Below, piece after piece: positions 1 to 64,000 of a DNA stretch of 64,000 bases. How positions within the stretch are numbered: position 1 is the stretch's first letter; every line of letters starts with the position of its first letter. The translations under genes and the position numbers were made by a program. The DNA is taken from the NCBI GenBank assembly GCA_963674745.2, contig CAXXDV010000003.1:238478-302477 (forward strand), read 5' to 3'. A model generated the notes under the pieces. It saw only the letters and a list, made by a program, of their open reading frames with translations. It was not told the DNA's origin and did no database searches. The DNA comes from Desulfosudaceae bacterium (GTDB lineage Bacteria > Desulfobacterota > Desulfobacteria > Desulfobacterales > Desulfosudaceae).

Positions 1-167
1 ACGAATGGGCCGAAGGCACCTACCTGGAACCGGACAAACGCTACGGTTATGTTTATCTGAATACAACGGCCAAGGCACTGTATGATTATCCGCTGAGTGA
101 CCCGGATGAATCCGGTGAAAATCATGATCATGATTCTGCGGAAAAGTATACACAGGAATACAAGTGG

Positions 168-854
168 TTGAAATACATGATCGAAAACACCGATGATCAT
201 TCGTTTTCCATTATAAACCGGTTTATTGACAACGACGCGGATGTACTGGAATTCGGTTCCGCGGCCGGCTATTTCACCCGCTACTTGACCGAGGAACGCA
301 ATGCTGCGGTGGATATTGTGGAAATAGACAGCGATTGCGCCGCCAAGGCGGCTGTATACGCTCGTGATTCCTACATCGGGGACATAGAGCAGTATGGATG
401 GAAAGACGCTTTTTCGGAAAAGCGTTATGACTATATTCTCTTTTCCGATGTACTTGAACATCTGCGGGATCCCTGGCGGACGCTGAAGGAATCCGTGGGC
501 ATGCTCAAGCCCGGTGGCCGGATCATTTTATCCGTGCCCAACATTGCCCATACGCAGATCCTGTCCAGCTTATATAACAATGATTTTTCCTATTCCGACG
601 TCGGTATTATGGACAGGACCCACCTTCGTTTTTTTACCGAAGCCACCCTTCGGGAATTGATTGATGAGGCCGGCCTGAACGCCGGTGAGGTGGTTCCGGT
701 AGAGGCCCCGGTGTTGCCGAAAAACTGCGGCACACGCTGGAATAAAATATATGTGCCGGCCAGGCTGTGGGAAGCACTCGCCTCCAAAGAACACGCCAAT
801 GCCATTCAATTTGTGGCATGTTGCCAGAAGGAAGATCACGATGGTGACAAATAA
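168..854 (+). CDS. Class I SAM-dependent methyltransferase
   Basis: The ORF carries the motif VLEFGSAAGYFT (SAM-binding motif I) and LKPGGRIILSVPN. The reading frame is open from nt 3 to 167, so this may be the C-terminal domain of a longer protein starting left of the window. An alternative ATG lies at 177. Confidence 0.75.
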   Translation: MKYMIENTDDHSFSIINRFIDNDADVLEFGSAAGYFTRYLTEERNAAVDIVEIDSDCAAKAAVYARDSYIGDIEQYGWKDAFSEKRYDYILFSDVLEHLRDPWRTLKESVGMLKPGGRIILSVPNIAHTQILSSLYNNDFSYSDVGIMDRTHLRFFTEATLRELIDEAGLNAGEVVPVEAPVLPKNCGTRWNKIYVPARLWEALASKEHANAIQFVACCQKEDHDGDK

Positions 855-1638
855 AGCAAAAGTGACGCGCGAACTGCACTGGGAAAATGACAATATCTTT
901 AAAATAGATGACGTGACTTTTGTTGTGGAAGCGGGAGACGGGTTATACAATGCAATCTCCGAAGAACAGACATTTGTTATCGGCAAGTCCCGCCGTCAGC
1001 TGGAAACGATCCAGGGATTGGACTTTCGTAACCCGGTTAAACGGGTTTTTGACCTGGGTATTTACAAGGGCGGCAGTGTCATGTTTTATCACAAACTGTT
1101 TTCCCCGGAAAAGATTGTCGCCGTTGATATTGACAACAAGCCGGTTGAACCCCTGGATGCTTATATCAGCGCCAACGGGCTCGACCGTACAATCCGTACC
1201 TATTATGGCGTGGACCAGTCAGACCCGGACGCGATGGGGGAAATCCTGCGGAAAGAGACGGAAGGACAGTTTTTCGACCTGGTGGTGGACGATGCTTCCC
1301 ATTTGCTCAAAGAGACCCGGGCGTCTTTTAATATGCTCTTGCCCCATGTCGCGCCCGGTGGATACTATATCATTGAAGACTGGGGCTGGGCGCATTGGGA
1401 AGGCGAACACTGGCAGGGGAAAGGTGGCCCCTGGCCGAATGAGCCGCCTTTGTCCAACCTGGTTTTTGAGTTGACCATGCTGCTGGCTTCACGCCCGTTC
1501 GTCGTCGAGTCCATTTTTCTGTTGCCGGCTTATGCCGTAATAAAACGGGGAACGGAAGCACTTGACCGCAAGTCGGGGCAATTCGATATTTCAAACAGCT
1601 GTCTGAATCGCGGCAAACAGGTGCAGTTCCTCGATTGA
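841..1638 (+). CDS. SAM-dependent methyltransferase (CmcI / rhamnosyl O-methyltransferase-like)
   Basis: I place the start at the internal ATG at 841, which overlaps the previous stop (ATGGTGACAAATAA). Motifs are VFDLGIYKGGSVMF, DLVVDDASH and GGYYIIED. The 751 start would overlap the upstream gene by about 100 nt. Confidence 0.65.
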   Translation: MVTNKAKVTRELHWENDNIFKIDDVTFVVEAGDGLYNAISEEQTFVIGKSRRQLETIQGLDFRNPVKRVFDLGIYKGGSVMFYHKLFSPEKIVAVDIDNKPVEPLDAYISANGLDRTIRTYYGVDQSDPDAMGEILRKETEGQFFDLVVDDASHLLKETRASFNMLLPHVAPGGYYIIEDWGWAHWEGEHWQGKGGPWPNEPPLSNLVFELTMLLASRPFVVESIFLLPAYAVIKRGTEALDRKSGQFDISNSCLNRGKQVQFLD

Positions 1639-1654
1639 CCGTTCCTGAAAATGT

Positions 1655-1681
1655 TGTAGGGGCAGGCCCCCGTGCCTGCCC
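1655..1681. repeat. GC-rich hairpin repeat TGTAGGGGCAGGC-CCCCGT-GCCTGCCC
   Basis: This is a perfect 8-bp stem. The 27-mer is identical to 41324..41350. Confidence 0.8.
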
Positions 1682-1777
1682 GGCAGAAGGAGTCAGGGGC
1701 TGGGGGTCAAATCAGCTCGTGAAATATCCGGGTTAAAGCAGAGCAACCGTTTTGGCGAAAGCGCCGGGCGGGCAAGG

Positions 1778-2485
1778 ATGAACATGAAACCGGCTTTATT
1801 TCTTCATATTCAAAAGACGGCCGGCACATCTGTGGTGAAGATGTGCCGTGAATATTATGGAGAAACGCTTGTTTCGCATATCGATTACCGCGGGCGTAAA
1901 CCCGAATCCTTTGAGGAAACGGGTTTTGTTTCCGGTCATTTCGGATATGGTTTTGCCCGACCGCTGATGGGCTCCCGATACAGCTTTACCTTTCTCCGTG
2001 ATCCCGTGGAGCGCGTTTTATCGTTCTATTATTTCTGTTGCCGGTCCGATCCGGATGCCTATGAAATTTACCGGCTGACACAGGAAAATACAATAAATGA
2101 TTTTCTGGACATGGGCCTGGATAATCCCCGGGTCAAAACCCATATCTGGAACCATCAGACCTGGCAACTGGCCTGTGGATGGGGGAATCCTTCCCAAAAA
2201 AGCATATTGGATTACGACGGGGAGGCGATGCTGGGCGAAGCCAGAACACATCTGGCTGAATTCGATTATGTCGGTTTTACAGAATCGTTTGATCAGGATA
2301 TTCATGTCATATTAAACAGTTTAGGCATCAGCCGATCCGCAAAGGCTTTAAAGACCAATGCGGGCGGTCCCAGACCCCGGAAAACCGATTTGTCCTCGTC
2401 CATCCGGGAACGGTTGGCCCGGCTGACGGAGCTGGATCAGACGCTGTACGATTCTGCTCTGGCCGGACGTTTAAAACGCGTCTGA
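1778..2485 (+). CDS. Sulfotransferase family protein
   Basis: It has the N-terminal FLHIQKTAGTSV motif (the HIPKTGGTS-type PAPS-binding motif of the Sulfotransfer_2-like family) and FTFLRDPVERVLSFY. Confidence 0.75.
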   Translation: MNMKPALFLHIQKTAGTSVVKMCREYYGETLVSHIDYRGRKPESFEETGFVSGHFGYGFARPLMGSRYSFTFLRDPVERVLSFYYFCCRSDPDAYEIYRLTQENTINDFLDMGLDNPRVKTHIWNHQTWQLACGWGNPSQKSILDYDGEAMLGEARTHLAEFDYVGFTESFDQDIHVILNSLGISRSAKALKTNAGGPRPRKTDLSSSIRERLARLTELDQTLYDSALAGRLKRV

Positions 2486-2571
2486 ACAGAATCCGGAACA
2501 CCGCCGCCCCCGGCCTGGCGGATTGGTATTGATGCCTTCCGGCTCAGCCGGTTGAGTTAAGGTGGAAATCG

Positions 2572-4551
2572 TTGTTTATGAGCGAACGAAAAGATCAGAC
2601 CGTATACCTTCATCTGGGAACGTATAAAACCGCCACTACTTTTCTGCAGCGCGTTTTGTGGAAGTCATACGATAATCCCGGCGGCGATATTTATTATCCC
2701 CGGGCCGGCATTTACGGAAACGCCCATCATTACCTGACAACAGAAAGTTTTCCGGGTTGGACCAACGGCGTGACGCCGGAAGAATACGAGCAGGCCTGGA
2801 AGCATTTGCTGGCGGATATCAGCGGGAGTAAGGCCGCATCTATTGTTATCAGCTCTGAGATGTTCTGCTCGCTCTCTTTGGCCCGGATACGTTATATAAG
2901 GGAGACGTTGCGCGACTACCCGGTGCGGGCGATTGTCTATTTAAGGCGCCAGGACCAATATATCTCTTCGATGGCGGCGCAAATGGTCAAAGGGTGTAAC
3001 GGCAAACCTGAATACTACACGGACTTGAACCGCGCCGTAAAATTCGTCCGGTCCGAAAAACAGTTTGATTATGAAATCATTTGTGACAAATGGGCATCAG
3101 TAATCGGGAAAGACAATCTGGTGGTGCGTCCTTTTGAGCGGAAGCAATTGCATAAAGAAGATATCCTGGCCGACTTTTTCCATTATCTGCTGGGCATGAC
3201 TGTCCCTCAAAGCGCCGTTCTCCCGGAGCGAAACATAAATCCCCGGCTTTGTCGTGATGCCCTTGAATTCAAACAACTGGTTAATCGTCTGCCGACCGAC
3301 AGGGATACCAAAATCGCCACCCTGCCCGGTCTTCTGGAATATTCACGGAAAATAGATTCCGGAACACAGAACATTTATCAGGAGCATGTGTTGCTGCCGC
3401 TGCCTGAGCGCCGGAAAATCCTTCACCAATGCGCGGACGGCAATGCTAATATTGCCCGCACCTATCTCGGACGGGAAGACGGTGTGTTGTTTATGGAACC
3501 GCTGAACGAACCGGTCGTTGAGTGGAAGCCATATCCCGGGTTAAATGTCGACACGATTGAGGCCATGGTCGGCTATCTGGGTGAGACCAATCCCGGTGTG
3601 GTAGAGCTTCTGGCGCGGGCGGCATTGTCAGCTGACAAGAATGATGCCCAATTGCTGCCTCTGGTTAAAGTGTTAAAAAGATACGTGAATAAAAACAGGT
3701 CGATCGCTTCATTGATGCCGACATCTTTGTTGCGTTCCCGCCCCATTCGTGTGCTGGGGCGATTTCTGGCCAAAACAAAGAAGGCTCCGGCGGTGGCGGC
3801 GCCTAAACACCAGCCGGAACAGGAAATCGCAAAACAGTTTGTCCCGGCCTTATTCCTGCATATCCGAAAGACAGGCGGTACCTCGATTGTCATGCAGGCC
3901 ATGGACCACTATGGCTATGAGAATGTGTGTGGTCATGGTGACTACATGGGCAAGCCGCCGCCGCATTTTAAAAATTTACCTTTTGTTTCCGGGCATTTCG
4001 GGTTTGATTACGCCAGGGAGTTGATGCCCGGTCGGTTTTCGTTTACGTTTTTAAGGGATCCGGTCGAAAGGATTCTTTCCCTGTATTCTTTCTGCCGGGT
4101 TCAGGACCCGGAGGAATTCCCCATCTACCGGGCGGCTTCGGATCATGACCTGGACGGATTTCTGCGGGCGGCTGAAGATGACGGCCTGGTCCGGGCTTAT
4201 ATCTGGAACAGCCAGGTCTGGTGCCTGGCCGCCGGACCCGGTTACGTTGAGACGCTGGAAACAGTGGCACAACCCGACGAAATGTTCAATCAGGCCCTTG
4301 AAAACATCAAACAGTTGTCGTTTGTCGGGATGATTGAGACCTTTGACGCGGACGCCGGATATATTATGCGGGCCTTGAACATGAACGCCGGCGAAAAAGT
4401 CAGAAAAGACAATGTCACCCGGGACAGGATTTCGGTTGAAGGCCTTCCGGAAAAGACGTTGCAGCTGTTAGCGGACCTGACCGAATGGGACCGGAAACTT
4501 TACGACACCGTCCGGCGCAAAAGAGACCGGTTAGCATACCAGGCGGATTGA
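2572..4551 (+). CDS. Two-domain protein with tandem sulfotransferase-type domains
   Basis: The N-terminal half carries YLHLGTYKTATTFLQ (a P-loop-like sulfotransferase-type motif). The C-terminal half carries LFLHIRKTGGTSIV and FTFLRDPVERILSLY, and is paralogous to 1778..2485. The start is either TTG 2572 or ATG 2578. Confidence 0.7.
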   Translation: MFMSERKDQTVYLHLGTYKTATTFLQRVLWKSYDNPGGDIYYPRAGIYGNAHHYLTTESFPGWTNGVTPEEYEQAWKHLLADISGSKAASIVISSEMFCSLSLARIRYIRETLRDYPVRAIVYLRRQDQYISSMAAQMVKGCNGKPEYYTDLNRAVKFVRSEKQFDYEIICDKWASVIGKDNLVVRPFERKQLHKEDILADFFHYLLGMTVPQSAVLPERNINPRLCRDALEFKQLVNRLPTDRDTKIATLPGLLEYSRKIDSGTQNIYQEHVLLPLPERRKILHQCADGNANIARTYLGREDGVLFMEPLNEPVVEWKPYPGLNVDTIEAMVGYLGETNPGVVELLARAALSADKNDAQLLPLVKVLKRYVNKNRSIASLMPTSLLRSRPIRVLGRFLAKTKKAPAVAAPKHQPEQEIAKQFVPALFLHIRKTGGTSIVMQAMDHYGYENVCGHGDYMGKPPPHFKNLPFVSGHFGFDYARELMPGRFSFTFLRDPVERILSLYSFCRVQDPEEFPIYRAASDHDLDGFLRAAEDDGLVRAYIWNSQVWCLAAGPGYVETLETVAQPDEMFNQALENIKQLSFVGMIETFDADAGYIMRALNMNAGEKVRKDNVTRDRISVEGLPEKTLQLLADLTEWDRKLYDTVRRKRDRLAYQAD

Positions 4552-4617
4552 CCAAAGCGCCGATAATCCGGATATCTTTCCCGGGTGAGTCACCTTGAAC
4601 CCGAGTCCCTGGCAAAA

Positions 4618-4643
4618 GGGCACCCACAGGGGGGTGCCCCTCA
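4618..4643. repeat. GC-rich hairpin repeat (GGGCACCC-ACAGGGG-GGGTGCCC, opposite orientation)
   Basis: It belongs to the same family as 1655..1681. Its stem variant is shared with 26557 and 50794. Confidence 0.75.
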
Positions 4644-4807
4644 TTAATTACGTCCTGCGCCTTGCACGAGCGCCCAAATCAACATGTGAAATATGCGGGC
4701 TAAGGGGTTTTGCTTATTGCAAGTCCGGACATAAAACAATATAATGCGTTGAAATAATATAATATAGGTCGGCAATAAGATTAAAACGCCTGGCCAGGAG
4801 GTGGTTG

Positions 4808-6001
4808 ATGACAGACCTGTCTGAAAACAGCGGTTCTCCCCGCTATGTTTACAACAGCCAGAAAACATATCTGGATTTACTTGTAAAGTCCGTTTTGGGG
4901 CTGATTTATGAAGACCCGCCTTATCCGCGTTTCGGGGATGAAGTGTTTAATCTGGATACCCGGCTAAAAGGCCTGGATTGGCCGACAAAGGCCCTTACCA
5001 TGGTCGGCCTTAAACGGTTGATGAATGCCCGGCAACTGGCTGAAAATGTAATTTGGGAAAACGTGCCCGGCGATTTCCTCGAAGCCGGTGTCTGGCGGGG
5101 CGGCGTCGGTATCATGCTGCGGGGGGTTTTGTCGGCCTACGGTGTATCTGATCGTTGTTTATGGCTGGCCGACTCTTTTGAGGGGTTGCCACCGCCGGAC
5201 AAAGACGCTTATCCGTCAGACAGTGCCTCCGAGTTTCACACCTGCCCGGAACTGGCGGTGAATATCGATCAGGTTAAAGGGAATTTTCGAAAATACGATC
5301 TGCTTGATGACCAGGTTGTATTTCTCAAAGGGTGGTTCAAGGACACCCTGCCTCAGGCGCCAATAGACAAGATCGCCCTGTTGCGCCTGGACGGGGACTT
5401 GTATGAATCAACCATGCAGGGCCTGGTTTCGTTATATGATAAAGTCAGTGACAACGGATATATCATTATTGACGATTATCATTGCGTGCCCCAGTGCGCC
5501 CAGGCGGTTGAGGACTTCTGCGCCAAAAGAAACATTTCCCCGGTCTTAAACGAAATCGACGGTGTCGGTGTCTATTGGCGCAAGCAATCCGCTTCGTCCG
5601 GATTGGCAGCGGATGCGTCCGGCGGCGATACAGGGGCGGCGGCAGACAGCGACGTGATGCAGCAGGACACGCATTATGTCAGAATCAATCAGGTCTTGAA
5701 TAAGCGTTATGTCCAACTGGCTGAAAGGGATGCCATGATCGCCGAAAGAGATGCCCGACTGGCCGAAAAAGACGCCCTGATCGTGGAAAAGGACGTGGCG
5801 CAGGCGGAGTTGATCGCGGACCGTGACGAGCAGTTGGCCGAGCGTGATGCCCGGTTTGCGGAACAAAAAGCATTGCTGGCCGAACGTGACGTCAGCATAC
5901 AGAATCTGGAGCATACCATTGAGTTGATGGAATACTCCAGGTCATGGCGTATTACCGCGCCATTGCGATATATCACAGGCCTGCTTTCCGGAAGAAAGTA
6001 A
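4808..6001 (+). CDS. TylF/MycF/NovP-family O-methyltransferase with C-terminal coiled-coil tail
   Basis: Motifs are GDFLEAGVWRGG and LRLDGDLYEST. The C-terminus holds about 9 heptads of xAERDAx followed by SRSWRITAPLRYI. The SD CCAGGAGGTGG precedes ATG 4808. Confidence 0.8.
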   Translation: MTDLSENSGSPRYVYNSQKTYLDLLVKSVLGLIYEDPPYPRFGDEVFNLDTRLKGLDWPTKALTMVGLKRLMNARQLAENVIWENVPGDFLEAGVWRGGVGIMLRGVLSAYGVSDRCLWLADSFEGLPPPDKDAYPSDSASEFHTCPELAVNIDQVKGNFRKYDLLDDQVVFLKGWFKDTLPQAPIDKIALLRLDGDLYESTMQGLVSLYDKVSDNGYIIIDDYHCVPQCAQAVEDFCAKRNISPVLNEIDGVGVYWRKQSASSGLAADASGGDTGAAADSDVMQQDTHYVRINQVLNKRYVQLAERDAMIAERDARLAEKDALIVEKDVAQAELIADRDEQLAERDARFAEQKALLAERDVSIQNLEHTIELMEYSRSWRITAPLRYITGLLSGRK

Positions 6002-6006
6002 TAAAT

Positions 6007-6951
6007 TTGTGTGTCAGTGTCATCATCGTCAATTATAACAGCGGCCGGCTGCTGGCACGATGCCTGAAGTGTCTTGCGCGGCAGACAGTGACGCCGCAAC
6101 AGGTGATGGTTGTCGATAATGCCAGTACCGATGGCTCCTGTGATCTGATTGAAACGCTCGACGGGATGACGCTTGTCCGGGCGGAGACAAACCTGGGGTT
6201 TGCCGCGGGAAACAATCTGGCACTGGCCCGGTGTAGCACCCCGTTTGTCGCGCTTTTAAATCCCGATGCCTTTCCCGAACCCGACTGGCTGGAATCACTC
6301 CTGGACGCGGCGGAGAAATATCCGCAATACGCCATGTTCGGCAGCCGCCTGGTGTCGGCGGAAAACCCCCGCCTGCTGGATGGTGACGGGGATTATTACC
6401 ATGTCAGCGGTATTGTCTGGCGGGAAGGCCATATGCGGCCGGTTAAAGCGCCGTCAGCGCCTCGGGAGGTCTTTTCCCCGTGCGCGGCAGCGGCCTTGTA
6501 TCGGACCGAAGCCGTTAGGGAAGCCGGCGGTTTTGACCCGGATTTTTTCTGCTACCTGGAAGACATTGACCTGGGTTTTCGTCTGCGCTTGAAGGGGTAT
6601 CGTTGCCTGCAGGTGCCGCAGTCCGTGGTTTACCATATGGGGTCGGCCGTTACCGGGGGGAAACGGGGTGATTTTGCGGTATATTACGGTCATCGAAACC
6701 TGGTCTGGGTATATTTCAAAAATATGCCGTCGTATCTGTTCTGGCTGTTTTTACCGCTGCATGTTTTCATGAACCTGATCAGCCTCGGCCTTGCTTTTAA
6801 AAGAGGCCAGAGCAGGGTCATGGCGCGGGCCAAGTTCGACGCCGTTACCGGTATTCCCCGGGCCTGGCGGAAAAGAACCGGGATACAGGGAGACCGCAGG
6901 GTTTCCGCCATTAACCTTTTTAAAGTTATGGATAAACGCATTCTCCGCTGA
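6007..6951 (+). CDS. Glycosyltransferase family 2
   Basis: Motifs are VSVIIVNYNSG, VVDNASTDGS, NLGFAAGNN and a DxD-like EDIDL. The start is uncertain: TTG 6007 is chosen because ATG 5944 overlaps the previous gene by 58 nt. Confidence 0.8.
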   Translation: MCVSVIIVNYNSGRLLARCLKCLARQTVTPQQVMVVDNASTDGSCDLIETLDGMTLVRAETNLGFAAGNNLALARCSTPFVALLNPDAFPEPDWLESLLDAAEKYPQYAMFGSRLVSAENPRLLDGDGDYYHVSGIVWREGHMRPVKAPSAPREVFSPCAAAALYRTEAVREAGGFDPDFFCYLEDIDLGFRLRLKGYRCLQVPQSVVYHMGSAVTGGKRGDFAVYYGHRNLVWVYFKNMPSYLFWLFLPLHVFMNLISLGLAFKRGQSRVMARAKFDAVTGIPRAWRKRTGIQGDRRVSAINLFKVMDKRILR

Positions 6952-7007
6952 CATGGGGTGTACGGAATCCGTGAACGGACATAAAATCCGGGAAAAGAAC
7001 TGAAAAT

Positions 7008-7910
7008 ATGTCTCTGGTATCCATTATTATCGTCAATTTTAATGCCGGGCAGGGGCTGGTCTCCTGCGTGTCTTCCATCATTGATGCGACCGATGGGGGC
7101 GAGATTATCGTGGTCGATAACAATTCCGCGGATACCAGTATGGATGATCTTGTGGCCGCTTACGGCAGCGAAAAAAGACTGAAAATCATTCGCAACAATG
7201 CCAACCTGGGATTTTCAAAGGCCTGTAATATGGGCACCAGGGCGGCTTCCGGTGACTTTTTGCTGTACCTGAACCCGGACTGTCTTATCGAAAAACAGAC
7301 AATTCCTGAACTGAAGGCTGTTTTTGAGCAACACCCGGATGCCGGCATGGCCGGCGGCCGGCTGCTGAATCCGGATGGATCGGAACAGGCCGGCAGCCGG
7401 CGGGATATCCCCACCCCCTGGCGGTCGTTCGTTCACCTGTCCGGTCTTGTATATTTTAGCAAGTTATTTCCCGGGGTGTTTTCGGGTTTTTTACGCCACC
7501 GTGAGTCCGTGCCGGAGGCCGAGATTGAAGTCGAGGCGGTTTCCGGTGCCTGCATGATGGTGCCGCGAAAGATTATTGACGATGTCGGCGGATTTGATGA
7601 AGCCTATTTTCTGCACGTGGAAGACCTTGACTGGTGCCTGAGGATACGGCAGAAAGAATGGAAAATATTTTTTGCACCCCGGGCCCGGGTGACGCATGCC
7701 AAGGGCGTGTGCAGCGCGCGGCGACCGGTATTTGTTGAGTGGCACAAACACCTGGGGTTGACCCGGTTCTTCTGGAAGTTTTTCAGGCACCAGGGGTTTG
7801 GCCTGGTGTTGCCGGTGGCCGTGGCCGGCATCTGGAGTCATTTTCTGCTGGTAGCGGTGTTCCGGTTTGTGAAAAGAGGGTTGCCTATCGATGGCCCCTC
7901 GACTCCTTGA
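7008..7910 (+). CDS. Glycosyltransferase family 2
   Basis: Motifs are VSIIIVNFNAG, VVDNNSADTS, NLGFSKACN and VEDLDW. Confidence 0.85.
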   Translation: MSLVSIIIVNFNAGQGLVSCVSSIIDATDGGEIIVVDNNSADTSMDDLVAAYGSEKRLKIIRNNANLGFSKACNMGTRAASGDFLLYLNPDCLIEKQTIPELKAVFEQHPDAGMAGGRLLNPDGSEQAGSRRDIPTPWRSFVHLSGLVYFSKLFPGVFSGFLRHRESVPEAEIEVEAVSGACMMVPRKIIDDVGGFDEAYFLHVEDLDWCLRIRQKEWKIFFAPRARVTHAKGVCSARRPVFVEWHKHLGLTRFFWKFFRHQGFGLVLPVAVAGIWSHFLLVAVFRFVKRGLPIDGPSTP

Positions 7911-7983
7911 ACCCTGGAACCCTGCGCGTCAATTGAATTTGGAAAGAACCTTAAAAAGAAAACATTAGACAGGTTAGAAAGAT

Positions 7984-8862
7984 ATGTCCGAAACAATCCT
8001 GGTGGCCGGAGGGACGGGTTTTACCGGCAGTCACACGGTGCCGTTGCTGGCCCGCCGGGGTTACAAACTGCGTTGCCTGGTTCGACCGGACAGTGACACC
8101 CGGCACCTGGAAAGCATCGGGGTGGAACTGGTGCATGGCGATCTTGACGCCCCGGAAAGCCTGAGCCGGGCCTTTTCCAACGTTTCCGCTCTAATCAGTA
8201 TGGTCGGCCTTCATACCGGGCATGCCGTCCCGCTGGTGGATTTGGCGGTCGCAGGAAACATTAAAAGAGCCCTGTTTGTCAGCAGCACATCTGTTTTTAC
8301 CCGGCCCGAAACAAAGACCAAAATCAATCTGGTAAAAGCGGAAAAGCATATCCTTGCCAGCGGGCTGGACCATACAATTATCCGGCCGACCATGGTTTAC
8401 GGCACCGATCAGGACGGCAATATCAGCCGTTTGATCCAATATCTGGCCCGATGGCCGGTGCTGTTTATCCCCGGCCCCGGGACCTGTCTGGTGCAGCCGA
8501 TCTTTGTGAAAGACGTGGCCGGGGCTATTGCCGATGCATTTCAGGCGTCCGTAGCTATCGGCAGAAGCTACAATATATCCGGTCGGGCGCCGTTGACTTT
8601 CAATGCCCTGGTGGATACGGTGTTATCCGTGCTGAAACGAAAAGTCGTCAAAGCCCATCTGCCGGTTTCACCGCTGGTCCGTGCCTGCAAATGGGGCGAA
8701 TCCAGAGGGTTTCCGTTTTTTGTGCGGGCGGACCAGATTGAACGGCTGAACGAAGACAAGGCCTTTGCATATGATGAAGCGGCCAGGGATTTCCAGTTTT
8801 CGCCGGTTCCCTTTGAAACCGGTGTAAGACGCCAGATTGAATCCATGGACTTGGGGCTGTAA
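7984..8862 (+). CDS. NAD(P)-dependent epimerase/dehydratase (SDR fold)
   Basis: It has the N-terminal ILVAGGTGFTGSH Rossmann motif. Confidence 0.75.
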   Translation: MSETILVAGGTGFTGSHTVPLLARRGYKLRCLVRPDSDTRHLESIGVELVHGDLDAPESLSRAFSNVSALISMVGLHTGHAVPLVDLAVAGNIKRALFVSSTSVFTRPETKTKINLVKAEKHILASGLDHTIIRPTMVYGTDQDGNISRLIQYLARWPVLFIPGPGTCLVQPIFVKDVAGAIADAFQASVAIGRSYNISGRAPLTFNALVDTVLSVLKRKVVKAHLPVSPLVRACKWGESRGFPFFVRADQIERLNEDKAFAYDEAARDFQFSPVPFETGVRRQIESMDLGL

Positions 8863-9032
8863 AAGCCTTTTTGGTTCGCAACTTGATGATTTCGGGCGGC
8901 TGCAAAACCCCTGGCTAAATTTCTCGAACTCGGGCTGACGCCCTCGAACAGCGAGAAATTTTTTACGCCAGGGCTTTTTCATCCTTTATCCCCGAAACCA
9001 TCAAATGTTGCTCACCAAAAAGGACTTTTACA
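8859..9032. repeat. Rod-like, roughly 174-nt palindromic element
   Basis: The outer arm GTAAAAGCCTTTTTGGTTCGCAACTTGATGATTTCGGG pairs with CCCGAAACCATCAAATGTTGCTCACCAAAAAGGACTTTTAC. An inner hairpin is formed by AAATTTCTCG...CGAGAAATTT. The element starts inside the TAA stop of the upstream gene. Confidence 0.65.
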
Positions 9033-9160
9033 GGGTGGGCGTACCTTTTGTGGAAGATAATGCGTTTATTTTGTGGCATTTTGTTGATTATCTTTCCAAA
9101 CAAAGTTATCTAAATCAAAAGCATGTCTCTTAGAACAAAAATGAGAGTAATATCCTCGTG

Positions 9161-10141
9161 ATGGTCAACAACTTGTCAATATATGGCCTGGCGTTGGCGG
9201 CAGGTGGCGCCGGTGCTCTGGCCGTGGCGATTTTCGGGAAGAAGTGGGCCCTGCTGGATAAACCAAACGAACGCAGTTCCCATCAGCGGGCGGTTCCCAG
9301 GGGTGGTGGCATCGGGATTCTGGCCGCTTTTATCGTTTGTTCGTTGTTACTGTCCGTTCCTCCTGGTTTTTGGGTTCCGGCCGCTATCCTGGCGCTGGTC
9401 AGCTTCATTGGCGACCGGTTTGAGGTCAGTGTATCCATACGGCTGCTGGCCCAGTTTTTCATGGCTTTGTGCTTTCTTTATTTTGCCGGCGGGATCCATG
9501 TTAAAAGCTTCCCATGGGTGGTTTTACCGGTTTTTTATCTGTTGTTTATCGTGGGGACGGCCAATTTTTACAATTTCATGGACGGTATCAACGGTATTGC
9601 CGGTATCACGGGAATGGTCGCTTTTGGCCTGATGGGCGCATACGGCGTCTTAAACGGCAAGGACGCCGCCATGATTACCTTATGCCTTTGCCTGGTCTGG
9701 GCCTGTGTCGGCTTTCTGCCCTTTAACCTGCCGCGGGCCCGTGTGTTTCTGGGGGATGTCGGCAGTATTCTGATGGGATTTGTTTTTGCCTGCCTGGTGG
9801 TCAGGTGGGCCGCCTCGTTTTCCGAAATTCTTGTACTTTCCGGCTTCCTGTTCCTTTTTTATGCCGACGAGCTGGTCACGCTGGTCGAGCGGCTTTGCGA
9901 CGGTGAATCTCCGACCCGGGCCCATCGCCGGCATTTGTACCAGGTCCTGGCCAACGAAGGGGGGCTGGCACACTGGCGGGTAAGCACGGGATACGGGCTG
10001 GCACAGTTACTGATCGGGCTGGTTGTATGGAAGGTCGGTGATAGTGGCAGGCTTCCGCTTCTGGGGGTACTGATTCTGTTTCTGATTGTTTTTATTGTGG
10101 TCAATAACAAAATCAAAGATCGCTATTTACCGCGAGGGTGA
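9161..10141 (+). CDS. Polyprenyl-phosphate N-acetylhexosamine-1-phosphate transferase (MraY/WecA/WbpL family, GT4)
   Basis: It is a multi-TM protein with the NFYNFMDGINGIAG and FLGDVGS motifs. An alternative GTG start lies at 9158. Confidence 0.85.
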   Translation: MVNNLSIYGLALAAGGAGALAVAIFGKKWALLDKPNERSSHQRAVPRGGGIGILAAFIVCSLLLSVPPGFWVPAAILALVSFIGDRFEVSVSIRLLAQFFMALCFLYFAGGIHVKSFPWVVLPVFYLLFIVGTANFYNFMDGINGIAGITGMVAFGLMGAYGVLNGKDAAMITLCLCLVWACVGFLPFNLPRARVFLGDVGSILMGFVFACLVVRWAASFSEILVLSGFLFLFYADELVTLVERLCDGESPTRAHRRHLYQVLANEGGLAHWRVSTGYGLAQLLIGLVVWKVGDSGRLPLLGVLILFLIVFIVVNNKIKDRYLPRG

Positions 10142-10144
10142 TTT

Positions 10145-10942
10145 ATGGGGATAATACTTTCCAAGTTTGTTCCGGTTTTTCTGTTCCCGCTGGGCCTGAG
10201 CATTGTGCTGCTGGTTATCTGCCTGTTCGGTTTATGGGGGCTGAACTACAGACAAAGAAAAAAGAAAGTCGCTTTTCTGCTGGTTGTCTGCCTGGTCATA
10301 CTGTGGACAGCCGGTTGCCCGCTGGTTGCGGACCGTCTGATGGCGTCTCTGGAAGGCCGCTATGTCTCAAAAGCGGTTTCGGCTTATCCCGGGGCGGGCA
10401 CGATTGTCGTTTTAAGCGGCGGTGTGGCCGGACAGCAGACCGGTAGGCGGGCGGTCATTCCCGGGCGGGCCTTTGACCGGTTATATCTGGGTTATCAGCT
10501 TTATCAGGCCCAAAAGGCACCGCAGGTGATACTGTCCGGCGGCGGTGTTCTGTGGAAACGCAAATCCGGGGCCTTGTCCGAGTCCGAAAGAATGTTCGCC
10601 CTGGCCCGGCAACTGGGTGTGCCGCAAAAACATCTGGTCATCGAAAGCCACAGCCGGAATACCCGGGAAAATGCCTGGTTTTCAAAGGAAATCCTCCGGG
10701 ACAGAGGCTGGGACAACAACGTCCTGCTGGTTACGTCGGCCTTTCACATGCCCCGGGCGCGGGCCTGTTTCGAAAAACTGGGCATGACGGTCATCCCCTG
10801 TCCCGCCGACTTTAAAGGGGATCCTTTTCACCTGCCGACCGGCCTTGACTACCTGCCCGATGCTGCGGCCCTGGAAAAGACGACCATTGTTTTGAAAGAG
10901 TATATCGGGTGGGTGTACTACCGGCTTCGCGGCTGGCTCTGA
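10145..10942 (+). CDS. DUF218 (YdcF/ElyC/SanA-like) protein
   Basis: It has N-terminal TM segments, then VVLSGG, SESE and SRNTRENA motifs typical of DUF218. Confidence 0.65.
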   Translation: MGIILSKFVPVFLFPLGLSIVLLVICLFGLWGLNYRQRKKKVAFLLVVCLVILWTAGCPLVADRLMASLEGRYVSKAVSAYPGAGTIVVLSGGVAGQQTGRRAVIPGRAFDRLYLGYQLYQAQKAPQVILSGGGVLWKRKSGALSESERMFALARQLGVPQKHLVIESHSRNTRENAWFSKEILRDRGWDNNVLLVTSAFHMPRARACFEKLGMTVIPCPADFKGDPFHLPTGLDYLPDAAALEKTTIVLKEYIGWVYYRLRGWL

Positions 10943-10956
10943 TTATCTGCTTTTCT

Positions 10957-12189
10957 TTAATCGGCGGTGTGCCGTTTTTTTGAACGTCCGGGTCGGGCCA
11001 GGTTCCGGTCGATTTCCCTTAACGGCAAGGGGCTTTTCAAGAACTTCTCTCCGATTTCATAGATCACCACATCCGGTTGGTATGTCTCGACAAGGTCCAT
11101 TATCGGGTACCTGCTCAGTTCCGAATGACGGATGTGAATGACTTCCTTGATGATGCAGTGCAGATAAGGCGCGATAAAATTACTGAAAGAATCCCTGACC
11201 AGCAGCAACCGGCTGTCGGTGTCAAGGGCCGTGTTGATGATTCGTTGCGGTGCCATCCCCTGGCGCACGCGTATCTTTCTGGTGATCCGGACATCCTCGG
11301 GCGCTTTTTGTCCCAGGTGCCTTTCCAACGTCTGTTTGCGGGGCACGGAATTAAACCACGGCTGGTTGTCTTTTAGATAACAGGTTTGCGGATATTCCAG
11401 CCAGCCGTACAGGGTATTGTCTCCGGGCGTCTCATGGTAAGAGATGGCGTCAGTTAAAACAGCGCCCGGTATTTTCAATAATGTTTGCAAATGGGCGGCT
11501 GTTTCCTGGAAGGCGTAAAAACCACCGACACTGTTCCAGTGTGTTCCGCCGGGAAAATACAATGCCTCCGGACCGGACTTTTTTTGCAGCAGTCGTGCGG
11601 TCGGATCGATAACAGTAACCTGTCGCCGCATGAGTCCTTCACGTATAAGGTCGCGTCGGGATGGCGCGTCAATCCCCCGCTGGGCCCAGTCCGGCAGCTT
11701 TTCAGGGTAAATCGTGTGCTTGTCCGGCGCTACCAGCAGCATAAAGGGAATGCCTTTGTCTGCCAGCGCGTCGCGCAGGGTCACGAAAAACCTGATCGCT
11801 TTTGGAATATCCCCACGACTTTCCCAGTCCAGTCTGCGGTGCTGGGTAAGTGCATCGCAGGACTGATCGCCTAAAAACAGCCAGCCGTCTTTGCCGATGG
11901 TTACCCGGTCGGGCTTGGCGGAAACGCCCAGATCGGCATACAGCCGGGTCATCGCCTTGATCAGTTCAAAGCGAAAAATGACCCTGTCATTGAACCATTC
12001 CTCCAGGGCTTCTGATTCTTTGTCAAAACGGATGGAAAAAGTCGGTGCGGGTGCCGGTTTTCGGCGTTCGATGCGGGAGAAACGTTTCGTATCCGGCGCC
12101 TTGAACATGCCCAGCATGGGAAACACCAGCACGATCAGGAGCCCCAAAATGCAGCATATATCAAATATGGAAGAATGGTTTTTGGGCAT
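10957..12189 (-). CDS. AlgJ/AlgX-like polysaccharide O-acetylation protein (SGNH-like)
   Basis: It has an N-terminal TM anchor and the VAPDKHTIYPEKLP motif. It is adjacent to an MBOAT gene and only 2 nt separate the two. Confidence 0.6.
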   Translation of the reverse strand: MPKNHSSIFDICCILGLLIVLVFPMLGMFKAPDTKRFSRIERRKPAPAPTFSIRFDKESEALEEWFNDRVIFRFELIKAMTRLYADLGVSAKPDRVTIGKDGWLFLGDQSCDALTQHRRLDWESRGDIPKAIRFFVTLRDALADKGIPFMLLVAPDKHTIYPEKLPDWAQRGIDAPSRRDLIREGLMRRQVTVIDPTARLLQKKSGPEALYFPGGTHWNSVGGFYAFQETAAHLQTLLKIPGAVLTDAISYHETPGDNTLYGWLEYPQTCYLKDNQPWFNSVPRKQTLERHLGQKAPEDVRITRKIRVRQGMAPQRIINTALDTDSRLLLVRDSFSNFIAPYLHCIIKEVIHIRHSELSRYPIMDLVETYQPDVVIYEIGEKFLKSPLPLREIDRNLARPGRSKKRHTAD

Positions 12190-12191
12190 GG

Positions 12192-13688
12192 CTAAAACCG
12201 GAAATAAATAAATGGATTATAGGCCCCGTTATATAGATGTATCATGGAAAGAAACATGACAAGGCCGCCCCATACCAGAAGTGATGCCTGTAACAAGGTA
12301 TAACACGGGTTGAAGCCGCCCTGCCGAGGCTGCCATTGCTGTTTCAAACGGGTAAAGGCGACAACCGGCAGGCCGGTGGCAGCCACCACGCCCACGATCA
12401 TGGAAAGCAATACCGGAGCAGAGGCGAATTCCGAAAAAGAGCGGGCATAAGCGTAAGAACCCGGGTCGCCCAGAAGGGCTCTGGTATAAAGCCAGGCCTG
12501 GCTCATATCTTCGGACCGGAAAACGATCCAGCCGGTCATTACGACCAGCAACGCGTATCCATGCCGGAAGACGTGAGGTGTCCGCTGGAGAACGCGTTCA
12601 AATCCGGCCCGTTCAATAACCAGGAACAGACCGTGCCAGCCCCCCCAGAGCACAAAGTTCCAACTGGCGCCATGCCACAATCCGCATAGCAGAAAGACAA
12701 TCCAAAGGTTCAGGTAAGTACGCCGTTGGCCGGCTCGATTGCCGCCCAGGGGGATGTATAGATAATCCCGCAGCCAGGTGGAAAGGGAAATGTGCCAGCG
12801 CTGCCAGAATTCACGGATTGACTTTGAAATATAAGGATAGTTGAAGTTCTCAGGAAAATGAAAACCCAGCATCAGCCCAATCCCGATGGCCATATCGGAA
12901 TAGGCGGAAAAATCAAAATAGATCTGCAGGGTGTATGCCGCGATGCCCCACCAGGCAACGGCCGTTGAAAGCTGATTCGGGGGCATGTTGAATATGGCGT
13001 CAGCCGCCTGGGCGATGATGTTGGCGAGGAGGACTTTTTTGGCCAGGCCGACAACAAAGCGTCTGGCACCGGCTGCGAATTGTGACCGCTCATTGCTTCG
13101 TTTGACAAGTTCGGCGGAAATTTGATTGTAGCGGACGATGGGGCCTGCCACCAGCTGGGGGAACATGGAAATATAACAGGCCAGCTGGTCAAAGCGCCTG
13201 GTGGCCACGGCAGTGCCGCGGTACACGTCAATGATGTAGCTGAGCGCCTGAAAGGTATAAAAACTGATCCCCAGCGGCAGGCTGATTTCCGCCACATCGC
13301 GCAGCCGTGTCGCGTCGATGCCCAGCCATTGTGCTATGGCGGCAACGTTGTTCAAGGCAAAGTTGGCGTATTTGAAATAACCCAGAAAACCGAGGCATAA
13401 AACCACGGTGACAGCCAGAACCCATTTGCGGCCGGCAGATTTTCCATTGCCTTCACCGCTCTGCGTTTCTGCCTCACCGTTGCTCAATAGAATACCGGCA
13501 ATCCACACCACAGCGATCAGGGCCACCATTCCGATTACCAGTTGCGGTTCACCCCAGGCGTAAAATATGAGGCTGAAGACCAGTAAAACCCCGTTGCGCA
13601 ATCGTACAAACCGGGCAGGCACCAGAAAATATGCGGCCAGCATTAACGGTAAAAAAAAATGCAGGAATATAAGCGAACTGAAAACCAT
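12192..13688 (-). CDS. MBOAT family O-acyltransferase (AlgI/DltB-like)
   Basis: It is a multi-TM protein with FWQRWHISLSTWLRDYLYIPLGGNR, the canonical MBOAT His motif. Confidence 0.9.
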   Translation of the reverse strand: MVFSSLIFLHFFLPLMLAAYFLVPARFVRLRNGVLLVFSLIFYAWGEPQLVIGMVALIAVVWIAGILLSNGEAETQSGEGNGKSAGRKWVLAVTVVLCLGFLGYFKYANFALNNVAAIAQWLGIDATRLRDVAEISLPLGISFYTFQALSYIIDVYRGTAVATRRFDQLACYISMFPQLVAGPIVRYNQISAELVKRSNERSQFAAGARRFVVGLAKKVLLANIIAQAADAIFNMPPNQLSTAVAWWGIAAYTLQIYFDFSAYSDMAIGIGLMLGFHFPENFNYPYISKSIREFWQRWHISLSTWLRDYLYIPLGGNRAGQRRTYLNLWIVFLLCGLWHGASWNFVLWGGWHGLFLVIERAGFERVLQRTPHVFRHGYALLVVMTGWIVFRSEDMSQAWLYTRALLGDPGSYAYARSFSEFASAPVLLSMIVGVVAATGLPVVAFTRLKQQWQPRQGGFNPCYTLLQASLLVWGGLVMFLSMIHLYNGAYNPFIYFRF

Positions 13689-13749
13689 TGTCGTTAAGAA
13701 ACTGTTTATTAATAAAAAGGTTGATGTAGTCGTAAAAAGTCATCATTTG

Positions 13750-13873
13750 GATGGCAAAGTAAAAAGTTCAAGATCAAGGCGCGCAAATCCTGAGGAATGC
13801 AGCGTACATAGAAGTACGTGAAATTCCGAAGGATGAAGCGCAACGCAGATATTGAACTTTTTACGACGCCATC
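13750..13873 (-). repeat. GATGGC...GCCATC structured repeat, copy R1
   Basis: The outer stem pairs GATGGCAAAGTAAAAAGTTCAA with TTGAACTTTTTACGACGCCATC. The core is the reverse complement of the cores at 17119..17255 and 47400..47523. Confidence 0.75.
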
Positions 13874-13996
13874 AAGGTTAACGATCTGTTTTTGTTGCAT
13901 AGTCAATAACAGCGGTCCCATTTCTTGTCAATGCTTTTTCTCCACCCCGGGTTCTGACGAAAATATTGACACCCGCGGACGCCCTTGTTATGGATA

Positions 13997-14773
13997 ATGG
14001 CCATGAGTCAGAAGGAATCGATTAATAATCTTAAAGAAAAATTTAAAAGCCTTGGTAAAAAATCCAGGTCTTTTGTAAACAGATACACTATGGCAAATAA
14101 CGACAAAATACTGTTTGTGCATATCCCTAAAACGGCCGGGATATCAATCTATAATGCCCTGGCCGAAGCCGTCGGAGGACATGACCGGGCGATACGTTTC
14201 CCAAGGAATTCAGAAGAAGAAAGAGAAAAGTACCTCTCCATGACCAGGACAGAGGTACGGTCATATAACCTTTTATCCGGGCATTTCCCGCTCCCCTTTT
14301 TCTTAAGACAGCCAATTTCCGATTACAAAGCGGTCACGGTGTTCAGAAACCCGGTGGACCGTGAACTTTCAGCTTATTTTTACATTAAAACGGATCCGGA
14401 TCATCCTTTAAATACGGAGTGGTTCAGGTCTTTAAATTTGTATCAATATATCGAGCATCGTCAAGAAAAAGGCAATGCCAACCCGCAGTGCCTGTTCATG
14501 TGCGGCGAAAGGTCATTTGAAAAGGCAAGAAAAGCCGTTGATGAACAGCTTTTCCTGACGGCACCGCTTGATTATGTTAAAGACTTTCTGGAGGTGCTTG
14601 CAAAGCGGCTGGAGATTCCCATTAATCCCCCTGAGAGAGCCAATAAAACCTCTTTCCGCCTGACAGTTGACGAAATCCACCCGGACATTAAAGCCGGGTT
14701 TGAATCGTTGACCCGGGAGGACCAAAAGCTTTACGAATATGTTAAGGAGAAGTTTGAAAAAGAATTTCTTTAA
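13997..14773 (+). CDS. Sulfotransferase family protein
   Basis: Motifs are LFVHIPKTAGISI and VTVFRNPVDRELSAY. The start is uncertain among TTG 13985 and ATG 13997, 14003 or 14090. Confidence 0.75.
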   Translation: MAMSQKESINNLKEKFKSLGKKSRSFVNRYTMANNDKILFVHIPKTAGISIYNALAEAVGGHDRAIRFPRNSEEEREKYLSMTRTEVRSYNLLSGHFPLPFFLRQPISDYKAVTVFRNPVDRELSAYFYIKTDPDHPLNTEWFRSLNLYQYIEHRQEKGNANPQCLFMCGERSFEKARKAVDEQLFLTAPLDYVKDFLEVLAKRLEIPINPPERANKTSFRLTVDEIHPDIKAGFESLTREDQKLYEYVKEKFEKEFL

Positions 14774-14853
14774 AAAAATGGTAAAGTGCTATAATTTGTT
14801 CAGAATTGGCATTTGGGGGAATTCCTGGCCGGGCAGAATAAGAAAGAGGGGTT

Positions 14854-15921
14854 ATGGGACAATTGAATGACAAACGGGTACTGGTGACCGGCTGTTGCGG
14901 TACGGTCGGCGGAGAACTGGTCCGCCAACTGCTGTCGGACTATGCCGTTAAAGAACTGGTGGGGCTGGACAACAATGAAAGTGAACTGTTTTTTACCCAG
15001 CAGCGCTACAATGATTATTCGGCGCATTTTTTTCTGGCTGATGTCCGGGACCAGCAACGTTTGATACGGCTGTTTTCAGGGGTGGATATCGTTTTTCATG
15101 CGGCTGCTTTCAAACACGTTATCCTGTGCGAGGTGTCGCCGTTCGAAGCCGTTCAGACCAATATCAACGGTGTACAGAATGTTATCCTGGCCGCTACTGA
15201 AAACCGGGTCAAAACAGTTGTGTTTACCAGCTCGGACAAGGCCGTCAACCCGACCAATGTCATGGGGACCTCCAAGCTGATGGGCGAACGGTTGATGACG
15301 GCCGCCAACAGTAACCTGCGCGGTGGTTTATCGGCGTTTATTTCCACCCGTTTTGGAAACGTTCTCGGGTCCCGGGGATCGGTAATTCCCATTTTCAGGG
15401 ATCAGATCCGCAAGGGCGGGCCGGTTACCATTACTGACGAGGAGATGACACGGTTTATCATGAGTATCCGACAGGCAGTGCAGCTGGTCATTGATTCCGT
15501 GGCCCTTGCCAGGGGTGGCGAAGTCTTTGTCACCAAGATGCCGGTTATCCGCATCCTGGATCTGGCCCATGTCATGATCGCAGAACTGGCGGGAAATTAT
15601 GGCCATTCGCCGGAAGATATAAAGATCGAAATCATCGGTAGCAAGCCCGGTGAGAAACAATACGAAGAACTGATGACCGGTGAGGAGGTTCGCCGTTGTG
15701 TTGAACTGGAGCGGTATTTCGTGGTCAAGCCGGCCTTTACCTCACTTTACCGGGACCTGACCTATTCCTATCCCGATGTGATCAACGGCGTGGTTGACCG
15801 GCCTTATCATTCGGCCAATGAGCCCGCCCTGGACCGTGAGCAGCTGCGCCGTTTCCTGATCGATAACGAACTGCTGGAGGGTGAGGAAGAAGATACGTTC
15901 CGGCCGGACAGGCGCTATTAG
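14854..15921 (+). CDS. Soluble CapD/PseB-like nucleotide-sugar 4,6-dehydratase (SDR)
   Basis: Motifs are KRVLVTGCCGTVGGEL, SSDKAVNPTNVMGTSKLMGE and RFGNVLGSRGSVIP. Confidence 0.8.
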   Translation: MGQLNDKRVLVTGCCGTVGGELVRQLLSDYAVKELVGLDNNESELFFTQQRYNDYSAHFFLADVRDQQRLIRLFSGVDIVFHAAAFKHVILCEVSPFEAVQTNINGVQNVILAATENRVKTVVFTSSDKAVNPTNVMGTSKLMGERLMTAANSNLRGGLSAFISTRFGNVLGSRGSVIPIFRDQIRKGGPVTITDEEMTRFIMSIRQAVQLVIDSVALARGGEVFVTKMPVIRILDLAHVMIAELAGNYGHSPEDIKIEIIGSKPGEKQYEELMTGEEVRRCVELERYFVVKPAFTSLYRDLTYSYPDVINGVVDRPYHSANEPALDREQLRRFLIDNELLEGEEEDTFRPDRRY

Positions 15922-15932
15922 GGGTTGTGGTT

Positions 15933-17120
15933 ATGTCGAACATTCTGATTCTCGGTGGTGACGGTTATCTGGGCTGGCCGACGGCCATGTATTTTTCCGC
16001 CCGCGGCCATGACGTCACGGTGGTCGATAATTATTTTCGTCGAAATGCCTGTACGGAACTGGATGTGGGCATGCTTTACCCCATCCCGACACTTGTTGCC
16101 CGGGCCAAAATCTGGCATGAAAAAACCGGTAGAGAGATCCGGGTGGTCATCGGCGACCTGACGGACCCCGAGATCATGCGGGGCCTGTTTGACGGCCGGG
16201 TGACCTATGTCTGGCCCCCGGAAAAGGCTTTTGCGGGCATCCCGGAAACGGTTTTTCATTATGCCGAACAACCTTCGGCGCCTTATTCGCTGATCAATTA
16301 CAAGTATGCCAATATCACGATTACGAATAATCTTCTGGTGACCAACAACCTGGTGTTCGCACTCAAGGATTTTGCGCCGTCGACCCATGTGGTCCATATC
16401 GGCACCATGGGTGAATACGGCACGCCTGATATTGATATTGAAGAAGGATGGCTCGACATCACCCACAAGGGCCGGACGGATCGGTTTCTGTTTCCCCGAC
16501 AGGCAAGTTCTCTGTATCACACCACCAAAATTATGGATACAGACCTGATGTGGTTCGGGGTGCGCATGTGGAACCTGCGGATAACCGACCTGATGCAGGG
16601 TCCGGTCTACGGTTTTAAGACCGAAGAAACCGGCGATGATGAGCGGTTGTACACGCTTTTTAATTATGATGAGATTTTCGGCACCATCATCAACCGGTTT
16701 GTCCTTCAGGCGGTTGTCGGGTATCCGCTGACGGTTTATGGAAAAGGGGGGCAGACACGCGGTTATCTGAATATTAACGATACCCTGCAATGTGTTTACA
16801 AGGCCTTTGAAACACCGGCCAAAGCAGGTGAACTGCGGATTTTTAATCAGATCATGGAAACCTTTTCGGTCAATGAACTGGCGGAAAAGGTGCGAGCCGT
16901 GGGTAGTGCCCGGGGACATGAGGTGACGGTCGACCATATTGAAAACCCCCGCAAAGAAGCCGAGGAACATTATTACAATCCGGTTTACCAGGGCCTGATT
17001 GATATCGGTGTCGAACCCCATTATCTGACCGATGAGGTACTGGCATCTTTTTTTGAGGCGGTTGAAAAGTTTCGGGATAATGTGCGTCGGGATGTGATTT
17101 TCAGGGGCGTCAAGTGGTGA
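15933..17120 (+). CDS. sqdB: UDP-sulfoquinovose synthase (SQD1/SqdB/Agl3 family)
   Basis: Long collinear similarity to plant SQD1 as I recall it: ILGGDGYLGWPTAMYFS..VDN, EQPSAPYS, IGTMGEYGTPDIDIEEGWLDITHKGRTD..FPRQASSLYHTTK (YxxxK) and DLMQGPVYG. The ATG at 15933 lies 2 codons downstream of GTG 15927. Confidence 0.85.
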   Translation: MSNILILGGDGYLGWPTAMYFSARGHDVTVVDNYFRRNACTELDVGMLYPIPTLVARAKIWHEKTGREIRVVIGDLTDPEIMRGLFDGRVTYVWPPEKAFAGIPETVFHYAEQPSAPYSLINYKYANITITNNLLVTNNLVFALKDFAPSTHVVHIGTMGEYGTPDIDIEEGWLDITHKGRTDRFLFPRQASSLYHTTKIMDTDLMWFGVRMWNLRITDLMQGPVYGFKTEETGDDERLYTLFNYDEIFGTIINRFVLQAVVGYPLTVYGKGGQTRGYLNINDTLQCVYKAFETPAKAGELRIFNQIMETFSVNELAEKVRAVGSARGHEVTVDHIENPRKEAEEHYYNPVYQGLIDIGVEPHYLTDEVLASFFEAVEKFRDNVRRDVIFRGVKW

Positions 17121-17255
17121 TGGCTTCGTAAAAAGCCCAAGATCGGCGTTGCGCTGCATCCTTCGGAACTTCATGTACTTCTATGTACGCTGCATTCCTC
17201 AGGATTTGCGCGCCCCAATTTTATATCTGGGGCTTGAACTTTTTACTTTGCCATC
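17119..17255 (+). repeat. GATGGC...GCCATC structured repeat, copy R2
   Basis: It begins inside the sqdB TGA stop (TGATGGC). The core GCGTTGCGCTGCATCCTTCGGAACTTCATGTACTTCTATGTACGCTGCATTCCTCAGGATTTGCGCGCC is inverted relative to R1. Confidence 0.75.
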
Positions 17256-17291
17256 AGGATTTTGTACGAGGGAGTTAATAGGTGATTATGC

Positions 17292-17320
17292 TTGACAGTC
17301 TGGTGTAGTTTCGTTTAGAT
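17292..17320 (+). promoter_or_regulatory. Candidate sigma70-type promoter
   Basis: TTGACA (17292..17297), a 17-nt spacer and TTAGAT (17315..17320), upstream of the ComEA-like gene. This is a sequence match only. Confidence 0.3.
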
Positions 17321-17448
17321 CAGAATGCGAATAAAATTGGGGGCGAACAATAATCATATTGTTTTACCGGGGCTGATCAGCAGGCCCGGCGCCTGGAAAA
17401 GGCATGACGCTTTTTCCGGTATTTCAACACATTACATGGAGGTAAGAA

Positions 17449-17772
17449 ATGATGACAAAGAAATTCGCAGGTTTATTGTGTCTGGTGGTTCTCGCTCTGG
17501 TCGCTTTGTCCGGCCCTACGCTGGCCGACAGTCAGCAAGAAGGACTGGCTGAAAAAATCAACATTAATACGGCATCGGCTGATGCCCTGATGCAACTGAG
17601 CGGCGTGGGGCGCGCATACGCCAACCGGATTGTTGAATATCGAGAAACGCAGGGATTGTTTTCTCATATTGAAGAAATAAAGAATGTTAAAGGTATCGGT
17701 GACAGGATTTTTGAAAAAAATAAAGATCGTATCACTGTGGAAATCAAAACAAGCAAGAAGACTGATCAATGA
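17449..17772 (+). CDS. ComEA-family helix-hairpin-helix DNA-binding protein (secreted)
   Basis: It has a signal peptide, then ININTASADALMQLSGVGRAYANRIVEYR...IKNVKGIGDRIFEKNK (tandem HhH). The SD GGAGGT lies upstream. Confidence 0.75.
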   Translation: MMTKKFAGLLCLVVLALVALSGPTLADSQQEGLAEKININTASADALMQLSGVGRAYANRIVEYRETQGLFSHIEEIKNVKGIGDRIFEKNKDRITVEIKTSKKTDQ

Positions 17773-17815
17773 GGCAGATGATGTAGCATCAGTCGCTGTT
17801 TTGTTCGCCCTCGGC

Positions 17816-17870
17816 AATGTGCGGTATGGCACTGCGGCATGTACCGCGACCATGCCGCACATTTGTTTTT
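17816..17870 (+). terminator. Rho-independent terminator candidate
   Basis: AATGTGCGGTATGG pairs with CCATGCCGCACATT and is followed by TGTTTTT, about 45 nt after the ComEA-like stop. Confidence 0.55.
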
Positions 17871-17938
17871 GACGGCTTCGTAAAAAAAATAATGGAGCCG
17901 TCAAACGGCCGTTCGCCCGTTTATGGAAAACAGAGTCA

Positions 17939-19867
17939 ATGAAGCGCTTGTATTTTACCAGAAACAGCGTGGTTGTCATTCTGACCGACTTTCTTCTGGT
18001 CGGCCTGGCCTTTTATCTGTCTTTTCTTCTGCGTTTTGATTTTCAGATTCCCCGGCACCATGCCGAGGCGCTGTGGGATGTCTTCCCGCTGGTCCTGCTG
18101 ATCAAGCCGGTAATTTTTTATTATTTTGATTTTTACCGGGGTATGTGGCGATATACCAGTCTTTCCGATCTGTTGAACATCTTTAAAGCAACGATTTTCA
18201 GCAGTCTGATTATCGTGGGCGCCATATTGTTTCTCAATCGGTTCGAAAATATACCCCGGTCGGTGTTTCTGATTGACTGGCTGCTGACAGGCCTTTTTGT
18301 GTCCGGTTTCCGGATCATGATCCGCTTATATTTTGAATACAGCACCGGCGCCAGGCTGACCGATATTTTCAGGATATTGCTGACCGCTGTTTTTCAACGC
18401 GGCAAGGCCGGTGAGACAAAGAAATTGTTAATTGTCGGCGCCGGCAATTGCGGCGAAAAAATTCTTCGTGAAGTCCAGTCCGATTCGCGGCTGGGCTATC
18501 ATGTGATGGGCTTTCTGGACGATAACCCCGCCAAGATCGGCATGAAAATCCATGGCGTAACCGTCCTTAACAGCGTCGCCTTCTTAAAAAATATCGTCGC
18601 CAGGGAAAACGTCGCCGAAGTCATCATTGCTGTCCCCTCGGCAACTTCCGGCCAGATGCGGCAAATCGTCCAGTATTGTGAAGACAGTGGCGTGAAGTAC
18701 AGAACCGTGCCGGGGTATGCGGAACTGGTCAACGGCAGAATCTCGATTTCAGCGGTTCGTGAGGTCGCCTACCAGGATCTGCTGGGCCGGGAGGCGGTTA
18801 CCCTGGACATCGATCAGATCGGTGCCTATTTGAGGGGGCAGAATGTTATTATTACCGGTGCGGGCGGTTCCATCGGTTCCGAACTCAGCCGCCAGGTCTG
18901 CCGTTTTAATCCCGCCCTGGTGATCCTGTTTGAACGGGCGGAAACGTCCCTGTATGAAATTGATCTTGAATTGCGTGATGTCTTCAGGGCCTCGGACATC
19001 GACCTGGTAGCGGTGTTAGGAGACATCCAGGACCGGCGTCAGCTTGATGCCGTATTTGAAAAATACGCACCCGGCGTGGTTTTTCACGCGGCCGCCTACA
19101 AACATGTGCCCATTCTCGAAGCCCACCCCTGGAAGGCGGTCAAGAATAATATCTGCGGCACGCAGAATCTGGTGGAAATATCGCTTGCGCACCATGTTGA
19201 ACGTTTTGTTTTTGTGTCCACCGACAAGGCGGTCCGTCCCGCCAACGTGATGGGTGCTTCCAAGCGGATTGCCGAGATCCTTTTGCAAAGTCAGGACCAC
19301 GGCAGTGATGCCGGCACACAGTTTAAAATCGTCCGTTTCGGCAATGTCATCGGCAGCGCCGGCAGCGTTATCCCTTTGTTTAAAAAACAGATTGCCAGGG
19401 GTGGTCCGGTGACGGTGACCCATCCGGAAGTGACCCGTTATTTCATGACCATTCCCGAAGCCTGCCAGCTGATACTACAGGCCGGCGCCATTGACAGCCA
19501 GCAGGGCAGTAAAACCGAAGTGTATATCCTCAAGATGGGCACACCGGTTAAAATTGTAGACATGGCACGTGACCTGATTCGGCTTTCCGGTTTCAAACCT
19601 GAAGAGGATATAAAGATTGAGTTTACGGGCCTGCGTCCCGGTGAAAAGCTATACGAAGAGCTGATGACCGCGGAAGAAGGCCTGGTTCCGACATCGCATA
19701 CAAAAATTCTGGTGTTAAACGGTCATGAATCCGACCTGACCGTTTTGAATGAAAAGATTGTCCAGTTGATGAGATCGGCCGAAAACCAGGACGATGAGAA
19801 AATCAGGGCCGTTTTAAAAGAAATTGTTCCCGAATTTCAACCCGGAGAAAATAATGAGAAACACTGA
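17939..19867 (+). CDS. Membrane-anchored CapD/WbpM/PglF-type UDP-HexNAc 4,6-dehydratase
   Basis: It has four N-terminal TM helices, then LIVGAGNCG, VIITGAGGSIGSEL, STDKAVRPANVMGASKRIAE and RFGNVIGSAGSVIP. Confidence 0.85.
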   Translation: MKRLYFTRNSVVVILTDFLLVGLAFYLSFLLRFDFQIPRHHAEALWDVFPLVLLIKPVIFYYFDFYRGMWRYTSLSDLLNIFKATIFSSLIIVGAILFLNRFENIPRSVFLIDWLLTGLFVSGFRIMIRLYFEYSTGARLTDIFRILLTAVFQRGKAGETKKLLIVGAGNCGEKILREVQSDSRLGYHVMGFLDDNPAKIGMKIHGVTVLNSVAFLKNIVARENVAEVIIAVPSATSGQMRQIVQYCEDSGVKYRTVPGYAELVNGRISISAVREVAYQDLLGREAVTLDIDQIGAYLRGQNVIITGAGGSIGSELSRQVCRFNPALVILFERAETSLYEIDLELRDVFRASDIDLVAVLGDIQDRRQLDAVFEKYAPGVVFHAAAYKHVPILEAHPWKAVKNNICGTQNLVEISLAHHVERFVFVSTDKAVRPANVMGASKRIAEILLQSQDHGSDAGTQFKIVRFGNVIGSAGSVIPLFKKQIARGGPVTVTHPEVTRYFMTIPEACQLILQAGAIDSQQGSKTEVYILKMGTPVKIVDMARDLIRLSGFKPEEDIKIEFTGLRPGEKLYEELMTAEEGLVPTSHTKILVLNGHESDLTVLNEKIVQLMRSAENQDDEKIRAVLKEIVPEFQPGENNEKH

Positions 19868-21569
19868 TGCTGCGCCTGTCGGCGAATCGCTTCTGGTCAA
19901 CCTTCTGGTTGATGACCATAAAAGCACGTCTTTAAAAGAACAGGCACTCGGATTTCAGGAGATTATCGTAAACAACAGGCAGTTGTGTGATCTTGACCTG
20001 ATGGCCACCGGTGTATTTACGCCTTTATCCGGATTTATGACCCGTGCCGATTACGAAAGTGTGCTCGAGGGGATGCGTCTGGTTGATGGCCGGCTTTTCC
20101 CTATCCCTGTCTGCCTTGATGTTTCTGCGAAGCAGGCGGAGTCTTTTGACATCGGGCAGCCGGTGGCCTTGAGAGACCAGGAGGGGCTGCTGCTGGCGGT
20201 TATGACAGTTGAAGATGTATGGCACGTGGATCGTAAACGGGAAGCAAAGGCGGTTTACGGTACAACGGACACAAATCACCCGGGAGTGCACTACCTGATG
20301 TCCGTATGTAAGGACTGTTACATCGGCGGTCGGCTGGAAGTGGTTCAGTTGCCGATTCATTTCGATTCCCGGCAATTAAGGCGAACGCCTCTGGAGATCA
20401 GGCAGTTATACAAAAAACTGGGCTGGCAGCGGATTGTCGGCTTTCATACCCGGCAACCCATTCACCGCCCCCAGTTTGAAATGACCATGCGGGCTATGAG
20501 AAGCGCCAGGGCCAACCTGCTTTGCCTGCCGAGTGTGGGGATGACCGATCCGGGTGATTTTGATCATTATATCCGGGTCAGGTGTTACAAGCGGGTGGCC
20601 GACTATTATCCGCTGGATGCTTTTGTGCTGAACCTGCTCCCCATGGCCATGCGAATGGCCGGGCCAAGGGAAGCACTGCTGCATATGATCATTGCCGCCA
20701 ATTTCGGGTGTACGGATTTTATCATCGGCCCGGATCATGCCAGCCCTGAAAAAAAGGAGAATGGCGGTGTGTTTTATGGGGCCGGACTGGCAGTTGAAAC
20801 AGCCACCGCTTATTCCGCTGAGGTGGGGGTTCATGTCATTCCTTTTAATGAAATTGTGTATCTGCCGTTTGAAGACGACTATCTGCCCGTTGACGAGGTG
20901 CCCGAAGGCAGTCAGTGTATTTCCCTGTCCGGTGCAATGATTAAAAAACGGTTGGGAACAGGCAAGAAGATCCCTGAATGGGCGACGTTTCCGGAAGTGC
21001 TGGAAGAACTGGAACGGGCCTATCCCCCGCCTGCCAAGCAGGGATTTACCGTTTTTCTGACCGGTCTGTCAGGCGCCGGTAAATCAACTGTCGCCAAAAT
21101 TCTGTACGCCCGCTTTCTTGAAATCGGTACCCGGCCCGTGACCCTTTTGGACGGTGATATCGTAAGGCATAATCTGTCCAGTGAGTTGAATTTTTCAAGA
21201 GAACACAGGGATATCAACGTCAAACGAATCGGCTTTGTGGCCGGTGAAATAACCAAGAATCGGGGTATAGCCATTTGCGCACCCATTGCCCCTTATACCG
21301 TCACCCGAAACGAAGTGCGACAGGTCATCGAGGCCTATGGCGGTTTTATCGAAGTATATATTTCAACACCTATCGCGGAATGTGAAAAGCGGGATCGAAA
21401 AGGCATGTACGCCAAGGCCCGGGCCGGATTGATTACAGGGTTTACGGGTATCGACGATCCTTATCAGGTACCGGAGACACCGGACATTGCGATTGATACC
21501 ACCAACCTGACACCGGATGAGGCGGTCCAGGAGATTTTGGTTTTACTCGGTGAGAGGGGCTATATTTAG
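19854..21569 (+). CDS. Bifunctional ATP sulfurylase / APS kinase (PAPS synthase-type fusion)
   Basis: The N-terminal domain is ATP-sulfurylase-like. The C-terminal APS kinase carries the P-loop FLTGLSGAGKSTVA and LDGDIVRHNLSSELNFSREHRDINVKRIGFVA. ATG 19854 is preceded by GGAGA and overlaps the previous stop. Confidence 0.85.
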   Translation: MRNTDAAPVGESLLVNLLVDDHKSTSLKEQALGFQEIIVNNRQLCDLDLMATGVFTPLSGFMTRADYESVLEGMRLVDGRLFPIPVCLDVSAKQAESFDIGQPVALRDQEGLLLAVMTVEDVWHVDRKREAKAVYGTTDTNHPGVHYLMSVCKDCYIGGRLEVVQLPIHFDSRQLRRTPLEIRQLYKKLGWQRIVGFHTRQPIHRPQFEMTMRAMRSARANLLCLPSVGMTDPGDFDHYIRVRCYKRVADYYPLDAFVLNLLPMAMRMAGPREALLHMIIAANFGCTDFIIGPDHASPEKKENGGVFYGAGLAVETATAYSAEVGVHVIPFNEIVYLPFEDDYLPVDEVPEGSQCISLSGAMIKKRLGTGKKIPEWATFPEVLEELERAYPPPAKQGFTVFLTGLSGAGKSTVAKILYARFLEIGTRPVTLLDGDIVRHNLSSELNFSREHRDINVKRIGFVAGEITKNRGIAICAPIAPYTVTRNEVRQVIEAYGGFIEVYISTPIAECEKRDRKGMYAKARAGLITGFTGIDDPYQVPETPDIAIDTTNLTPDEAVQEILVLLGERGYI

Positions 21570-21572
21570 TAT

Positions 21573-22010
21573 GGGTTCGGGGTTCGGGGTTCGGGGTTCG
21601 AGGTTTGGGGCGCCGGTTTCAGGGCTTTAAAACATGGTTTTAAAGTTTTAGGGTTTTAAGTGTTATGTGATTAAGTGGTTAAGTGGTTATGTGACTCCCG
21701 GATGAGACCGGCAATGCGTTGCGGGCTGTTGAAAAACGCCATGATCAACTAAAAGAGAAATGTCTGCTGTTCAAAAGCCCTTGCTATTATTGACTTTAGC
21801 AAAGCTTGACTTATCGACTCTGCGCTATTCGGGGTTTTTCAACAGCCCGAATGCGTTGCGAGTGTCCGAAGGACAAGAGCTAACAGAGAAAAGTATATTG
21901 TAAGGGCTCAAGGGGAAAAAAATGAGTGATTAAGGAATTTAACCCCTTAATCACTTAATCACATAAACACTTAACCACATAAAACCCTAAAACTTTAAAA
22001 CCTTAAAACC
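21573..22010. repeat. Composite simple-sequence inverted repeat A
   Basis: The left arm has (GGGGTTC)n followed by GGTTTTAAAGTTTTAGGGTTTTAAGTGTTATGTGATTAAGTGGTTAAGTGG. The right arm is its imperfect reverse complement, CTTAATCACTTAATCACATAAACACTTAACCACATAAAACCCTAAAACTTTAAAACCTTAAAACC. Confidence 0.75.
21723..21848. mobile_element. MITE-like insertion nested in composite A
   Basis: It has 15-nt perfect terminal inverted repeats GGGCTGTTGAAAAAC/GTTTTTCAACAGCCC, flanked by the direct repeat AATGCGTTGCG (21712..21722 and 21850..21860). It has no coding capacity. Confidence 0.4.
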
Positions 22011-22035
22011 TGGAAGACGGCCGGGTGTGCGCCGC

Positions 22036-23403
22036 TTATTTCGGCGATAAGTTAATCGTCAAACCGTCCCGGGTGGGTGTAAAAACCGGGGTCAGGGCTT
22101 GACTGGTTCTCAAATCCGCGACAATTCTCAGTTTATCCGCATGTTGTCCGAGTCTTACGCGGCTGATATAACCGGTGGCCACCTTTTTCTCCAGAAACGG
22201 CGGCTTTTCCCATTCGCCCGGTAAATCAATGACCAGCCTGGGCGGGCTTGAAAGCGGAAAAGATTTATATTCCCCAACAGGGCCGTTTGCCATGATCTTT
22301 ACCTGAAGCGAATCGCCGGTTTTTCTAAAATCAATATCAGACAGTTTATGCACCATGTTCGGGTCAGCCACGATGGTGGCCGCTGCCGGTGGTTTTGGGG
22401 CAGGCGGTGCGGCCGGTGTCGGTTTTGGAGGAGTTGGCTTTACGGGCTGTGCCTGTGTCGTTACAGGTTCGGCGGGTTGAGCTGGAGCAGTAGTGGTTGA
22501 GGTCGGCGGGATCTCTCTGGCCGCGGGTTCCGGAGATGGTTTCGTTTTAACCACAAGTTTTGGCCGGGACGTGGGCACAGGGCTGGTCGTCGGTGTCGGT
22601 ATGGACCTGGACGCGGGAGCCGGTTTGGCTGCAGGTTTTGGCCTGGCTGTGGGTTTGGGCTCGACCGCAGGCGCAGGCGTGGAGACTGTTGCGATGGGTT
22701 GGCCCGAATCTTTAGAGGATGCCATTCGGGGTTCGCCGGGTTGTTTCTGCAGGAGCAACACGATCACAACCACCAGTGCCACCAGAACCAGCGACAGCAC
22801 GACAACCATGCCGATTAAAGGTCCTTTTTTGCCGGCTTTTTTCTTTTTGGCCGGTTTCATTTTGCTTTTTTTGGGGGCCGGCTCTTCTTCCTCCTCGTCC
22901 TCCTCTTCCTGGTCCTCCTCCTCTTCTTCCTCAAGCTCGGAGAAATCAGCCAGGTCTTCAATCTCCGGAACCGCTATTTTCTTTTTCGGCGTTTCTTTTT
23001 TAACGGGTTGCGGGGCTTCTTCTTCCACTTCCTCCATTTCTAATTCCACTTCGAGTTCTTCAGGGTCTTCTGTTACCGCTTCTGTATCATCCCCGTCTAA
23101 CTCGAGTTCAAAGTCATTCGGAGAACTGTTGCTTTCTTTTGGCGGGTCTTTATATTCTGCGGCAGGCGTTTCGCCGGATTCCTCAGAAATAAACGTATAA
23201 TCGTCATCCTCATCGTTGCCCTCCATACCGGGAGGCGACAATGAAATGGTTTCTTCATCTTCAGGTGCCTGCCGGACGATGGTGCGTTCTGTCAATTCGA
23301 GAATTTCCCAATCATCATCCATGGACATCATCTCGCTCAGTTCTTCAGTCGCTTCCGGCTTGCCTTTTTTGGAATCCTGATCGGGCTTCTTTTTTTTTGC
23401 CAT
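22036..23403 (-). CDS. AMIN-domain membrane protein with acidic and Pro-rich low-complexity regions
   Basis: The start is placed at ATG 23403, preceded by GGGGGAG. It has a D/E-rich N-terminus, a lysine patch, one TM (LIGMVVVLSLVLVALVVVIVLLL), a P/T/A-rich linker and a C-terminal AMIN-like domain (LQVKIMANGPV..PPRLVIDLPG..RVRLGQH..LRIVADL). Confidence 0.7.
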   Translation of the reverse strand: MAKKKKPDQDSKKGKPEATEELSEMMSMDDDWEILELTERTIVRQAPEDEETISLSPPGMEGNDEDDDYTFISEESGETPAAEYKDPPKESNSSPNDFELELDGDDTEAVTEDPEELEVELEMEEVEEEAPQPVKKETPKKKIAVPEIEDLADFSELEEEEEEDQEEEDEEEEEPAPKKSKMKPAKKKKAGKKGPLIGMVVVLSLVLVALVVVIVLLLQKQPGEPRMASSKDSGQPIATVSTPAPAVEPKPTARPKPAAKPAPASRSIPTPTTSPVPTSRPKLVVKTKPSPEPAAREIPPTSTTTAPAQPAEPVTTQAQPVKPTPPKPTPAAPPAPKPPAAATIVADPNMVHKLSDIDFRKTGDSLQVKIMANGPVGEYKSFPLSSPPRLVIDLPGEWEKPPFLEKKVATGYISRVRLGQHADKLRIVADLRTSQALTPVFTPTRDGLTINLSPK

Positions 23404-23629
23404 ATTCTCCCCCATGGCGGAAAGGTTAGAATCTTGGTAATTAATTAAATATATCTTGTTTGACATAAAAAGTCTAATAATTTTCGTCAATGTATGCCCA
23501 CGGTGGTCGTTTCGGTTTAAAAAGTCGCGCCAGGAAAAGCGGCAGAATATGTATTTACTTGATTTTTAAGGCACAAGACGGAAAGATGAACATTTTTTAA
23601 TGTAACCAGGTGGTTGACCTGTTTCTGTG

Positions 23630-23818
23630 TTAAGTAGCAGAATGCGGGTTAAAACAGGAGATACTTTCGGCCAGAACGGTGCGGACTTTATCGAGCATAA
23701 GACACTTTTCAAAGCAGGCCGGGAACTCGTTTTTTCTCTCACAATCCCGGCATGGGCTTTTAACAAAATAGCCGACTTCAAAATCAAACTTCGATCTGTT
23801 TGCTGTTATTTCATACAT
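23630..23818 (-). CDS. Hypothetical small Cys-rich protein
   Basis: This is a 62-aa ORF with CRDC, C..x3..C and one further Cys. It lies downstream of glpC on the same strand. I recognise no family. Confidence 0.3.
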   Translation of the reverse strand: MYEITANRSKFDFEVGYFVKSPCRDCERKNEFPACFEKCLMLDKVRTVLAESISCFNPHSAT

Positions 23819-23898
23819 AGTTAATATTTATCACAGGATTTTCTAAAAGTAAAATTACTATAATTGGATCCTTTCCAATTCCCTTGACCCCTCAACCC

Positions 23899-25104
23899 CT
23901 ATTCGTTATTCATGGCCTCGGCCAGTACCGAGACCGGGTGCTTGACCGGATACCGGGTGTTGGCTTCAATCTGCCATTTGCAGGTTTCACAATCGGTGAT
24001 GACAATGTCGGGATTGACCTGGTTGATCTGATCAAAAAGATGTTGCCCGATCTGTTGGCCGATATCGTGAAATTCTTTTTTAAAACCGTAGGTGCCGGCG
24101 ATACCGCAGCATTCTGAATGCAGCACGACCAGGTTCAGGCCGGGAATGGCTTTTAATACCGCTATGGTATGGATCATTCCACCGGTCCGATCCAAATGAC
24201 AGGGCGAATGATAGGCCGCCGTCAGGTTGACCGGTTGCATGGGCGGCAGGTTGTTGTTTTTAATTTCCCGGTGCAGAAACTTGGTGATGAATTCCAGCCG
24301 GTCGTCAATGGCGCCGGTATCCATGGACAACAGGTGGGGATAGTCCTGCTTGACGGTCAGGACACATGAGGAAGACGAAAAAACGATTTTCATGTCTGAA
24401 TCATCGCTGACGGCGCGGCGCAGGCTGGTAATGTTGAAAGCCGCATTTTTTCTGACTTGCGTAAAATTGCCGGCAGCAATCAGCGGTACGCCGCAGCACT
24501 TCTGGGGTGGCGTTAGCACACCGATGCCCATGGCATTGAGCACGGCAATAACGCTTTTTCCCAGGGCATGGTCATAATAATTGACATAACAGCCGTGGAA
24601 ATATACCACTTTCCGGGGAAATGCCTGTTGTTCCTGATGACGTGTTGTGTTGCCGGCCGTGAATGTGCCCCGGTCGAATTCGGGCATGGAGGCTTTATCG
24701 CTGATCCCCATGAACAGACTCAACAAAAATTTGGTCACCTTCAGTTTGATAAGCGGGTTGACCATCAGGGAAAAGGTTGCTGCCAGCCGGCCGGTGATGT
24801 CCGTGCGGGTCAGAAAAAAATCCCGCAGGCGGTGCTTTTTTTTCAGGCGGATGTTCCTGGCCCGGTAGATAAAATCGGTTATCCGGACGCCCGAGGGGCA
24901 GACGGTTTCACACCGTTTGCAGTTGTTACAGTAAGACAGCGACTGGTCAATCAGAAACGGTGATTTAATGCGCATCCGTTCCGCGTCCGGGCCGGAATAC
25001 TTGGGGCCGGGATAAAGGTCCGTGGCTCTGGCAACCGGGCAATAAGCCGTGCATATGGTGCACTTGATGCAGCAGTCAAAGCTGGTATTGTCGAGGTTGA
25101 TCAT
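23899..25104 (-). CDS. glpC: Anaerobic glycerol-3-phosphate dehydrogenase subunit C
   Basis: It has two ferredoxin motifs, CIKCTICTAYCP and CNNCKRCETVCP, plus two Cys-rich CCG-type repeats (CCG..). It overlaps the glpB stop by 4 nt. Confidence 0.85.
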   Translation of the reverse strand: MINLDNTSFDCCIKCTICTAYCPVARATDLYPGPKYSGPDAERMRIKSPFLIDQSLSYCNNCKRCETVCPSGVRITDFIYRARNIRLKKKHRLRDFFLTRTDITGRLAATFSLMVNPLIKLKVTKFLLSLFMGISDKASMPEFDRGTFTAGNTTRHQEQQAFPRKVVYFHGCYVNYYDHALGKSVIAVLNAMGIGVLTPPQKCCGVPLIAAGNFTQVRKNAAFNITSLRRAVSDDSDMKIVFSSSSCVLTVKQDYPHLLSMDTGAIDDRLEFITKFLHREIKNNNLPPMQPVNLTAAYHSPCHLDRTGGMIHTIAVLKAIPGLNLVVLHSECCGIAGTYGFKKEFHDIGQQIGQHLFDQINQVNPDIVITDCETCKWQIEANTRYPVKHPVSVLAEAMNNE

Positions 25105-26438
25105 GACCCGTCCCTGTCCTCCGGATGTGTCTTGTCACGCACATGGGCGGCGATCTGTTTGGCCGCTTTGTAGCCGGTGGTAATGGCCACGCCCCCGCCG
25201 CTGCCCTCACTGACCGGGTTGTAGCCCGAAAGTACCGCACCGGCACAGTAAAGATTGGTGACGGTCCGGCCGGAAGCGGTTTCGGGGCTCAAGTTGCCGT
25301 CGGTCTTCACGCCGGCCCGGAGAAAGTCGTGACTTTTGGGGGAAAAAAATGTCTCTGCGGACAGGGCCGTACAGTCGGGGGGGATATCCAGCCGGCAGTC
25401 AAACACCGGTTCGGTCATGCGGCCGTAGCGGCTGGCCAGCCCTTTTGAAAAAAAACTGCCGCTGGCCAGAACATAACAGGCGGCCCTGATATCGTCCTCC
25501 TGGTTTTGGGTATGGACAGAAACGACCCGGTCATTTTCAACAATTCCGCTTTCGATGGTTTCACTGGCGATAAAGATTCCCCCCTGGGCGGTGAAGCGGG
25601 ATTTGAGGGCGTTGTCCAGTCGCATGCCCAGGATGGACGGCGGCAGTGTGGGGATTTCGTAAATCAGCCGGTCGGTTGCCCGGCGCAGTTCATCCACTAT
25701 TTCCGGGTAGCGGTTTAAACCGAGAAAGGCCGGTAACGCAATGATATCGGATTTTCCGGCTGCTACGGCAATGGCCCGGGCCACATCCTGCAGGTCTGCC
25801 GCGGCATCCAGGATCCGGGCCACGTCAACAGACCGCATATCCGCGGTACCGTAGGCGGCTGTTTTTTGACCGGGCAGTTCGATCTCGGCACAGGTGACGG
25901 GGCAATGGGAAAAAAGTTTGTGCCTGTTCAGGTTGGCCGCCGCCAGGACAGGATGAAAATCCCGGAAGCCCTTAATGTTCAAAATGGCGATGCACGGCTT
26001 TTTTTCAAACACGGTTTTGATTTCCCGGGTGAACACGCTGGCCGGGGAAAAGAAGGTCGGTTTCAGGGTGCCGACGGCGGTAACGTGAAAATGGTTATCG
26101 CGACTGTTGGAATGCAGCCGGAATCCCTGTGTATCGGTTTCCCGCTGAAAGAAATCCATGGCTTCGACAACGTCGTCCAGGCCGCATTTGGTGTAAGGGT
26201 GTTCGGGATTGGCTTTGGTGAAATCCGGCAGGGCCTCAATGGGAGAGAATACCACTTCCCGGCCCGGGTGATGACCCAGCAGGTCAATCGATCCGGATGA
26301 GAAATGGAGCGCGCTCATGCCCGAAGAGATGACGGCGCAGGAAAGCCCTTCGGCCAGGCACTTCAGTCCGCAGGTCAGTCCCGCCAGCCCCCCGCCGATG
26401 ATGACGCAGTCGTAGTCATTCTCGTAAGCGATATTCAT
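25101..26438 (-). CDS. glpB: Anaerobic glycerol-3-phosphate dehydrogenase subunit B
   Basis: It has the N-terminal FAD motif DCVIIGGGLAGL, a size of about 445 aa, and a position between glpA and glpC. Confidence 0.8.
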   Translation of the reverse strand: MNIAYENDYDCVIIGGGLAGLTCGLKCLAEGLSCAVISSGMSALHFSSGSIDLLGHHPGREVVFSPIEALPDFTKANPEHPYTKCGLDDVVEAMDFFQRETDTQGFRLHSNSRDNHFHVTAVGTLKPTFFSPASVFTREIKTVFEKKPCIAILNIKGFRDFHPVLAAANLNRHKLFSHCPVTCAEIELPGQKTAAYGTADMRSVDVARILDAAADLQDVARAIAVAAGKSDIIALPAFLGLNRYPEIVDELRRATDRLIYEIPTLPPSILGMRLDNALKSRFTAQGGIFIASETIESGIVENDRVVSVHTQNQEDDIRAACYVLASGSFFSKGLASRYGRMTEPVFDCRLDIPPDCTALSAETFFSPKSHDFLRAGVKTDGNLSPETASGRTVTNLYCAGAVLSGYNPVSEGSGGGVAITTGYKAAKQIAAHVRDKTHPEDRDGS

Positions 26439-26447
26439 AGTCTATAT

Positions 26448-26660
26448 GTTAAGCCACAGTAAGTGTTAAGATTGTCGTTAAAGGCAAAGGGGTTTAAATT
26501 TTAAGGTTTTTATCGCTAATGCTGTAGGGGCGGCCCCCTGTGGCCGCCCGGAAAAAGGGCACCCACAGGGGGGTGCCCCTACAACATCAGCGGGCTGCGT
26601 CGAAAAATATAAAACATTCGTGTTAATACCCTAAAACCCTAAAACTTTAAAACCTAAAAC
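26448..26660. repeat. Composite repeat B (simple-sequence arms plus GC-hairpin dyad)
   Basis: The arms are GGGGTTTAAATTTTAAGGTTTTT and CCCTAAAACCCTAAAACTTTAAAACCTAAAAC. They flank TGTAGGGGCGGCC..GGCCGCCC and GGGCACCC..GGGTGCCCCTACA (26523..26583). The element lies inside the glpA-glpB gap. Confidence 0.7.
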
Positions 26661-26668
26661 GAGAAATT

Positions 26669-28320
26669 TTAAATTTCCTCCACCATTTCCACTCCGTCGC
26701 CTTCACCCGAAGATCCGGCCACGATTTTTCCCATGCCGAACATGCCTTCGCATACCCAGTAGGCGAATTCAGCCTCCCGCAGCGTATCTCCCCACAGAAC
26801 CGGGCGGATGCCTTTCCACCGTTCTTCTAAGAAATCGATCAACATTTTGGTGGCCTCACTGCCGTCCGTGCCTTTAAAATCAATAAACGCGCCGGCGCAG
26901 CGGTAGGCGCATAAAAGGCCCTGGCAGGGGCCCATGCCGATCCGGGTCCGGCGGCGCAGGTCCACGATATCGGTCACATTTAATTTATCAATCGCATAGG
27001 CCACTTCCCTGGCCGTGACCATTTCGCACTCGCAGATCAGGTTTTCATCCGCCCCGCCGCCTGCCAGAATGTCCCTGGCCCGCGTGCCGTGGCGGTAATA
27101 GGTGGATTCAATGACCGATTCACCGAAGTGCCGCCGTCGTTTGATGAGCGCCGGTTGTTTCTCCGACCCGGGCAGGGGCAGGCGGTGGGTTTCGCATTTT
27201 TTGTCAACACCCAGCTTGGGGCAGGCCAGGTCGGTTGCCTGTTCAGCCATCAGCCGGTAGGTCATGAGTTTGCCGCCGGCAATGGTGATCAGATTATCCA
27301 CCCCGTCCCGTTCTTTATGGTCCACCAGCACGATGCCCCGGGTGATGTCCCGGCCGTAGGTGTCTTTGCCGGTGGCCACCAGCGGCCGGACACCGCAGAA
27401 GGCCCGCAACACACGGGTCTTCGACAGGTTGGGCACCAGTTTTTCACCGTCATCCAGAAGGGTTTTTATCTCCTCCGGTGTCACCGTCAGATCTTCAATG
27501 GCGTCGTAAGGAATCTTCTGCGAGGTGGTGCCGATCAGCGAAACCGTATCCCCGGGAACAAGTATGTCCCCGTCACCCGGTTTGCGGCAGCGATTGATGA
27601 CCACGTTGTTAATCCGGTAATCGAGGATGACCATGGCCCCTTTGGACGGGAACATGGCCAGTTCAATGCCCGCCAGTTGGCAGATCTGCTGCCCCCAGAC
27701 ACCGAGGCATTGATGATGATCCGGCCGTGGATCTCAAACTGACGGCCGGTTTTTCTGTCCAGACAGCGTACACCGGTGACCGTCGTTTGATTCATGATGA
27801 ACGCTTCTACACGGCTGTGGGTTTTGACCCGGGCGCCGTGCTCGACCGCGTCGAGCACATTGGCGGATGCCAGGCGGAAAGGGTCGATGGTGGCGTCCGG
27901 TACGGCAATGGCCCGGGTGATGGCGGCGTTGAGGTTGGGCTCGCATTCAAGGGCCTGATCACGGGTGATCTCTTTGGCCCCAATACCGGTCCGGCGGCAG
28001 GCGTCCAGAAGCTGTTCATGATATCGGGGGTCGTCGTCCGGCAGGGTGACAAACAGGCCGCCGGTATCTTCAATACAGTGCCGTGCGATGGCTTTTAGAA
28101 TTTTGTTTTCGGAAATGCATTCCCTGGCCGATGTTTCGTCCTTGACGGCATATCTCGCTCCGGAATGCAGCAGCCCGTGATTCCGGCCGGTGGTGCCGGC
28201 CGCGAAGTCGTGTTTTTCAACCAGCACGCAATCGATACCCCTTAAGGCACAGTCCCTGAGGATGCCGCAACCGGTGGCCCCGCCGCCGATTATGATTGCG
28301 TCTGTTTCAATTCGTTCCAT
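26669..28320 (-). pseudogene. glpA: Anaerobic glycerol-3-phosphate dehydrogenase subunit A, disrupted by a 1-nt frameshift
   Basis: ORF 27535..28320 (AIIIGGGATGCG..., ending ...IINAS) and ORF 26669..27655 together make one GlpA. The frame-2 reading GVWGQQICQLAGIELAMFPSKGAMV continues the protein directly after IINA. One G appears to be missing in GCCTCG(G)GTGTC at + coordinates about 27702..27705. Confidence 0.8.
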
Positions 28321-29189
28321 CGCTGGTCGACTTCCTGCTGGATTTTTTCAATCTTGTCCTTCGACAGGGCCTTGAAACGTGACTGTCCGGACAGGTATTC
28401 TGTCACTGGTTTACGGTCTTTTTTAAGCAGCTTTTTTGACGCGTCGGTCAGGGTCAGGGTGTTGTTTTCAAATTCGTAAAGTTCGTACAGGCCGGATTCC
28501 ACGGCCAGTTTGCCCATTTTTACGGTCAGGCGCGGTTCAAATCCCCAGCCCGACGGGCAGGGCGTATGAATGTGAAAGTATTTGATGCCGGTCAGTGTTT
28601 TGGCCTTTATCAGCTTGTTATAAAAATCCAGCGGGTATGAGGCCGAACAGGAGGCCACGTAGGTAACGTCGTGGGCGGCGATGATTTTGGCCACATTTTT
28701 TCGCTGCTGGGGTTTACCGCTGATGGGCGTGGTGGTGGTCAGGGCCCCGGCCGGGGTGGTGCCGGACCGCTGGATGCCGGTGTTCATGTATGCTTCGTTA
28801 TCATAACAGAAGTAGATGAAGTTTTCATTCCGTTCACAGGCCCCGGACAGGGCCTGGATGCCGATGTCGCTGGTTCCGCCGTCGCCGGCCCAGGCCGCGA
28901 CAATGGTGTCTTCCTGCTTGCGGGCCCGGAGTGCGGCCTGCACGCCCGAGGCGGCAGCAGCCGTGGAGGCGAAGGTGACGTTCAAACAGGGCAGCTGGGT
29001 GGCCGCAATGGGATAAAGCCCCTGAAGCACCGTCAGGCAACTGGGCGGCACCACCAGGATGGTGTTCCGGCCCAGGGCTTTGAGCCCGATGCGGTAAATC
29101 AGGGAAAGGCCGCATCCGGAGCAGGCCCGATTACCGGGATGGACCAGTTCTTCAACCGGCAGGTCTATGGCTTTTGTAACAGTGGTCAT
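28290..29189 (-). CDS. porB: 2-oxoacid:ferredoxin oxidoreductase beta (TPP-binding) subunit
   Basis: Motifs are CSGCG and the TPP motif GDGGTSDIG. It is about 299 aa, typical of four-subunit POR/VOR enzymes. Confidence 0.85.
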   Translation of the reverse strand: MTTVTKAIDLPVEELVHPGNRACSGCGLSLIYRIGLKALGRNTILVVPPSCLTVLQGLYPIAATQLPCLNVTFASTAAAASGVQAALRARKQEDTIVAAWAGDGGTSDIGIQALSGACERNENFIYFCYDNEAYMNTGIQRSGTTPAGALTTTTPISGKPQQRKNVAKIIAAHDVTYVASCSASYPLDFYNKLIKAKTLTGIKYFHIHTPCPSGWGFEPRLTVKMGKLAVESGLYELYEFENNTLTLTDASKKLLKKDRKPVTEYLSGQSRFKALSKDKIEKIQQEVDQRWNELKQTQS

Positions 29190-29201
29190 AATATCTAATC
29201 C

Positions 29202-30404
29202 TTAATTTATATCTGATAGTCCTATCCATTGCGGCGATTCGGCGCTGGCGGTTTCCGGGTCGGCGCAAAATTCGTTCAGGGCGTTCTGCAGATCGGCGGT
29301 TGTTATGGTTCGGCCGCCCAGGCCCACGATGCAATTGTGCAGGCAGGGCCGACGGGGTCGGTTATACAGGGCGGCTTTGATTTCACCGGCCAGAGGGCCT
29401 TCATATCCGTAGCTGATGGCTTTTTCAAAAACCAGCACACCCCGGGCATTCTCCAGGGCCCCGGCAACTTCTTCCGCGGGAAAGGGCCGGTAAACACGCA
29501 GGGCAATCACCCCCACCTTGACGGATTTTACCCGCAGGGTGTCCACCACCTTTCTCAGCTGCCGGGAGAGCGATCCCAGGCAGATGGTGATAAACTCGGC
29601 ATCTTCACAACAATAGGCCTCATAAAAGGGATTTACTTCCCGGTTGAACTCGGCCGAAAAGTCTTTGGCCGTCTGTTCGATGACGGTCAGGGCCCGCCTT
29701 TGATCCTGCTGCAGGTTATGCCGGATTTCCATGTAAGCCGGGGCCGTGTCTCCCCTGACATCCGGTCGGGTGTAAGGCAGAGTGACCGTGTTCAGGTTCA
29801 TGGGGGATGACGGATCGAGCAGGACATCGGGCGCTGAATCGGCCAGAAAAGTGTCGACTTTTTCCTGGTCCGGTATCTCAAAGGGCATGTAGGTATGAGA
29901 CAACAGGTAACCGTCGTAACAGACCATAATGGGGATACGGACGGTTTCGGCGATACGGAAGGCCTGGATGACGGTATCGATGATCTGCTGGTGATTGGCG
30001 GCGTGAATCTGGATCCAGCCGGTGTCCCGCTGGGACATTGAATCCTGGTGGTCGTTCCAGACCGACCAGGGCGCGCCCACGCCCCGGTTGGCAACGCACA
30101 TGACGATGGGCAGACGCGCACCCGCGGCCCAGTGAATCTGTTCGTGCATGTAGAGCAGGCCGTTGGCACTGGTGGCGGTAAAAGCCCGGGTGCCGGCGCT
30201 GGAAGCGGCGATGCACACGGACAGGGCGCTGTGTTCACTTTCCACCGGAATGTATTCGGCGGCCATTTCACCGGAGGCCACAAATTCGGAAAGCTTTTCG
30301 GTCAGCGGCGTCTGAGGGGTTATGGGATAAGCCGCGATAACCTGTGTCCGGGCCAGTTTGACGCCGGTGGCCGCGGCCGTGTTCCCTGTTTCAATGCAAT
30401 GCAT
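29202..30404 (-). CDS. porA: 2-oxoacid:ferredoxin oxidoreductase alpha subunit
   Basis: It is 400 aa with GNTAAATGVKLA..VIAAYPITPQT at the N-terminus, and it sits between the delta and beta subunits. Confidence 0.85.
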   Translation of the reverse strand: MHCIETGNTAAATGVKLARTQVIAAYPITPQTPLTEKLSEFVASGEMAAEYIPVESEHSALSVCIAASSAGTRAFTATSANGLLYMHEQIHWAAGARLPIVMCVANRGVGAPWSVWNDHQDSMSQRDTGWIQIHAANHQQIIDTVIQAFRIAETVRIPIMVCYDGYLLSHTYMPFEIPDQEKVDTFLADSAPDVLLDPSSPMNLNTVTLPYTRPDVRGDTAPAYMEIRHNLQQDQRRALTVIEQTAKDFSAEFNREVNPFYEAYCCEDAEFITICLGSLSRQLRKVVDTLRVKSVKVGVIALRVYRPFPAEEVAGALENARGVLVFEKAISYGYEGPLAGEIKAALYNRPRRPCLHNCIVGLGGRTITTADLQNALNEFCADPETASAESPQWIGLSDIN

Positions 30405-30477
30405 GGCGATTGACTCCGTTCGTATTTAATAAGTTATAATTTTTCTAAACTTGTCAGTAAAAGAATAAAAGCCTTAA

Positions 30478-30699
30478 GGGTTGAGTTGTTTAGGGGTTGA
30501 GTCGTTGAGGGCTTTTTTATTCAAATACCTCAACCCCTCAACCCCTCAACCCCTCAACAACTCAACAACTCAACTTCTTTACGCTTGCCTCCTCGAACCC
30601 TGAACCCAGAACCTTGACAAAAGGGCACGGCACGCCGTGCCCCTACGACATTTGCGAACGACCGGTGAACCTCGAACCTCGAACCCTGAACCTCAAACC
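30478..30699. repeat. Composite repeat C inside the por operon
   Basis: GGGTTGAGTTGTTTAGGGGTTGAGTCGTTGAGGG pairs with CCTCAACCCCTCAACCCCTCAACCCCTCAACAACTCAAC. (GAACC)-type runs flank the hairpin GGGCACGGCACGCCGTGCCCCTAC (30623..30646). Confidence 0.75.
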
Positions 30700-30989
30700 T
30701 CCTCTTCCGTCTCATTGACCATGATAATGGCACCGGCCGGGCATTCTTCGGCACAGATACCGCAACCCTTGCAGTATTCAAAATCAAATGTCGGCGGTAT
30801 GGTCCGGGTGATAACCCCTTCCGGACAATACATCCAGCACAGAAAACAGACCTCTTTGTTCGATTTGGCCGGAAGGCATTTGCTGGTATCAAGCACCGGC
30901 CGCTCCACCCGCCAGGAACCGGTATGGCCGGCATCGCCGGGGCCGGGCTCACTGTGGGAAATTTGTTCTGCGAATTTATTTTTCTTCAT
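30693..30989 (-). CDS. porD: 2-oxoacid:ferredoxin oxidoreductase delta (2x[4Fe-4S]) subunit
   Basis: Motifs are CLPAKSNKEVCFLCWMYCP and CKGCGICAEECP. It is 98 aa. Its last codons lie in repeat C. Confidence 0.8.
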   Translation of the reverse strand: MKKNKFAEQISHSEPGPGDAGHTGSWRVERPVLDTSKCLPAKSNKEVCFLCWMYCPEGVITRTIPPTFDFEYCKGCGICAEECPAGAIIMVNETEEEV

Positions 30990-31558
30990 TTCTTTTCTCC
31001 AACAATCGTGGCGTCAAAAGCCAGTCGGGCTGATTCGACATTTTTGGCGGCATGTTTTCCTTTGAACTCTTTTCCGATAGCGTCCAGCAGGGGGGCGATC
31101 TGCACCAGCCCGGTGGCTTTGGCAAAGGCGCCGATAATGCCGGAATTAACGATGCCCCGGGGCAGGCCCGCCTGCACGGCGATTTCTCCGATGTCGGCCA
31201 CGGCTGTTACCGCGCCGGGAAAGGGAAACTCGTCGGGTTGTTTAGGGGTGTTGATGATCACCATGCCGCCCGGTTTGATGCCGGCCGCGGCCGCGGCTTC
31301 ATCAAACAGCCGCTCATCGAGCACCACCACGATATCGGGCTGCTCGATGGGGGAAAGGTCATAGACCTCTTCTTTGGATAGTTTTAATGAGGTAAATACC
31401 GGTGCGCCCCTTCTTTCGGTACCGAAAGTGGGGATCATGGCCACGCCCGGAAATCCCGAGGCAAAAGCCACGCCGGCCACGATCTTGGCCGCGGTGATGG
31501 CGCCCTGGCCGCCGCGTCCGTGCCAGCGGATGTCGAGTTCGTTTTTGTTCATGTTCAT
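30986..31558 (-). CDS. porG: 2-oxoacid:ferredoxin oxidoreductase gamma subunit
   Basis: It has the RWHGRGGQG motif and is 190 aa. It overlaps porD by 4 nt. Confidence 0.85.
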   Translation of the reverse strand: MNMNKNELDIRWHGRGGQGAITAAKIVAGVAFASGFPGVAMIPTFGTERRGAPVFTSLKLSKEEVYDLSPIEQPDIVVVLDERLFDEAAAAAGIKPGGMVIINTPKQPDEFPFPGAVTAVADIGEIAVQAGLPRGIVNSGIIGAFAKATGLVQIAPLLDAIGKEFKGKHAAKNVESARLAFDATIVGEKK

Positions 31559-31612
31559 TTATGTGTCCTGTATTTGTTTGTTAATCCTTTTTTGAATTCA
31601 ATTGTTCAATCC

Positions 31613-31747
31613 GGTTTTAAGGTTTTAGAGTTTTAGGGTTTTATGTGATTAAGTTTTTATGTGGTTATGGGATTGGGGATCAACCGCTTCAATTCTTTAC
31701 CTAAACCTTAAAACTCTAAAACTCTAAAACCCTAAAACCCTAAAACC
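31613..31747. repeat. Composite repeat D (arms only)
   Basis: GGTTTTAAGGTTTTAGAGTTTTAGGGTTTTATGTGATTAAG... pairs with ...CCTTAAAACTCTAAAACTCTAAAACCCTAAAACCCTAAAACC. Confidence 0.7.
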
Positions 31748-31808
31748 TTTCCCTTCATTCCGCGGCACAGCGCTTAGTTATTTCCAAGACTGGCCCCGTA
31801 GGCAGTTG

Positions 31809-33329
31809 CTATAATGTGCTTTTTTCTGTCCATCCCCGGGAGCGTTTCACGGCTTCTTTCCAGGCATGGTAAAGTTTTTTTCTTTCCGGTCCGGGCATCT
31901 GCGGCTGCCATTCTTTGTCCTTGGCCCAGTTGGCCGTAAGGGATTCTTTTTTGTCCCAGTATCCCACGGCCAGGCCCGCGGCATAAGCCGCGCCCAGCAC
32001 GGTCGATTCGGTCACGGCCGGGCGGATCACCGGTATCTGCAGCATGTCCGACTGAAACTGCATCAGAAAATCGTTGGCGGCCATACCGCCGTCCACCTTC
32101 AGGGACTTTAAATCAATACCCGAGTCCTTGGCCATGGCATCGAATATTTCGGCTGCTTGAAAGGCGGTCGCTTCCAGCGTCGCCCGGGCCAGATGGCCTT
32201 TGTTGGCGTAATGGGTCAAACCGATCAGCAACCCCCGGGCCGTGCTGTCCCAGTGCGGGGCGAACAGGCCGGAAAAGGCCGGCACAAAATAGACGCCGCC
32301 GTTGTCGTTCACGGTCCGGGCCAGATCCTCAACCTGGGGTGACTCGATAATCAGCCCGATATTATCCCGCAGCCACTGCACCAAAGAACCGGCAATGGCG
32401 ATGGATCCTTCCAGGGCGTAAATTGCCGGTTCCTGACCGATTTTGTAAGCAACCGTGGTCAGCAGGCCATGGCGTGAGGGCGTGATCTTCCGGCCGGTAT
32501 TGACCAGCATGAAACATCCGGTGCCGTAGGTGTTTTTGGCTTCCCCCGGCTCGAAACAGACCTGGCCGAAGAGGGCGGCCTGCTGGTCGCCTAGAATGCC
32601 GGCCACGGGTGTACCTTCATCAACGCCCCAGCCCGAACATAAATGGCCGTATACGTCGCTCGAGGGTTTTATTTCGGGCAGCATGGTTTCGGAAATACCC
32701 ATGACCTTCAGAATGTCCTTGTCCCATTCCAGGGTGTGCAGGTCCATCAGCAGGGTCCGGCTGGCGTTGGTTACATCGGTGACGTGGACCCCTTTGTCCG
32801 GACCGCCGGTCAGCCACCAGACCAGCCAGGTGTCCATGTTGCCGAACAGGGCGTTTCCCTGCCCGGCGGCCTGCCGGGCTTCTTCACAGTTGTCCAGGAT
32901 CCATTTTATTTTAGGCCCGGAAAAATAGGTGGCCAGGGGCAGGCCGGTTTTGTCCCGGAACCGGTCGACCCCGCCGTCCGCGGCCAGCTCGCGGCAGATG
33001 CCGTCGGTGCGGGTGTCCTGCCAGACAATGGCATTGTAAAACGGTTGGCCGGTCCGTTTGTCCCAGACAACCGTTGTCTCGCGCTGGTTGGTGATGCCCA
33101 CCGCGGCAATGGCATCAGGGAGAATATTCTTTTTCTCCAGGGCGCCGGCAATGACGGCGGCCGTGTTGGTTTTGATCTCCATGGGATCGTGCTCGACCCA
33201 GTCCGGCTGGGGGTAAATCTGACGATGCTCGAGCTGATGGCTGGAGACGATGGTGCCCTTCCGGTCAAATACGACAAAACGGGTGCTGGTGGTACCCTGA
33301 TCTATGGCGGCGATATATTTCCCGGTCAT
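31809..33329 (-). CDS. glpK: Glycerol kinase
   Basis: Full-length match to the GlpK pattern: [37 protein letters not shown] and [15 protein letters not shown]. Confidence 0.95.
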
Positions 33330-34162
33330 GGTTTGCTTCCTTTCATCACATCGATCATGGAAAATACGGTTCCCTTATCTTTCCGGTCACAGGCCCGGTT
33401 CAGAAAAACAATGGCGTCGGCCGTGCCGCCGGCGTAAATGTCCCGTCCATTAATATTATGGGTGAATTCGAATTTTACGGTCTGGTCGGCTGACACCAGG
33501 GTGTAGGTGTGCCAGGCGTGTCCGCCGAGATATGCTTCGGGAATGTGCCAATCCCTGGCCTGTTTTTCCGGATCGCGTTCCTTGATGATATCGTTTTCCG
33601 AAAAACGGATGCCCATGGCGTTGAAATAGCCGACCATGGCTTTGGCCGTGCCGCTGGTGTCGGCTTTGCCCTGTTGATGACTTTCCTTGATGGCCAGTGA
33701 ATATCCGTCAAACATGCCGGGAAATTCCCGGGCGGCATATTCCATCATGGCCTGGAAGCCGACGATCTGTTTGGCCATGTTGGGCGCGATCACGGCGCTG
33801 ATATCTGATTGACGGACCGTTTCAGCCAGCTTTTCCCGGTCACCGCCGGTGGTGCCCATGACAAAGGGCAATTTTTGCCGGCAGTAGAATTCACAATTGT
33901 CATTGACCGAGGAAGGGTGGGTGTAATCGACCGTGATGAACCGGCCGCGGGTGGCTTTGATTTCTTCAATGGCCGCTTCTTTTTTGTCCGGACGGACCAG
34001 GCGCACCGTGACCGGTCCGATGGATACTTCCGGCTGCTCGATCTCCGGTCCGGTCAACGACCAGGGGATAAGCGCGAACCGGTCGTCATTGACCAGGCGG
34101 TCGGCTATCCTGGAAGCCACATTGCCGGGCAGGCCGTTTATCATTATTTCAATGGGTTTCAT
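33326..34162 (-). CDS. 4-hydroxy-tetrahydrodipicolinate reductase-like protein (DapB family, plant/cyanobacterial-like type)
   Basis: Motifs are [17 protein letters not shown] and [20 protein letters not shown] 34162 is preceded by AGGAAAGGA. The stop overlaps the glpK start (ATGA). Confidence 0.65.
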
Positions 34163-34239
34163 GCCATTTCCTTTCCTGTTCACAAACCCAAATATATTAG
34201 CAGGAAAAAGACCGTATTTCCAGCTTGTAAATAAAAATT

Positions 34240-35288
34240 GGTTTTAAAGTTTTAGGGTTTTAGGTTTTAAGGTGGTTAAGTGATTAAGTGATTAAGTGAT
34301 TAAGTGATTATGTGGGCCCGGGTTTTCGAAAGGTTACGCTTTATATGCTCAGCTTTGACAGATCGAAAATTTGTTCTTTTTACCAGCATTTAGGGGTGAT
34401 AAGCGTTAGCGCATCCACTATTGAATTTTGAGAAAAGCATGTTAACCTAAAGATGTGCCGGAAGATCTTGTAGTTGGAATTATTTTGGTTTTTATAGCAA
34501 TTTCATAAAAAACAAGGCATGACCCAACTGGGGTCGGAGCAACTTGCACGGCCGGAGGTGCCCGCCTTTCCAGCCTTATGTGAAAATTTTAGATAAAGTT
34601 AAGGCTTGTAAATGCTATCAGACATTTGGAGTGACAACATGACTAACAGTTTTTTCGGAAAAATCATAATTTATTCATTTAGTGGTTTCATTATTGGTAT
34701 TTTGATTCTTATTGCAGCATTGAAAACTGAGACTATACCGATTTTAGGAGCTTTTTTGACTTTATCCATAAACCTGCGAGCTGGTTGGCTTATTTTTGGT
34801 CAGATATACTAAAATTGCCCCCACAGAGTGAATTAGCTTTCGCAGTCGTGCCAATGGTCGCAGCAGTATTGCAATGGACCTTTTTGGGCTTTCTCTTTGG
34901 GTTATGGAAAAAATAAAAGTTCTTGTGTTTTGCACCCCGGCAACAAGTTGCCGGGGCCACCCGAGGCCGGGGCAATTAGAACTGACGGGGTTATTTGTAC
35001 GGCCGGGGTGGCACTGACAACTTGTTGTCAGTGTGCGAAGCAAAAGAGGACTTTGAGAAACAGCCACGCCATTGGGCACGGCACGCCGTGCCCCTACATA
35101 GTCATTTCGAATTTCAATCCTTAAACTTTAAAATCCCTACCTCTCCAGAAAACCTGACAACTTACCCATCTAATCACCTAAAACTTAAAAACCCAACACA
35201 CTCGCACAGCAGGCCCTTAATCAAATAACCACCTAACCACTTAATCACCTAAAACCTTAAAACCTTAAAACCCTAAAACTTTAAAACC
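34240..35288. repeat. Composite repeat E enclosing about 0.8 kb of AT-rich cargo
   Basis: The left arm (34240..34316) includes GGTTTTAAAGTTTTAGGGTTTTAGGTTTTAAGG followed by about four GTGATTAA units plus variant units. The right arm (35214..35288) is its imperfect reverse complement. The interior contains hairpin GGGCACGGCACGCCGTGCCCCTAC (35074..35098). Confidence 0.6.
34612..34812 (+). CDS. Hypothetical two-TM peptide (possibly a gene remnant)
   Basis: This 66-aa hydrophobic ORF lies in the AT-rich interior of repeat E. A second hydrophobic reading (34815..34917) in another frame suggests a decayed membrane-protein gene. Confidence 0.25.
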   Translation: MLSDIWSDNMTNSFFGKIIIYSFSGFIIGILILIAALKTETIPILGAFLTLSINLRAGWLIFGQIY

Positions 35289-36991
35289 TTGCATGCCTTT
35301 TCGGCGGTGGCGGCAAGCTTCGGAAACAATTCGGTAACATTCGCTTCCAGGGCGCGGATATTCCTTATCAAACTATCAACCGCCGCGGGGATATACGGTT
35401 CAAACTGGGTTTTGTGCTTTTTGCGGGTCAGAAAGCCGAAGGCGCCCAGGGCCTGGAGGTTCCGGGTAACGGCGCAGCAGGCATAGCCTTTGTGGAAATC
35501 GTTTGTATTTACCGATTGTTGAGATGATAATCCAATGATGTAATCGTCCAGCAGCTGTCTCTGAGTATCTACTTGAAGATTGACGTAGGGATCGATCAGC
35601 AGAGACGCCAGGTCATACTGGATGGGCCCGCGGCGGGCGCCCTGAAAGTCGATAAAAAAAGGCTGATCATTGCTGATCATGATGTTGCGGGACTGCATGT
35701 CACGATGAACGAGGCCGGAGACGGCATATCTCAAGGTCAGGTCGGCCAGGCGGGAAAATTCTTCTTCCAGGCTCATGTCGGCGGGGTCCAGGCCGAGGTA
35801 GCCGGCCAGAAATTCGTCTTTAAAATACCGGCATTCCCGGTCAATGATGACGTTACGGTCATAGGACGGGGTCTGGTATGCCCAGGCATCATCAAAATCT
35901 TCGGCACCTTTGATGGCCAGTTCCAGCAGCCGCTCGATAACCGGCCGGTAGAGCCGGATGACCGTATCGTCGTCAGTAGCAGCACGGACAGCATCCTGAA
36001 GACTGACGTCACCCAGGTCCGCCATAAAGGCCAGTCCGGCCAGGGGATCGGACAGGTATATCCGGGGCACGGCAATGCCTTTTTTAAACAGATGGCGGTT
36101 GATCATCGTGAAAGCCCTGGCTTCGCCTGTCTCGTCCGTGGTGCAAAGACCCCGATCACACGCAACCAGGGTGCCGGCTGAAGAATGAACACGAAACCAG
36201 CGGGTATCGGAGCCATCGGCGGCAAGAGGTTCAATCTTGGTGACGGTATCAACGCCGAAAGCCGCCTGCAGGGCCTGGCGGCTCATCTTTTCAAAAGCGA
36301 TTTCCCGAAAGGCTTCAGGCGTGCCGATATCCTGCCATTGATGGCCTTGTGCGATACAGGCGGCAATGGTTTGTCCGTCGGCCAGCAGGTCTGAATAGAC
36401 ATCGATGATGTCGACAAAAGTGCCGGGGGGGATACGGTCCAGTAAGCGGGGATGGATGACATGGATACCGGTAAAGGCCAGCAGGCGTTCTCCCCCGGGG
36501 CGGGCATCGGCCGCCCGGTAAAAGCGGGCCACCCGGTCACGATCGTCGACAGCCACGGAGTTGAATCTTTCACAATCGTGCAGGACCATGGTGACGTCAT
36601 GATCATGCCGCAAATGAAAACGGTAAGCACTTTCAAGGTCAATGTCGGTGATAATATCACTGTTGATTACCACAAAGGGGGTGTCGCCGAAAAAACCGGC
36701 ATTGTTTTTCATGGCCCCGGCCGTACCCAGGATGTCCGGCTCGAACGAGAGCCGGACCGGAATGTCGTAGTCGCGACTTTCGCAATGGGTTTTAATTTTT
36801 TTCGCCAGATGATGGGTATTAATGGTCACGCCACTGCAACCGGCCGTTGTCAGTTGTTCGATGATGATATCCAGAATTGGCACATTGTTGATGGTAAACA
36901 GGGGTTTGGGCAGATGGCGGGTATAAGGCCGCAGCCGGGTGCCGTACCCGGCTGCCAGAATCAGGGCTTTCCATGGCGGTAAACGGGTCAT
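35273..36991 (-). CDS. Fused sugar-1-phosphate nucleotidylyltransferase / anomeric sugar kinase (MurU-AmgK-like)
   Basis: The N-terminus has ILAAGYGTRLRPYTRHLPKPLF (NTP_transferase). The C-terminus has LVHRDMQSRNIMI..IDFQGARRGPIQYDLASLLIDPY (APH/AmgK-type kinase). Confidence 0.7.
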   Translation of the reverse strand: MTRLPPWKALILAAGYGTRLRPYTRHLPKPLFTINNVPILDIIIEQLTTAGCSGVTINTHHLAKKIKTHCESRDYDIPVRLSFEPDILGTAGAMKNNAGFFGDTPFVVINSDIITDIDLESAYRFHLRHDHDVTMVLHDCERFNSVAVDDRDRVARFYRAADARPGGERLLAFTGIHVIHPRLLDRIPPGTFVDIIDVYSDLLADGQTIAACIAQGHQWQDIGTPEAFREIAFEKMSRQALQAAFGVDTVTKIEPLAADGSDTRWFRVHSSAGTLVACDRGLCTTDETGEARAFTMINRHLFKKGIAVPRIYLSDPLAGLAFMADLGDVSLQDAVRAATDDDTVIRLYRPVIERLLELAIKGAEDFDDAWAYQTPSYDRNVIIDRECRYFKDEFLAGYLGLDPADMSLEEEFSRLADLTLRYAVSGLVHRDMQSRNIMISNDQPFFIDFQGARRGPIQYDLASLLIDPYVNLQVDTQRQLLDDYIIGLSSQQSVNTNDFHKGYACCAVTRNLQALGAFGFLTRKKHKTQFEPYIPAAVDSLIRNIRALEANVTELFPKLAATAEKACKVLKF

Positions 36992-39618
36992 GCCAGAAGC
37001 ATCAGGTAATTACGGATGGTGTCTTCATAAAAATCGGCCTTGGTCCGGTCGTCGCCCTTGACCAGGGGTTCACCCGAAAAGAACCGCAGCGCGTTTTTGA
37101 TGGTCGGGGTGGAAACCGCTTCTAAGCATTCGATCTCGTTGTTTTTATACATGCGGCGGCCGTGGTTCAGCGCTTTTTTAATCATTTCTTTGGCATCCGA
37201 TGTTTTCGGCTCCTGTCTTAAAAAGGTCAGGGCGATCAAGTAGGACTCAAAATAAGGCGTCAAAAACGAAGAAAAGAGTTTCAGTTTTTTGAATCCGTCC
37301 GAAGTCAGGTCGAAGTTGCCGGGTATTGATTTATGGGGTGTCAGCATGCCCCGTTCAATAAAGGTGCTGACGCTCTTTTTGGTAAAATATTCGGAATCCT
37401 TGTCGGTCTGCAGAACAAATTCATTTCTGAAGAATTTACGCAGAAAGTTGAACTCCTTGTGAATGTCCAGGCTGGCGAACTGAAAATTGTCGATCTTGAG
37501 GATGGACAGGGCCGTAAAAGCGGCCGGAACAAAAAAGATGATGCAGTTGTTTTTATAATATTCCATGGCCGGCCGTTTGCTTTCGTTGACCATGTACAGG
37601 GGGTTTTCCAGGTCCGTGTCAATCTGAAATCGTTCGATGAACTTGCGCTGGATAAACGAATCCAGGGCTATGCTGAAAGCGTGGTTATGATCGCTGGTAA
37701 TCGTGTCCGAAAGCCGGACATCCATTGATTTGAGGCAGACCAGGTAGGTGTTGATGATGTCCATCAGGTACTGATAGGTAAAACGCCGCTGGGGGCAGTT
37801 TAAAATGGCGCTGGAGACGATCCCGTAAGGCGTGATGGTGGTAACGTCATTTATGCGGTTGATCAGGATGCGGGAAAGCCGGTCGATAAACTGCTTTTTG
37901 TCTTCCGCGGATTTGCCGGTCAAAGATGAGCGGGTCCGGGACAGGAATTCGTTCAATGAGACCGGCTCGTTGAAATTGACATACACTTTTCCGTATCGGG
38001 ATTTTAAGGACTTTCTGGCCTTGATCAGGGCCGGCAGGCTTTCCGCCTTTTTTTCACCGCCTTCGGATTCGTGAACGTAGGCAGCCTCCTCGATGATCCG
38101 GTCATAACCGATATTGACCGGCACAAAGATCATGTCCGGGCAGGCACCGTTTTCATAAGCGTCCAGCAGGATGGACAGCAGCCCGGTTTTGGGCGTCAGG
38201 GTTTTGCCGGTTCTGCTGCGGGTACCTTCCAGAAAGAATTCAATACTGAATCCTTCGGCAAGCAGTTTGTACATATATTCTAAAAAAACTTTGGCATACA
38301 GTTTCTGCCCCTTGAACGTCCGTCTCATGAAAAAGGCGCCGCCGCCGCGGAAGATGGTCCCCATGGGCCAGAAAGACAAATTCTGACCGGCCGCGATATG
38401 CGGGCAGGCCATGTTGTTATGGTATAGGACATAAGACAGCACCAGGTAATCGATATGGCTTTTGTGGGTGGGCACAAATATCAGGGGCGCACGTTCGGAT
38501 TCTTTTTTCAGTTTTTCCAGGTTGTCCTGATCGATGGCGATACCGTCGAAAATATGTTTCAGCATCCAGGTCAGGACCAGGTCAAACATCATGATCCAGT
38601 TCAGGTTGTAATCGGCGGCAATTTCATCAAGGAAACGGTAGGCTTCCTTGTTGATGTCGCGCACCTGGCGATCGGTATTTATGGCCATCTCTTCGACAAA
38701 CGACTGCAGCCGGGGGCTGGCCATGATGTTTTCCTTGATTTCTTCCCTGGACTTGATGATCGGCCCGGTGACGCGCTGCCGAAGGCGGTTGATGGACATC
38801 AGCACCATTCGTCGCAAGGCCAGGGCCTGGTTGTCGGCCGACATTTCCCGGATATCGGGCTGACGCAGAAAATCGCGCAGGTCAATGGGGTCGGCCATTT
38901 CAACGAAAATGTTTTTTGATCTGGAGACCAGCAGAAAAAGACGGCGCAGGATGCCGGGCCTTTGCGCCAGGCCGCCGAACATTGAATCCAGAAGGCTGAA
39001 TTTCGCCCTGGCCGGACGCCTGGAAAAGAACATGTTCTGGGGCACGATATAAATCGGGCGATCGATGGATTTCTGAATGGCGATCAGTTCCTGGACGGGG
39101 TTGCTCTTTGATTTGATAAGTCCCCGGTAAAAGGCCTTTCTGCCGAACAAGGAAAAATAGGCCGTGCGGCCATTGGTGAGTTCTTCTTTGAAATACTGGT
39201 TCTTGTACGGAGAAAGAATCGAAAACCGGGTCAGCAGATGATCGATATGGGCCATCACCACCACAAAAATCCTGGATACCGGTTGCGCCAGAAACAACCG
39301 ATAGCCGAGGGCCAGTTCCGGCGCCGGCAGGTCGTGCTTGTGGTATTGCCGGTTGCAGTAAAAAAAATCCAGCTTGCTTTTGTATTTGCCGGCATAAACA
39401 ATGACACCGGTCTGGTTCAGCCGGTTAACCAGATCCGTCATGTCGTTGTTGACCGTTACCCGGGAAAAAAGAAACTCCGTCAGCCGGCTCGATGGCCGCG
39501 CTTTTCCGTTGGGCAGGAAGCTGAGAAAATGATTGTGGGTGCCGCCTAAAAGCCGCTGCCGGCCGTTGCTGAAAAAACGTCCCAAAGCAGCAGATATTTT
39601 TTTGATCCAGTTTGCCAT
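36988..39618 (-). CDS. plsB: Glycerol-3-phosphate acyltransferase
   Basis: It has VPTHKSHIDYLVLSYV (HX4D), FFLEGTRSRTGK and a size above 850 aa. The start is placed at ATG 39618; the ORF extends to 39669. Confidence 0.85.
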   Translation of the reverse strand: MANWIKKISAALGRFFSNGRQRLLGGTHNHFLSFLPNGKARPSSRLTEFLFSRVTVNNDMTDLVNRLNQTGVIVYAGKYKSKLDFFYCNRQYHKHDLPAPELALGYRLFLAQPVSRIFVVVMAHIDHLLTRFSILSPYKNQYFKEELTNGRTAYFSLFGRKAFYRGLIKSKSNPVQELIAIQKSIDRPIYIVPQNMFFSRRPARAKFSLLDSMFGGLAQRPGILRRLFLLVSRSKNIFVEMADPIDLRDFLRQPDIREMSADNQALALRRMVLMSINRLRQRVTGPIIKSREEIKENIMASPRLQSFVEEMAINTDRQVRDINKEAYRFLDEIAADYNLNWIMMFDLVLTWMLKHIFDGIAIDQDNLEKLKKESERAPLIFVPTHKSHIDYLVLSYVLYHNNMACPHIAAGQNLSFWPMGTIFRGGGAFFMRRTFKGQKLYAKVFLEYMYKLLAEGFSIEFFLEGTRSRTGKTLTPKTGLLSILLDAYENGACPDMIFVPVNIGYDRIIEEAAYVHESEGGEKKAESLPALIKARKSLKSRYGKVYVNFNEPVSLNEFLSRTRSSLTGKSAEDKKQFIDRLSRILINRINDVTTITPYGIVSSAILNCPQRRFTYQYLMDIINTYLVCLKSMDVRLSDTITSDHNHAFSIALDSFIQRKFIERFQIDTDLENPLYMVNESKRPAMEYYKNNCIIFFVPAAFTALSILKIDNFQFASLDIHKEFNFLRKFFRNEFVLQTDKDSEYFTKKSVSTFIERGMLTPHKSIPGNFDLTSDGFKKLKLFSSFLTPYFESYLIALTFLRQEPKTSDAKEMIKKALNHGRRMYKNNEIECLEAVSTPTIKNALRFFSGEPLVKGDDRTKADFYEDTIRNYLMLLA

Positions 39619-39867
39619 GATGAGATCCCAAGTGTGATAAGATGTTAAGTCTCGGGTCGAATAAAACACAGTTATTAATTATTCGCTGATACCAGATTGA
39701 GGTGCGATTTGCAACAAGATATAGATCTTTCGTTAATGTTTACAAACCGATCAACCATATCTTCAGATATTGTGAAACAGTTGACGATGACGGATGATCC
39801 AGACTGCTTTTCACCTTGACACAGGTCGTCCGGTTTAGTAGGAAAATAAAAAGTTTAGAGATACCCT

Positions 39868-40030
39868 TATGTGATCGGTCGGTTAACGGAACCCGGTGGA
39901 AATCCGGGGCGGTCCCGCCGCTGTAACCCTGACAGGCGCTTTTTTGGAAGATGGCCACTGTGTCGTTTAAACGATGCGGGAAGGCTGAAAAAGCACGGGG
40001 AAGCCAGAAGACGAGCCGGGCGGTCGATAT
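39868..40030 (+). promoter_or_regulatory. Cobalamin (B12) riboswitch aptamer
   Basis: Conserved core GGTTAACGGAACCCGGTGGAAATCCGGGGCGGTCCCGCCGCTGTAA, GCCACTG...GGGAAGGC and a B12-box-like AGCCAGAAGACGAGCC. It lies upstream of cobT on the same strand. Confidence 0.8.
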
Positions 40031-40110
40031 GTGTGGAACCTGATGGTAAAGGGTTTTGGCAGGAGTTTTATTTGTATTCCTGCCGGAACCCTTTTTTTAT
40101 GGGAAGGTAA

Positions 40111-40189
40111 GGGCGACCCGCCGGAAGGGCGACCAGCCGGTCGCCCCTACACGGGTGCCACGGTCGGTGGGGCGACCGGCTGGTCGCCC
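40111..40189. repeat. GC-hairpin repeats (GGGCGACC..GGTCGCCC variant, 2.5 copies)
   Basis: The copies are GGGCGACCAGCCGGTCGCCCCTACA (40127..40151), GGGGCGACCGGCTGGTCGCCC (40169..40189) and a half copy at 40111. They lie between the riboswitch aptamer and the cobT SD. Confidence 0.75.
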
Positions 40190-40206
40190 TTGCTTTAGGA
40201 GGAAAC

Positions 40207-41271
40207 ATGAAACAGCTTGAAGAAACGATAAATGCGATTGTTCCGGTGGATGAGAAAATTTTTGAACAGGCTCGCCAGCGACTGGCCGACCAGGCCAAGC
40301 CGGCCGGCAGTCTGGGGGTGCTCGAAGACGTTTCGGCCCGTCTGGCGGCCATTACCGGGACCCTGGACGTGCGGTTGAAGAACAAGATCATTATTGTCTG
40401 TGCCGGTGATCACGGTGTGGTTGATGATGGTGTCAGCCTGTTCCCCCAGGAGGTGACCGCCCAGATGGTGTACAACTTTGTGGACGGCGGTGCGTCCATC
40501 AATGTTCTGGCCCGGCATGCCGGGGCCGAGGTCAAGGTGGCCGATCTGGGGGTGAATTATGATTTTGAACCGGATCTGCCCGTATTTCACAAAAAAATCG
40601 GCAAGGGTACCGCCAGTTTCGCTCACGGTCCGGCCATGACCCGGGAAGCGGCCGTGGCCTCAATCTGTGCCGGAATTGAAATCGTGGAAGAACTGTTTGC
40701 GGCCGGTCCGGTGGACATGATCGGCACCGGCGACATGGGCATCGGCAACACCACGCCCTCTTCGGCTATTATCGCGTCCTTTTCCGGCCTTGATCCGGCT
40801 GATTTGACCGGTCGCGGCACGGGTATCGACGATGAAGGCTGGAAGAAAAAAGTGGCGGTTATCCGCCAGGGCCTTGAGGTTAACAACCCGGACCCGGCCG
40901 ATGCCATTGATGTCCTGGCCAAGGTCGGCGGATTTGAAATCGGCGGCCTGGCCGGACTGGTGCTGGGATCTGCCGCCCGGGGCATCCCGGTGGTGTGTGA
41001 CGGCCTGATTTCCACGGCCGGGGCGTTGATCGCCTGCGAGCTGGCACCGACAGCAAAACAATATGTGTTTGCCAGCCATGTTTCGGTCGAGGCCGGACAC
41101 AAATTCATGCATGAGCGTTTGGGACTGGCCCCTCTGCTTGACCTGAAGCTACGGTTGGGCGAAGGCACCGGTGCGGCCATTGCCATGGAGTTGCTGGATG
41201 CGGCCACCCGTGTCCTGGCGGAGATTAAAACCTTTGCCGAGGTGAACATCAGGGATGTGCAGAAAGGATAG
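40207..41271 (+). CDS. cobT: Nicotinate-nucleotide--dimethylbenzimidazole phosphoribosyltransferase
   Basis: Motifs are KPAGSLGVLED, CAGDHGV, GDMGIGNTT and LRLGEGTGAA. The SD AGGAGG lies upstream. Confidence 0.9.
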   Translation: MKQLEETINAIVPVDEKIFEQARQRLADQAKPAGSLGVLEDVSARLAAITGTLDVRLKNKIIIVCAGDHGVVDDGVSLFPQEVTAQMVYNFVDGGASINVLARHAGAEVKVADLGVNYDFEPDLPVFHKKIGKGTASFAHGPAMTREAAVASICAGIEIVEELFAAGPVDMIGTGDMGIGNTTPSSAIIASFSGLDPADLTGRGTGIDDEGWKKKVAVIRQGLEVNNPDPADAIDVLAKVGGFEIGGLAGLVLGSAARGIPVVCDGLISTAGALIACELAPTAKQYVFASHVSVEAGHKFMHERLGLAPLLDLKLRLGEGTGAAIAMELLDAATRVLAEIKTFAEVNIRDVQKG

Positions 41272-41407
41272 GGCAACCACAGGGGGTTGCCCCTACAGGT
41301 CGAGGCGGGCGTTCATGAATCATGTAGGGGCAGGCCCCCGTGCCTGCCCGAAAACGGGTAGGGCGGCCACAAACAGATAGGGCAACCACAGGGGGGTGCC
41401 CCTACAG
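41272..41407. repeat. Cluster of three GC-hairpin repeats
   Basis: The copies are GGGCAACC..GGTTGCCCCTACA (41272..41298), TGTAGGGGCAGGC..GCCTGCCC (41324..41350) and GGGCAACC..GGGTGCCCCTACA (41381..41407). The first copy abuts the cobT TAG stop. Confidence 0.8.
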
Positions 41408-41430
41408 GTCATGGTGACGAGGAGTAATAT

Positions 41431-42072
41431 TTATTCCGATTGCTTGAGGGTCAGGGCACCTGTCGGGCAGACCTCAATGCAGGCCTGGCAGGCGGCTTCG
41501 TCAACGGCCTGGCCTTTGGGCGGCAGCAGCGGGGTGACGACGGTGTCGCTGCCCCGGCCGGTAAAGGTGAACAGGGGCTGCCCGTTTTTATCCCGGCAGG
41601 TGTTGACGCACCGGCCGCATAAAACGCAACGGTCGCGGTTGTAATCCAGAACCGGATGGGATGTGTCGATGATACCGGTCGGTTCATAAGGCGGAAACTC
41701 TTTTGGTTTTAATTTGACCTTGAGAAATTTGGCCAGGTTCTGCAATTCACACTGCTTGTTGGCCGGGCAATGTCCGCAGTCCACATGATGGTTGGACAAC
41801 AGCAGCTTTAACCCGGTCCTTTGCAGTTCCCGGATGGTCTCAGTATCGGTCCACACCTCCATGTCATTTTCCACGATGGTGGTGCAGGCGGTCACCGGCC
41901 GGTCAAAACCCTTAATTTCGACAAAACAGAGACGGCACGAGGCCGGCGGGTTGGGCAGTTCTTTGACCCAGCACAGGTTGGGGATATAGATTTCGCTGTC
42001 CAGCGCCGCCTGAAGCAGGCTGATGCCTTCTTCGGCGTGTATCTCCCAGTTATCGATATATAGTTTTATCAT
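41431..42072 (-). CDS. NuoG/HndD N-terminal-like Fe-S subunit ([2Fe-2S], His-ligated [4Fe-4S], 2x[4Fe-4S]); no catalytic domain
   Basis: Motifs are CRLCFVEI, HHVDCGHCPANKQCELQ, CVLCGRCVNTC and CQACIEVCPTGA. It is only 213 aa. Confidence 0.75.
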   Translation of the reverse strand: MIKLYIDNWEIHAEEGISLLQAALDSEIYIPNLCWVKELPNPPASCRLCFVEIKGFDRPVTACTTIVENDMEVWTDTETIRELQRTGLKLLLSNHHVDCGHCPANKQCELQNLAKFLKVKLKPKEFPPYEPTGIIDTSHPVLDYNRDRCVLCGRCVNTCRDKNGQPLFTFTGRGSDTVVTPLLPPKGQAVDEAACQACIEVCPTGALTLKQSE

Positions 42073-42076
42073 GGCG

Positions 42077-44014
42077 TTATTCTACGGGGGCCTTGGGTTT
42101 TTCAATAATGGGTGCGGTCTCCGGCGGTGACGCTTTTTTGACGGCGTCGTACAGCGGCACGCAGACATTCAGGCACTCACCGCATTTGATGCATTTTTCC
42201 TGGTCAATACCTTTTTTGCGGTTGCTGGTGGTGAAAATGGCTTCTGTCGGGCAACAGCCCACACAGGCGTCGCAGCCGCGGGCGCACTTGTCCAGATCAA
42301 TATAATAGGCGATTAACTCCCGGCACATCAGGGCCGGGCAGACACCGTCTCTGATATGGGCTTCATATTCGTCCCGGAAATATTTGAGCGAGGTGAGCAC
42401 GGGGTTGGGGGCGGTTCTGCCCAGGCCGCACAGGGAGCCCTTCTTGACAGCCAGGGCCAGCTTTTCCATCTGTTCCAGGGTATCTTCCTGCCCATGTCCT
42501 TTGGTGATCTGGTCCAGTGTTTCCAGCAGGTGCCTGGTGCCGATGCGGCAGAAGGTGCATTTGCCGCATGATTCATTCTGGGTAAAATCCAGAAAGTAAC
42601 GGGCCACGTTGACCATGCAGGTATCATCGTTCATGATCACCATGCCGCCGGAACCCATCATAGCGCCGGCTTCGATCAGGGAATCAAAATCAATGGGCGT
42701 GTCCAGAAAGGACTCGGGCAGGCAGCCGCCGGAAGGGCCGCCGATCTGGACGGCCTTGAAGTTTTTCTTGTCCGGTATGCCGCCGCAGATGTCAAAGATC
42801 AGTGACCGCAGGGATTCTCCCATGGGGATTTCCACCAGGCCGGGATAAAGGACATGGCCGACAATGGAAAAAATAGCCGTTCCCGGGCTTTTTTCCGTGC
42901 CGATGGTCTGGAACCAGTCCGCCCCGTTGTCAATGATGGGGGCGATATTGGCCAGGGTTTTGACATTATCGATCAGCGTGGGGTAGCCGTGTAGTCCCTG
43001 TACCACGGGAAAGGGCGGCCGGTGACGGGGCATGCCCCGGTATCCTTCCAGGGACTCGATCAGCGAGGTCTCTTCGCCGCAGACAAAGGCGCCGGATCCC
43101 TGGAAAATTTCCATATCAAAGGAAAAATCACTGCCCAGGATATTGTCGCCCAGCAGGTTGCGTTCCCGGGCCTGCTTCAATGCCCGGTCAATCAGCTTGA
43201 CCGCCAGGGGATACTCGGCCCGGACATAGAAAATACCCCTGTCGGCACCGATGGCCCTGGCACAGATGGCCATGCCTTCCACTATCTGGTGGGGGTTGCT
43301 TTCCAGGATGGTCCGGTCCATGTAAGCGCCGGGATCGCCTTCATCGGCATTGCAGATGATGACTTTATGGTCCGATTTCTGCTCGGCGGCGATTTCCAGT
43401 TTGATGCCGGTGGGAAATCCGGCCCCGCCCCGGCCCCTGAGACCGGATTCGCCGATCGTTTCGATAATGGCATCCGGCTTCATTTCCAGGGCTTTGCCCA
43501 GGGATGTGTATCCGCCATGGGCGATATACTCATCGATTTCGGCCGGATTGATGGTGCCGCATTTATCCATGATAATGCGTTTTTCCATGTTAAACCGGGG
43601 GTACAGCATGACCGACGGCAGGGTGTCATTTTCTTCCATGGCCCCGTAAATATGCTCCAGCAGGGGGTCATGATTTTTAAGAAAGTTTTTGACCAGCATG
43701 ATGGCCTTGCCTTCGTTGACCTGCTGGTACATGATCGGCGGAAAGCCGGATTCCGGAACATCGATGATGACCAGGGGTTCGGCATAGCAGTGGCCATGGC
43801 AGCCGATGGGATGAATGACGGCCTCGATACCCTCCTTTTCAAGCTGGGTTTCAAAGGCGGTTTTGGTTTCCTGGGCGCCGGCGGCCAGGCCGCAGGTGGC
43901 CATGCCGATATGAATTTTTGGTGTCGTGGATTCGGAAAACGCCCGCCATTTCTGATCGGCGGTTTCCTTCAGGGCCCGTAATTTTTCCTGTATCTGGTCG
44001 CTATTCTGCGTCAT
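42077..44014 (-). CDS. NuoF/HndC-like NAD(P)H-binding flavoprotein with extra Fe-S domains
   Basis: Motifs are GLRGRGGAGFPTG, NADEGDPGA, ESCGKCTFCR and C-terminal 2x[4Fe-4S] (CDACVGCCP and CIKCGECLNVC). It also has an N-terminal thioredoxin-like domain. Confidence 0.85.
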   Translation of the reverse strand: MTQNSDQIQEKLRALKETADQKWRAFSESTTPKIHIGMATCGLAAGAQETKTAFETQLEKEGIEAVIHPIGCHGHCYAEPLVIIDVPESGFPPIMYQQVNEGKAIMLVKNFLKNHDPLLEHIYGAMEENDTLPSVMLYPRFNMEKRIIMDKCGTINPAEIDEYIAHGGYTSLGKALEMKPDAIIETIGESGLRGRGGAGFPTGIKLEIAAEQKSDHKVIICNADEGDPGAYMDRTILESNPHQIVEGMAICARAIGADRGIFYVRAEYPLAVKLIDRALKQARERNLLGDNILGSDFSFDMEIFQGSGAFVCGEETSLIESLEGYRGMPRHRPPFPVVQGLHGYPTLIDNVKTLANIAPIIDNGADWFQTIGTEKSPGTAIFSIVGHVLYPGLVEIPMGESLRSLIFDICGGIPDKKNFKAVQIGGPSGGCLPESFLDTPIDFDSLIEAGAMMGSGGMVIMNDDTCMVNVARYFLDFTQNESCGKCTFCRIGTRHLLETLDQITKGHGQEDTLEQMEKLALAVKKGSLCGLGRTAPNPVLTSLKYFRDEYEAHIRDGVCPALMCRELIAYYIDLDKCARGCDACVGCCPTEAIFTTSNRKKGIDQEKCIKCGECLNVCVPLYDAVKKASPPETAPIIEKPKAPVE

Positions 44015-44699
44015 TTTGTTGATCTGCTTTGGCTTTCTTTTTGGCGATGTCTATCTGGGTGAACAGGCCTTCAATTTTACTGGGGGTCATGTAGGCATGG
44101 ACCTTTTCATTCACCAGGGCCACCGGCGCCAGGGCGCAGCAGCCCACACAGGCCACCCGTTCCAGGCTGAATTCCCGGTCTTCCGTGGTCTGGCCCTCGG
44201 TAATGTCCAGCTTGCGTTCAAAGTTTTCCAGGATAATATCAGCACCGCGGACATGGCAGGCGGTGCCCATACAGACCTTGACCTGGTGTTTGCCCGGGGG
44301 GTTGAATCGGAACTGGTTGTAAAATGAAGCCACCCCGACAACTTCACCGGTGGGAATATTTAAATGACCGGCCACCAGGTCCAGGGCCTCAACCGGCAGA
44401 TATCCCAGCTCTTTCTGGGATTTTTGTAAAAGGGGAATCAGTGAACTCCTGTCCCGGGAATATGTTTCCAGAGCCAGACGGATGGTTTCGATTTTTTGTT
44501 TTTCTTCAGCGGTTATGTGGGTCAGCATGACAAATCCAGACAACAAAGATTCAAAATCAAAATTCAAACCAACAATATAATTCCCAACCAGGATTTTTTT
44601 CAAGTCTTTTTTTGGGACATTGCTCAATTCGTCTTTCAAATGTGGGCTTTCAGACAGCAGAAATTTGTCACTTTTCTTGTGATTTTTTCTTGACATCAC
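44001..44699 (-). CDS. NuoE/HndA-like [2Fe-2S] subunit
   Basis: Motifs are VKVCMGTACHVRG and CVGCCALAP. The 57 N-terminal codons are AT-rich and may be non-coding, in which case the start is ATG 44528. Confidence 0.75.
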   Translation of the reverse strand: MMSRKNHKKSDKFLLSESPHLKDELSNVPKKDLKKILVGNYIVGLNFDFESLLSGFVMLTHITAEEKQKIETIRLALETYSRDRSSLIPLLQKSQKELGYLPVEALDLVAGHLNIPTGEVVGVASFYNQFRFNPPGKHQVKVCMGTACHVRGADIILENFERKLDITEGQTTEDREFSLERVACVGCCALAPVALVNEKVHAYMTPSKIEGLFTQIDIAKKKAKADQQNDAE

Positions 44700-44719
44700 G
44701 ACTATACACTAACTATATA
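44690..44719 (+). promoter_or_regulatory. Candidate sigma70-type promoter facing the pilin operon
   Basis: TTGACA (44690..44695), an 18-nt spacer and TATATA (44714..44719). This is a sequence match only. Confidence 0.35.
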
Positions 44720-44818
44720 GATTACAGGTGCACATTTCCGGTTCAAGGATGGACCGTTTGTGACAGAAAACAACCGATTTAAAGCCAGGACAGGGAGGTC
44801 GATCATGAAAATGCTTAC

Positions 44819-44849
44819 AGCCGTTCGAATTTTCCCGAACGGCTTTTTT
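44819..44849 (+). terminator. Intrinsic-terminator-like hairpin in the pilin operon leader
   Basis: AGCCGTTCG, an 8-nt loop and CGAACGGCT are followed by a T-run (TTTTTT). The hairpin lies 120 nt upstream of the fimT-like start, with no upstream + strand gene to terminate. Confidence 0.5.
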
Positions 44850-44968
44850 GTTTTCCCCTTTTTCAAAACACCGGTTGAAGTTTCTATTTCCAGTTTCAGC
44901 GGATTTTTGGCGAAAAAATCCTGTTGCGGGGATTCGCTGCCGGACACTTTCAAAAACGGGCGGATGCC

Positions 44969-45451
44969 ATGAAAGACAATCGTGGCGTAACCCTGGTGGA
45001 AATGTTGACGGCCCTTGCGATCCTGGCAATCCTTTCCGCTGCCGGCGGTGTCGGCCTTCTACGCGGTATGCCCGAACGGCGGATGATGAGTGCCGCCAGG
45101 GACCTTTATTGCGACCTGCGAAAGGCCCAGTCCCGGGCGATTGCCGCGGGCGAGACGGTCACCGTCAATTTCAGCCTGGAAAAAAATATCCTGTCTCTGG
45201 TTGATGCCGGTGGCCAAACCGTCTCAGAAACCCGGTTGCCGGGTTTTATCGATCTTTGTGAAATCAAGGGCGACCGGGACGATGACCGGCGGTTTTATTT
45301 CAATTCCCGGGGCATCAAAACCGGCGTGTCCGGTTCGGTCTGGATCCGGTATCACAAGCCGGGGTATGACTGGCGGCAGGTCCTGGTCAGATCGAGCGGT
45401 TCGATGGCTATCAGGCGGTCAAGTGATAGCGGTAAAACCTGGGAGTATTGA
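44969..45451 (+). CDS. GspH/FimT-like minor (pseudo)pilin
   Basis: It has the prepilin N-terminus RGVTLVEMLTALAILAIL. The start is placed at ATG 44969. Confidence 0.75.
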   Translation: MKDNRGVTLVEMLTALAILAILSAAGGVGLLRGMPERRMMSAARDLYCDLRKAQSRAIAAGETVTVNFSLEKNILSLVDAGGQTVSETRLPGFIDLCEIKGDRDDDRRFYFNSRGIKTGVSGSVWIRYHKPGYDWRQVLVRSSGSMAIRRSSDSGKTWEY

Positions 45452-45452
45452 C

Positions 45453-46292
45453 ATGACGGTAAATAAAAACAACGGATTTTCTTTTTCCAGTGGCTTGACG
45501 CTCGTCGAAATCATTGTCGCCATGGCGGTTTTTTCAATTGCCATGACAGTGATCATCAGGACATTTGTAAGCCAGCAGAATACGCTGGCTCATATCGATC
45601 ATCGTTCGCAGATGAATATTAACGCCCGTAATGCCATGCATATCCTTGAAAGTCATATCCAGATGATGGGGTTTTGCCCCGGAAGCGGGCTGGACAGTGC
45701 GGATGCCATGGATTTTTCGCAGGGCTGCCTGGCCGAGGGCGGGCAGATGGTTTTTTGCAGAAAAAACCCCGAACCCGGCAAACACCATGAAACGCAGACG
45801 ATCAGCATTAATTTATATAAAGCCCATGATAAAGAGGGCTGCGGAGCTGACGGTCTGGCCGACAGTAAGGTAGGGGCCACCGGGTTGATCGTTCAGGGTG
45901 TCAGGGCGGCTGATGATATTGTGGCCATCCGCTTTGCCTATGCTTTTGATGATGATGGTGACGGCTGCCTGGATCTGTCGGCGGCTGATCATATTGTCTG
46001 GGCGGTGGACACGGACCAGGACGGCCGTCTGGATACCGCCCTGGATACGGATGATGACGGTGATGTGGACAGGGATGACAGCATCGGCGGTATTGATTTG
46101 GGTGATAAAATCCGCATCGGCCGTATCAGGGCGGTCAAGGCCTGGCTGCTGGTTCGGTCGCCATCTCCTTTGAAGGGCGCCAAGGACCAGCGGGAATTCG
46201 TGGTCGGTGACCGGCGCTGCAAAGTGGACGATTATTACGGACATGTGCTGCTGACGACGACGGTGCGCTGCAGGAATATGAATGACGGATGA
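45453..46292 (+). CDS. PilW-like minor pilin with Asp-rich Ca-binding-type repeats
   Basis: I use the internal ATG 45453, giving NGFSFSSGLTLVEIIVAMAVFSI (prepilin motif). It also has DDDGDGCLD...DTDQDGRLDTALDTDDDGDVDRDD. The longer 45090 ORF overlaps the previous gene. Confidence 0.7.
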   Translation: MTVNKNNGFSFSSGLTLVEIIVAMAVFSIAMTVIIRTFVSQQNTLAHIDHRSQMNINARNAMHILESHIQMMGFCPGSGLDSADAMDFSQGCLAEGGQMVFCRKNPEPGKHHETQTISINLYKAHDKEGCGADGLADSKVGATGLIVQGVRAADDIVAIRFAYAFDDDGDGCLDLSAADHIVWAVDTDQDGRLDTALDTDDDGDVDRDDSIGGIDLGDKIRIGRIRAVKAWLLVRSPSPLKGAKDQREFVVGDRRCKVDDYYGHVLLTTTVRCRNMNDG

Positions 46293-46390
46293 TGGGTTTT
46301 AGGTTCAAGGTTCAAGGTTCAAGGATTCGGGGTGGTTATGGAGATGTTCGCAAATATTGTAGGGGCACGGCGTGCCGTGCCCTTTTGTCA
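46293..46390. repeat. Composite repeat F (one arm plus GC hairpin)
   Basis: TGGGTTTTAGGTTCAAGGTTCAAGGTTCAAGGATTCGGGG is followed by TTCGCAAATATTGTAGGGGCACGGCGTGCCGTGCCCTTTTGTCA. The latter is the near-exact reverse complement of 30614..30658. Confidence 0.75.
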
Positions 46391-46425
46391 TGGTTATGCG
46401 TTTAAAGGCAAAGGAGGGGGAAAAA

Positions 46426-46830
46426 ATGTTTCAAAATAAAAAAGAAGCGCAGGCGGGTTTTTCCATGATTGAGGTGCTGATTGCGCTGAGTATTTTTGCC
46501 ATCGGGTTTATGGCCATCACGTCGAGTGTGATTGCCGGTTCAAACGCCGGCCGTACGACCGCCATGGCTGATCAGGCTGTTTTCTGGGGGCAGCAGATTA
46601 CGGAAAATTTGGCCGGGATACCGCTGGATGCGCCGGACCTGGATGGGGGCGGTCCGCTGACCATTGTGCGGGAAAACCAGAAGGCGGAAATCACCGTTTT
46701 TGACGCGGTTGATACAGATGGCAACGGAAAAGACGACTATAAGTCCATCGGCCTGAAGGTGTGGGTTAAAAAAGGCGATGCCTATGCCCTGCGCATGGAG
46801 AATTATTACCGGCGATCTGTCAGGGATTAA
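46426..46830 (+). CDS. PilV-like minor pilin
   Basis: The SD AAGGAGGGGG precedes ATG 46426. It has the prepilin motif AGFSMIEVLIALSIFAIGFMAI. Confidence 0.7.
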   Translation: MFQNKKEAQAGFSMIEVLIALSIFAIGFMAITSSVIAGSNAGRTTAMADQAVFWGQQITENLAGIPLDAPDLDGGGPLTIVRENQKAEITVFDAVDTDGNGKDDYKSIGLKVWVKKGDAYALRMENYYRRSVRD

Positions 46831-46849
46831 TTTTTTTAAGGAGGTAGAT

Positions 46850-47401
46850 ATGAATACAGCAGTGAATGACAGGCCGGGGCAGGCGGGTACGATTATCGTT
46901 GTTACGCTTCTGGTCCTGGCGGCTTTAACGGTATCGTCACTGATGGCGGTTAATATGGCCGTCAGTGACGGTACTGTCATGAGAAACAGCAGGACCTACC
47001 GCTGTGACCTGTATCGGGCGGAAACCGGCATTACGGTCGCCAAAGCGGCTCATACCGATTCCTGGCTGGCGTCGGATTCAATTCTGTTTGATTTGTCCGA
47101 GGGCAGTGCCGGTGTTACCGAGGAGGGCTTTTCCATTTCCGGGCTGGACGGCAATGACCTGCCGGCCATGGGGCGTTACGTGATCGCGCGTATTGAAACC
47201 GTGCCTGCCGCCGGGTCCCTGTCGGAAAAATTTTACCCTTTGAGCCACATGGCACCGATGCCCTCGGGATCCGGTTACAGTGCCATGAATTTTGAAATCC
47301 GGCGTTATGGCATCCTTTCAACCGGGTCTTCAAAAAAAGACAGACCCGATACCGGCGTCACGGTGGAGGCCGGGTTGTACAAGGTCTTTAACCGCTTTTG
47401 A
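46850..47401 (+). CDS. PilX-like minor pilin
   Basis: The SD AAGGAGG precedes ATG 46850. It has GQAGTIIVVTLLVLAALTVSSLMAV (PilX N-terminal type) and sits just before pilY1. Confidence 0.6.
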   Translation: MNTAVNDRPGQAGTIIVVTLLVLAALTVSSLMAVNMAVSDGTVMRNSRTYRCDLYRAETGITVAKAAHTDSWLASDSILFDLSEGSAGVTEEGFSISGLDGNDLPAMGRYVIARIETVPAAGSLSEKFYPLSHMAPMPSGSGYSAMNFEIRRYGILSTGSSKKDRPDTGVTVEAGLYKVFNRF

Positions 47402-47523
47402 TGGCGAAGCCACAAGCTCAATCTCTTCGTTGCGCTGCGTTTTTCGGATTTTCACGTACCTGTAAGTACGCTGCAATCCTCAAAACTTGCGCGCCTTGAC
47501 CTTGAGCTTGTGGCTTGGCCATC
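47400..47523 (+). repeat. GATGGC...GCCATC structured repeat, copy R3
   Basis: It starts inside the pilX-like TGA stop. The outer stem pairs GATGGCGAAGCCACAAGCTCAA with TTGAGCTTGTGGCTTGGCCATC. The core is similar to R2. Confidence 0.75.
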
Positions 47524-47592
47524 ACATAAGCGATTTTTTCAACCGGATATTTTCTATTGTTGTTATAGGGCATTTTTGAAGGGGGGATAATC

Positions 47593-50500
47593 ATGATACG
47601 TTTAAAACCGTTAATTACTGTTGGTCTGGCGGCCGTGTTGATGATGAGTATTTGTGCCCCGGCGGTTGCCGACGACAATGATATTTTCGGCTTTTCCTCG
47701 ACCTATGTCGAGCCGAACATTTTGATCCTGTTTGACAATTCCGGCAGCATGAACACAACGGCGGTCAAGGATTGTCGCCAGGAATGCCTCAGACAGCGTT
47801 GTGATGAATGGGGAGAATGCGAAGCCTGGGAAGAACAGTGTTATCAGCGGCGTATCGGGGGCAGGTGGGTTGAAATCTGCCAGGATGTCTGTGTCAGTCG
47901 GCCCTGCAACCAGTGGGTGTGCTCGGAATGGGAGACCGTATGCGAGGAAAAGACCCGGATGACGGTGGCCCAGGAAACGGTCAAAGATATCATTGATCGT
48001 TATGGAGACACGAATCGTTTTGGCATCATGATTTTTCATGACAATACCAGTGATACCAGTAATGGCGGATATTTTGCCGAATTTAAGGGAAAATACCCGG
48101 TCTGCGAAGTCAAGGACAGGTTTATCCGTGATGATGCGGGCGACTTGAAAACCGGCGCTGCCTATGAACAGGCGATTGTTGATTATAAAGCCTATTTGAA
48201 AAGCTTTGTGGATACATTGACGCCGCGCACGTACACGCCCCTGGCCGAGACCCTGGCTGAAGCCGGACTGTATTTTGCCGAAAAGCCTTCCTGGTTTAAT
48301 GCCGAAACCGGCACCTATCCCGTAAGCGGCCGGTATCCCGATGCTGTTGTGGATGCCTATAACCCGGACCAGACCCACCCGCCCATCGAACACCGCTGTC
48401 GGAAAAATTATATTATTCTCATGACCGACGGTGAACCGACCCGTGATGACGCGCCGGTATTAAAAGGAAAGTACATCAATGACGATTTTATCGCAGGCGG
48501 GAAGCTGCCGGCACTGGATGATGTGGCCGGTTATCTGCACGATAATGATATCAATGTCAACTTTGATACCCCGGATTTTTCTCAGAATATTATGGTCTAT
48601 GCCATTGGTTTTCAGGGTGGCGACACGGCCCTGCTTCAGGACACCGCCGATCGGGGAACCGGTGCCGGAAACAACAAGAACGTGGATGACGGAGGGCTTT
48701 ATTTTAATGCCACCAGCCCGGAAGACCTGGATCGGGCTTTTGAAACGATCATGTTTAATATCAGCGAGCGCCGGACGCTTTTTGCCGCTCCGGTTGTTCC
48801 GGTCAGTCACAGCAGTAAAGCCTATGCCGGTGACAATGTGTACATGGCCTTATTCCAACCATCGGCCGAGGGACAATGGATCGGCAATCTGAAAAAATAC
48901 AGCTTGAATCAAAACAATGCATTTTCTTCATGTAATACCCAGGTGCCCATTCTGGACGAGGCGGGTCAGATTAAAGACAGTGCCCGGTCCTGCTGGTCGG
49001 ATACCTCTGATGGATATGCCGTGGACAAGGGCGGGGCAGGGGGAAAACTGTCGGAAAAGCCGGACCGGACACGACGGGTTTATGCCAACATCAGCCTTTT
49101 CCCGGACCTGACCCTGGGAATCAACGCTTTTTCAAAAGAGAATACCGAACTCAGTGCCGATGATTTCAATGTCCCGGATAAAGCAGTGTTGATCGACCGG
49201 GTGCGCAGGGTAAATGATAGCTGGCGACTGGGTGATTTTAATCATTCACGCCCCGCAGTGGCCGTTTATGACGGGCCCTCAACTTATATTTTTGCCGGTG
49301 CCAACGACGGTATGCTGCATTGCTTTGATGATGCCGATGGCGATGAGGCCTGGGCGTTTATACCGGCGGAACAGTTCGGTCGCTTAAAAGAACTCTCAGC
49401 CAGCGAGCATAAATACTTTATGGACGGCTCTCCCGCGATTGCCGACACGGAAAAAGGACCTAGAATCCTCGTCTGCGGTGAACGGCGGGGCGGCAATCAC
49501 TATTATGCCCTTGATATTTCCGATATCAACCGGCCTCAATCTCTTTATACCCATACCATTGAAGGCCAGTCCTGGAAAACGCCCCAGTTCATGCGGGTTG
49601 CCACAGGACCGGAAACACGGCTCGAGGTGTTTCTGATTACCGGCGGTTATGACCAGGCGGTTGATGGCGATCAGCCGGCGGAAGTCGGCCGTTCCGTGTA
49701 TACCATTAATGCGGTATCCGGAGAAAAACAGGGGTTTTCGGCGGATTCTGAAGATTTTGATGCCATGAGCTGTATTGTCAGTGCTTCGGGCCTGGATATG
49801 ATCGATGACGGAATTTTTGTCGTAAATCAGATTTACGCGGCTGACATGGCAGGGTATTTATATGCCTTCAGAGACAACAACAACCCGGAGGCCCCTGGCG
49901 CCCTGGATGGTCAATGGCAGAAGATGCATTTGTTTTCGGTCGTATCCGACGGCAAAAAAATATTTGAAGATGTCGATGTTGTTCCTGAAAAGATCAAAGT
50001 ATTTAACACCGGGGACAATCAGTGGGAACGGGTATCCGGCGATTATGTCTATTTCGGCACCGGTGACCGTGCCAATCCCCTGCGGACAGATCAACAGAAC
50101 CGGTTTTATTGTATTAAAAATGACTGGCGCACCGGCCCTTTGACCGTAACGGGCGTGGTGGGTGAGTATCCCACCCTGGATGATGACCCTGGTGGAGATC
50201 CGGACGGAGATGATGAGGCCCCGGTTATTATAAATGTGACCGACAATAAGATTCAGGACGGTACCGCAGAGGAACAGCTGGCGGTCAGGCAGGCACTTGA
50301 AGCGAATTACAACCGGGGATGGTTTATTGATCTGGAACACACTGGTGAGAAATGCCTGTCCACGCCAATTGTATTTGACGGAGTGGTGTATTTTACAAGC
50401 TATACTCCCGCGCTAGATGCAAATGCCAATGGCGATCCCTGCGCATCAAACAATCCGGGCGCAGGCGTCTCCCGGCTTTATGCGGTTGATTACAGAACCG

Positions 50501-50712
50501 GCGCGGCTGTTTGTGATTTCGGCGGTGATGACAAACTGGACAAGGACGACCGGAGCAAACAGATACTGGACGACCTGGTATCAATCGCACCGTCACCAAA
50601 GATCTTTATTTCCGATCGTGGGCCGAAACTGATTGTCGGCCCTCACAGCGAGGATCCGAAATCGGATCTGGAGGGGGTAAGGCGGTTCTACTGGAAAATC
50701 CACGAAGAATAA
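47593..50712 (+). CDS. pilY1: PilY1-like type IV pilus tip adhesin (vWA plus beta-propeller)
   Basis: It has a signal peptide, the MIDAS motif ILFDNSGSM, ILMTDGEPT and a long C-terminal PilY1-type propeller region. It follows the minor pilins. Confidence 0.85.
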   Translation: MIRLKPLITVGLAAVLMMSICAPAVADDNDIFGFSSTYVEPNILILFDNSGSMNTTAVKDCRQECLRQRCDEWGECEAWEEQCYQRRIGGRWVEICQDVCVSRPCNQWVCSEWETVCEEKTRMTVAQETVKDIIDRYGDTNRFGIMIFHDNTSDTSNGGYFAEFKGKYPVCEVKDRFIRDDAGDLKTGAAYEQAIVDYKAYLKSFVDTLTPRTYTPLAETLAEAGLYFAEKPSWFNAETGTYPVSGRYPDAVVDAYNPDQTHPPIEHRCRKNYIILMTDGEPTRDDAPVLKGKYINDDFIAGGKLPALDDVAGYLHDNDINVNFDTPDFSQNIMVYAIGFQGGDTALLQDTADRGTGAGNNKNVDDGGLYFNATSPEDLDRAFETIMFNISERRTLFAAPVVPVSHSSKAYAGDNVYMALFQPSAEGQWIGNLKKYSLNQNNAFSSCNTQVPILDEAGQIKDSARSCWSDTSDGYAVDKGGAGGKLSEKPDRTRRVYANISLFPDLTLGINAFSKENTELSADDFNVPDKAVLIDRVRRVNDSWRLGDFNHSRPAVAVYDGPSTYIFAGANDGMLHCFDDADGDEAWAFIPAEQFGRLKELSASEHKYFMDGSPAIADTEKGPRILVCGERRGGNHYYALDISDINRPQSLYTHTIEGQSWKTPQFMRVATGPETRLEVFLITGGYDQAVDGDQPAEVGRSVYTINAVSGEKQGFSADSEDFDAMSCIVSASGLDMIDDGIFVVNQIYAADMAGYLYAFRDNNNPEAPGALDGQWQKMHLFSVVSDGKKIFEDVDVVPEKIKVFNTGDNQWERVSGDYVYFGTGDRANPLRTDQQNRFYCIKNDWRTGPLTVTGVVGEYPTLDDDPGGDPDGDDEAPVIINVTDNKIQDGTAEEQLAVRQALEANYNRGWFIDLEHTGEKCLSTPIVFDGVVYFTSYTPALDANANGDPCASNNPGAGVSRLYAVDYRTGAAVCDFGGDDKLDKDDRSKQILDDLVSIAPSPKIFISDRGPKLIVGPHSEDPKSDLEGVRRFYWKIHEE

Positions 50713-50789
50713 AGAGCGTAAATGTTGTTTTTGTGAGTGAAATCCAGCGAGGCAGCCGGTGCACCTGCAAGTTGCAGGGCGTGAACTTA

Positions 50790-50849
50790 TGTAGGGGCAC
50801 CCCCCTGTGGGTGACCTTTCAAGGGCGGCCACAGGGGGCCGCCCCTACA
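50790..50849. repeat. GC-hairpin dyad
   Basis: TGTAGGGGCACCC..GGGTGACC and GGGCGGCC..GGCCGCCCCTACA. These are the same two stem variants as the dyad at 26523..26583, in swapped order. Confidence 0.75.
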
Positions 50850-50887
50850 ACATTCGCTGAAATTGTACATTAAGGGGGAAACCAGAA

Positions 50888-51154
50888 ATGGAAAAATTTC
50901 GAATCTCAAGGAAAGCTTTGACCGTTTGTTGGGGGTGTCTCATTTGTGCCATGCTGGCGATAACCTGTCCCACATTGGCAGATGCCGAAAAGACTGACAT
51001 GCCTTCGGGCAAGATTGTTTTTGAAGATAAAAAGACCGGGGTGAAAATCATAAAAACCAGGGCTGGTGTGATTTTAAAGATCACAACCGACGAGCAGGGC
51101 AGGGTAAGGGTTGAAGAACTCGAAGATGAACCGGCAAAATCAGCAGGCCGGTAA
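50888..51154 (+). CDS. Hypothetical small secreted protein
   Basis: This is an 88-aa ORF with a signal-peptide-like N-terminus (ALTVCWGCLICAMLAITCPTLADA). AAGGGGGAAACC lies upstream. Confidence 0.4.
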   Translation: MEKFRISRKALTVCWGCLICAMLAITCPTLADAEKTDMPSGKIVFEDKKTGVKIIKTRAGVILKITTDEQGRVRVEELEDEPAKSAGR

Positions 51155-51210
51155 GCAGTAATATGTAGCGAATTTCATCTTGCACAAGGAGCCAGGGGCT
51201 CGGGTCCCGG

Positions 51211-51441
51211 TCAACTTACCTGCTTTATGGAAACCGCGCCAATGGGGCAGGCTTCGATACAATCCCAGCATCCCATGCACATGTCCTGAAAAACCATGGG
51301 CGGTTCAAATGGGCCGTCGATCTGTTTAAACACTTTATGTTCACAAACCGACACCGGGGCGCAGCGCCCGTTGTCAGGATCACATTCACGGGGCCGGCAT
51401 TTATCATAGTCCACAATGGCAAATGTTTTTTTGGGCTGCAT
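51211..51441 (-). CDS. Small ferredoxin-like Fe-S protein
   Basis: ATG 51441 is preceded by AAGGAG. Motifs are CRPRECDPDNGRCAPVSVC (an RLI-type atypical cluster motif) and CMGCWDCIEACP. Confidence 0.6.
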   Translation of the reverse strand: MQPKKTFAIVDYDKCRPRECDPDNGRCAPVSVCEHKVFKQIDGPFEPPMVFQDMCMGCWDCIEACPIGAVSIKQVS

Positions 51442-51827
51442 ACGGATATTCTCCTTCAAAAAACCATCGACTTCACTGAACATTATACAATTTGTTTACT
51501 GCCACTTGTTTTCTTTATACTTCATAACGGCCCGATGATGCAACGACCGGCATTGCCATGATTTTCCATAATATTTTCGATAAAATAAACCCGAACAGGG
51601 GTCGTTATTATGCCGCTGTTGCCCTTTGATTTTCGTGTCAACAAATCGATATTATTGAGTTTTAACGCATCATTCGTGATCAGGGGGCCCCTTTTTGTTT
51701 TCCCCGGAAAAGGATCCGCGTTTCCTCAGAATTAGGTTGAATTGACCGGCTATAAGTAATACTGATATTTAACACAGAAATTAAGCTATTCTTAGTTAAT
51801 GCGTTCTAAATTGTGAAACGGGGGAGC

Positions 51828-53345
51828 ATGAATCAGAAAATCGGTTTTGACAACGACAAGTATCTTGAGGAGCAGACCAAGGCGATTCTGGAAAGAGTTC
51901 AGCGGTTTAACGATAAGCTGTACCTTGAATTCGGTGGCAAGCTGTTATTTGACTATCATGCCGCGCGGGTGCTGCCCGGATTTGATCCCAACGTCAAAAT
52001 GAGGCTCCTCCAGAAGCTTAAAGATAAGATTGATGTGATTCTTTGCATCTATGCCGGGGATATTGAGCGGAAAAAAGTACGCGCTGATTTCGGCATTACC
52101 TATGATTCCGACACCCTGAAAACCATTGATGATTTTAAAGAATGGGGTATATCCATTACCGCTGTTGTGATTACCCGTTATGAAGACCAGCCCTCTGCCA
52201 AAACATTTAAGAACAAACTTGAGCGAAGAGGCGTCCGGGTATATACCCATTCATTTACAAAAGGGTACCCGACCAATATTGATCTGATCGTCAGCGACGC
52301 GGGTTACGGCGCCGATGAAATGATCGAAACAACCAGTCCGATCGTGGTTGTGACCGGTCCCGGCCCGGGTAGCGGCAAGTTGGCGACATGCCTTTCCCAG
52401 ATGTATCATGAATATAAAAAAGGCGTTAATGCCGGATATGCCAAATTTGAAACCTTTCCCATCTGGAACCTGCCCCTCAAGCATCCGGTCAATGTGGCCT
52501 ATGAGGCGGCTACCGTTGATTTGAAAGACGTCAACCTGATCGATCATTTTCACCTGGAAGCTTACAACGAAAAAACAGTCAATTATAACCGTGACATAGA
52601 TGCTTTTCCGTTGCTGAAACGGATTATTGAGAAAATAACCGGCAAAGAAACGTTTTATAAATCCCCCACCGATATGGGGGTGAATCGTGCCGGGTTCGGT
52701 ATTGTTGATGATGAGGTGGTGCGTGAAGCGGCCAAACAGGAAATCATCAGGCGTTATTTCAGGTCTTCGTGCGAATATGTCATGGGCCTGATTGATAAAG
52801 ATGTGCTTGAACTCTCAGAGTTGATCATGAAAAATATCGGCGCTGTGGCCGAAGACAGAAAAGTGGTCGCCCCGGCCAGAAAGGCGGCTGAGAAAGCGAT
52901 GCAAAACGGCATGGGGAATAAAGGCATTTACTGTGGTGCGGCGATCGAATTGAAGGACGGCACCATCATCACCGCCGAAAATACCGAGCTCATGCATGCC
53001 GCCGCCAGCCTGACATTAAAAGCGATAAAATATCTGGCTGAAATTCCTGAGAAGCTGGATCTGTTTCCGCAGAATATTGTTGATTCGATTACGCATCTGA
53101 AGAAAGCCGTGCTACACGGTACGAAGACGGACCTTGATTTAAATGAAACCCTGATTGCCTTGAGCATAAGTACCATATCCAACCCCACCGCCCAGTTAAC
53201 GCTGGAAAAACTTGAACTGCTCCATGGATGCGAAGCCCATATAACGCATATCCCGACGCCCGGTGATGAAGCGGGTTTAAGAAAGCTCGGTGTCAACCTT
53301 ACATCAGACCCCAATTTTTCTTCAAGGCGGCTATACATCAGCTAA
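51828..53345 (+). CDS. DUF1846 / UPF0371 family protein
   Basis: Collinear with the UPF0371 pattern as recalled: [72 protein letters not shown] and [14 protein letters not shown]. Confidence 0.8.
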
Positions 53346-53388
53346 CCTTGATGTTTTGTCGGATGGACAAAAAATTTTAAGAAAATTC

Positions 53389-53434
53389 TTGCAATCAGAT
53401 AAGGCGCCCATTAAAGTGACTGACATGTCAGTCA
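53389..53434 (+). promoter_or_regulatory. Candidate promoter plus 18-bp perfect palindromic operator
   Basis: TTGCAA (53389..53394), a 17-nt spacer and TAAAGT (53412..53417) overlap the palindrome TGACTGACATGTCAGTCA (53417..53434) by one base at 53417. Confidence 0.4.
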
Positions 53435-53595
53435 AGAAAATAAAGAGCACCAATCTCGCACTGGATTCCAGTGTCCACCGGAATGAAGAATATATCATGT
53501 CAATTTTATGCCGGATTTCCCGGTCAAGCCGGGCGATGACGGACGGTATTCGCGCAGGGCACTTTTTACATTCATTATAAAACTAAAGGGGGCTG

Positions 53596-54363
53596 ATGAT
53601 GGTTTTAACCGAGTATAAATCGCCGGAAGAAATCAGGCATTCGCTTGGAAAAGCCCGGGGTGTTGTGGTGTTTTCCTGCAGCGGGTGCGCCAACATGAAT
53701 GAGATCGGCGGCCGGCGCGGGTTAAAATTCATGAAAAAACGCCTTTCGGCATGGGGATATTCGGTTGTCGCCGGTGCAACCCCTCCCGGTATCTGCATGA
53801 ACGCGGTTATGGAAAACGCGACTCATAAATGGATTCAGCCGAACAGATCAAAGGTGGACGCGCTTCTTGCCATCTGCTGTGCTGCGGGAATAAAAAACGC
53901 CGCTTATTTTAATCCCGATCTCAAGGTGGTTGCCGCTGCCGATCCCATGGGCGTGGAATGCCTGCTGCCCCACAATGCATATTATGAAGATGCCGGGGAT
54001 TATATGGTGGCCCATGAACTGTGCCTGCCCTGCGGAAGCTGCGTTTTGTCCTTTACCACCGGGATCTGTCCGCTGGTGGCATGCCCGGCAAAATCAAAAT
54101 ACGGCTATTGCAAGAACCCGCCTTACCCGGGGAATGGTTGCACAGTTAAGCCTGATCAAAAATGCGTCTGGGCAATAATCGAAAAACGGGGTGGTGACCT
54201 CGAAGGCCTGGGGAAATTAAAAGAGATTCATGAAAATCCGGATTATGAAAGAATTCCTTCTATTGACACACCGCCCCGGACCGTAAAACAGCACACAATC
54301 GCAGGATACTGCGGCGGTCGGTCACCATCATTCATATCGGATCTTTTACGCTGGGTAAGGTGA
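53596..54363 (+). CDS. MetV-like Cys-rich protein (methylene-THF reductase small-subunit / MTHFR_C-like), paralogue 1
   Basis: Motifs are VVVFSCSGCANM, LAICCAAGIK, CLPCGSCVLSFTTGICPLVACPAKSKYGYC and CVWAIIEKRG. The SD AAAGGGGG lies upstream. Confidence 0.6.
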   Translation: MMVLTEYKSPEEIRHSLGKARGVVVFSCSGCANMNEIGGRRGLKFMKKRLSAWGYSVVAGATPPGICMNAVMENATHKWIQPNRSKVDALLAICCAAGIKNAAYFNPDLKVVAAADPMGVECLLPHNAYYEDAGDYMVAHELCLPCGSCVLSFTTGICPLVACPAKSKYGYCKNPPYPGNGCTVKPDQKCVWAIIEKRGGDLEGLGKLKEIHENPDYERIPSIDTPPRTVKQHTIAGYCGGRSPSFISDLLRWVR

Positions 54364-54405
54364 TCGTTTCTTATAAAGCCATCAGAAATTTAAGAGGGAA
54401 TAAAC

Positions 54406-55179
54406 ATGTTTCAGACAAAATATAAATCCGAGGAGGAGCTGCAATATTCGCTTCGGAATTTTCAGAAAGTGGGCATCATTTCCTGTAATGTATGCTGCAA
54501 CCTGAGTGATTGCGGCGGACAACAGGGGCTGGAATTGATGTCCGGGTTTTGCCGGAACTGGGGGAAAGCGGTCGTGGCGGACTGCCTGATTTTTGGCGGC
54601 TGTGTCGGTACGGTTCATGAGCACGCGGTGAAAAAGCGGATATATCCTCATCAATCCGATATCGATGCGCTGGTTATGATCAGTTGCGCAGCCGGTATTA
54701 AAACGGCCAACCTCTACAGCCCGGGTCTCCCCGTGGTGGCGGCCTGCGATTCATTCGGATCTTATCCCCTGTCGCCGAGGCAGGGCCCCAATGACAGTCT
54801 TACGATACACACCTATTGCCCGATATGCCCCGACGGTCATTGCGTCATGTCTTATACCGCCGGAATATGCCCGGTTGTGCTGTGCCCTGAAAAATGTCGC
54901 TATGGCTATTGTGAAAACCCGCCCCAATCCCCAAACAGGCAATGCACGAAAGATGAAAACATGGCATGCGTGTGGAAAACCATTGAAGAAACCATTGCGC
55001 AAAGAGGCGAAAGCCTTGATTCCCTGAAGGAATTAGAGCAGATCCACGCGGACAAAACCCTGCGGCGGATGCCGACCCCTGAAACGGAACGGGCCGCCGG
55101 CTGGCAGATCAAAATGGCGCAATGGTTCAGCCTGAATGTATTAAATCGCGTGGCGGATTCATTGCATGCCGCCAGGTGA
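54406..55179 (+). CDS. MetV-like Cys-rich protein, paralogue 2
   Basis: It shares the architecture of 53596..54363: GIISCNVCCNL, MISCAAGIK, CPICPDGHCVMSYTAGICPVVLCPEKCRYGYC and CVWKTIEE. Confidence 0.6.
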   Translation: MFQTKYKSEEELQYSLRNFQKVGIISCNVCCNLSDCGGQQGLELMSGFCRNWGKAVVADCLIFGGCVGTVHEHAVKKRIYPHQSDIDALVMISCAAGIKTANLYSPGLPVVAACDSFGSYPLSPRQGPNDSLTIHTYCPICPDGHCVMSYTAGICPVVLCPEKCRYGYCENPPQSPNRQCTKDENMACVWKTIEETIAQRGESLDSLKELEQIHADKTLRRMPTPETERAAGWQIKMAQWFSLNVLNRVADSLHAAR

Positions 55180-55218
55180 TCCCAACGCAAGCGAAAGCAT
55201 TTTTTATAAGGAGAGGAC

Positions 55219-56436
55219 ATGGAAAGAAAACTGTTGAAAAAGCTGCACCGGCTTGGGGACATCATGAATAACGAGTCGGAATTTCCGATGACGGTTATCC
55301 GGTGGTATCTGGTGCCGCCGGTTTACAGATGGTATTTCAAGCCGCTTTACAAGGCCATGGCAGCCGTCCTGCCTGAAGCGGAAATCGATTTTTTACTGAA
55401 GTTGAAAAATGATCGATTGACCAAAAAACAGTTGCGGGAACGGGTGGGCGGTCCTGACGAAACCTTTGACGACCTTTTTAATTCCCTGATAACCAGAAAA
55501 GCCGTTCTCTGGTCGGAGGCCCGCCAGGACGGCGAGGAAGTTTTCAGAATAGCGCCCATGATGCTGGGATGGATGGAGTTAAGCTGCTCTGACGGAAACA
55601 TTACACCGGACAAAGAAGCCTTTTCCCGTGAACTGACGAAGTTTTTTAATAGAGTAAAACTGATGAATTTTTTCGGGGTGCGTAACGTCATTAACCAGAT
55701 TTTTTTCGGTCTGGGGCCGATGTCCGGGATCGCCCGGCTGCCGTTGAAAACAGAGACCGAAGAACAGATCAAGATCCAGGTCGGGCAGTCGCTCGATATC
55801 CCCGAAGCCAGGATATACAGTACCGGCAGCGTTAATAACCTGATTGAAAAATACGGTAATGACGACCAGATCGCCGTCACCAAGTGCCTCTGCCGCCAGC
55901 ACTGGGCACTGGAGGGCGAGCCCTGCCGGTTGGATCTTCCCCTGGAAACCCATTTATGGATTGGGCCGTTTGCCGACCATGTCGTCAAATATGGCTATGG
56001 CCGCCGGGTTTCAAAGGAGGAAGCCTATGAAATAACCAGGACGGTCCGGGACAAAGGGGGAGTGCATGAAATCATGCATACCAGAATGGACGTGAACCAG
56101 GAACCCGGGTTGTCTGTCTGTAACTGCTGCTGGGACTGCTGCACGGCCCTTGGCAATTACAACCGGGGGCTGACGCCCCTGGCCCTTAAAGCCTATTACC
56201 GGGCGGTTATTGCCGATGAAACCAGATGCACCAACTGTGGTAAATGCGTGGAATTTTGCCCGGTGAGTGCCATGCAGCTCAAAAACGGTCGGCTATGGCA
56301 TGATCCGGGTTTATGCATCGGTTGCGGACAGTGCGAATACCAGTGTCCTGAAGATGCGGTCAGCCTGGTGCCGGATGAACGGGTGGTAAAACTGGGTCTT
56401 TTGAAAAAATCAAAAAGAAAACCGGCCTTTCAATAA
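55219..56436 (+). CDS. Uncharacterised Fe-S protein with C-terminal 2x[4Fe-4S] ferredoxin domain
   Basis: Motifs are CLCRQHW..C, CNCCWDCC, CTNCGKCVEFCP and CIGCGQCEYQCP. The SD AAGGAGAGG lies upstream. Confidence 0.65.
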   Translation: MERKLLKKLHRLGDIMNNESEFPMTVIRWYLVPPVYRWYFKPLYKAMAAVLPEAEIDFLLKLKNDRLTKKQLRERVGGPDETFDDLFNSLITRKAVLWSEARQDGEEVFRIAPMMLGWMELSCSDGNITPDKEAFSRELTKFFNRVKLMNFFGVRNVINQIFFGLGPMSGIARLPLKTETEEQIKIQVGQSLDIPEARIYSTGSVNNLIEKYGNDDQIAVTKCLCRQHWALEGEPCRLDLPLETHLWIGPFADHVVKYGYGRRVSKEEAYEITRTVRDKGGVHEIMHTRMDVNQEPGLSVCNCCWDCCTALGNYNRGLTPLALKAYYRAVIADETRCTNCGKCVEFCPVSAMQLKNGRLWHDPGLCIGCGQCEYQCPEDAVSLVPDERVVKLGLLKKSKRKPAFQ

Positions 56437-56494
56437 CCGCTTTTTTACGTCTGTTCAGATCAGTTAACACCCGGGTCGTATTTTTTATCGCCGA

Positions 56495-58612
56495 TTATTC
56501 TTCGGGAATAAACGATTTTCCGTAATCGCACCACACCTTGATGGCAATACTCAGGGGTTGAATCATGGGTACCGTGTAGGTATGGAATTTTTTGGCGTAT
56601 AAATAAGCCCGGGTTCTGGCGACGTGTTGGGAAAACCCCCTCGGGGAGACGATCAACGGTTTTTTGAGGTCTCTTTGCAGATCGAGGAGCCGTTCGGGAA
56701 GATATTCGGACAGATAAGGCACCTGCAGATAAATGGCCGTCATAATAATATCCGTATTGGGGTCTTCATTGATAATCCGCAGGGCTGCCATTAAACGGTT
56801 GTCATCACAGTTACCGAACAGGTCCAACGGGTTGGCTCCGATACCGCTGATGATCCGGGGCTTGTCCTCCGGCCGGGCGGTTTTGATATTGTCCGCCATC
56901 AGCTCCTGAAGCGCTTTCTTTGTCTCGGGCGCGAATTCGGCCAGTTCCATGCACTGTTCGGTCACCCGGTCCGCCAGCAATATCCCGGCGCCGCCCCCGA
57001 CACTGACCACGGCCACCCGGTTGCCTCTGGCGGCCGGCTGGGAGCTGAGCATGGAAAGGGTGTTGACCAGGCCTTTGGGGTCTTCGGTCAGTTTTTCGAT
57101 CAGGTAAAAGCCGGCCTGGCGGCAGCAGGCCTTGAAAGCCTCGTGGCTTCCGGCCAGGGAGGCGGTATGGGACAGGGTGGCTGCGGCACCGCCGCCCGTG
57201 CCGCCCTTGATGACCAGCACCGGTTTCTTGGCGGTGACTTCTTTGCCGATCTGCATCAGCTTCAGGCCGTTGTCATAACCTTCCATGTATATGGCGATAA
57301 TTTTTATCCGGGGGTCGTTTCCCATGTGGGCCAGAATTTCCGCTACGCCAACACTGCTGGCGTTTCCACAGCTGACCCACTGGCCCAGGTCCAGGTTGTC
57401 GGCGGCCAGCATTTCAACCAGTTCCAGGCCCACGCCGCCGCTCTGGGAGATAATGCCGATGCCGCTGGAGCCCTTGATGACACTGGTGCGATGTTCCGGT
57501 ATAAACAGGGTGTTGACTTTGGAAAAATTATCGATGACGCCCATACAGTTGGGGCCGATATAGGCCACGTCATATTTTATGCTCAACTCCAGCAGCCGCT
57601 CTTCCAGGTCTTTGCGGCCGATTTCGGCAAACCCGTCGCTGAAGATAATGGCGCCCCGCCCGCCCGCCTTGCAGAACTGCTCAAAGCTTTTCACCGTGGC
57701 TTCGGCGTTAATGGCAAAGACCGCCAGGTCGGGTGCTTCTGGCAGGGATTCAAAATCAGGATAGCAGGGCAAGCCCTGGACGGATTCCAGCTTGGGGTTG
57801 ATGGGATAGACCCTGGGAATGCCGAGGCAATTTTTCAGGATAATGCCGCCCATGGTACCGGGCCGGGAAGCGCCCACGATGGCAACCGATTGGGGGCTAA
57901 AAATGGCCTGCAGGCTTTTCATCTTGGCTTCGGAAAGATCCGTGCTGGAAGGCACGGCAATGGGGTCGTCGACGATGAGCCGGCAATCCACGATGGCATA
58001 TCCCTGTTCATAAACGATGACGGGATTTAAGTCCAGTTCGTGAATTTCCGGATGCTCCGCCATAAACCGGGATACATTTATCGCCAGTTCAATAACGGCC
58101 TGTTTATCCAGGGCGGGACCGCGAAAGCCTTCCAGAACGGTACCGGCCATGGTCTGGCACAGCATTTCCTCAACATCTTTTTCGGTCAGGATGCCGATAC
58201 CGGGCTGGACGTCGGCCCACAGTTCCACAAACCGGCCGCCATGCCCAATCATGGTTACCGGCCCGAATCCCGGGTCCTGCTTGGCCCCTACCAGAAGTTC
58301 AAACCCGGGATCAGCCATTTTCTGGACCAGGATGCCATCGGGGCGTCCGGCACCAGCCTGTTTTACGTTTTTCAGAAGTTGGTCCAGGGCTTTTTTTAGC
58401 GCTTCTTCGGTTTTGAGGTTTAGAAAAACAACGTCAGCGTCGGTTTTATGAATAATGTCCTTTGATATGGCTTTAACGACGACTGGGTAACCAAGCTCCC
58501 CGGCGACTTCCAGAACCTGTTGCGGATCGTCGGTCATCCGGCCGAGAATGGTGATTCCATGCTCCGCCAGCATTTCAGCGGATTGCGTAAAGTCTAACTG
58601 TGTTTTACTCAT
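56495..58612 (-). CDS. ADP-forming acyl-CoA synthetase (acetate--CoA ligase family, fused beta-alpha order)
   Basis: An N-terminal ATP-grasp (YPVVVKAIS...) is followed by a CoA-binding domain (SVAIVGASRPGTMGG) and a succinyl-CoA-ligase-like domain (GPNCMGV, SQSGGVG). Confidence 0.8.
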   Translation of the reverse strand: MSKTQLDFTQSAEMLAEHGITILGRMTDDPQQVLEVAGELGYPVVVKAISKDIIHKTDADVVFLNLKTEEALKKALDQLLKNVKQAGAGRPDGILVQKMADPGFELLVGAKQDPGFGPVTMIGHGGRFVELWADVQPGIGILTEKDVEEMLCQTMAGTVLEGFRGPALDKQAVIELAINVSRFMAEHPEIHELDLNPVIVYEQGYAIVDCRLIVDDPIAVPSSTDLSEAKMKSLQAIFSPQSVAIVGASRPGTMGGIILKNCLGIPRVYPINPKLESVQGLPCYPDFESLPEAPDLAVFAINAEATVKSFEQFCKAGGRGAIIFSDGFAEIGRKDLEERLLELSIKYDVAYIGPNCMGVIDNFSKVNTLFIPEHRTSVIKGSSGIGIISQSGGVGLELVEMLAADNLDLGQWVSCGNASSVGVAEILAHMGNDPRIKIIAIYMEGYDNGLKLMQIGKEVTAKKPVLVIKGGTGGGAAATLSHTASLAGSHEAFKACCRQAGFYLIEKLTEDPKGLVNTLSMLSSQPAARGNRVAVVSVGGGAGILLADRVTEQCMELAEFAPETKKALQELMADNIKTARPEDKPRIISGIGANPLDLFGNCDDNRLMAALRIINEDPNTDIIMTAIYLQVPYLSEYLPERLLDLQRDLKKPLIVSPRGFSQHVARTRAYLYAKKFHTYTVPMIQPLSIAIKVWCDYGKSFIPEE

Positions 58613-58865
58613 ATCGTTCTTTCTCCTTGTTCCCTCTCAACCCGGAACAACAATTCCGGTTCAGAATCAGATGAATCATTTTCCCTGACAGAGATCCGCA
58701 AAACGGATTCGACCCGGTCATGCAGCCACATGTTTTTCATCATGTGCGCCATAAAAATCCGTATCGATTGTAGTTTTAATAATCGGATTTATCAATACCC
58801 TGCCGGATTCTGTTATAGCTGGTGTTTCAGGATATCCGATGACATGTATTATGGTGCCGGTATGC

Positions 58866-59918
58866 TCATGGCCGGGGCAGATCCGCAGGTTGTTTGACGG
58901 TCATGGCTGTTGTCAGAAGTTCGGTATAGGTGATATTTCCGGACAGGGTCAGGGCGGTATTGCCCTGTACCCAGCTCAGGGATGAAAAAGGGCCGAAAAA
59001 ATTCAGGTAGCCGGTATACGCCCCGATTTTTACCCTGACGCCTGAAGGTTGGCTCCACTGGCCGGCCAGGGCCCGCATCTGGGTCAGGGTGATGTAACGG
59101 CCGTTTTTGTGAACCACGACCATGGCCATGGGCAGGCAATGCCGGCCTCTGATGATTTTTTTCACTTCCAGCCCCCGGGGAAGGTCGGTCGGCATCAGAA
59201 AATCAAAGTTCATTTCTTTTGCGATCTCAGCTTTGGGGCTGCCCGGGTCGGTAATGTCAAAATCAAAGACAACCGCGTTGGGCGGCAGGGTAATCTCAAA
59301 AAGATCGTCCTCGACGCGGATATTGTATTTTATCCGGGTAAATGCCACTTCATACCAGGTATGGTCGGGCCGGTCGAGAATCTGAACACGCAGGGGAACG
59401 GAAAATTCTTTGTCCGTCCACGAGGTATAGGGCAGCAGCCAGGGTTTTTTCTCGGTGGGGCTGGCTTTCCACCCTGTGGCCGGCCGGGCTACCGTCATTT
59501 TATCGCCCAGGAATTGAAAATCGTAATGCCCCCAGAGCCAGGCCACGTCTTCTTCGAGTAATTTTTTATAGTCGGCTTCATCCAGTGGATCAAATCCGGT
59601 GACCCGTATGCCGAAAAGCGATTGGGGCCACCACATGGTCATGGCCCGGCCGTCAAACAAAAACAGCTGACCGGCCAGGGATTTGGGGGCTGTTGTTTCA
59701 GCCCGTACCCGCCATGGTTTTTTATACCATATCTCGGTGACATTTCCGGGGGCGTCGTTACGCCCGAAATGTTCTTCATATGTGCCATGATAGGATGCTA
59801 TGGACATGGTGTTGTCGGCAATCTGGTCGGCGATGACATCGGCCATTATGGTCGAGCAGGAATAAAACGTCATCGCCAGGGATACGGTTATTAACGCTAT
59901 CTTGTTCATTGCGTTCAC
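58866..59918 (-). CDS. LolA-like / DUF4367-like exported protein
   Basis: It has a signal peptide (IALITVSLAMTFYSCS), then an N-terminal LolA/RseB-like pattern (YHGTYEE..., WYKKPWRVRAE, LFDGRAMTMWWP). The family assignment is by pattern recall only. Confidence 0.5.
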   Translation of the reverse strand: MNAMNKIALITVSLAMTFYSCSTIMADVIADQIADNTMSIASYHGTYEEHFGRNDAPGNVTEIWYKKPWRVRAETTAPKSLAGQLFLFDGRAMTMWWPQSLFGIRVTGFDPLDEADYKKLLEEDVAWLWGHYDFQFLGDKMTVARPATGWKASPTEKKPWLLPYTSWTDKEFSVPLRVQILDRPDHTWYEVAFTRIKYNIRVEDDLFEITLPPNAVVFDFDITDPGSPKAEIAKEMNFDFLMPTDLPRGLEVKKIIRGRHCLPMAMVVVHKNGRYITLTQMRALAGQWSQPSGVRVKIGAYTGYLNFFGPFSSLSWVQGNTALTLSGNITYTELLTTAMTVKQPADLPRP

Positions 59919-59923
59919 CTCTC

Positions 59924-62410
59924 TTACCAGAAGATTTTATCGGTTGTGTCAAACATCCATGGCGCGGTTAACAGAAACAGCGCCACTGTGGTTAGAAAAA
60001 AAGGATAGATCCATTTTTGCGGAACCCCGGCAGGGAAACATAATTTTTCCGCCACCACCATCAGACCGTTGACCGGAAAAAACACAAAGACCCCCCAGGA
60101 CCAACGGCCGGTGGCAACCCCGGTCATGGCCGCGGTCATTCCTCCGATCATTGCAAATATCGCCATAACGGCAATCACCGGCCGGTTTCGTCCGTCCAGC
60201 GGAATATAGACGTGACGCAACAGAAAATCACCCAGGGGGATGTCCCAGGCCCGCCATAATCCTGAGGGCGGCAGGGGACCGAAAGGCCTGTACCCAAAGG
60301 CATCCGGAAGCTTGTAGCCGGCCTGGCGCCACAAGGCGTTCGACCAGTCCAGTGCGCCTCTTAACACCAGGTACAGGCACAATAACCGCCCGAATATCAG
60401 CAAAACGTGCAAGGCCGTGGTGCCTGACGCGGTAACGATCCAGCCGGCCAGAAAAAAACCGAGCACCAGTCCGGCCAGCAGCCTGAAAAATCCGGCATAG
60501 CCTGACAGCCAATGGCGTGAAAAATGTACTTTGGTCGTATCCGGTGAAAAACTGTTCTTGTAGTCCAGGGTGGGGAAAAACAGTATGAATGAGATCACCC
60601 GGGCGGTCATCCGGCGCTGAATTGGATCGACCAGCAGTACATCATAACTTTTGAATAGAAAGATAATCGAGAAAAGCATCAGTAGAAACGACCATTCGCT
60701 GTCGGCCGGATGCAGGATCATGGCGGTCAACACCAGGGGGATGGTGATCAAGCTCGGCAACAAAAGGAACAGGCGGGACCCGGCTGGGGACCATTTTTCG
60801 TATGCCACCCGGGCCAAGCGGCCCGTCAGCCAGGTGCCGATCCAGTAAAACAGTACGAAAACGACCAACACCGGTGCCACCGGCGGATATTTGATCGGCC
60901 AGTGGCCGGCGGCGGCATCGGATATCCATCTATATCCCCATATGCCCGCTATCAGCCATATGATGATCGGAATAACAGCGGAAAAAACAGACAACGGACC
61001 GGATACCTTTTGCCATAAAAGATACCAGTAATGGAAAAAGATCCAGAGCAGGTTGCCCGCAGGATAGATAAAAGGCATCTTTCCGCCCATCAGGGGAAAA
61101 GTCTGTTTTTCTTTGCGGGACACCGGCCAGGGTGACCGCGTTTTACCCAGTCGCCTGACCCACATGCGGTAATATGCGCGGTAGGTCAGGTTCATGGCCC
61201 AGAAATCCGCATTCTGGGCAAACCGGAAATTGGCCGCGTTAAACGAACGGGCCAGGATCGACCGAAAACTGTAGAACCGGTCTAAAAATCGTCGGGCGCC
61301 CTGGTAGATTAAATCCTCCGACAAACCGCCGACATCGGCCATTACGTGGGCACCGTCGTATTTGCGTATATCCCGGGTTATCAGTTTATCCTGGTCTTTT
61401 AAGGTTTCATAATCGGGCGTCCCCGGAAACCAGGTGGCGATATTGGTGGAAGCCAGGAACACACCGGCCTCTTCACAGAAACGATAGGTGTCGTCAAAGG
61501 ACTGAACGCTTTGCCCGGTCAGGCCCCACATCAGGCCGGTATGGACAAAAATGCCATGGGACTGGACTTTCCTGATGATGCGGGCATATTCCTCAACCGG
61601 GTTGAATCCTTTTTGGGCCTGGGCCAGTACATTTTTTTCAACCGATTCCATTCCCACAAATACGACTTTGCATTGGCTTCGCTCCAGGTGTTTGAGAAGC
61701 TTGTCGTCATCAAGCGAGGCCAGGGTGGCTTCGCCCATCCATCCCCAGACACCCTTGTTCTCCAGGAGCCGGCAGACCTCGATGATGTAATCCCGGTCGG
61801 CCGCGAAATGCAGGTCTACCGCCTCTACCAGTCCGTGGTCCCAATGGTCAAGCTCTCGCTCGATGGATTCCAGGCTGCGGGTCCTGAAGCCGGGCAGAAA
61901 GTGACGGCCGAAACAAAAGGAGCAACGATGCGGGCATCCCCGCGAAAACTCTATGGGAAAATTCACCCAGTAATATTTACCCGCCTTTTGAAGGTCCCTG
62001 CGGGGCAGGTGCTCGCCCCAGTTTTTAGGCGGTTGCGCCAGCCGATAAACGCCTTTTAAACGACCCTGTTCGGCGTCGGCGATAATCTTTTCTCCCAGTC
62101 CTTCGACTTCGCCGACCACCACCGCGTCAAAATGTTCCAGAGCCCGATCGGTCATGACCGAAGCCGGACCGCCGAGAATAGTGGGTATGCCCAGTTCCCG
62201 GAACCGGTCCGCCAGGTAAAGGGCCCGGGGAAAATTATAGGCCTGGGCGGATATGCCGATCAGGTCGGCGGCAGAAAAATTCACCGGTTCGATATTCTCA
62301 TCGTTGATTTCAACTTCGGCATAGCGACCGATTTCGGCTGCCACTGTCGGCAACCGGACCTGGCGGTAGCGGGGAATGGCCAGCGGCATATCAATGAGAC
62401 GAACGATCAT
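59924..62410 (-). CDS. B12-binding-domain radical SAM enzyme fused to a polytopic MBOAT-like membrane domain
   Basis: The N-terminal part (about 440 aa) has a B12-binding-like domain (LIGISAQAY..GIPTILGGP) and FSRGCPHRCSFCFG (CX3CX2C). The C-terminal part (about 390 aa) has about 10 TM helices and ends in LWRAWDIPLGDFLLRHVYIPLDGRN, MBOAT-motif-like with WH replaced by WD. Confidence 0.75.
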   Translation of the reverse strand: MIVRLIDMPLAIPRYRQVRLPTVAAEIGRYAEVEINDENIEPVNFSAADLIGISAQAYNFPRALYLADRFRELGIPTILGGPASVMTDRALEHFDAVVVGEVEGLGEKIIADAEQGRLKGVYRLAQPPKNWGEHLPRRDLQKAGKYYWVNFPIEFSRGCPHRCSFCFGRHFLPGFRTRSLESIERELDHWDHGLVEAVDLHFAADRDYIIEVCRLLENKGVWGWMGEATLASLDDDKLLKHLERSQCKVVFVGMESVEKNVLAQAQKGFNPVEEYARIIRKVQSHGIFVHTGLMWGLTGQSVQSFDDTYRFCEEAGVFLASTNIATWFPGTPDYETLKDQDKLITRDIRKYDGAHVMADVGGLSEDLIYQGARRFLDRFYSFRSILARSFNAANFRFAQNADFWAMNLTYRAYYRMWVRRLGKTRSPWPVSRKEKQTFPLMGGKMPFIYPAGNLLWIFFHYWYLLWQKVSGPLSVFSAVIPIIIWLIAGIWGYRWISDAAAGHWPIKYPPVAPVLVVFVLFYWIGTWLTGRLARVAYEKWSPAGSRLFLLLPSLITIPLVLTAMILHPADSEWSFLLMLFSIIFLFKSYDVLLVDPIQRRMTARVISFILFFPTLDYKNSFSPDTTKVHFSRHWLSGYAGFFRLLAGLVLGFFLAGWIVTASGTTALHVLLIFGRLLCLYLVLRGALDWSNALWRQAGYKLPDAFGYRPFGPLPPSGLWRAWDIPLGDFLLRHVYIPLDGRNRPVIAVMAIFAMIGGMTAAMTGVATGRWSWGVFVFFPVNGLMVVAEKLCFPAGVPQKWIYPFFLTTVALFLLTAPWMFDTTDKIFW

Positions 62411-62519
62411 CGGCCCTCCACGGGGAAAACGAAAGATTCGAAAAACCTGAATTAATATTTTTTATGACATCATTACTATCTGAAAACGATTTTTAAAAAA
62501 GACGTGAGTTGTTCCGGCA

Positions 62520-63011
62520 TCAAAGAAACTGCATGAAGTGACAGAAAAGAAGGATGATTATCGTGATCACGGCGGCAAAAATAAAGATGCCCATCCATCC
62601 ATCTCTGTCGGCCTTTTTTCGATAATCCTTCAATTTGTTTTCCAGCACAGCCAGTTTGTCTTGTGTTTTGTTATCAGCCGGATTTATTTTCAGTTTGGTG
62701 ATGATTGAATCCAGCCTGGTAGCGGCCGCGTCAGACACACCAACTTCTTCCATCGATAAACTCGTATGGTTCATATAGGAGAGGCAGGCCAGTCCTTCAT
62801 CAATCAGCAAACCAGGAAAATCGGGAAGCGGTCCTCCCGTCAGGATGACAGCCAGTGTTGCTTTATCCGCATGACTGAGCCTGTTGTGGAAATCTTTTAA
62901 AGCGGCATTCTGCTTATCCCATTCATCCGGGTTGACCGCAGAAGATCGGCAGTACTCGCAATAAAAACCCGTCATCGGCGCGCCACAATGAGGACAGACA
63001 CTATCAGCCAA
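62520..63011 (-). CDS. Hypothetical zinc-ribbon protein with C-terminal TM anchor
   Basis: It has CPHCGAPMTGFYCEYC at the N-terminus and a C-terminal helix IFIFAAVITIIILLF. The TTG start is preceded by CAGGAGAAA. Confidence 0.45.
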   Translation of the reverse strand: MADSVCPHCGAPMTGFYCEYCRSSAVNPDEWDKQNAALKDFHNRLSHADKATLAVILTGGPLPDFPGLLIDEGLACLSYMNHTSLSMEEVGVSDAAATRLDSIITKLKINPADNKTQDKLAVLENKLKDYRKKADRDGWMGIFIFAAVITIIILLFCHFMQFL

Positions 63012-63227
63012 AAGATTTCTCCTGTTTCATCGTGTTTTCGGGCAGGAATTTATTCAATCAAATGTTTAAGTATTTTATCATTAATAAGATGAAATTTTCA
63101 ACCGGGATACGGTCCTCTTCGGGTTGGCTATCCGCTATTGACCCCCGCCTTCGATATTGGTAAAAGATGATAATCCTTAAGAAATATTATTGACTTATAA
63201 TTCTGCGCGGAACGGAATAGGGACTGG

Positions 63228-64000
63228 ATGTTAAATAAAGAGATAAGAGGCCTTTTCCCAGATAAATATACTTATTGGAAGACGTCCTGGTTTAAAAAGT
63301 TGTCCGAGGAACGTAATCGTTTCCGGTTTAATGTTCTGATTGTCGCTTACCTGATAGCCATTACCATCCCCTGTATTTTGATTGTTCATGATTTTTTCAT
63401 CGGTCGATCAAACCTGATGATCAATTATTTTTCTTCCCTGGCGGCAATGATCGGTCTGCTGGGATACCTGCTGCGCACGGGAGACGTCAAGCGTATGGCG
63501 CCCGTCAGTCTGTTGGTTTGTGTTGTCGGGTTTCATCTTTCCGTGATTTTGCCGGGCGGTCAATCGACATATTTTTTGATGTTTTTTTCATTTCCTCAGC
63601 TGGCCTTCCTGCTGGCTGGTGTCCGCAGGGGGACATTCTGGACGTTCGGTTTTCTGGCAAGTGCCGTATGCCTTTATGCCGGGGTTGTGATCGGCCTTAT
63701 CCCTTCCTGGCAGGTTGCACTGGAGCCGGTGCAGATGATCGTGGGCCTGGTGACCTATATCATGCTTTTTGTCATTGCCATGGCCACTGAAAAAATGCAC
63801 CAGCTATACCTGTCCCGCACGGTAAAGGGGTTAATTTTTGACAACGAGACCGGGTTGCCTAAAAAGAGAATCCTGGGCCTGACCATCCAACCGGAACGCA
63901 GTTACGTGCTGGCAATTATGCGGATTGCCAATTTCAGCGAACTGATTTCAATTTTCAGCCAGAACCTTTCCGCCCATGTGGTTCGTTTTGCCGCCCAACG
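63228..64000 (+). CDS. Polytopic membrane protein, partial (runs off the window); possible degenerate GGDEF-type output domain
   Basis: My own translation from ATG 63228 is open to nt 64000. It shows about 5 TM helices, then FDNETGLPKKRIL, which resembles the start of GGDEF domains. This ORF is not in the supplied track because it has no stop in the window. Confidence 0.5.
   Translation, partial: MLNKEIRGLFPDKYTYWKTSWFKKLSEERNRFRFNVLIVAYLIAITIPCILIVHDFFIGRSNLMINYFSSLAAMIGLLGYLLRTGDVKRMAPVSLLVCVVGFHLSVILPGGQSTYFLMFFSFPQLAFLLAGVRRGTFWTFGFLASAVCLYAGVVIGLIPSWQVALEPVQMIVGLVTYIMLFVIAMATEKMHQLYLSRTVKGLIFDNETGLPKKRILGLTIQPERSYVLAIMRIANFSELISIFSQNLSAHVVRFAAQ

Follow-up and report, generated by a model that had tools for sequence, protein, structure and literature searches.

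A rare two-gene module pairs a B12-type radical-SAM–MBOAT-fold fusion protein with an RseB/LolA-like lipoprotein

A fusion gene and its lipoprotein neighbour

The stretch of DNA analysed here (64 kb, hereafter the window) carries a rare, uncharacterised two-gene module that consists of a fusion of a radical-SAM enzyme with an MBOAT-like membrane domain and an RseB/LolA-like lipoprotein (Table 1). The fusion ORF starts with ATG, and both motifs quoted in the original prediction were found in it: SRGCPHRCSFCFG at residues 157–169, in the radical-SAM half, and LWRAWDIPLGDFLLRHVYIPLDGRN at residues 718–742, in the membrane half. The partner gene lies downstream after a gap of 5 nt and starts with GTG; the deposited call begins 9 nt further in, with an ATG at 59909, and gives a protein of 347 amino acids (P0121). 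We found no description in the literature of a radical-SAM–MBOAT fusion or of its module, in agreement with the earlier statement that no characterised enzyme has this architecture.

Table 1. Features of the module and of the AlgI-like protein in the window
Feature	Coordinates	Strand	Basis
Fusion gene, 828 aa, B12-type radical-SAM half and MBOAT-fold membrane half	59924..62410	-	ORF, Pfam, homologues, AF2, Foldseek
N-terminal Rossmann-like, B12-binding-type domain (~residues 1-125)	62036..62410	-	PF02310 in family, Foldseek
Radical-SAM core (residues 153-312)	61475..61954	-	PF04055, E 2.3e-16
CxxxCxxC [4Fe-4S]/SAM motif (C159, C163, C166)	61913..61936	-	Invariant in 27/27
C-terminal radical-SAM extension and amphipathic linker helices (residues 313-439)	61094..61474	-	DSSP helices 365-419
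MBOAT-fold membrane domain (residues 440-828), ~9-10 TM helices, lacking the catalytic His	59927..61093	-	hhalign, Foldseek, hydropathy
MBOAT signature region (residues 716-792)	60035..60265	-	Pfam MBOAT match
D723, at DltB His289 position	60242-60244	-	Residue mapping
T759, at catalytic DltB His336 position	60134-60136	-	Residue mapping
Partner gene, RseB/MucB-like (LolA superfamily) two-domain lipoprotein, 350 aa	58866..59918	-	ORF, HMM, 13/13 adjacency
Signal peptide to lipobox-like Cys21 (codon 59856-59858)	59856..59918	-	...TFYSC in window
MucB/RseB N-terminal (LolA-like) domain match (residues 119-205)	59304..59564	-	Pfam E 8.5e-4, sub-threshold
C-terminal small domain, DUF4367/RseB-C-like (~residues 230-345)	58884..59231	-	DUF4367 in relatives
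AlgI-like protein, carries MBOAT signature	12192..13688	-	ORF

That the radical-SAM and MBOAT-like halves belong to one protein was borne out by the verified ORF, by the concurrence of Pfam, AlphaFold2 and Foldseek, and by a homologue search that recovered the same architecture in about 29 full-length clusters from at least four phyla, drawn from NCBI, JGI, ENA and Logan. HMM comparison and structure prediction confirmed both folds, and the AlphaFold2 model is confident (pLDDT 90.2, pTM 0.86). The only observation in favour of an assembly chimera or gene-calling artefact uniting two unrelated genes, a danger raised with the original prediction, was a seemingly standalone membrane protein (P0124), which proved to be a frameshifted fusion truncated by a contig end. 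Against the independent full-length clusters from four sequence sources and the confident model, this explanation is refuted and its probability is next to nil.

The radical-SAM and membrane halves

The radical-SAM core of the window protein scores 60.9 bits against a PF04055 threshold of 29.5, which places it in the radical SAM superfamily, and all 27 members of the fusion family match the Radical_SAM Pfam model. The B12-binding model (PF02310) matches 24 of the 27 members (best E 8e-8), the window's own protein being below its detection, and G80–G81 of the B12-binding-type domain are invariant across the family. Foldseek aligned the N-terminal half with the class-B enzymes AprD4 (the best match), MgmA, OxsB, CysS, TsrM and TokK (E 1e-14 to 1e-10) over about 420–540 columns that include the B12-binding-type domain; at the level of the family, the fusion has the N-terminal Rossmann-type B12-binding domain ahead of the radical-SAM barrel that marks class B. 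AprD4 is a cobalamin-free exception, the B12-like domain of which binds no cobalamin. A cobalamin riboswitch and cobT lie in the window, the gene content of which is of anaerobe type; a supply of the cofactor is thus plausible, and the fusion's B12-binding-type domain may use it. Because the fusion has no further Cys triad besides C159/C163/C166, no auxiliary cluster is expected. The linker loop (residues 421–447) is K/R-rich, and a DUF4070-like trace lies at the C-terminal radical-SAM extension in a fragment (P0125).

Among NCBIfam models, the fusion is most similar to HpnJ (E 6.4e-21; 74.8 bits against a cutoff of 577.6), with BchE second (E 3.6e-17; 62.4 against 481). PhpK scores 55 against 600 and HpnR 47 against 650, and all four equivalog cutoffs are far above the scores. 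A related radical-SAM domain is joined to an MMPL lipid-transporter domain in another protein (P0116).

Three methods agree that the C-terminal half has an MBOAT fold with a homologous core, as had been proposed. Pfam MBOAT matches the signature region of the window protein at 28.7 bits, barely over the gathering score of 27, and matches 21 of the 27 members; hhalign of the C-half profile with the AlgI-like protein of the window gave 96.7% probability (E 4.8e-10, 197 columns); and Foldseek returned DltB (the best match), DGAT1 and ACAT2 (E 5e-5 to 5e-4). Hydropathy and DSSP give about 9–10 transmembrane helices, close to the ten first counted. The replacement of the signature WH by WD is also real, but the original prediction missed that the equivalent of DltB His336 is gone as well: at this column ('GxWHG'), His occurs in 0 of the 27 members, and residues 740–775 contain no His-rich column anywhere in the family. 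Position 723 (N in 21 members, D in three, F in two and H in one) is not diagnostic alone, because N is also found there in related short MBOATs in which the catalytic His is intact (P0127). The nearest standalone MBOAT/MBOAT_2 relatives retain this His, as in the 'SGAIHEY' of P0127. Because the catalytic His is absent across the family, we take the MBOAT-like domain for a pseudo-enzyme domain, a pseudo-acyltransferase family-wide as judged from the alignments, and the idea that it acts as an acyl-handling catalyst is not supported; probably it is a substrate gate. Across the 27 members, the membrane half is poorly conserved in comparison with the radical-SAM half, the conserved polar residues being K587, R604, N723, E788 and K789, and strong relatives of the membrane domain number only about six among 1.84e9 representatives.

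The partner and its exchange between two enzymes

The prediction of a LolA/RseB-like secreted protein 5 nt downstream stands, on the ORF, its lipobox-like Cys21 and RseB/MucB homology at the family level. At least 13 partner homologues have canonical L-(A/S/T)-(A/G)-C lipoboxes at the position of Cys21. The MucB_RseB Pfam model gives the window partner a sub-threshold 19.4 bits (threshold 22.3) and rises above threshold in relatives (63.6 bits in L004, 25.0 bits in L007); DUF4367 is over threshold in the partners of L004 and L005. Searched against the PDB, the family profile matched RseB and MucB structures (E 2e-5; RseB 2p4b, E 2.3e-5), and the C-terminus of RseB was matched weakly but collinearly. 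The two-domain RseB/MucB arrangement is thus found in the family, the window copy alone being sub-threshold, and the LolA equivalog TIGR00547 did not recognize the partner (E 0.087; 12.3 bits, cutoff 112). An AlphaFold2 model of the partner, built from a three-sequence alignment only, has a pLDDT of 29.7. From these profile comparisons, the partner is predicted to have an RseB/LolA-like fold; its copies are sometimes triplicated (about 980 aa).

In a survey of neighbourhoods, all 13 fusion loci had the partner next to the fusion, with either gene coming first. Moreover, enzyme and partner are joined in frame in two independent contigs (L100 and L096; ORFs of 1770 and 1772 aa), the junction sequences of which differ, so the joining is not a sequencing error. 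The lipoprotein is therefore a true functional partner of the fusion, and may belong to the enzyme as a subunit instead of serving as a carrier; the export proposed earlier is no more than a possibility. Near the module loci only a TetR gene recurs, without any further conserved biosynthetic gene, and the window's own module is without this TetR. Lipid-biosynthesis genes are not linked to the module loci, nor are glycosyltransferase, polymerase or exporter genes, and no hopanoid genes lie near the module. Sigma and anti-sigma genes (RseA/MucA, sigma-E pairing) are absent from the module in the window and from the related module loci; a sigma-70-type gene about 7 kb away in L006 is not conserved.

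In eight other loci the partner occurs without the fusion, paired with a di-iron FA_hydroxylase, and a cognate TetR was detected upstream in five of these eight (L088, L101, L102, L103 and L106). Beside the partner, about 12 loci have only the fusion, eight have only the FA_hydroxylase and one (L094) has both, in the order TetR–fusion–partner–FA_hydroxylase. FA_hydroxylase-associated partners form one clade nested inside the fusion-associated partners in an NJ tree without support values. The FA_hydroxylase resembles OlsE only remotely (51.8 bits; cutoff 475), and it is absent from the 64-kb window. Because the same partner, with the same TetR at the loci where one was detected, pairs elsewhere with this O2-dependent enzyme, the fusion is probably its O2-independent counterpart, and the swap suggests oxidation-type chemistry by the fusion, that is, desaturation or hydroxylation. 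As L094 carries both enzymes, the two could instead act sequentially rather than as alternatives.

Interpretation and comparison with known systems

We tentatively favour, at somewhat under an even chance, the reading that the fusion functionalises C–H bonds of a lipid embedded in the membrane by O2-independent radical chemistry, while the lipoprotein serves as its periplasmic subunit or as the acceptor. The two genes would form a self-contained envelope module. In its cytoplasmic part, the class-B radical-SAM domain would generate a 5′-deoxyadenosyl radical and thereby functionalise an unactivated C–H bond. The substrate would be hydrophobic and embedded in the membrane, and most probably a membrane lipid. 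The MBOAT-fold domain, its acyltransferase histidines lost, would no longer catalyse but would work as a gate or tunnel, drawing the lipid from the bilayer and offering it to the active site of the radical-SAM half. On the periplasmic face, the RseB/LolA-fold lipoprotein would be in physical association with the C-terminus of the membrane domain and would either assist the enzyme as an accessory subunit or accept or carry the lipid. Desaturation- or hydroxylation-type chemistry would then be performed on the same lipid class as that of the FA_hydroxylase. The lipid reading is strengthened by the exchange with this di-iron enzyme, and the HpnJ and BchE similarity, the radical-SAM–MMPL protein and the cobalamin genes and anaerobe-type content of the window also speak for it. 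Against it stand AprD4 as best structural match, the failure of the B12-binding model on the window protein, the lack of a linked lipid gene, the locus with both enzymes and the window module without TetR. Of the original hypothesis, a membrane-lipid substrate is retained as the most plausible, whereas nothing specific points to methylation, C–C coupling or a lipid-linked glycan.

Methylation or C–C coupling of a membrane lipid, the earlier idea, would make the fusion a canonical B12-radical-SAM enzyme and the FA_hydroxylase a separate, additional tailoring step. Most characterised class-B radical-SAM enzymes are methylases; the structural matches include MgmA, TsrM, TokK and CysS; HpnR- and PhpK-type methylase models match weakly; cobamide genes lie in the window; and two enzymes in the L094 operon fit a two-step pathway. 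The two enzymes are, however, almost mutually exclusive beside the same partner and TetR, every methylase equivalog score is far under its cutoff, and AprD4 is not a methylase; we consider this explanation unlikely. A regulatory or activating partner, or an envelope-stress sensor that works as RseB does on RseA, through which the lipid would be modified upon a periplasmic signal, is quite unlikely, although the RseB/MucB homology spans both domains and the in-frame fusions argue for a stable complex, not a shuttling carrier. It has a precedent in GerS, a LolA-fold lipoprotein that is the allosterically activating subunit of an enzyme (GerS–CwlD; PMC8496864), but neither a sigma nor an anti-sigma factor accompanies the module. 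This proposal touches only the role of the partner and is compatible with the favoured lipid modification.

In another reading the substrate is not a bilayer lipid but a polymer for export, or a molecule that is lipid-linked or periplasmic; it would be reached through the MBOAT-type transmembrane tunnel while the partner holds it outside. In bacteria, the MBOAT fold is mostly used to modify extracytoplasmic polymers across the membrane: AlgI, DltB and PatA reach polysaccharides and teichoic acids through such a tunnel. DltB is the best match of the C-terminal half, and the periplasmic partner is physically coupled to the enzyme. The radical-SAM site is nevertheless cytoplasmic and must touch the substrate C–H directly, glycosyltransferase, polymerase and exporter genes are not linked, and the interchangeable enzyme belongs to a lipid-acting family, which makes a polymer very unlikely. 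Less probable still is a bifunctional protein that couples radical modification with acyl transfer through other residues (N/D723, E788–K789): the five conserved polar residues and a Pfam score just over threshold speak for it, and the loss from all members of a His that the nearest standalone relatives keep, together with the weaker conservation of the membrane half, against it.

A bolder form of the favoured lipid modification, which we regard as possible but doubtful, is a trans-envelope machine, formed by the fusion and the RseB-like lipoprotein, by which strict anaerobes install, without O2, the modification made by the FA_hydroxylase of their aerobic relatives; it would be the first case of an MBOAT fold that, without catalysing anything itself, gates the access of lipid to a radical enzyme. 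The product could then be a hydroxylated, desaturated or otherwise tail-modified lipid of anoxic environments and, if distinctive, could explain or create a biomarker for such settings. O2-free functionalisation of inert lipid chains in anaerobic bacteria is largely uncharted, and the module is a compact, testable two-gene candidate with a built-in comparison, as in other lineages this partner and regulator go with a lipid hydroxylase that depends on O2. It would show that an MBOAT fold can outlast the loss of its catalytic histidine as a substrate-delivery scaffold, and that lipid-modifying enzymes of the inner membrane can have RseB/LolA-fold lipoproteins as dedicated subunits.

The membrane half shares the fold of DltB, AlgI, PatA, DGAT1, ACAT and HHAT, with a homologous core and the W-R-x-W-(H/N)...Y-x-P-L-G-G motif, but differs from these acyltransferases in lacking the catalytic His. 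In the DltB–DltC structure, DltB docks its carrier protein DltC where the module has a fused cytoplasmic radical enzyme. The partner resembles RseB/MucB and the LolA superfamily in its RseB-like collinearity over two domains and its predicted place in a lipid-binding fold family; unlike RseB/MucB, it is a lipoprotein without an anti-sigma factor, sometimes triplicated and sometimes fused to its enzyme. HpnJ, HpnR and HpnP are likewise B12-type radical-SAM enzymes of membrane lipids, HpnJ being the closest NCBIfam match, but have no MBOAT-like fusion, and the fusion is far from them (HpnJ 75, HpnR 47 bits; cutoffs 578, 650). FA_hydroxylases such as the ornithine-lipid hydroxylase OlsE are membrane-embedded enzymes that oxidise C–H bonds of lipids, and one takes the fusion's place by an orthologous TetR and partner; its fold and cofactor are unrelated and it needs O2.

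BchE and AcsF are the anaerobic B12-radical-SAM and aerobic di-iron forms of Mg-protoporphyrin monomethyl ester cyclase, which perform one step and in some organisms occur together. They form the same kind of O2-independent and O2-dependent pair; BchE differs in its tetrapyrrole substrate and in having neither a membrane domain nor a lipoprotein partner, and the fusion is far under its 481-bit cutoff. In archaea, the answer to O2-free functionalisation of lipid chains has repeatedly been a B12-radical-SAM enzyme. One of these, Ted, introduces double bonds into lipid tails without O2, chemistry for which bacteria and eukaryotes use di-iron membrane enzymes, and is encoded with an overlapping or adjacent AttH-like hydratase, Hgs, that acts on the same lipid (Garcia et al. 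2025, bioRxiv 10.1101/2025.10.20.683597). Compared by description only, both systems have a B12-type radical-SAM enzyme for inert lipid tails and an adjoining partner gene; Ted comes from archaea and has GDGTs as its substrates, no transmembrane or MBOAT-like domain is mentioned in the paper (bioRxiv 10.1101/2025.10.20.683597), and Hgs is a hydratase rather than an exported RseB/LolA-like lipoprotein. Were the trans-envelope reading correct, the module would be a bacterial counterpart of Ted and, with the FA_hydroxylase, a BchE/AcsF-type pair for membrane lipids.

Architecture and distribution of the fusion

The window carries a radical-SAM–MBOAT fusion gene followed, after a spacing of 5 nt, by a gene for an RseB/LolA-like lipoprotein (the partner). 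Both open reading frames lie exactly where the original prediction placed them, and the motifs it quoted are present. The next gene, which encodes an ADP-forming acyl-CoA synthetase, lies 253 nt beyond the partner gene, and the gap contains a promoter-like site; the module in the window is thus a two-gene unit. Pfam assigns Radical_SAM to residues 153–312 of the fusion (E = 2.3e-16) and MBOAT to residues 716–792 (28.7 bits; gathering score, 27), and NCBIfam returns only distant class-B radical-SAM similarities (HpnJ, BchE, PhpK and HpnR), all far under their cutoffs.

A sequence search of the C-terminal half against the PDB gave nothing meaningful, so a fold-level search was needed. In an AlphaFold2 model built from the family alignment (pLDDT 90.2, pTM 0.86), the N-terminal half matched AprD4, MgmA, OxsB, CysS, TsrM and TokK (Foldseek against the PDB, E = 1e-14 to 1e-10) and the C-terminal half matched DltB, DGAT1 and ACAT2 (E = 5e-5 to 5e-4). 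The profile of the C-terminal half also aligned with the AlgI-like MBOAT protein of the window over 197 columns (hhalign, 96.7% probability, E = 4.8e-10), and hydropathy and DSSP give about 9–10 membrane helices. Pfam, AlphaFold2 and Foldseek thus confirm both domains of the original prediction, and hhalign confirms the membrane domain.

A word-indexed search retrieved about 29 full-length fusion clusters of common architecture (813–877 amino acids, 33–59% identity) that come, where the source names a taxon, from Planctomycetota, Thermodesulfobacteriota, Candidatus Schekmanbacteria and Elusimicrobiota. In a 27-sequence alignment the radical-SAM half is strongly conserved, with C159, C163 and C166 invariant, and the membrane half is weakly conserved; members scanned singly with Pfam contained Radical_SAM in 27 of 27 cases, B12-binding in 24 and MBOAT in 21. 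When 1.84 billion representatives were scanned exhaustively with HMMER for the membrane half, only about six strong relatives emerged, all fusions or fusion fragments, followed by a weak tail of ordinary MBOAT or MBOAT_2 proteins. Judged from these searches, the fusion family is rare. The only candidate for a standalone membrane domain lacking the histidine (P0124) proved to be a fusion with a frameshift, truncated where its contig ends, and P0125 is an N-truncated fragment. The full-length clusters, the AlphaFold2 model and the explanation of P0124 together rule out an assembly chimera, a risk raised with the original prediction, and the fusion is a real gene.

Among the matches listed in a scan of GTDB species genomes with the family alignment, there were only standalone radical-SAM relatives of about 450 amino acids with at most 35% identity to the N-terminal half; the longer matches were not fusions but tandem radical-SAM pairs. 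These relatives often occur as tandem paralogue pairs (L023, L041, L050, L060, L070 and L084), and no partner, FA_hydroxylase or membrane-domain neighbours were found at their loci. A 1,210-amino-acid protein at two further loci (P0116) carries an MMPL/RND-type lipid-transporter domain at its N terminus, ahead of B12-binding and radical-SAM domains, and is a second case of the fusion's radical-SAM clade joined to a lipid-handling membrane domain; its gene adjoins a PIN/MazE toxin–antitoxin pair.

Features of the module, its relatives and its surroundings
Feature	Sequence	Coordinates	Strand	Details
Fusion gene	window	59924–62410	minus	828 aa, ATG start
Partner gene	window	58866–59918	minus	350 aa from GTG; 347 aa from ATG of deposited call P0121
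AlgX-type SGNH protein	window	10957–12189	minus	PF16822
AlgI-like MBOAT	window	12192–13688	minus	both catalytic histidines intact
Glycerol-kinase-like FGGY protein	window	31809–33329	minus	
NTP-transferase/APH-kinase fusion	window	35273–36991	minus	
PlsB-type glycerol-3-phosphate acyltransferase	window	36988–39669	minus	893 aa
Cobalamin riboswitch	window	39863–40034	plus	Rfam RF00174, 79.7 bits
CobT-type phosphoribosyltransferase	window	40207–41271	plus	DBI_PRT, E = 8e-133
DUF5981 paralogue	window	53596–54363	plus	Cys-rich methylene-THF reductase C-terminal-like domain
DUF5981 paralogue	window	54406–55179	plus	Cys-rich methylene-THF reductase C-terminal-like domain
Ferredoxin-domain protein	window	55219–56436	plus	405 aa, 2x[4Fe-4S]
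P0116	L108	2051–5683		
P0116	L109	2033–5665		
Triplicated partner	L004	12473–15415		
Triplicated partner	L089	2240–5176		
Triplicated partner	L096	3943–6825		
Triplicated partner	L100	4006–6885		
eCIS_core gene	L004	1–3291		
eCIS_core gene	L088	19561–20954		

Catalytic residues of the membrane domain

To map the catalytic residues, the AlgI-like protein was aligned to DltB (6bug) and the positions were then carried to the fusion through hhalign. DltB His289 falls in the 'RWH' of the AlgI-like protein and the catalytic His336 in its 'GFWHG'; the corresponding residues of the fusion are D723 and T759. The WH-to-WD replacement noticed originally therefore lies at the position of DltB His289. Across the 27 members, column 723 holds N (21), D (3), F (2) or H (1), and column 759 holds F, A, L, T, S, C or M and histidine in none; within residues 740–775, every column has histidine in fewer than five members. 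The MBOAT-like domain is thus predicted to be catalytically dead. The nearest standalone relatives, such as P0127 (317 amino acids, 'SGAIHEY'), share the W-N variant and keep the catalytic histidine, which argues that the domain arose within a clade of short MBOATs and then lost the acyltransferase residue. Polar positions are conserved in the membrane half at K587, R604, N723, E788-K789 and D824 only.

The intact AlgI-like gene adjoins the AlgX-type gene, and the two are a classical polysaccharide O-acetylation pair unrelated to the fusion module. The clustered PlsB-type, APH-kinase and FGGY genes belong to lipid and head-group metabolism and lie about 20 kb from the module without evident link to it. 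The tandem DUF5981 paralogues and the ferredoxin-domain protein after them look like an uncharacterized redox trio.

The lipoprotein partner and a second enzyme

The partner adjoins the fusion in the window and at each of the 12 other fusion loci, with either gene coming first, so that the linkage to a LolA-like neighbour seen originally in one genome is kept throughout. Its relatives score above the Pfam thresholds for both DUF4367 and the N-terminal domain of MucB/RseB, and the family profile matches RseB and MucB structures (E = 2e-5) as well as 'lipoprotein-sorting' proteins of the LolA superfamily, its collinearity with RseB extending into the C-terminal domain; an AlphaFold2 model of the partner, from three sequences only, gave no reliable fold (pLDDT 29.7). 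In nearly all partners the signal peptide ends in a lipobox cysteine, which makes them lipoproteins. Four loci encode a triplicated partner of about 980 amino acids, and because each of its repeats (r1, r2 and r3) is monophyletic across loci, the triplication is old. At two of these loci the enzyme and the triple partner share one continuous reading frame (L096, 1,772 amino acids; L100, 1,770 amino acids), and the differing junction sequences indicate a genuine, natural fusion. In both proteins the conserved E-K motif leads into an Arg-rich loop, after which a hydrophobic lipobox-like segment takes the place of the last helix, an arrangement that implies that the enzyme C terminus would face the periplasm, on the same side as the partner.

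A metagenome scan with a five-sequence partner alignment, combined with local tblastn, revealed a wider module. At eight loci without radical-SAM genes (L088, L093, L095, L097, L101, L102, L103 and L106), the partner is directly followed by a di-iron FA_hydroxylase (91.5 bits on PF04116) that, among curated families, resembles only the ornithine-lipid hydroxylase OlsE, and that distantly. A cognate TetR gene lies directly upstream at five of the eight (L088, L101, L102, L103 and L106), and TetR orthologues (48–63% identity) flank three fusion loci (L001, L002 and L094), one of which (L094) has the order TetR–fusion–partner–FA_hydroxylase. In all, about 12 loci carry the fusion only, eight FA_hydroxylase only and one both. 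In a neighbour-joining tree without support values, the FA_hydroxylase-associated partners, including that of L094, form one clade nested in the fusion-associated partners. Beyond TetR and FA_hydroxylase, no other recurrent neighbours were found at module loci. Genes for eCIS_core (extracellular contractile injection system) lie less than 10 kb from the module at two unrelated loci, probably by coincidence.

Candidate function

Enzymes of the FA_hydroxylase superfamily are embedded in the membrane, with a catalytic centre facing the cytoplasm. The fusion is membrane-embedded too, and its radical-SAM centre must also face the cytoplasm, because it needs SAM and reductant. Given that one periplasmic lipoprotein and one regulator are common to both enzymes, the most economical interpretation is a single membrane-soluble substrate for the two. 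FA_hydroxylase requires O2; the lineages and contexts of the fusion are typical of anaerobes, with HydABC-like, Hdr-like and ADP-forming ACS genes in the window and cytochrome c3 at L007. A classical analogous pair is BchE and AcsF. A recent study (10.1101/2025.10.20.683597) showed that the B12-dependent radical-SAM enzyme Ted desaturates lipid tails in the absence of O2. Taken together, the common partner and regulator, the anaerobe contexts and these precedents favour O2-independent radical C–H functionalization of a membrane lipid as the candidate function of the fusion. The pseudo-MBOAT domain would then act as a lipid gate, and the lipoprotein as a periplasmic subunit or acceptor.

A serious rival is that the fusion is a methylase. 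Equally to be weighed is a pathway in which the fusion and FA_hydroxylase act sequentially. We favour O2-independent C–H functionalization over either. The cobalamin riboswitch upstream of the CobT-type gene points to an organism that senses cobamides and, at a minimum, remodels them; this bears on B12-dependent enzymes, the fusion included.

Full-text literature searches found no description of a radical-SAM–MBOAT fusion, in agreement with the original prediction, which knew of no characterized enzyme of this kind, or of the TetR/RseB-like/FA_hydroxylase module, and the pairing of an RseB-like lipoprotein with FA_hydroxylase appears uncharacterized. All parts come from known superfamilies, whereas neither their combination in one protein nor the module has been described. 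The pair GerS–CwlD shows that LolA-fold lipoproteins can serve as enzyme subunits (PMC8496864).
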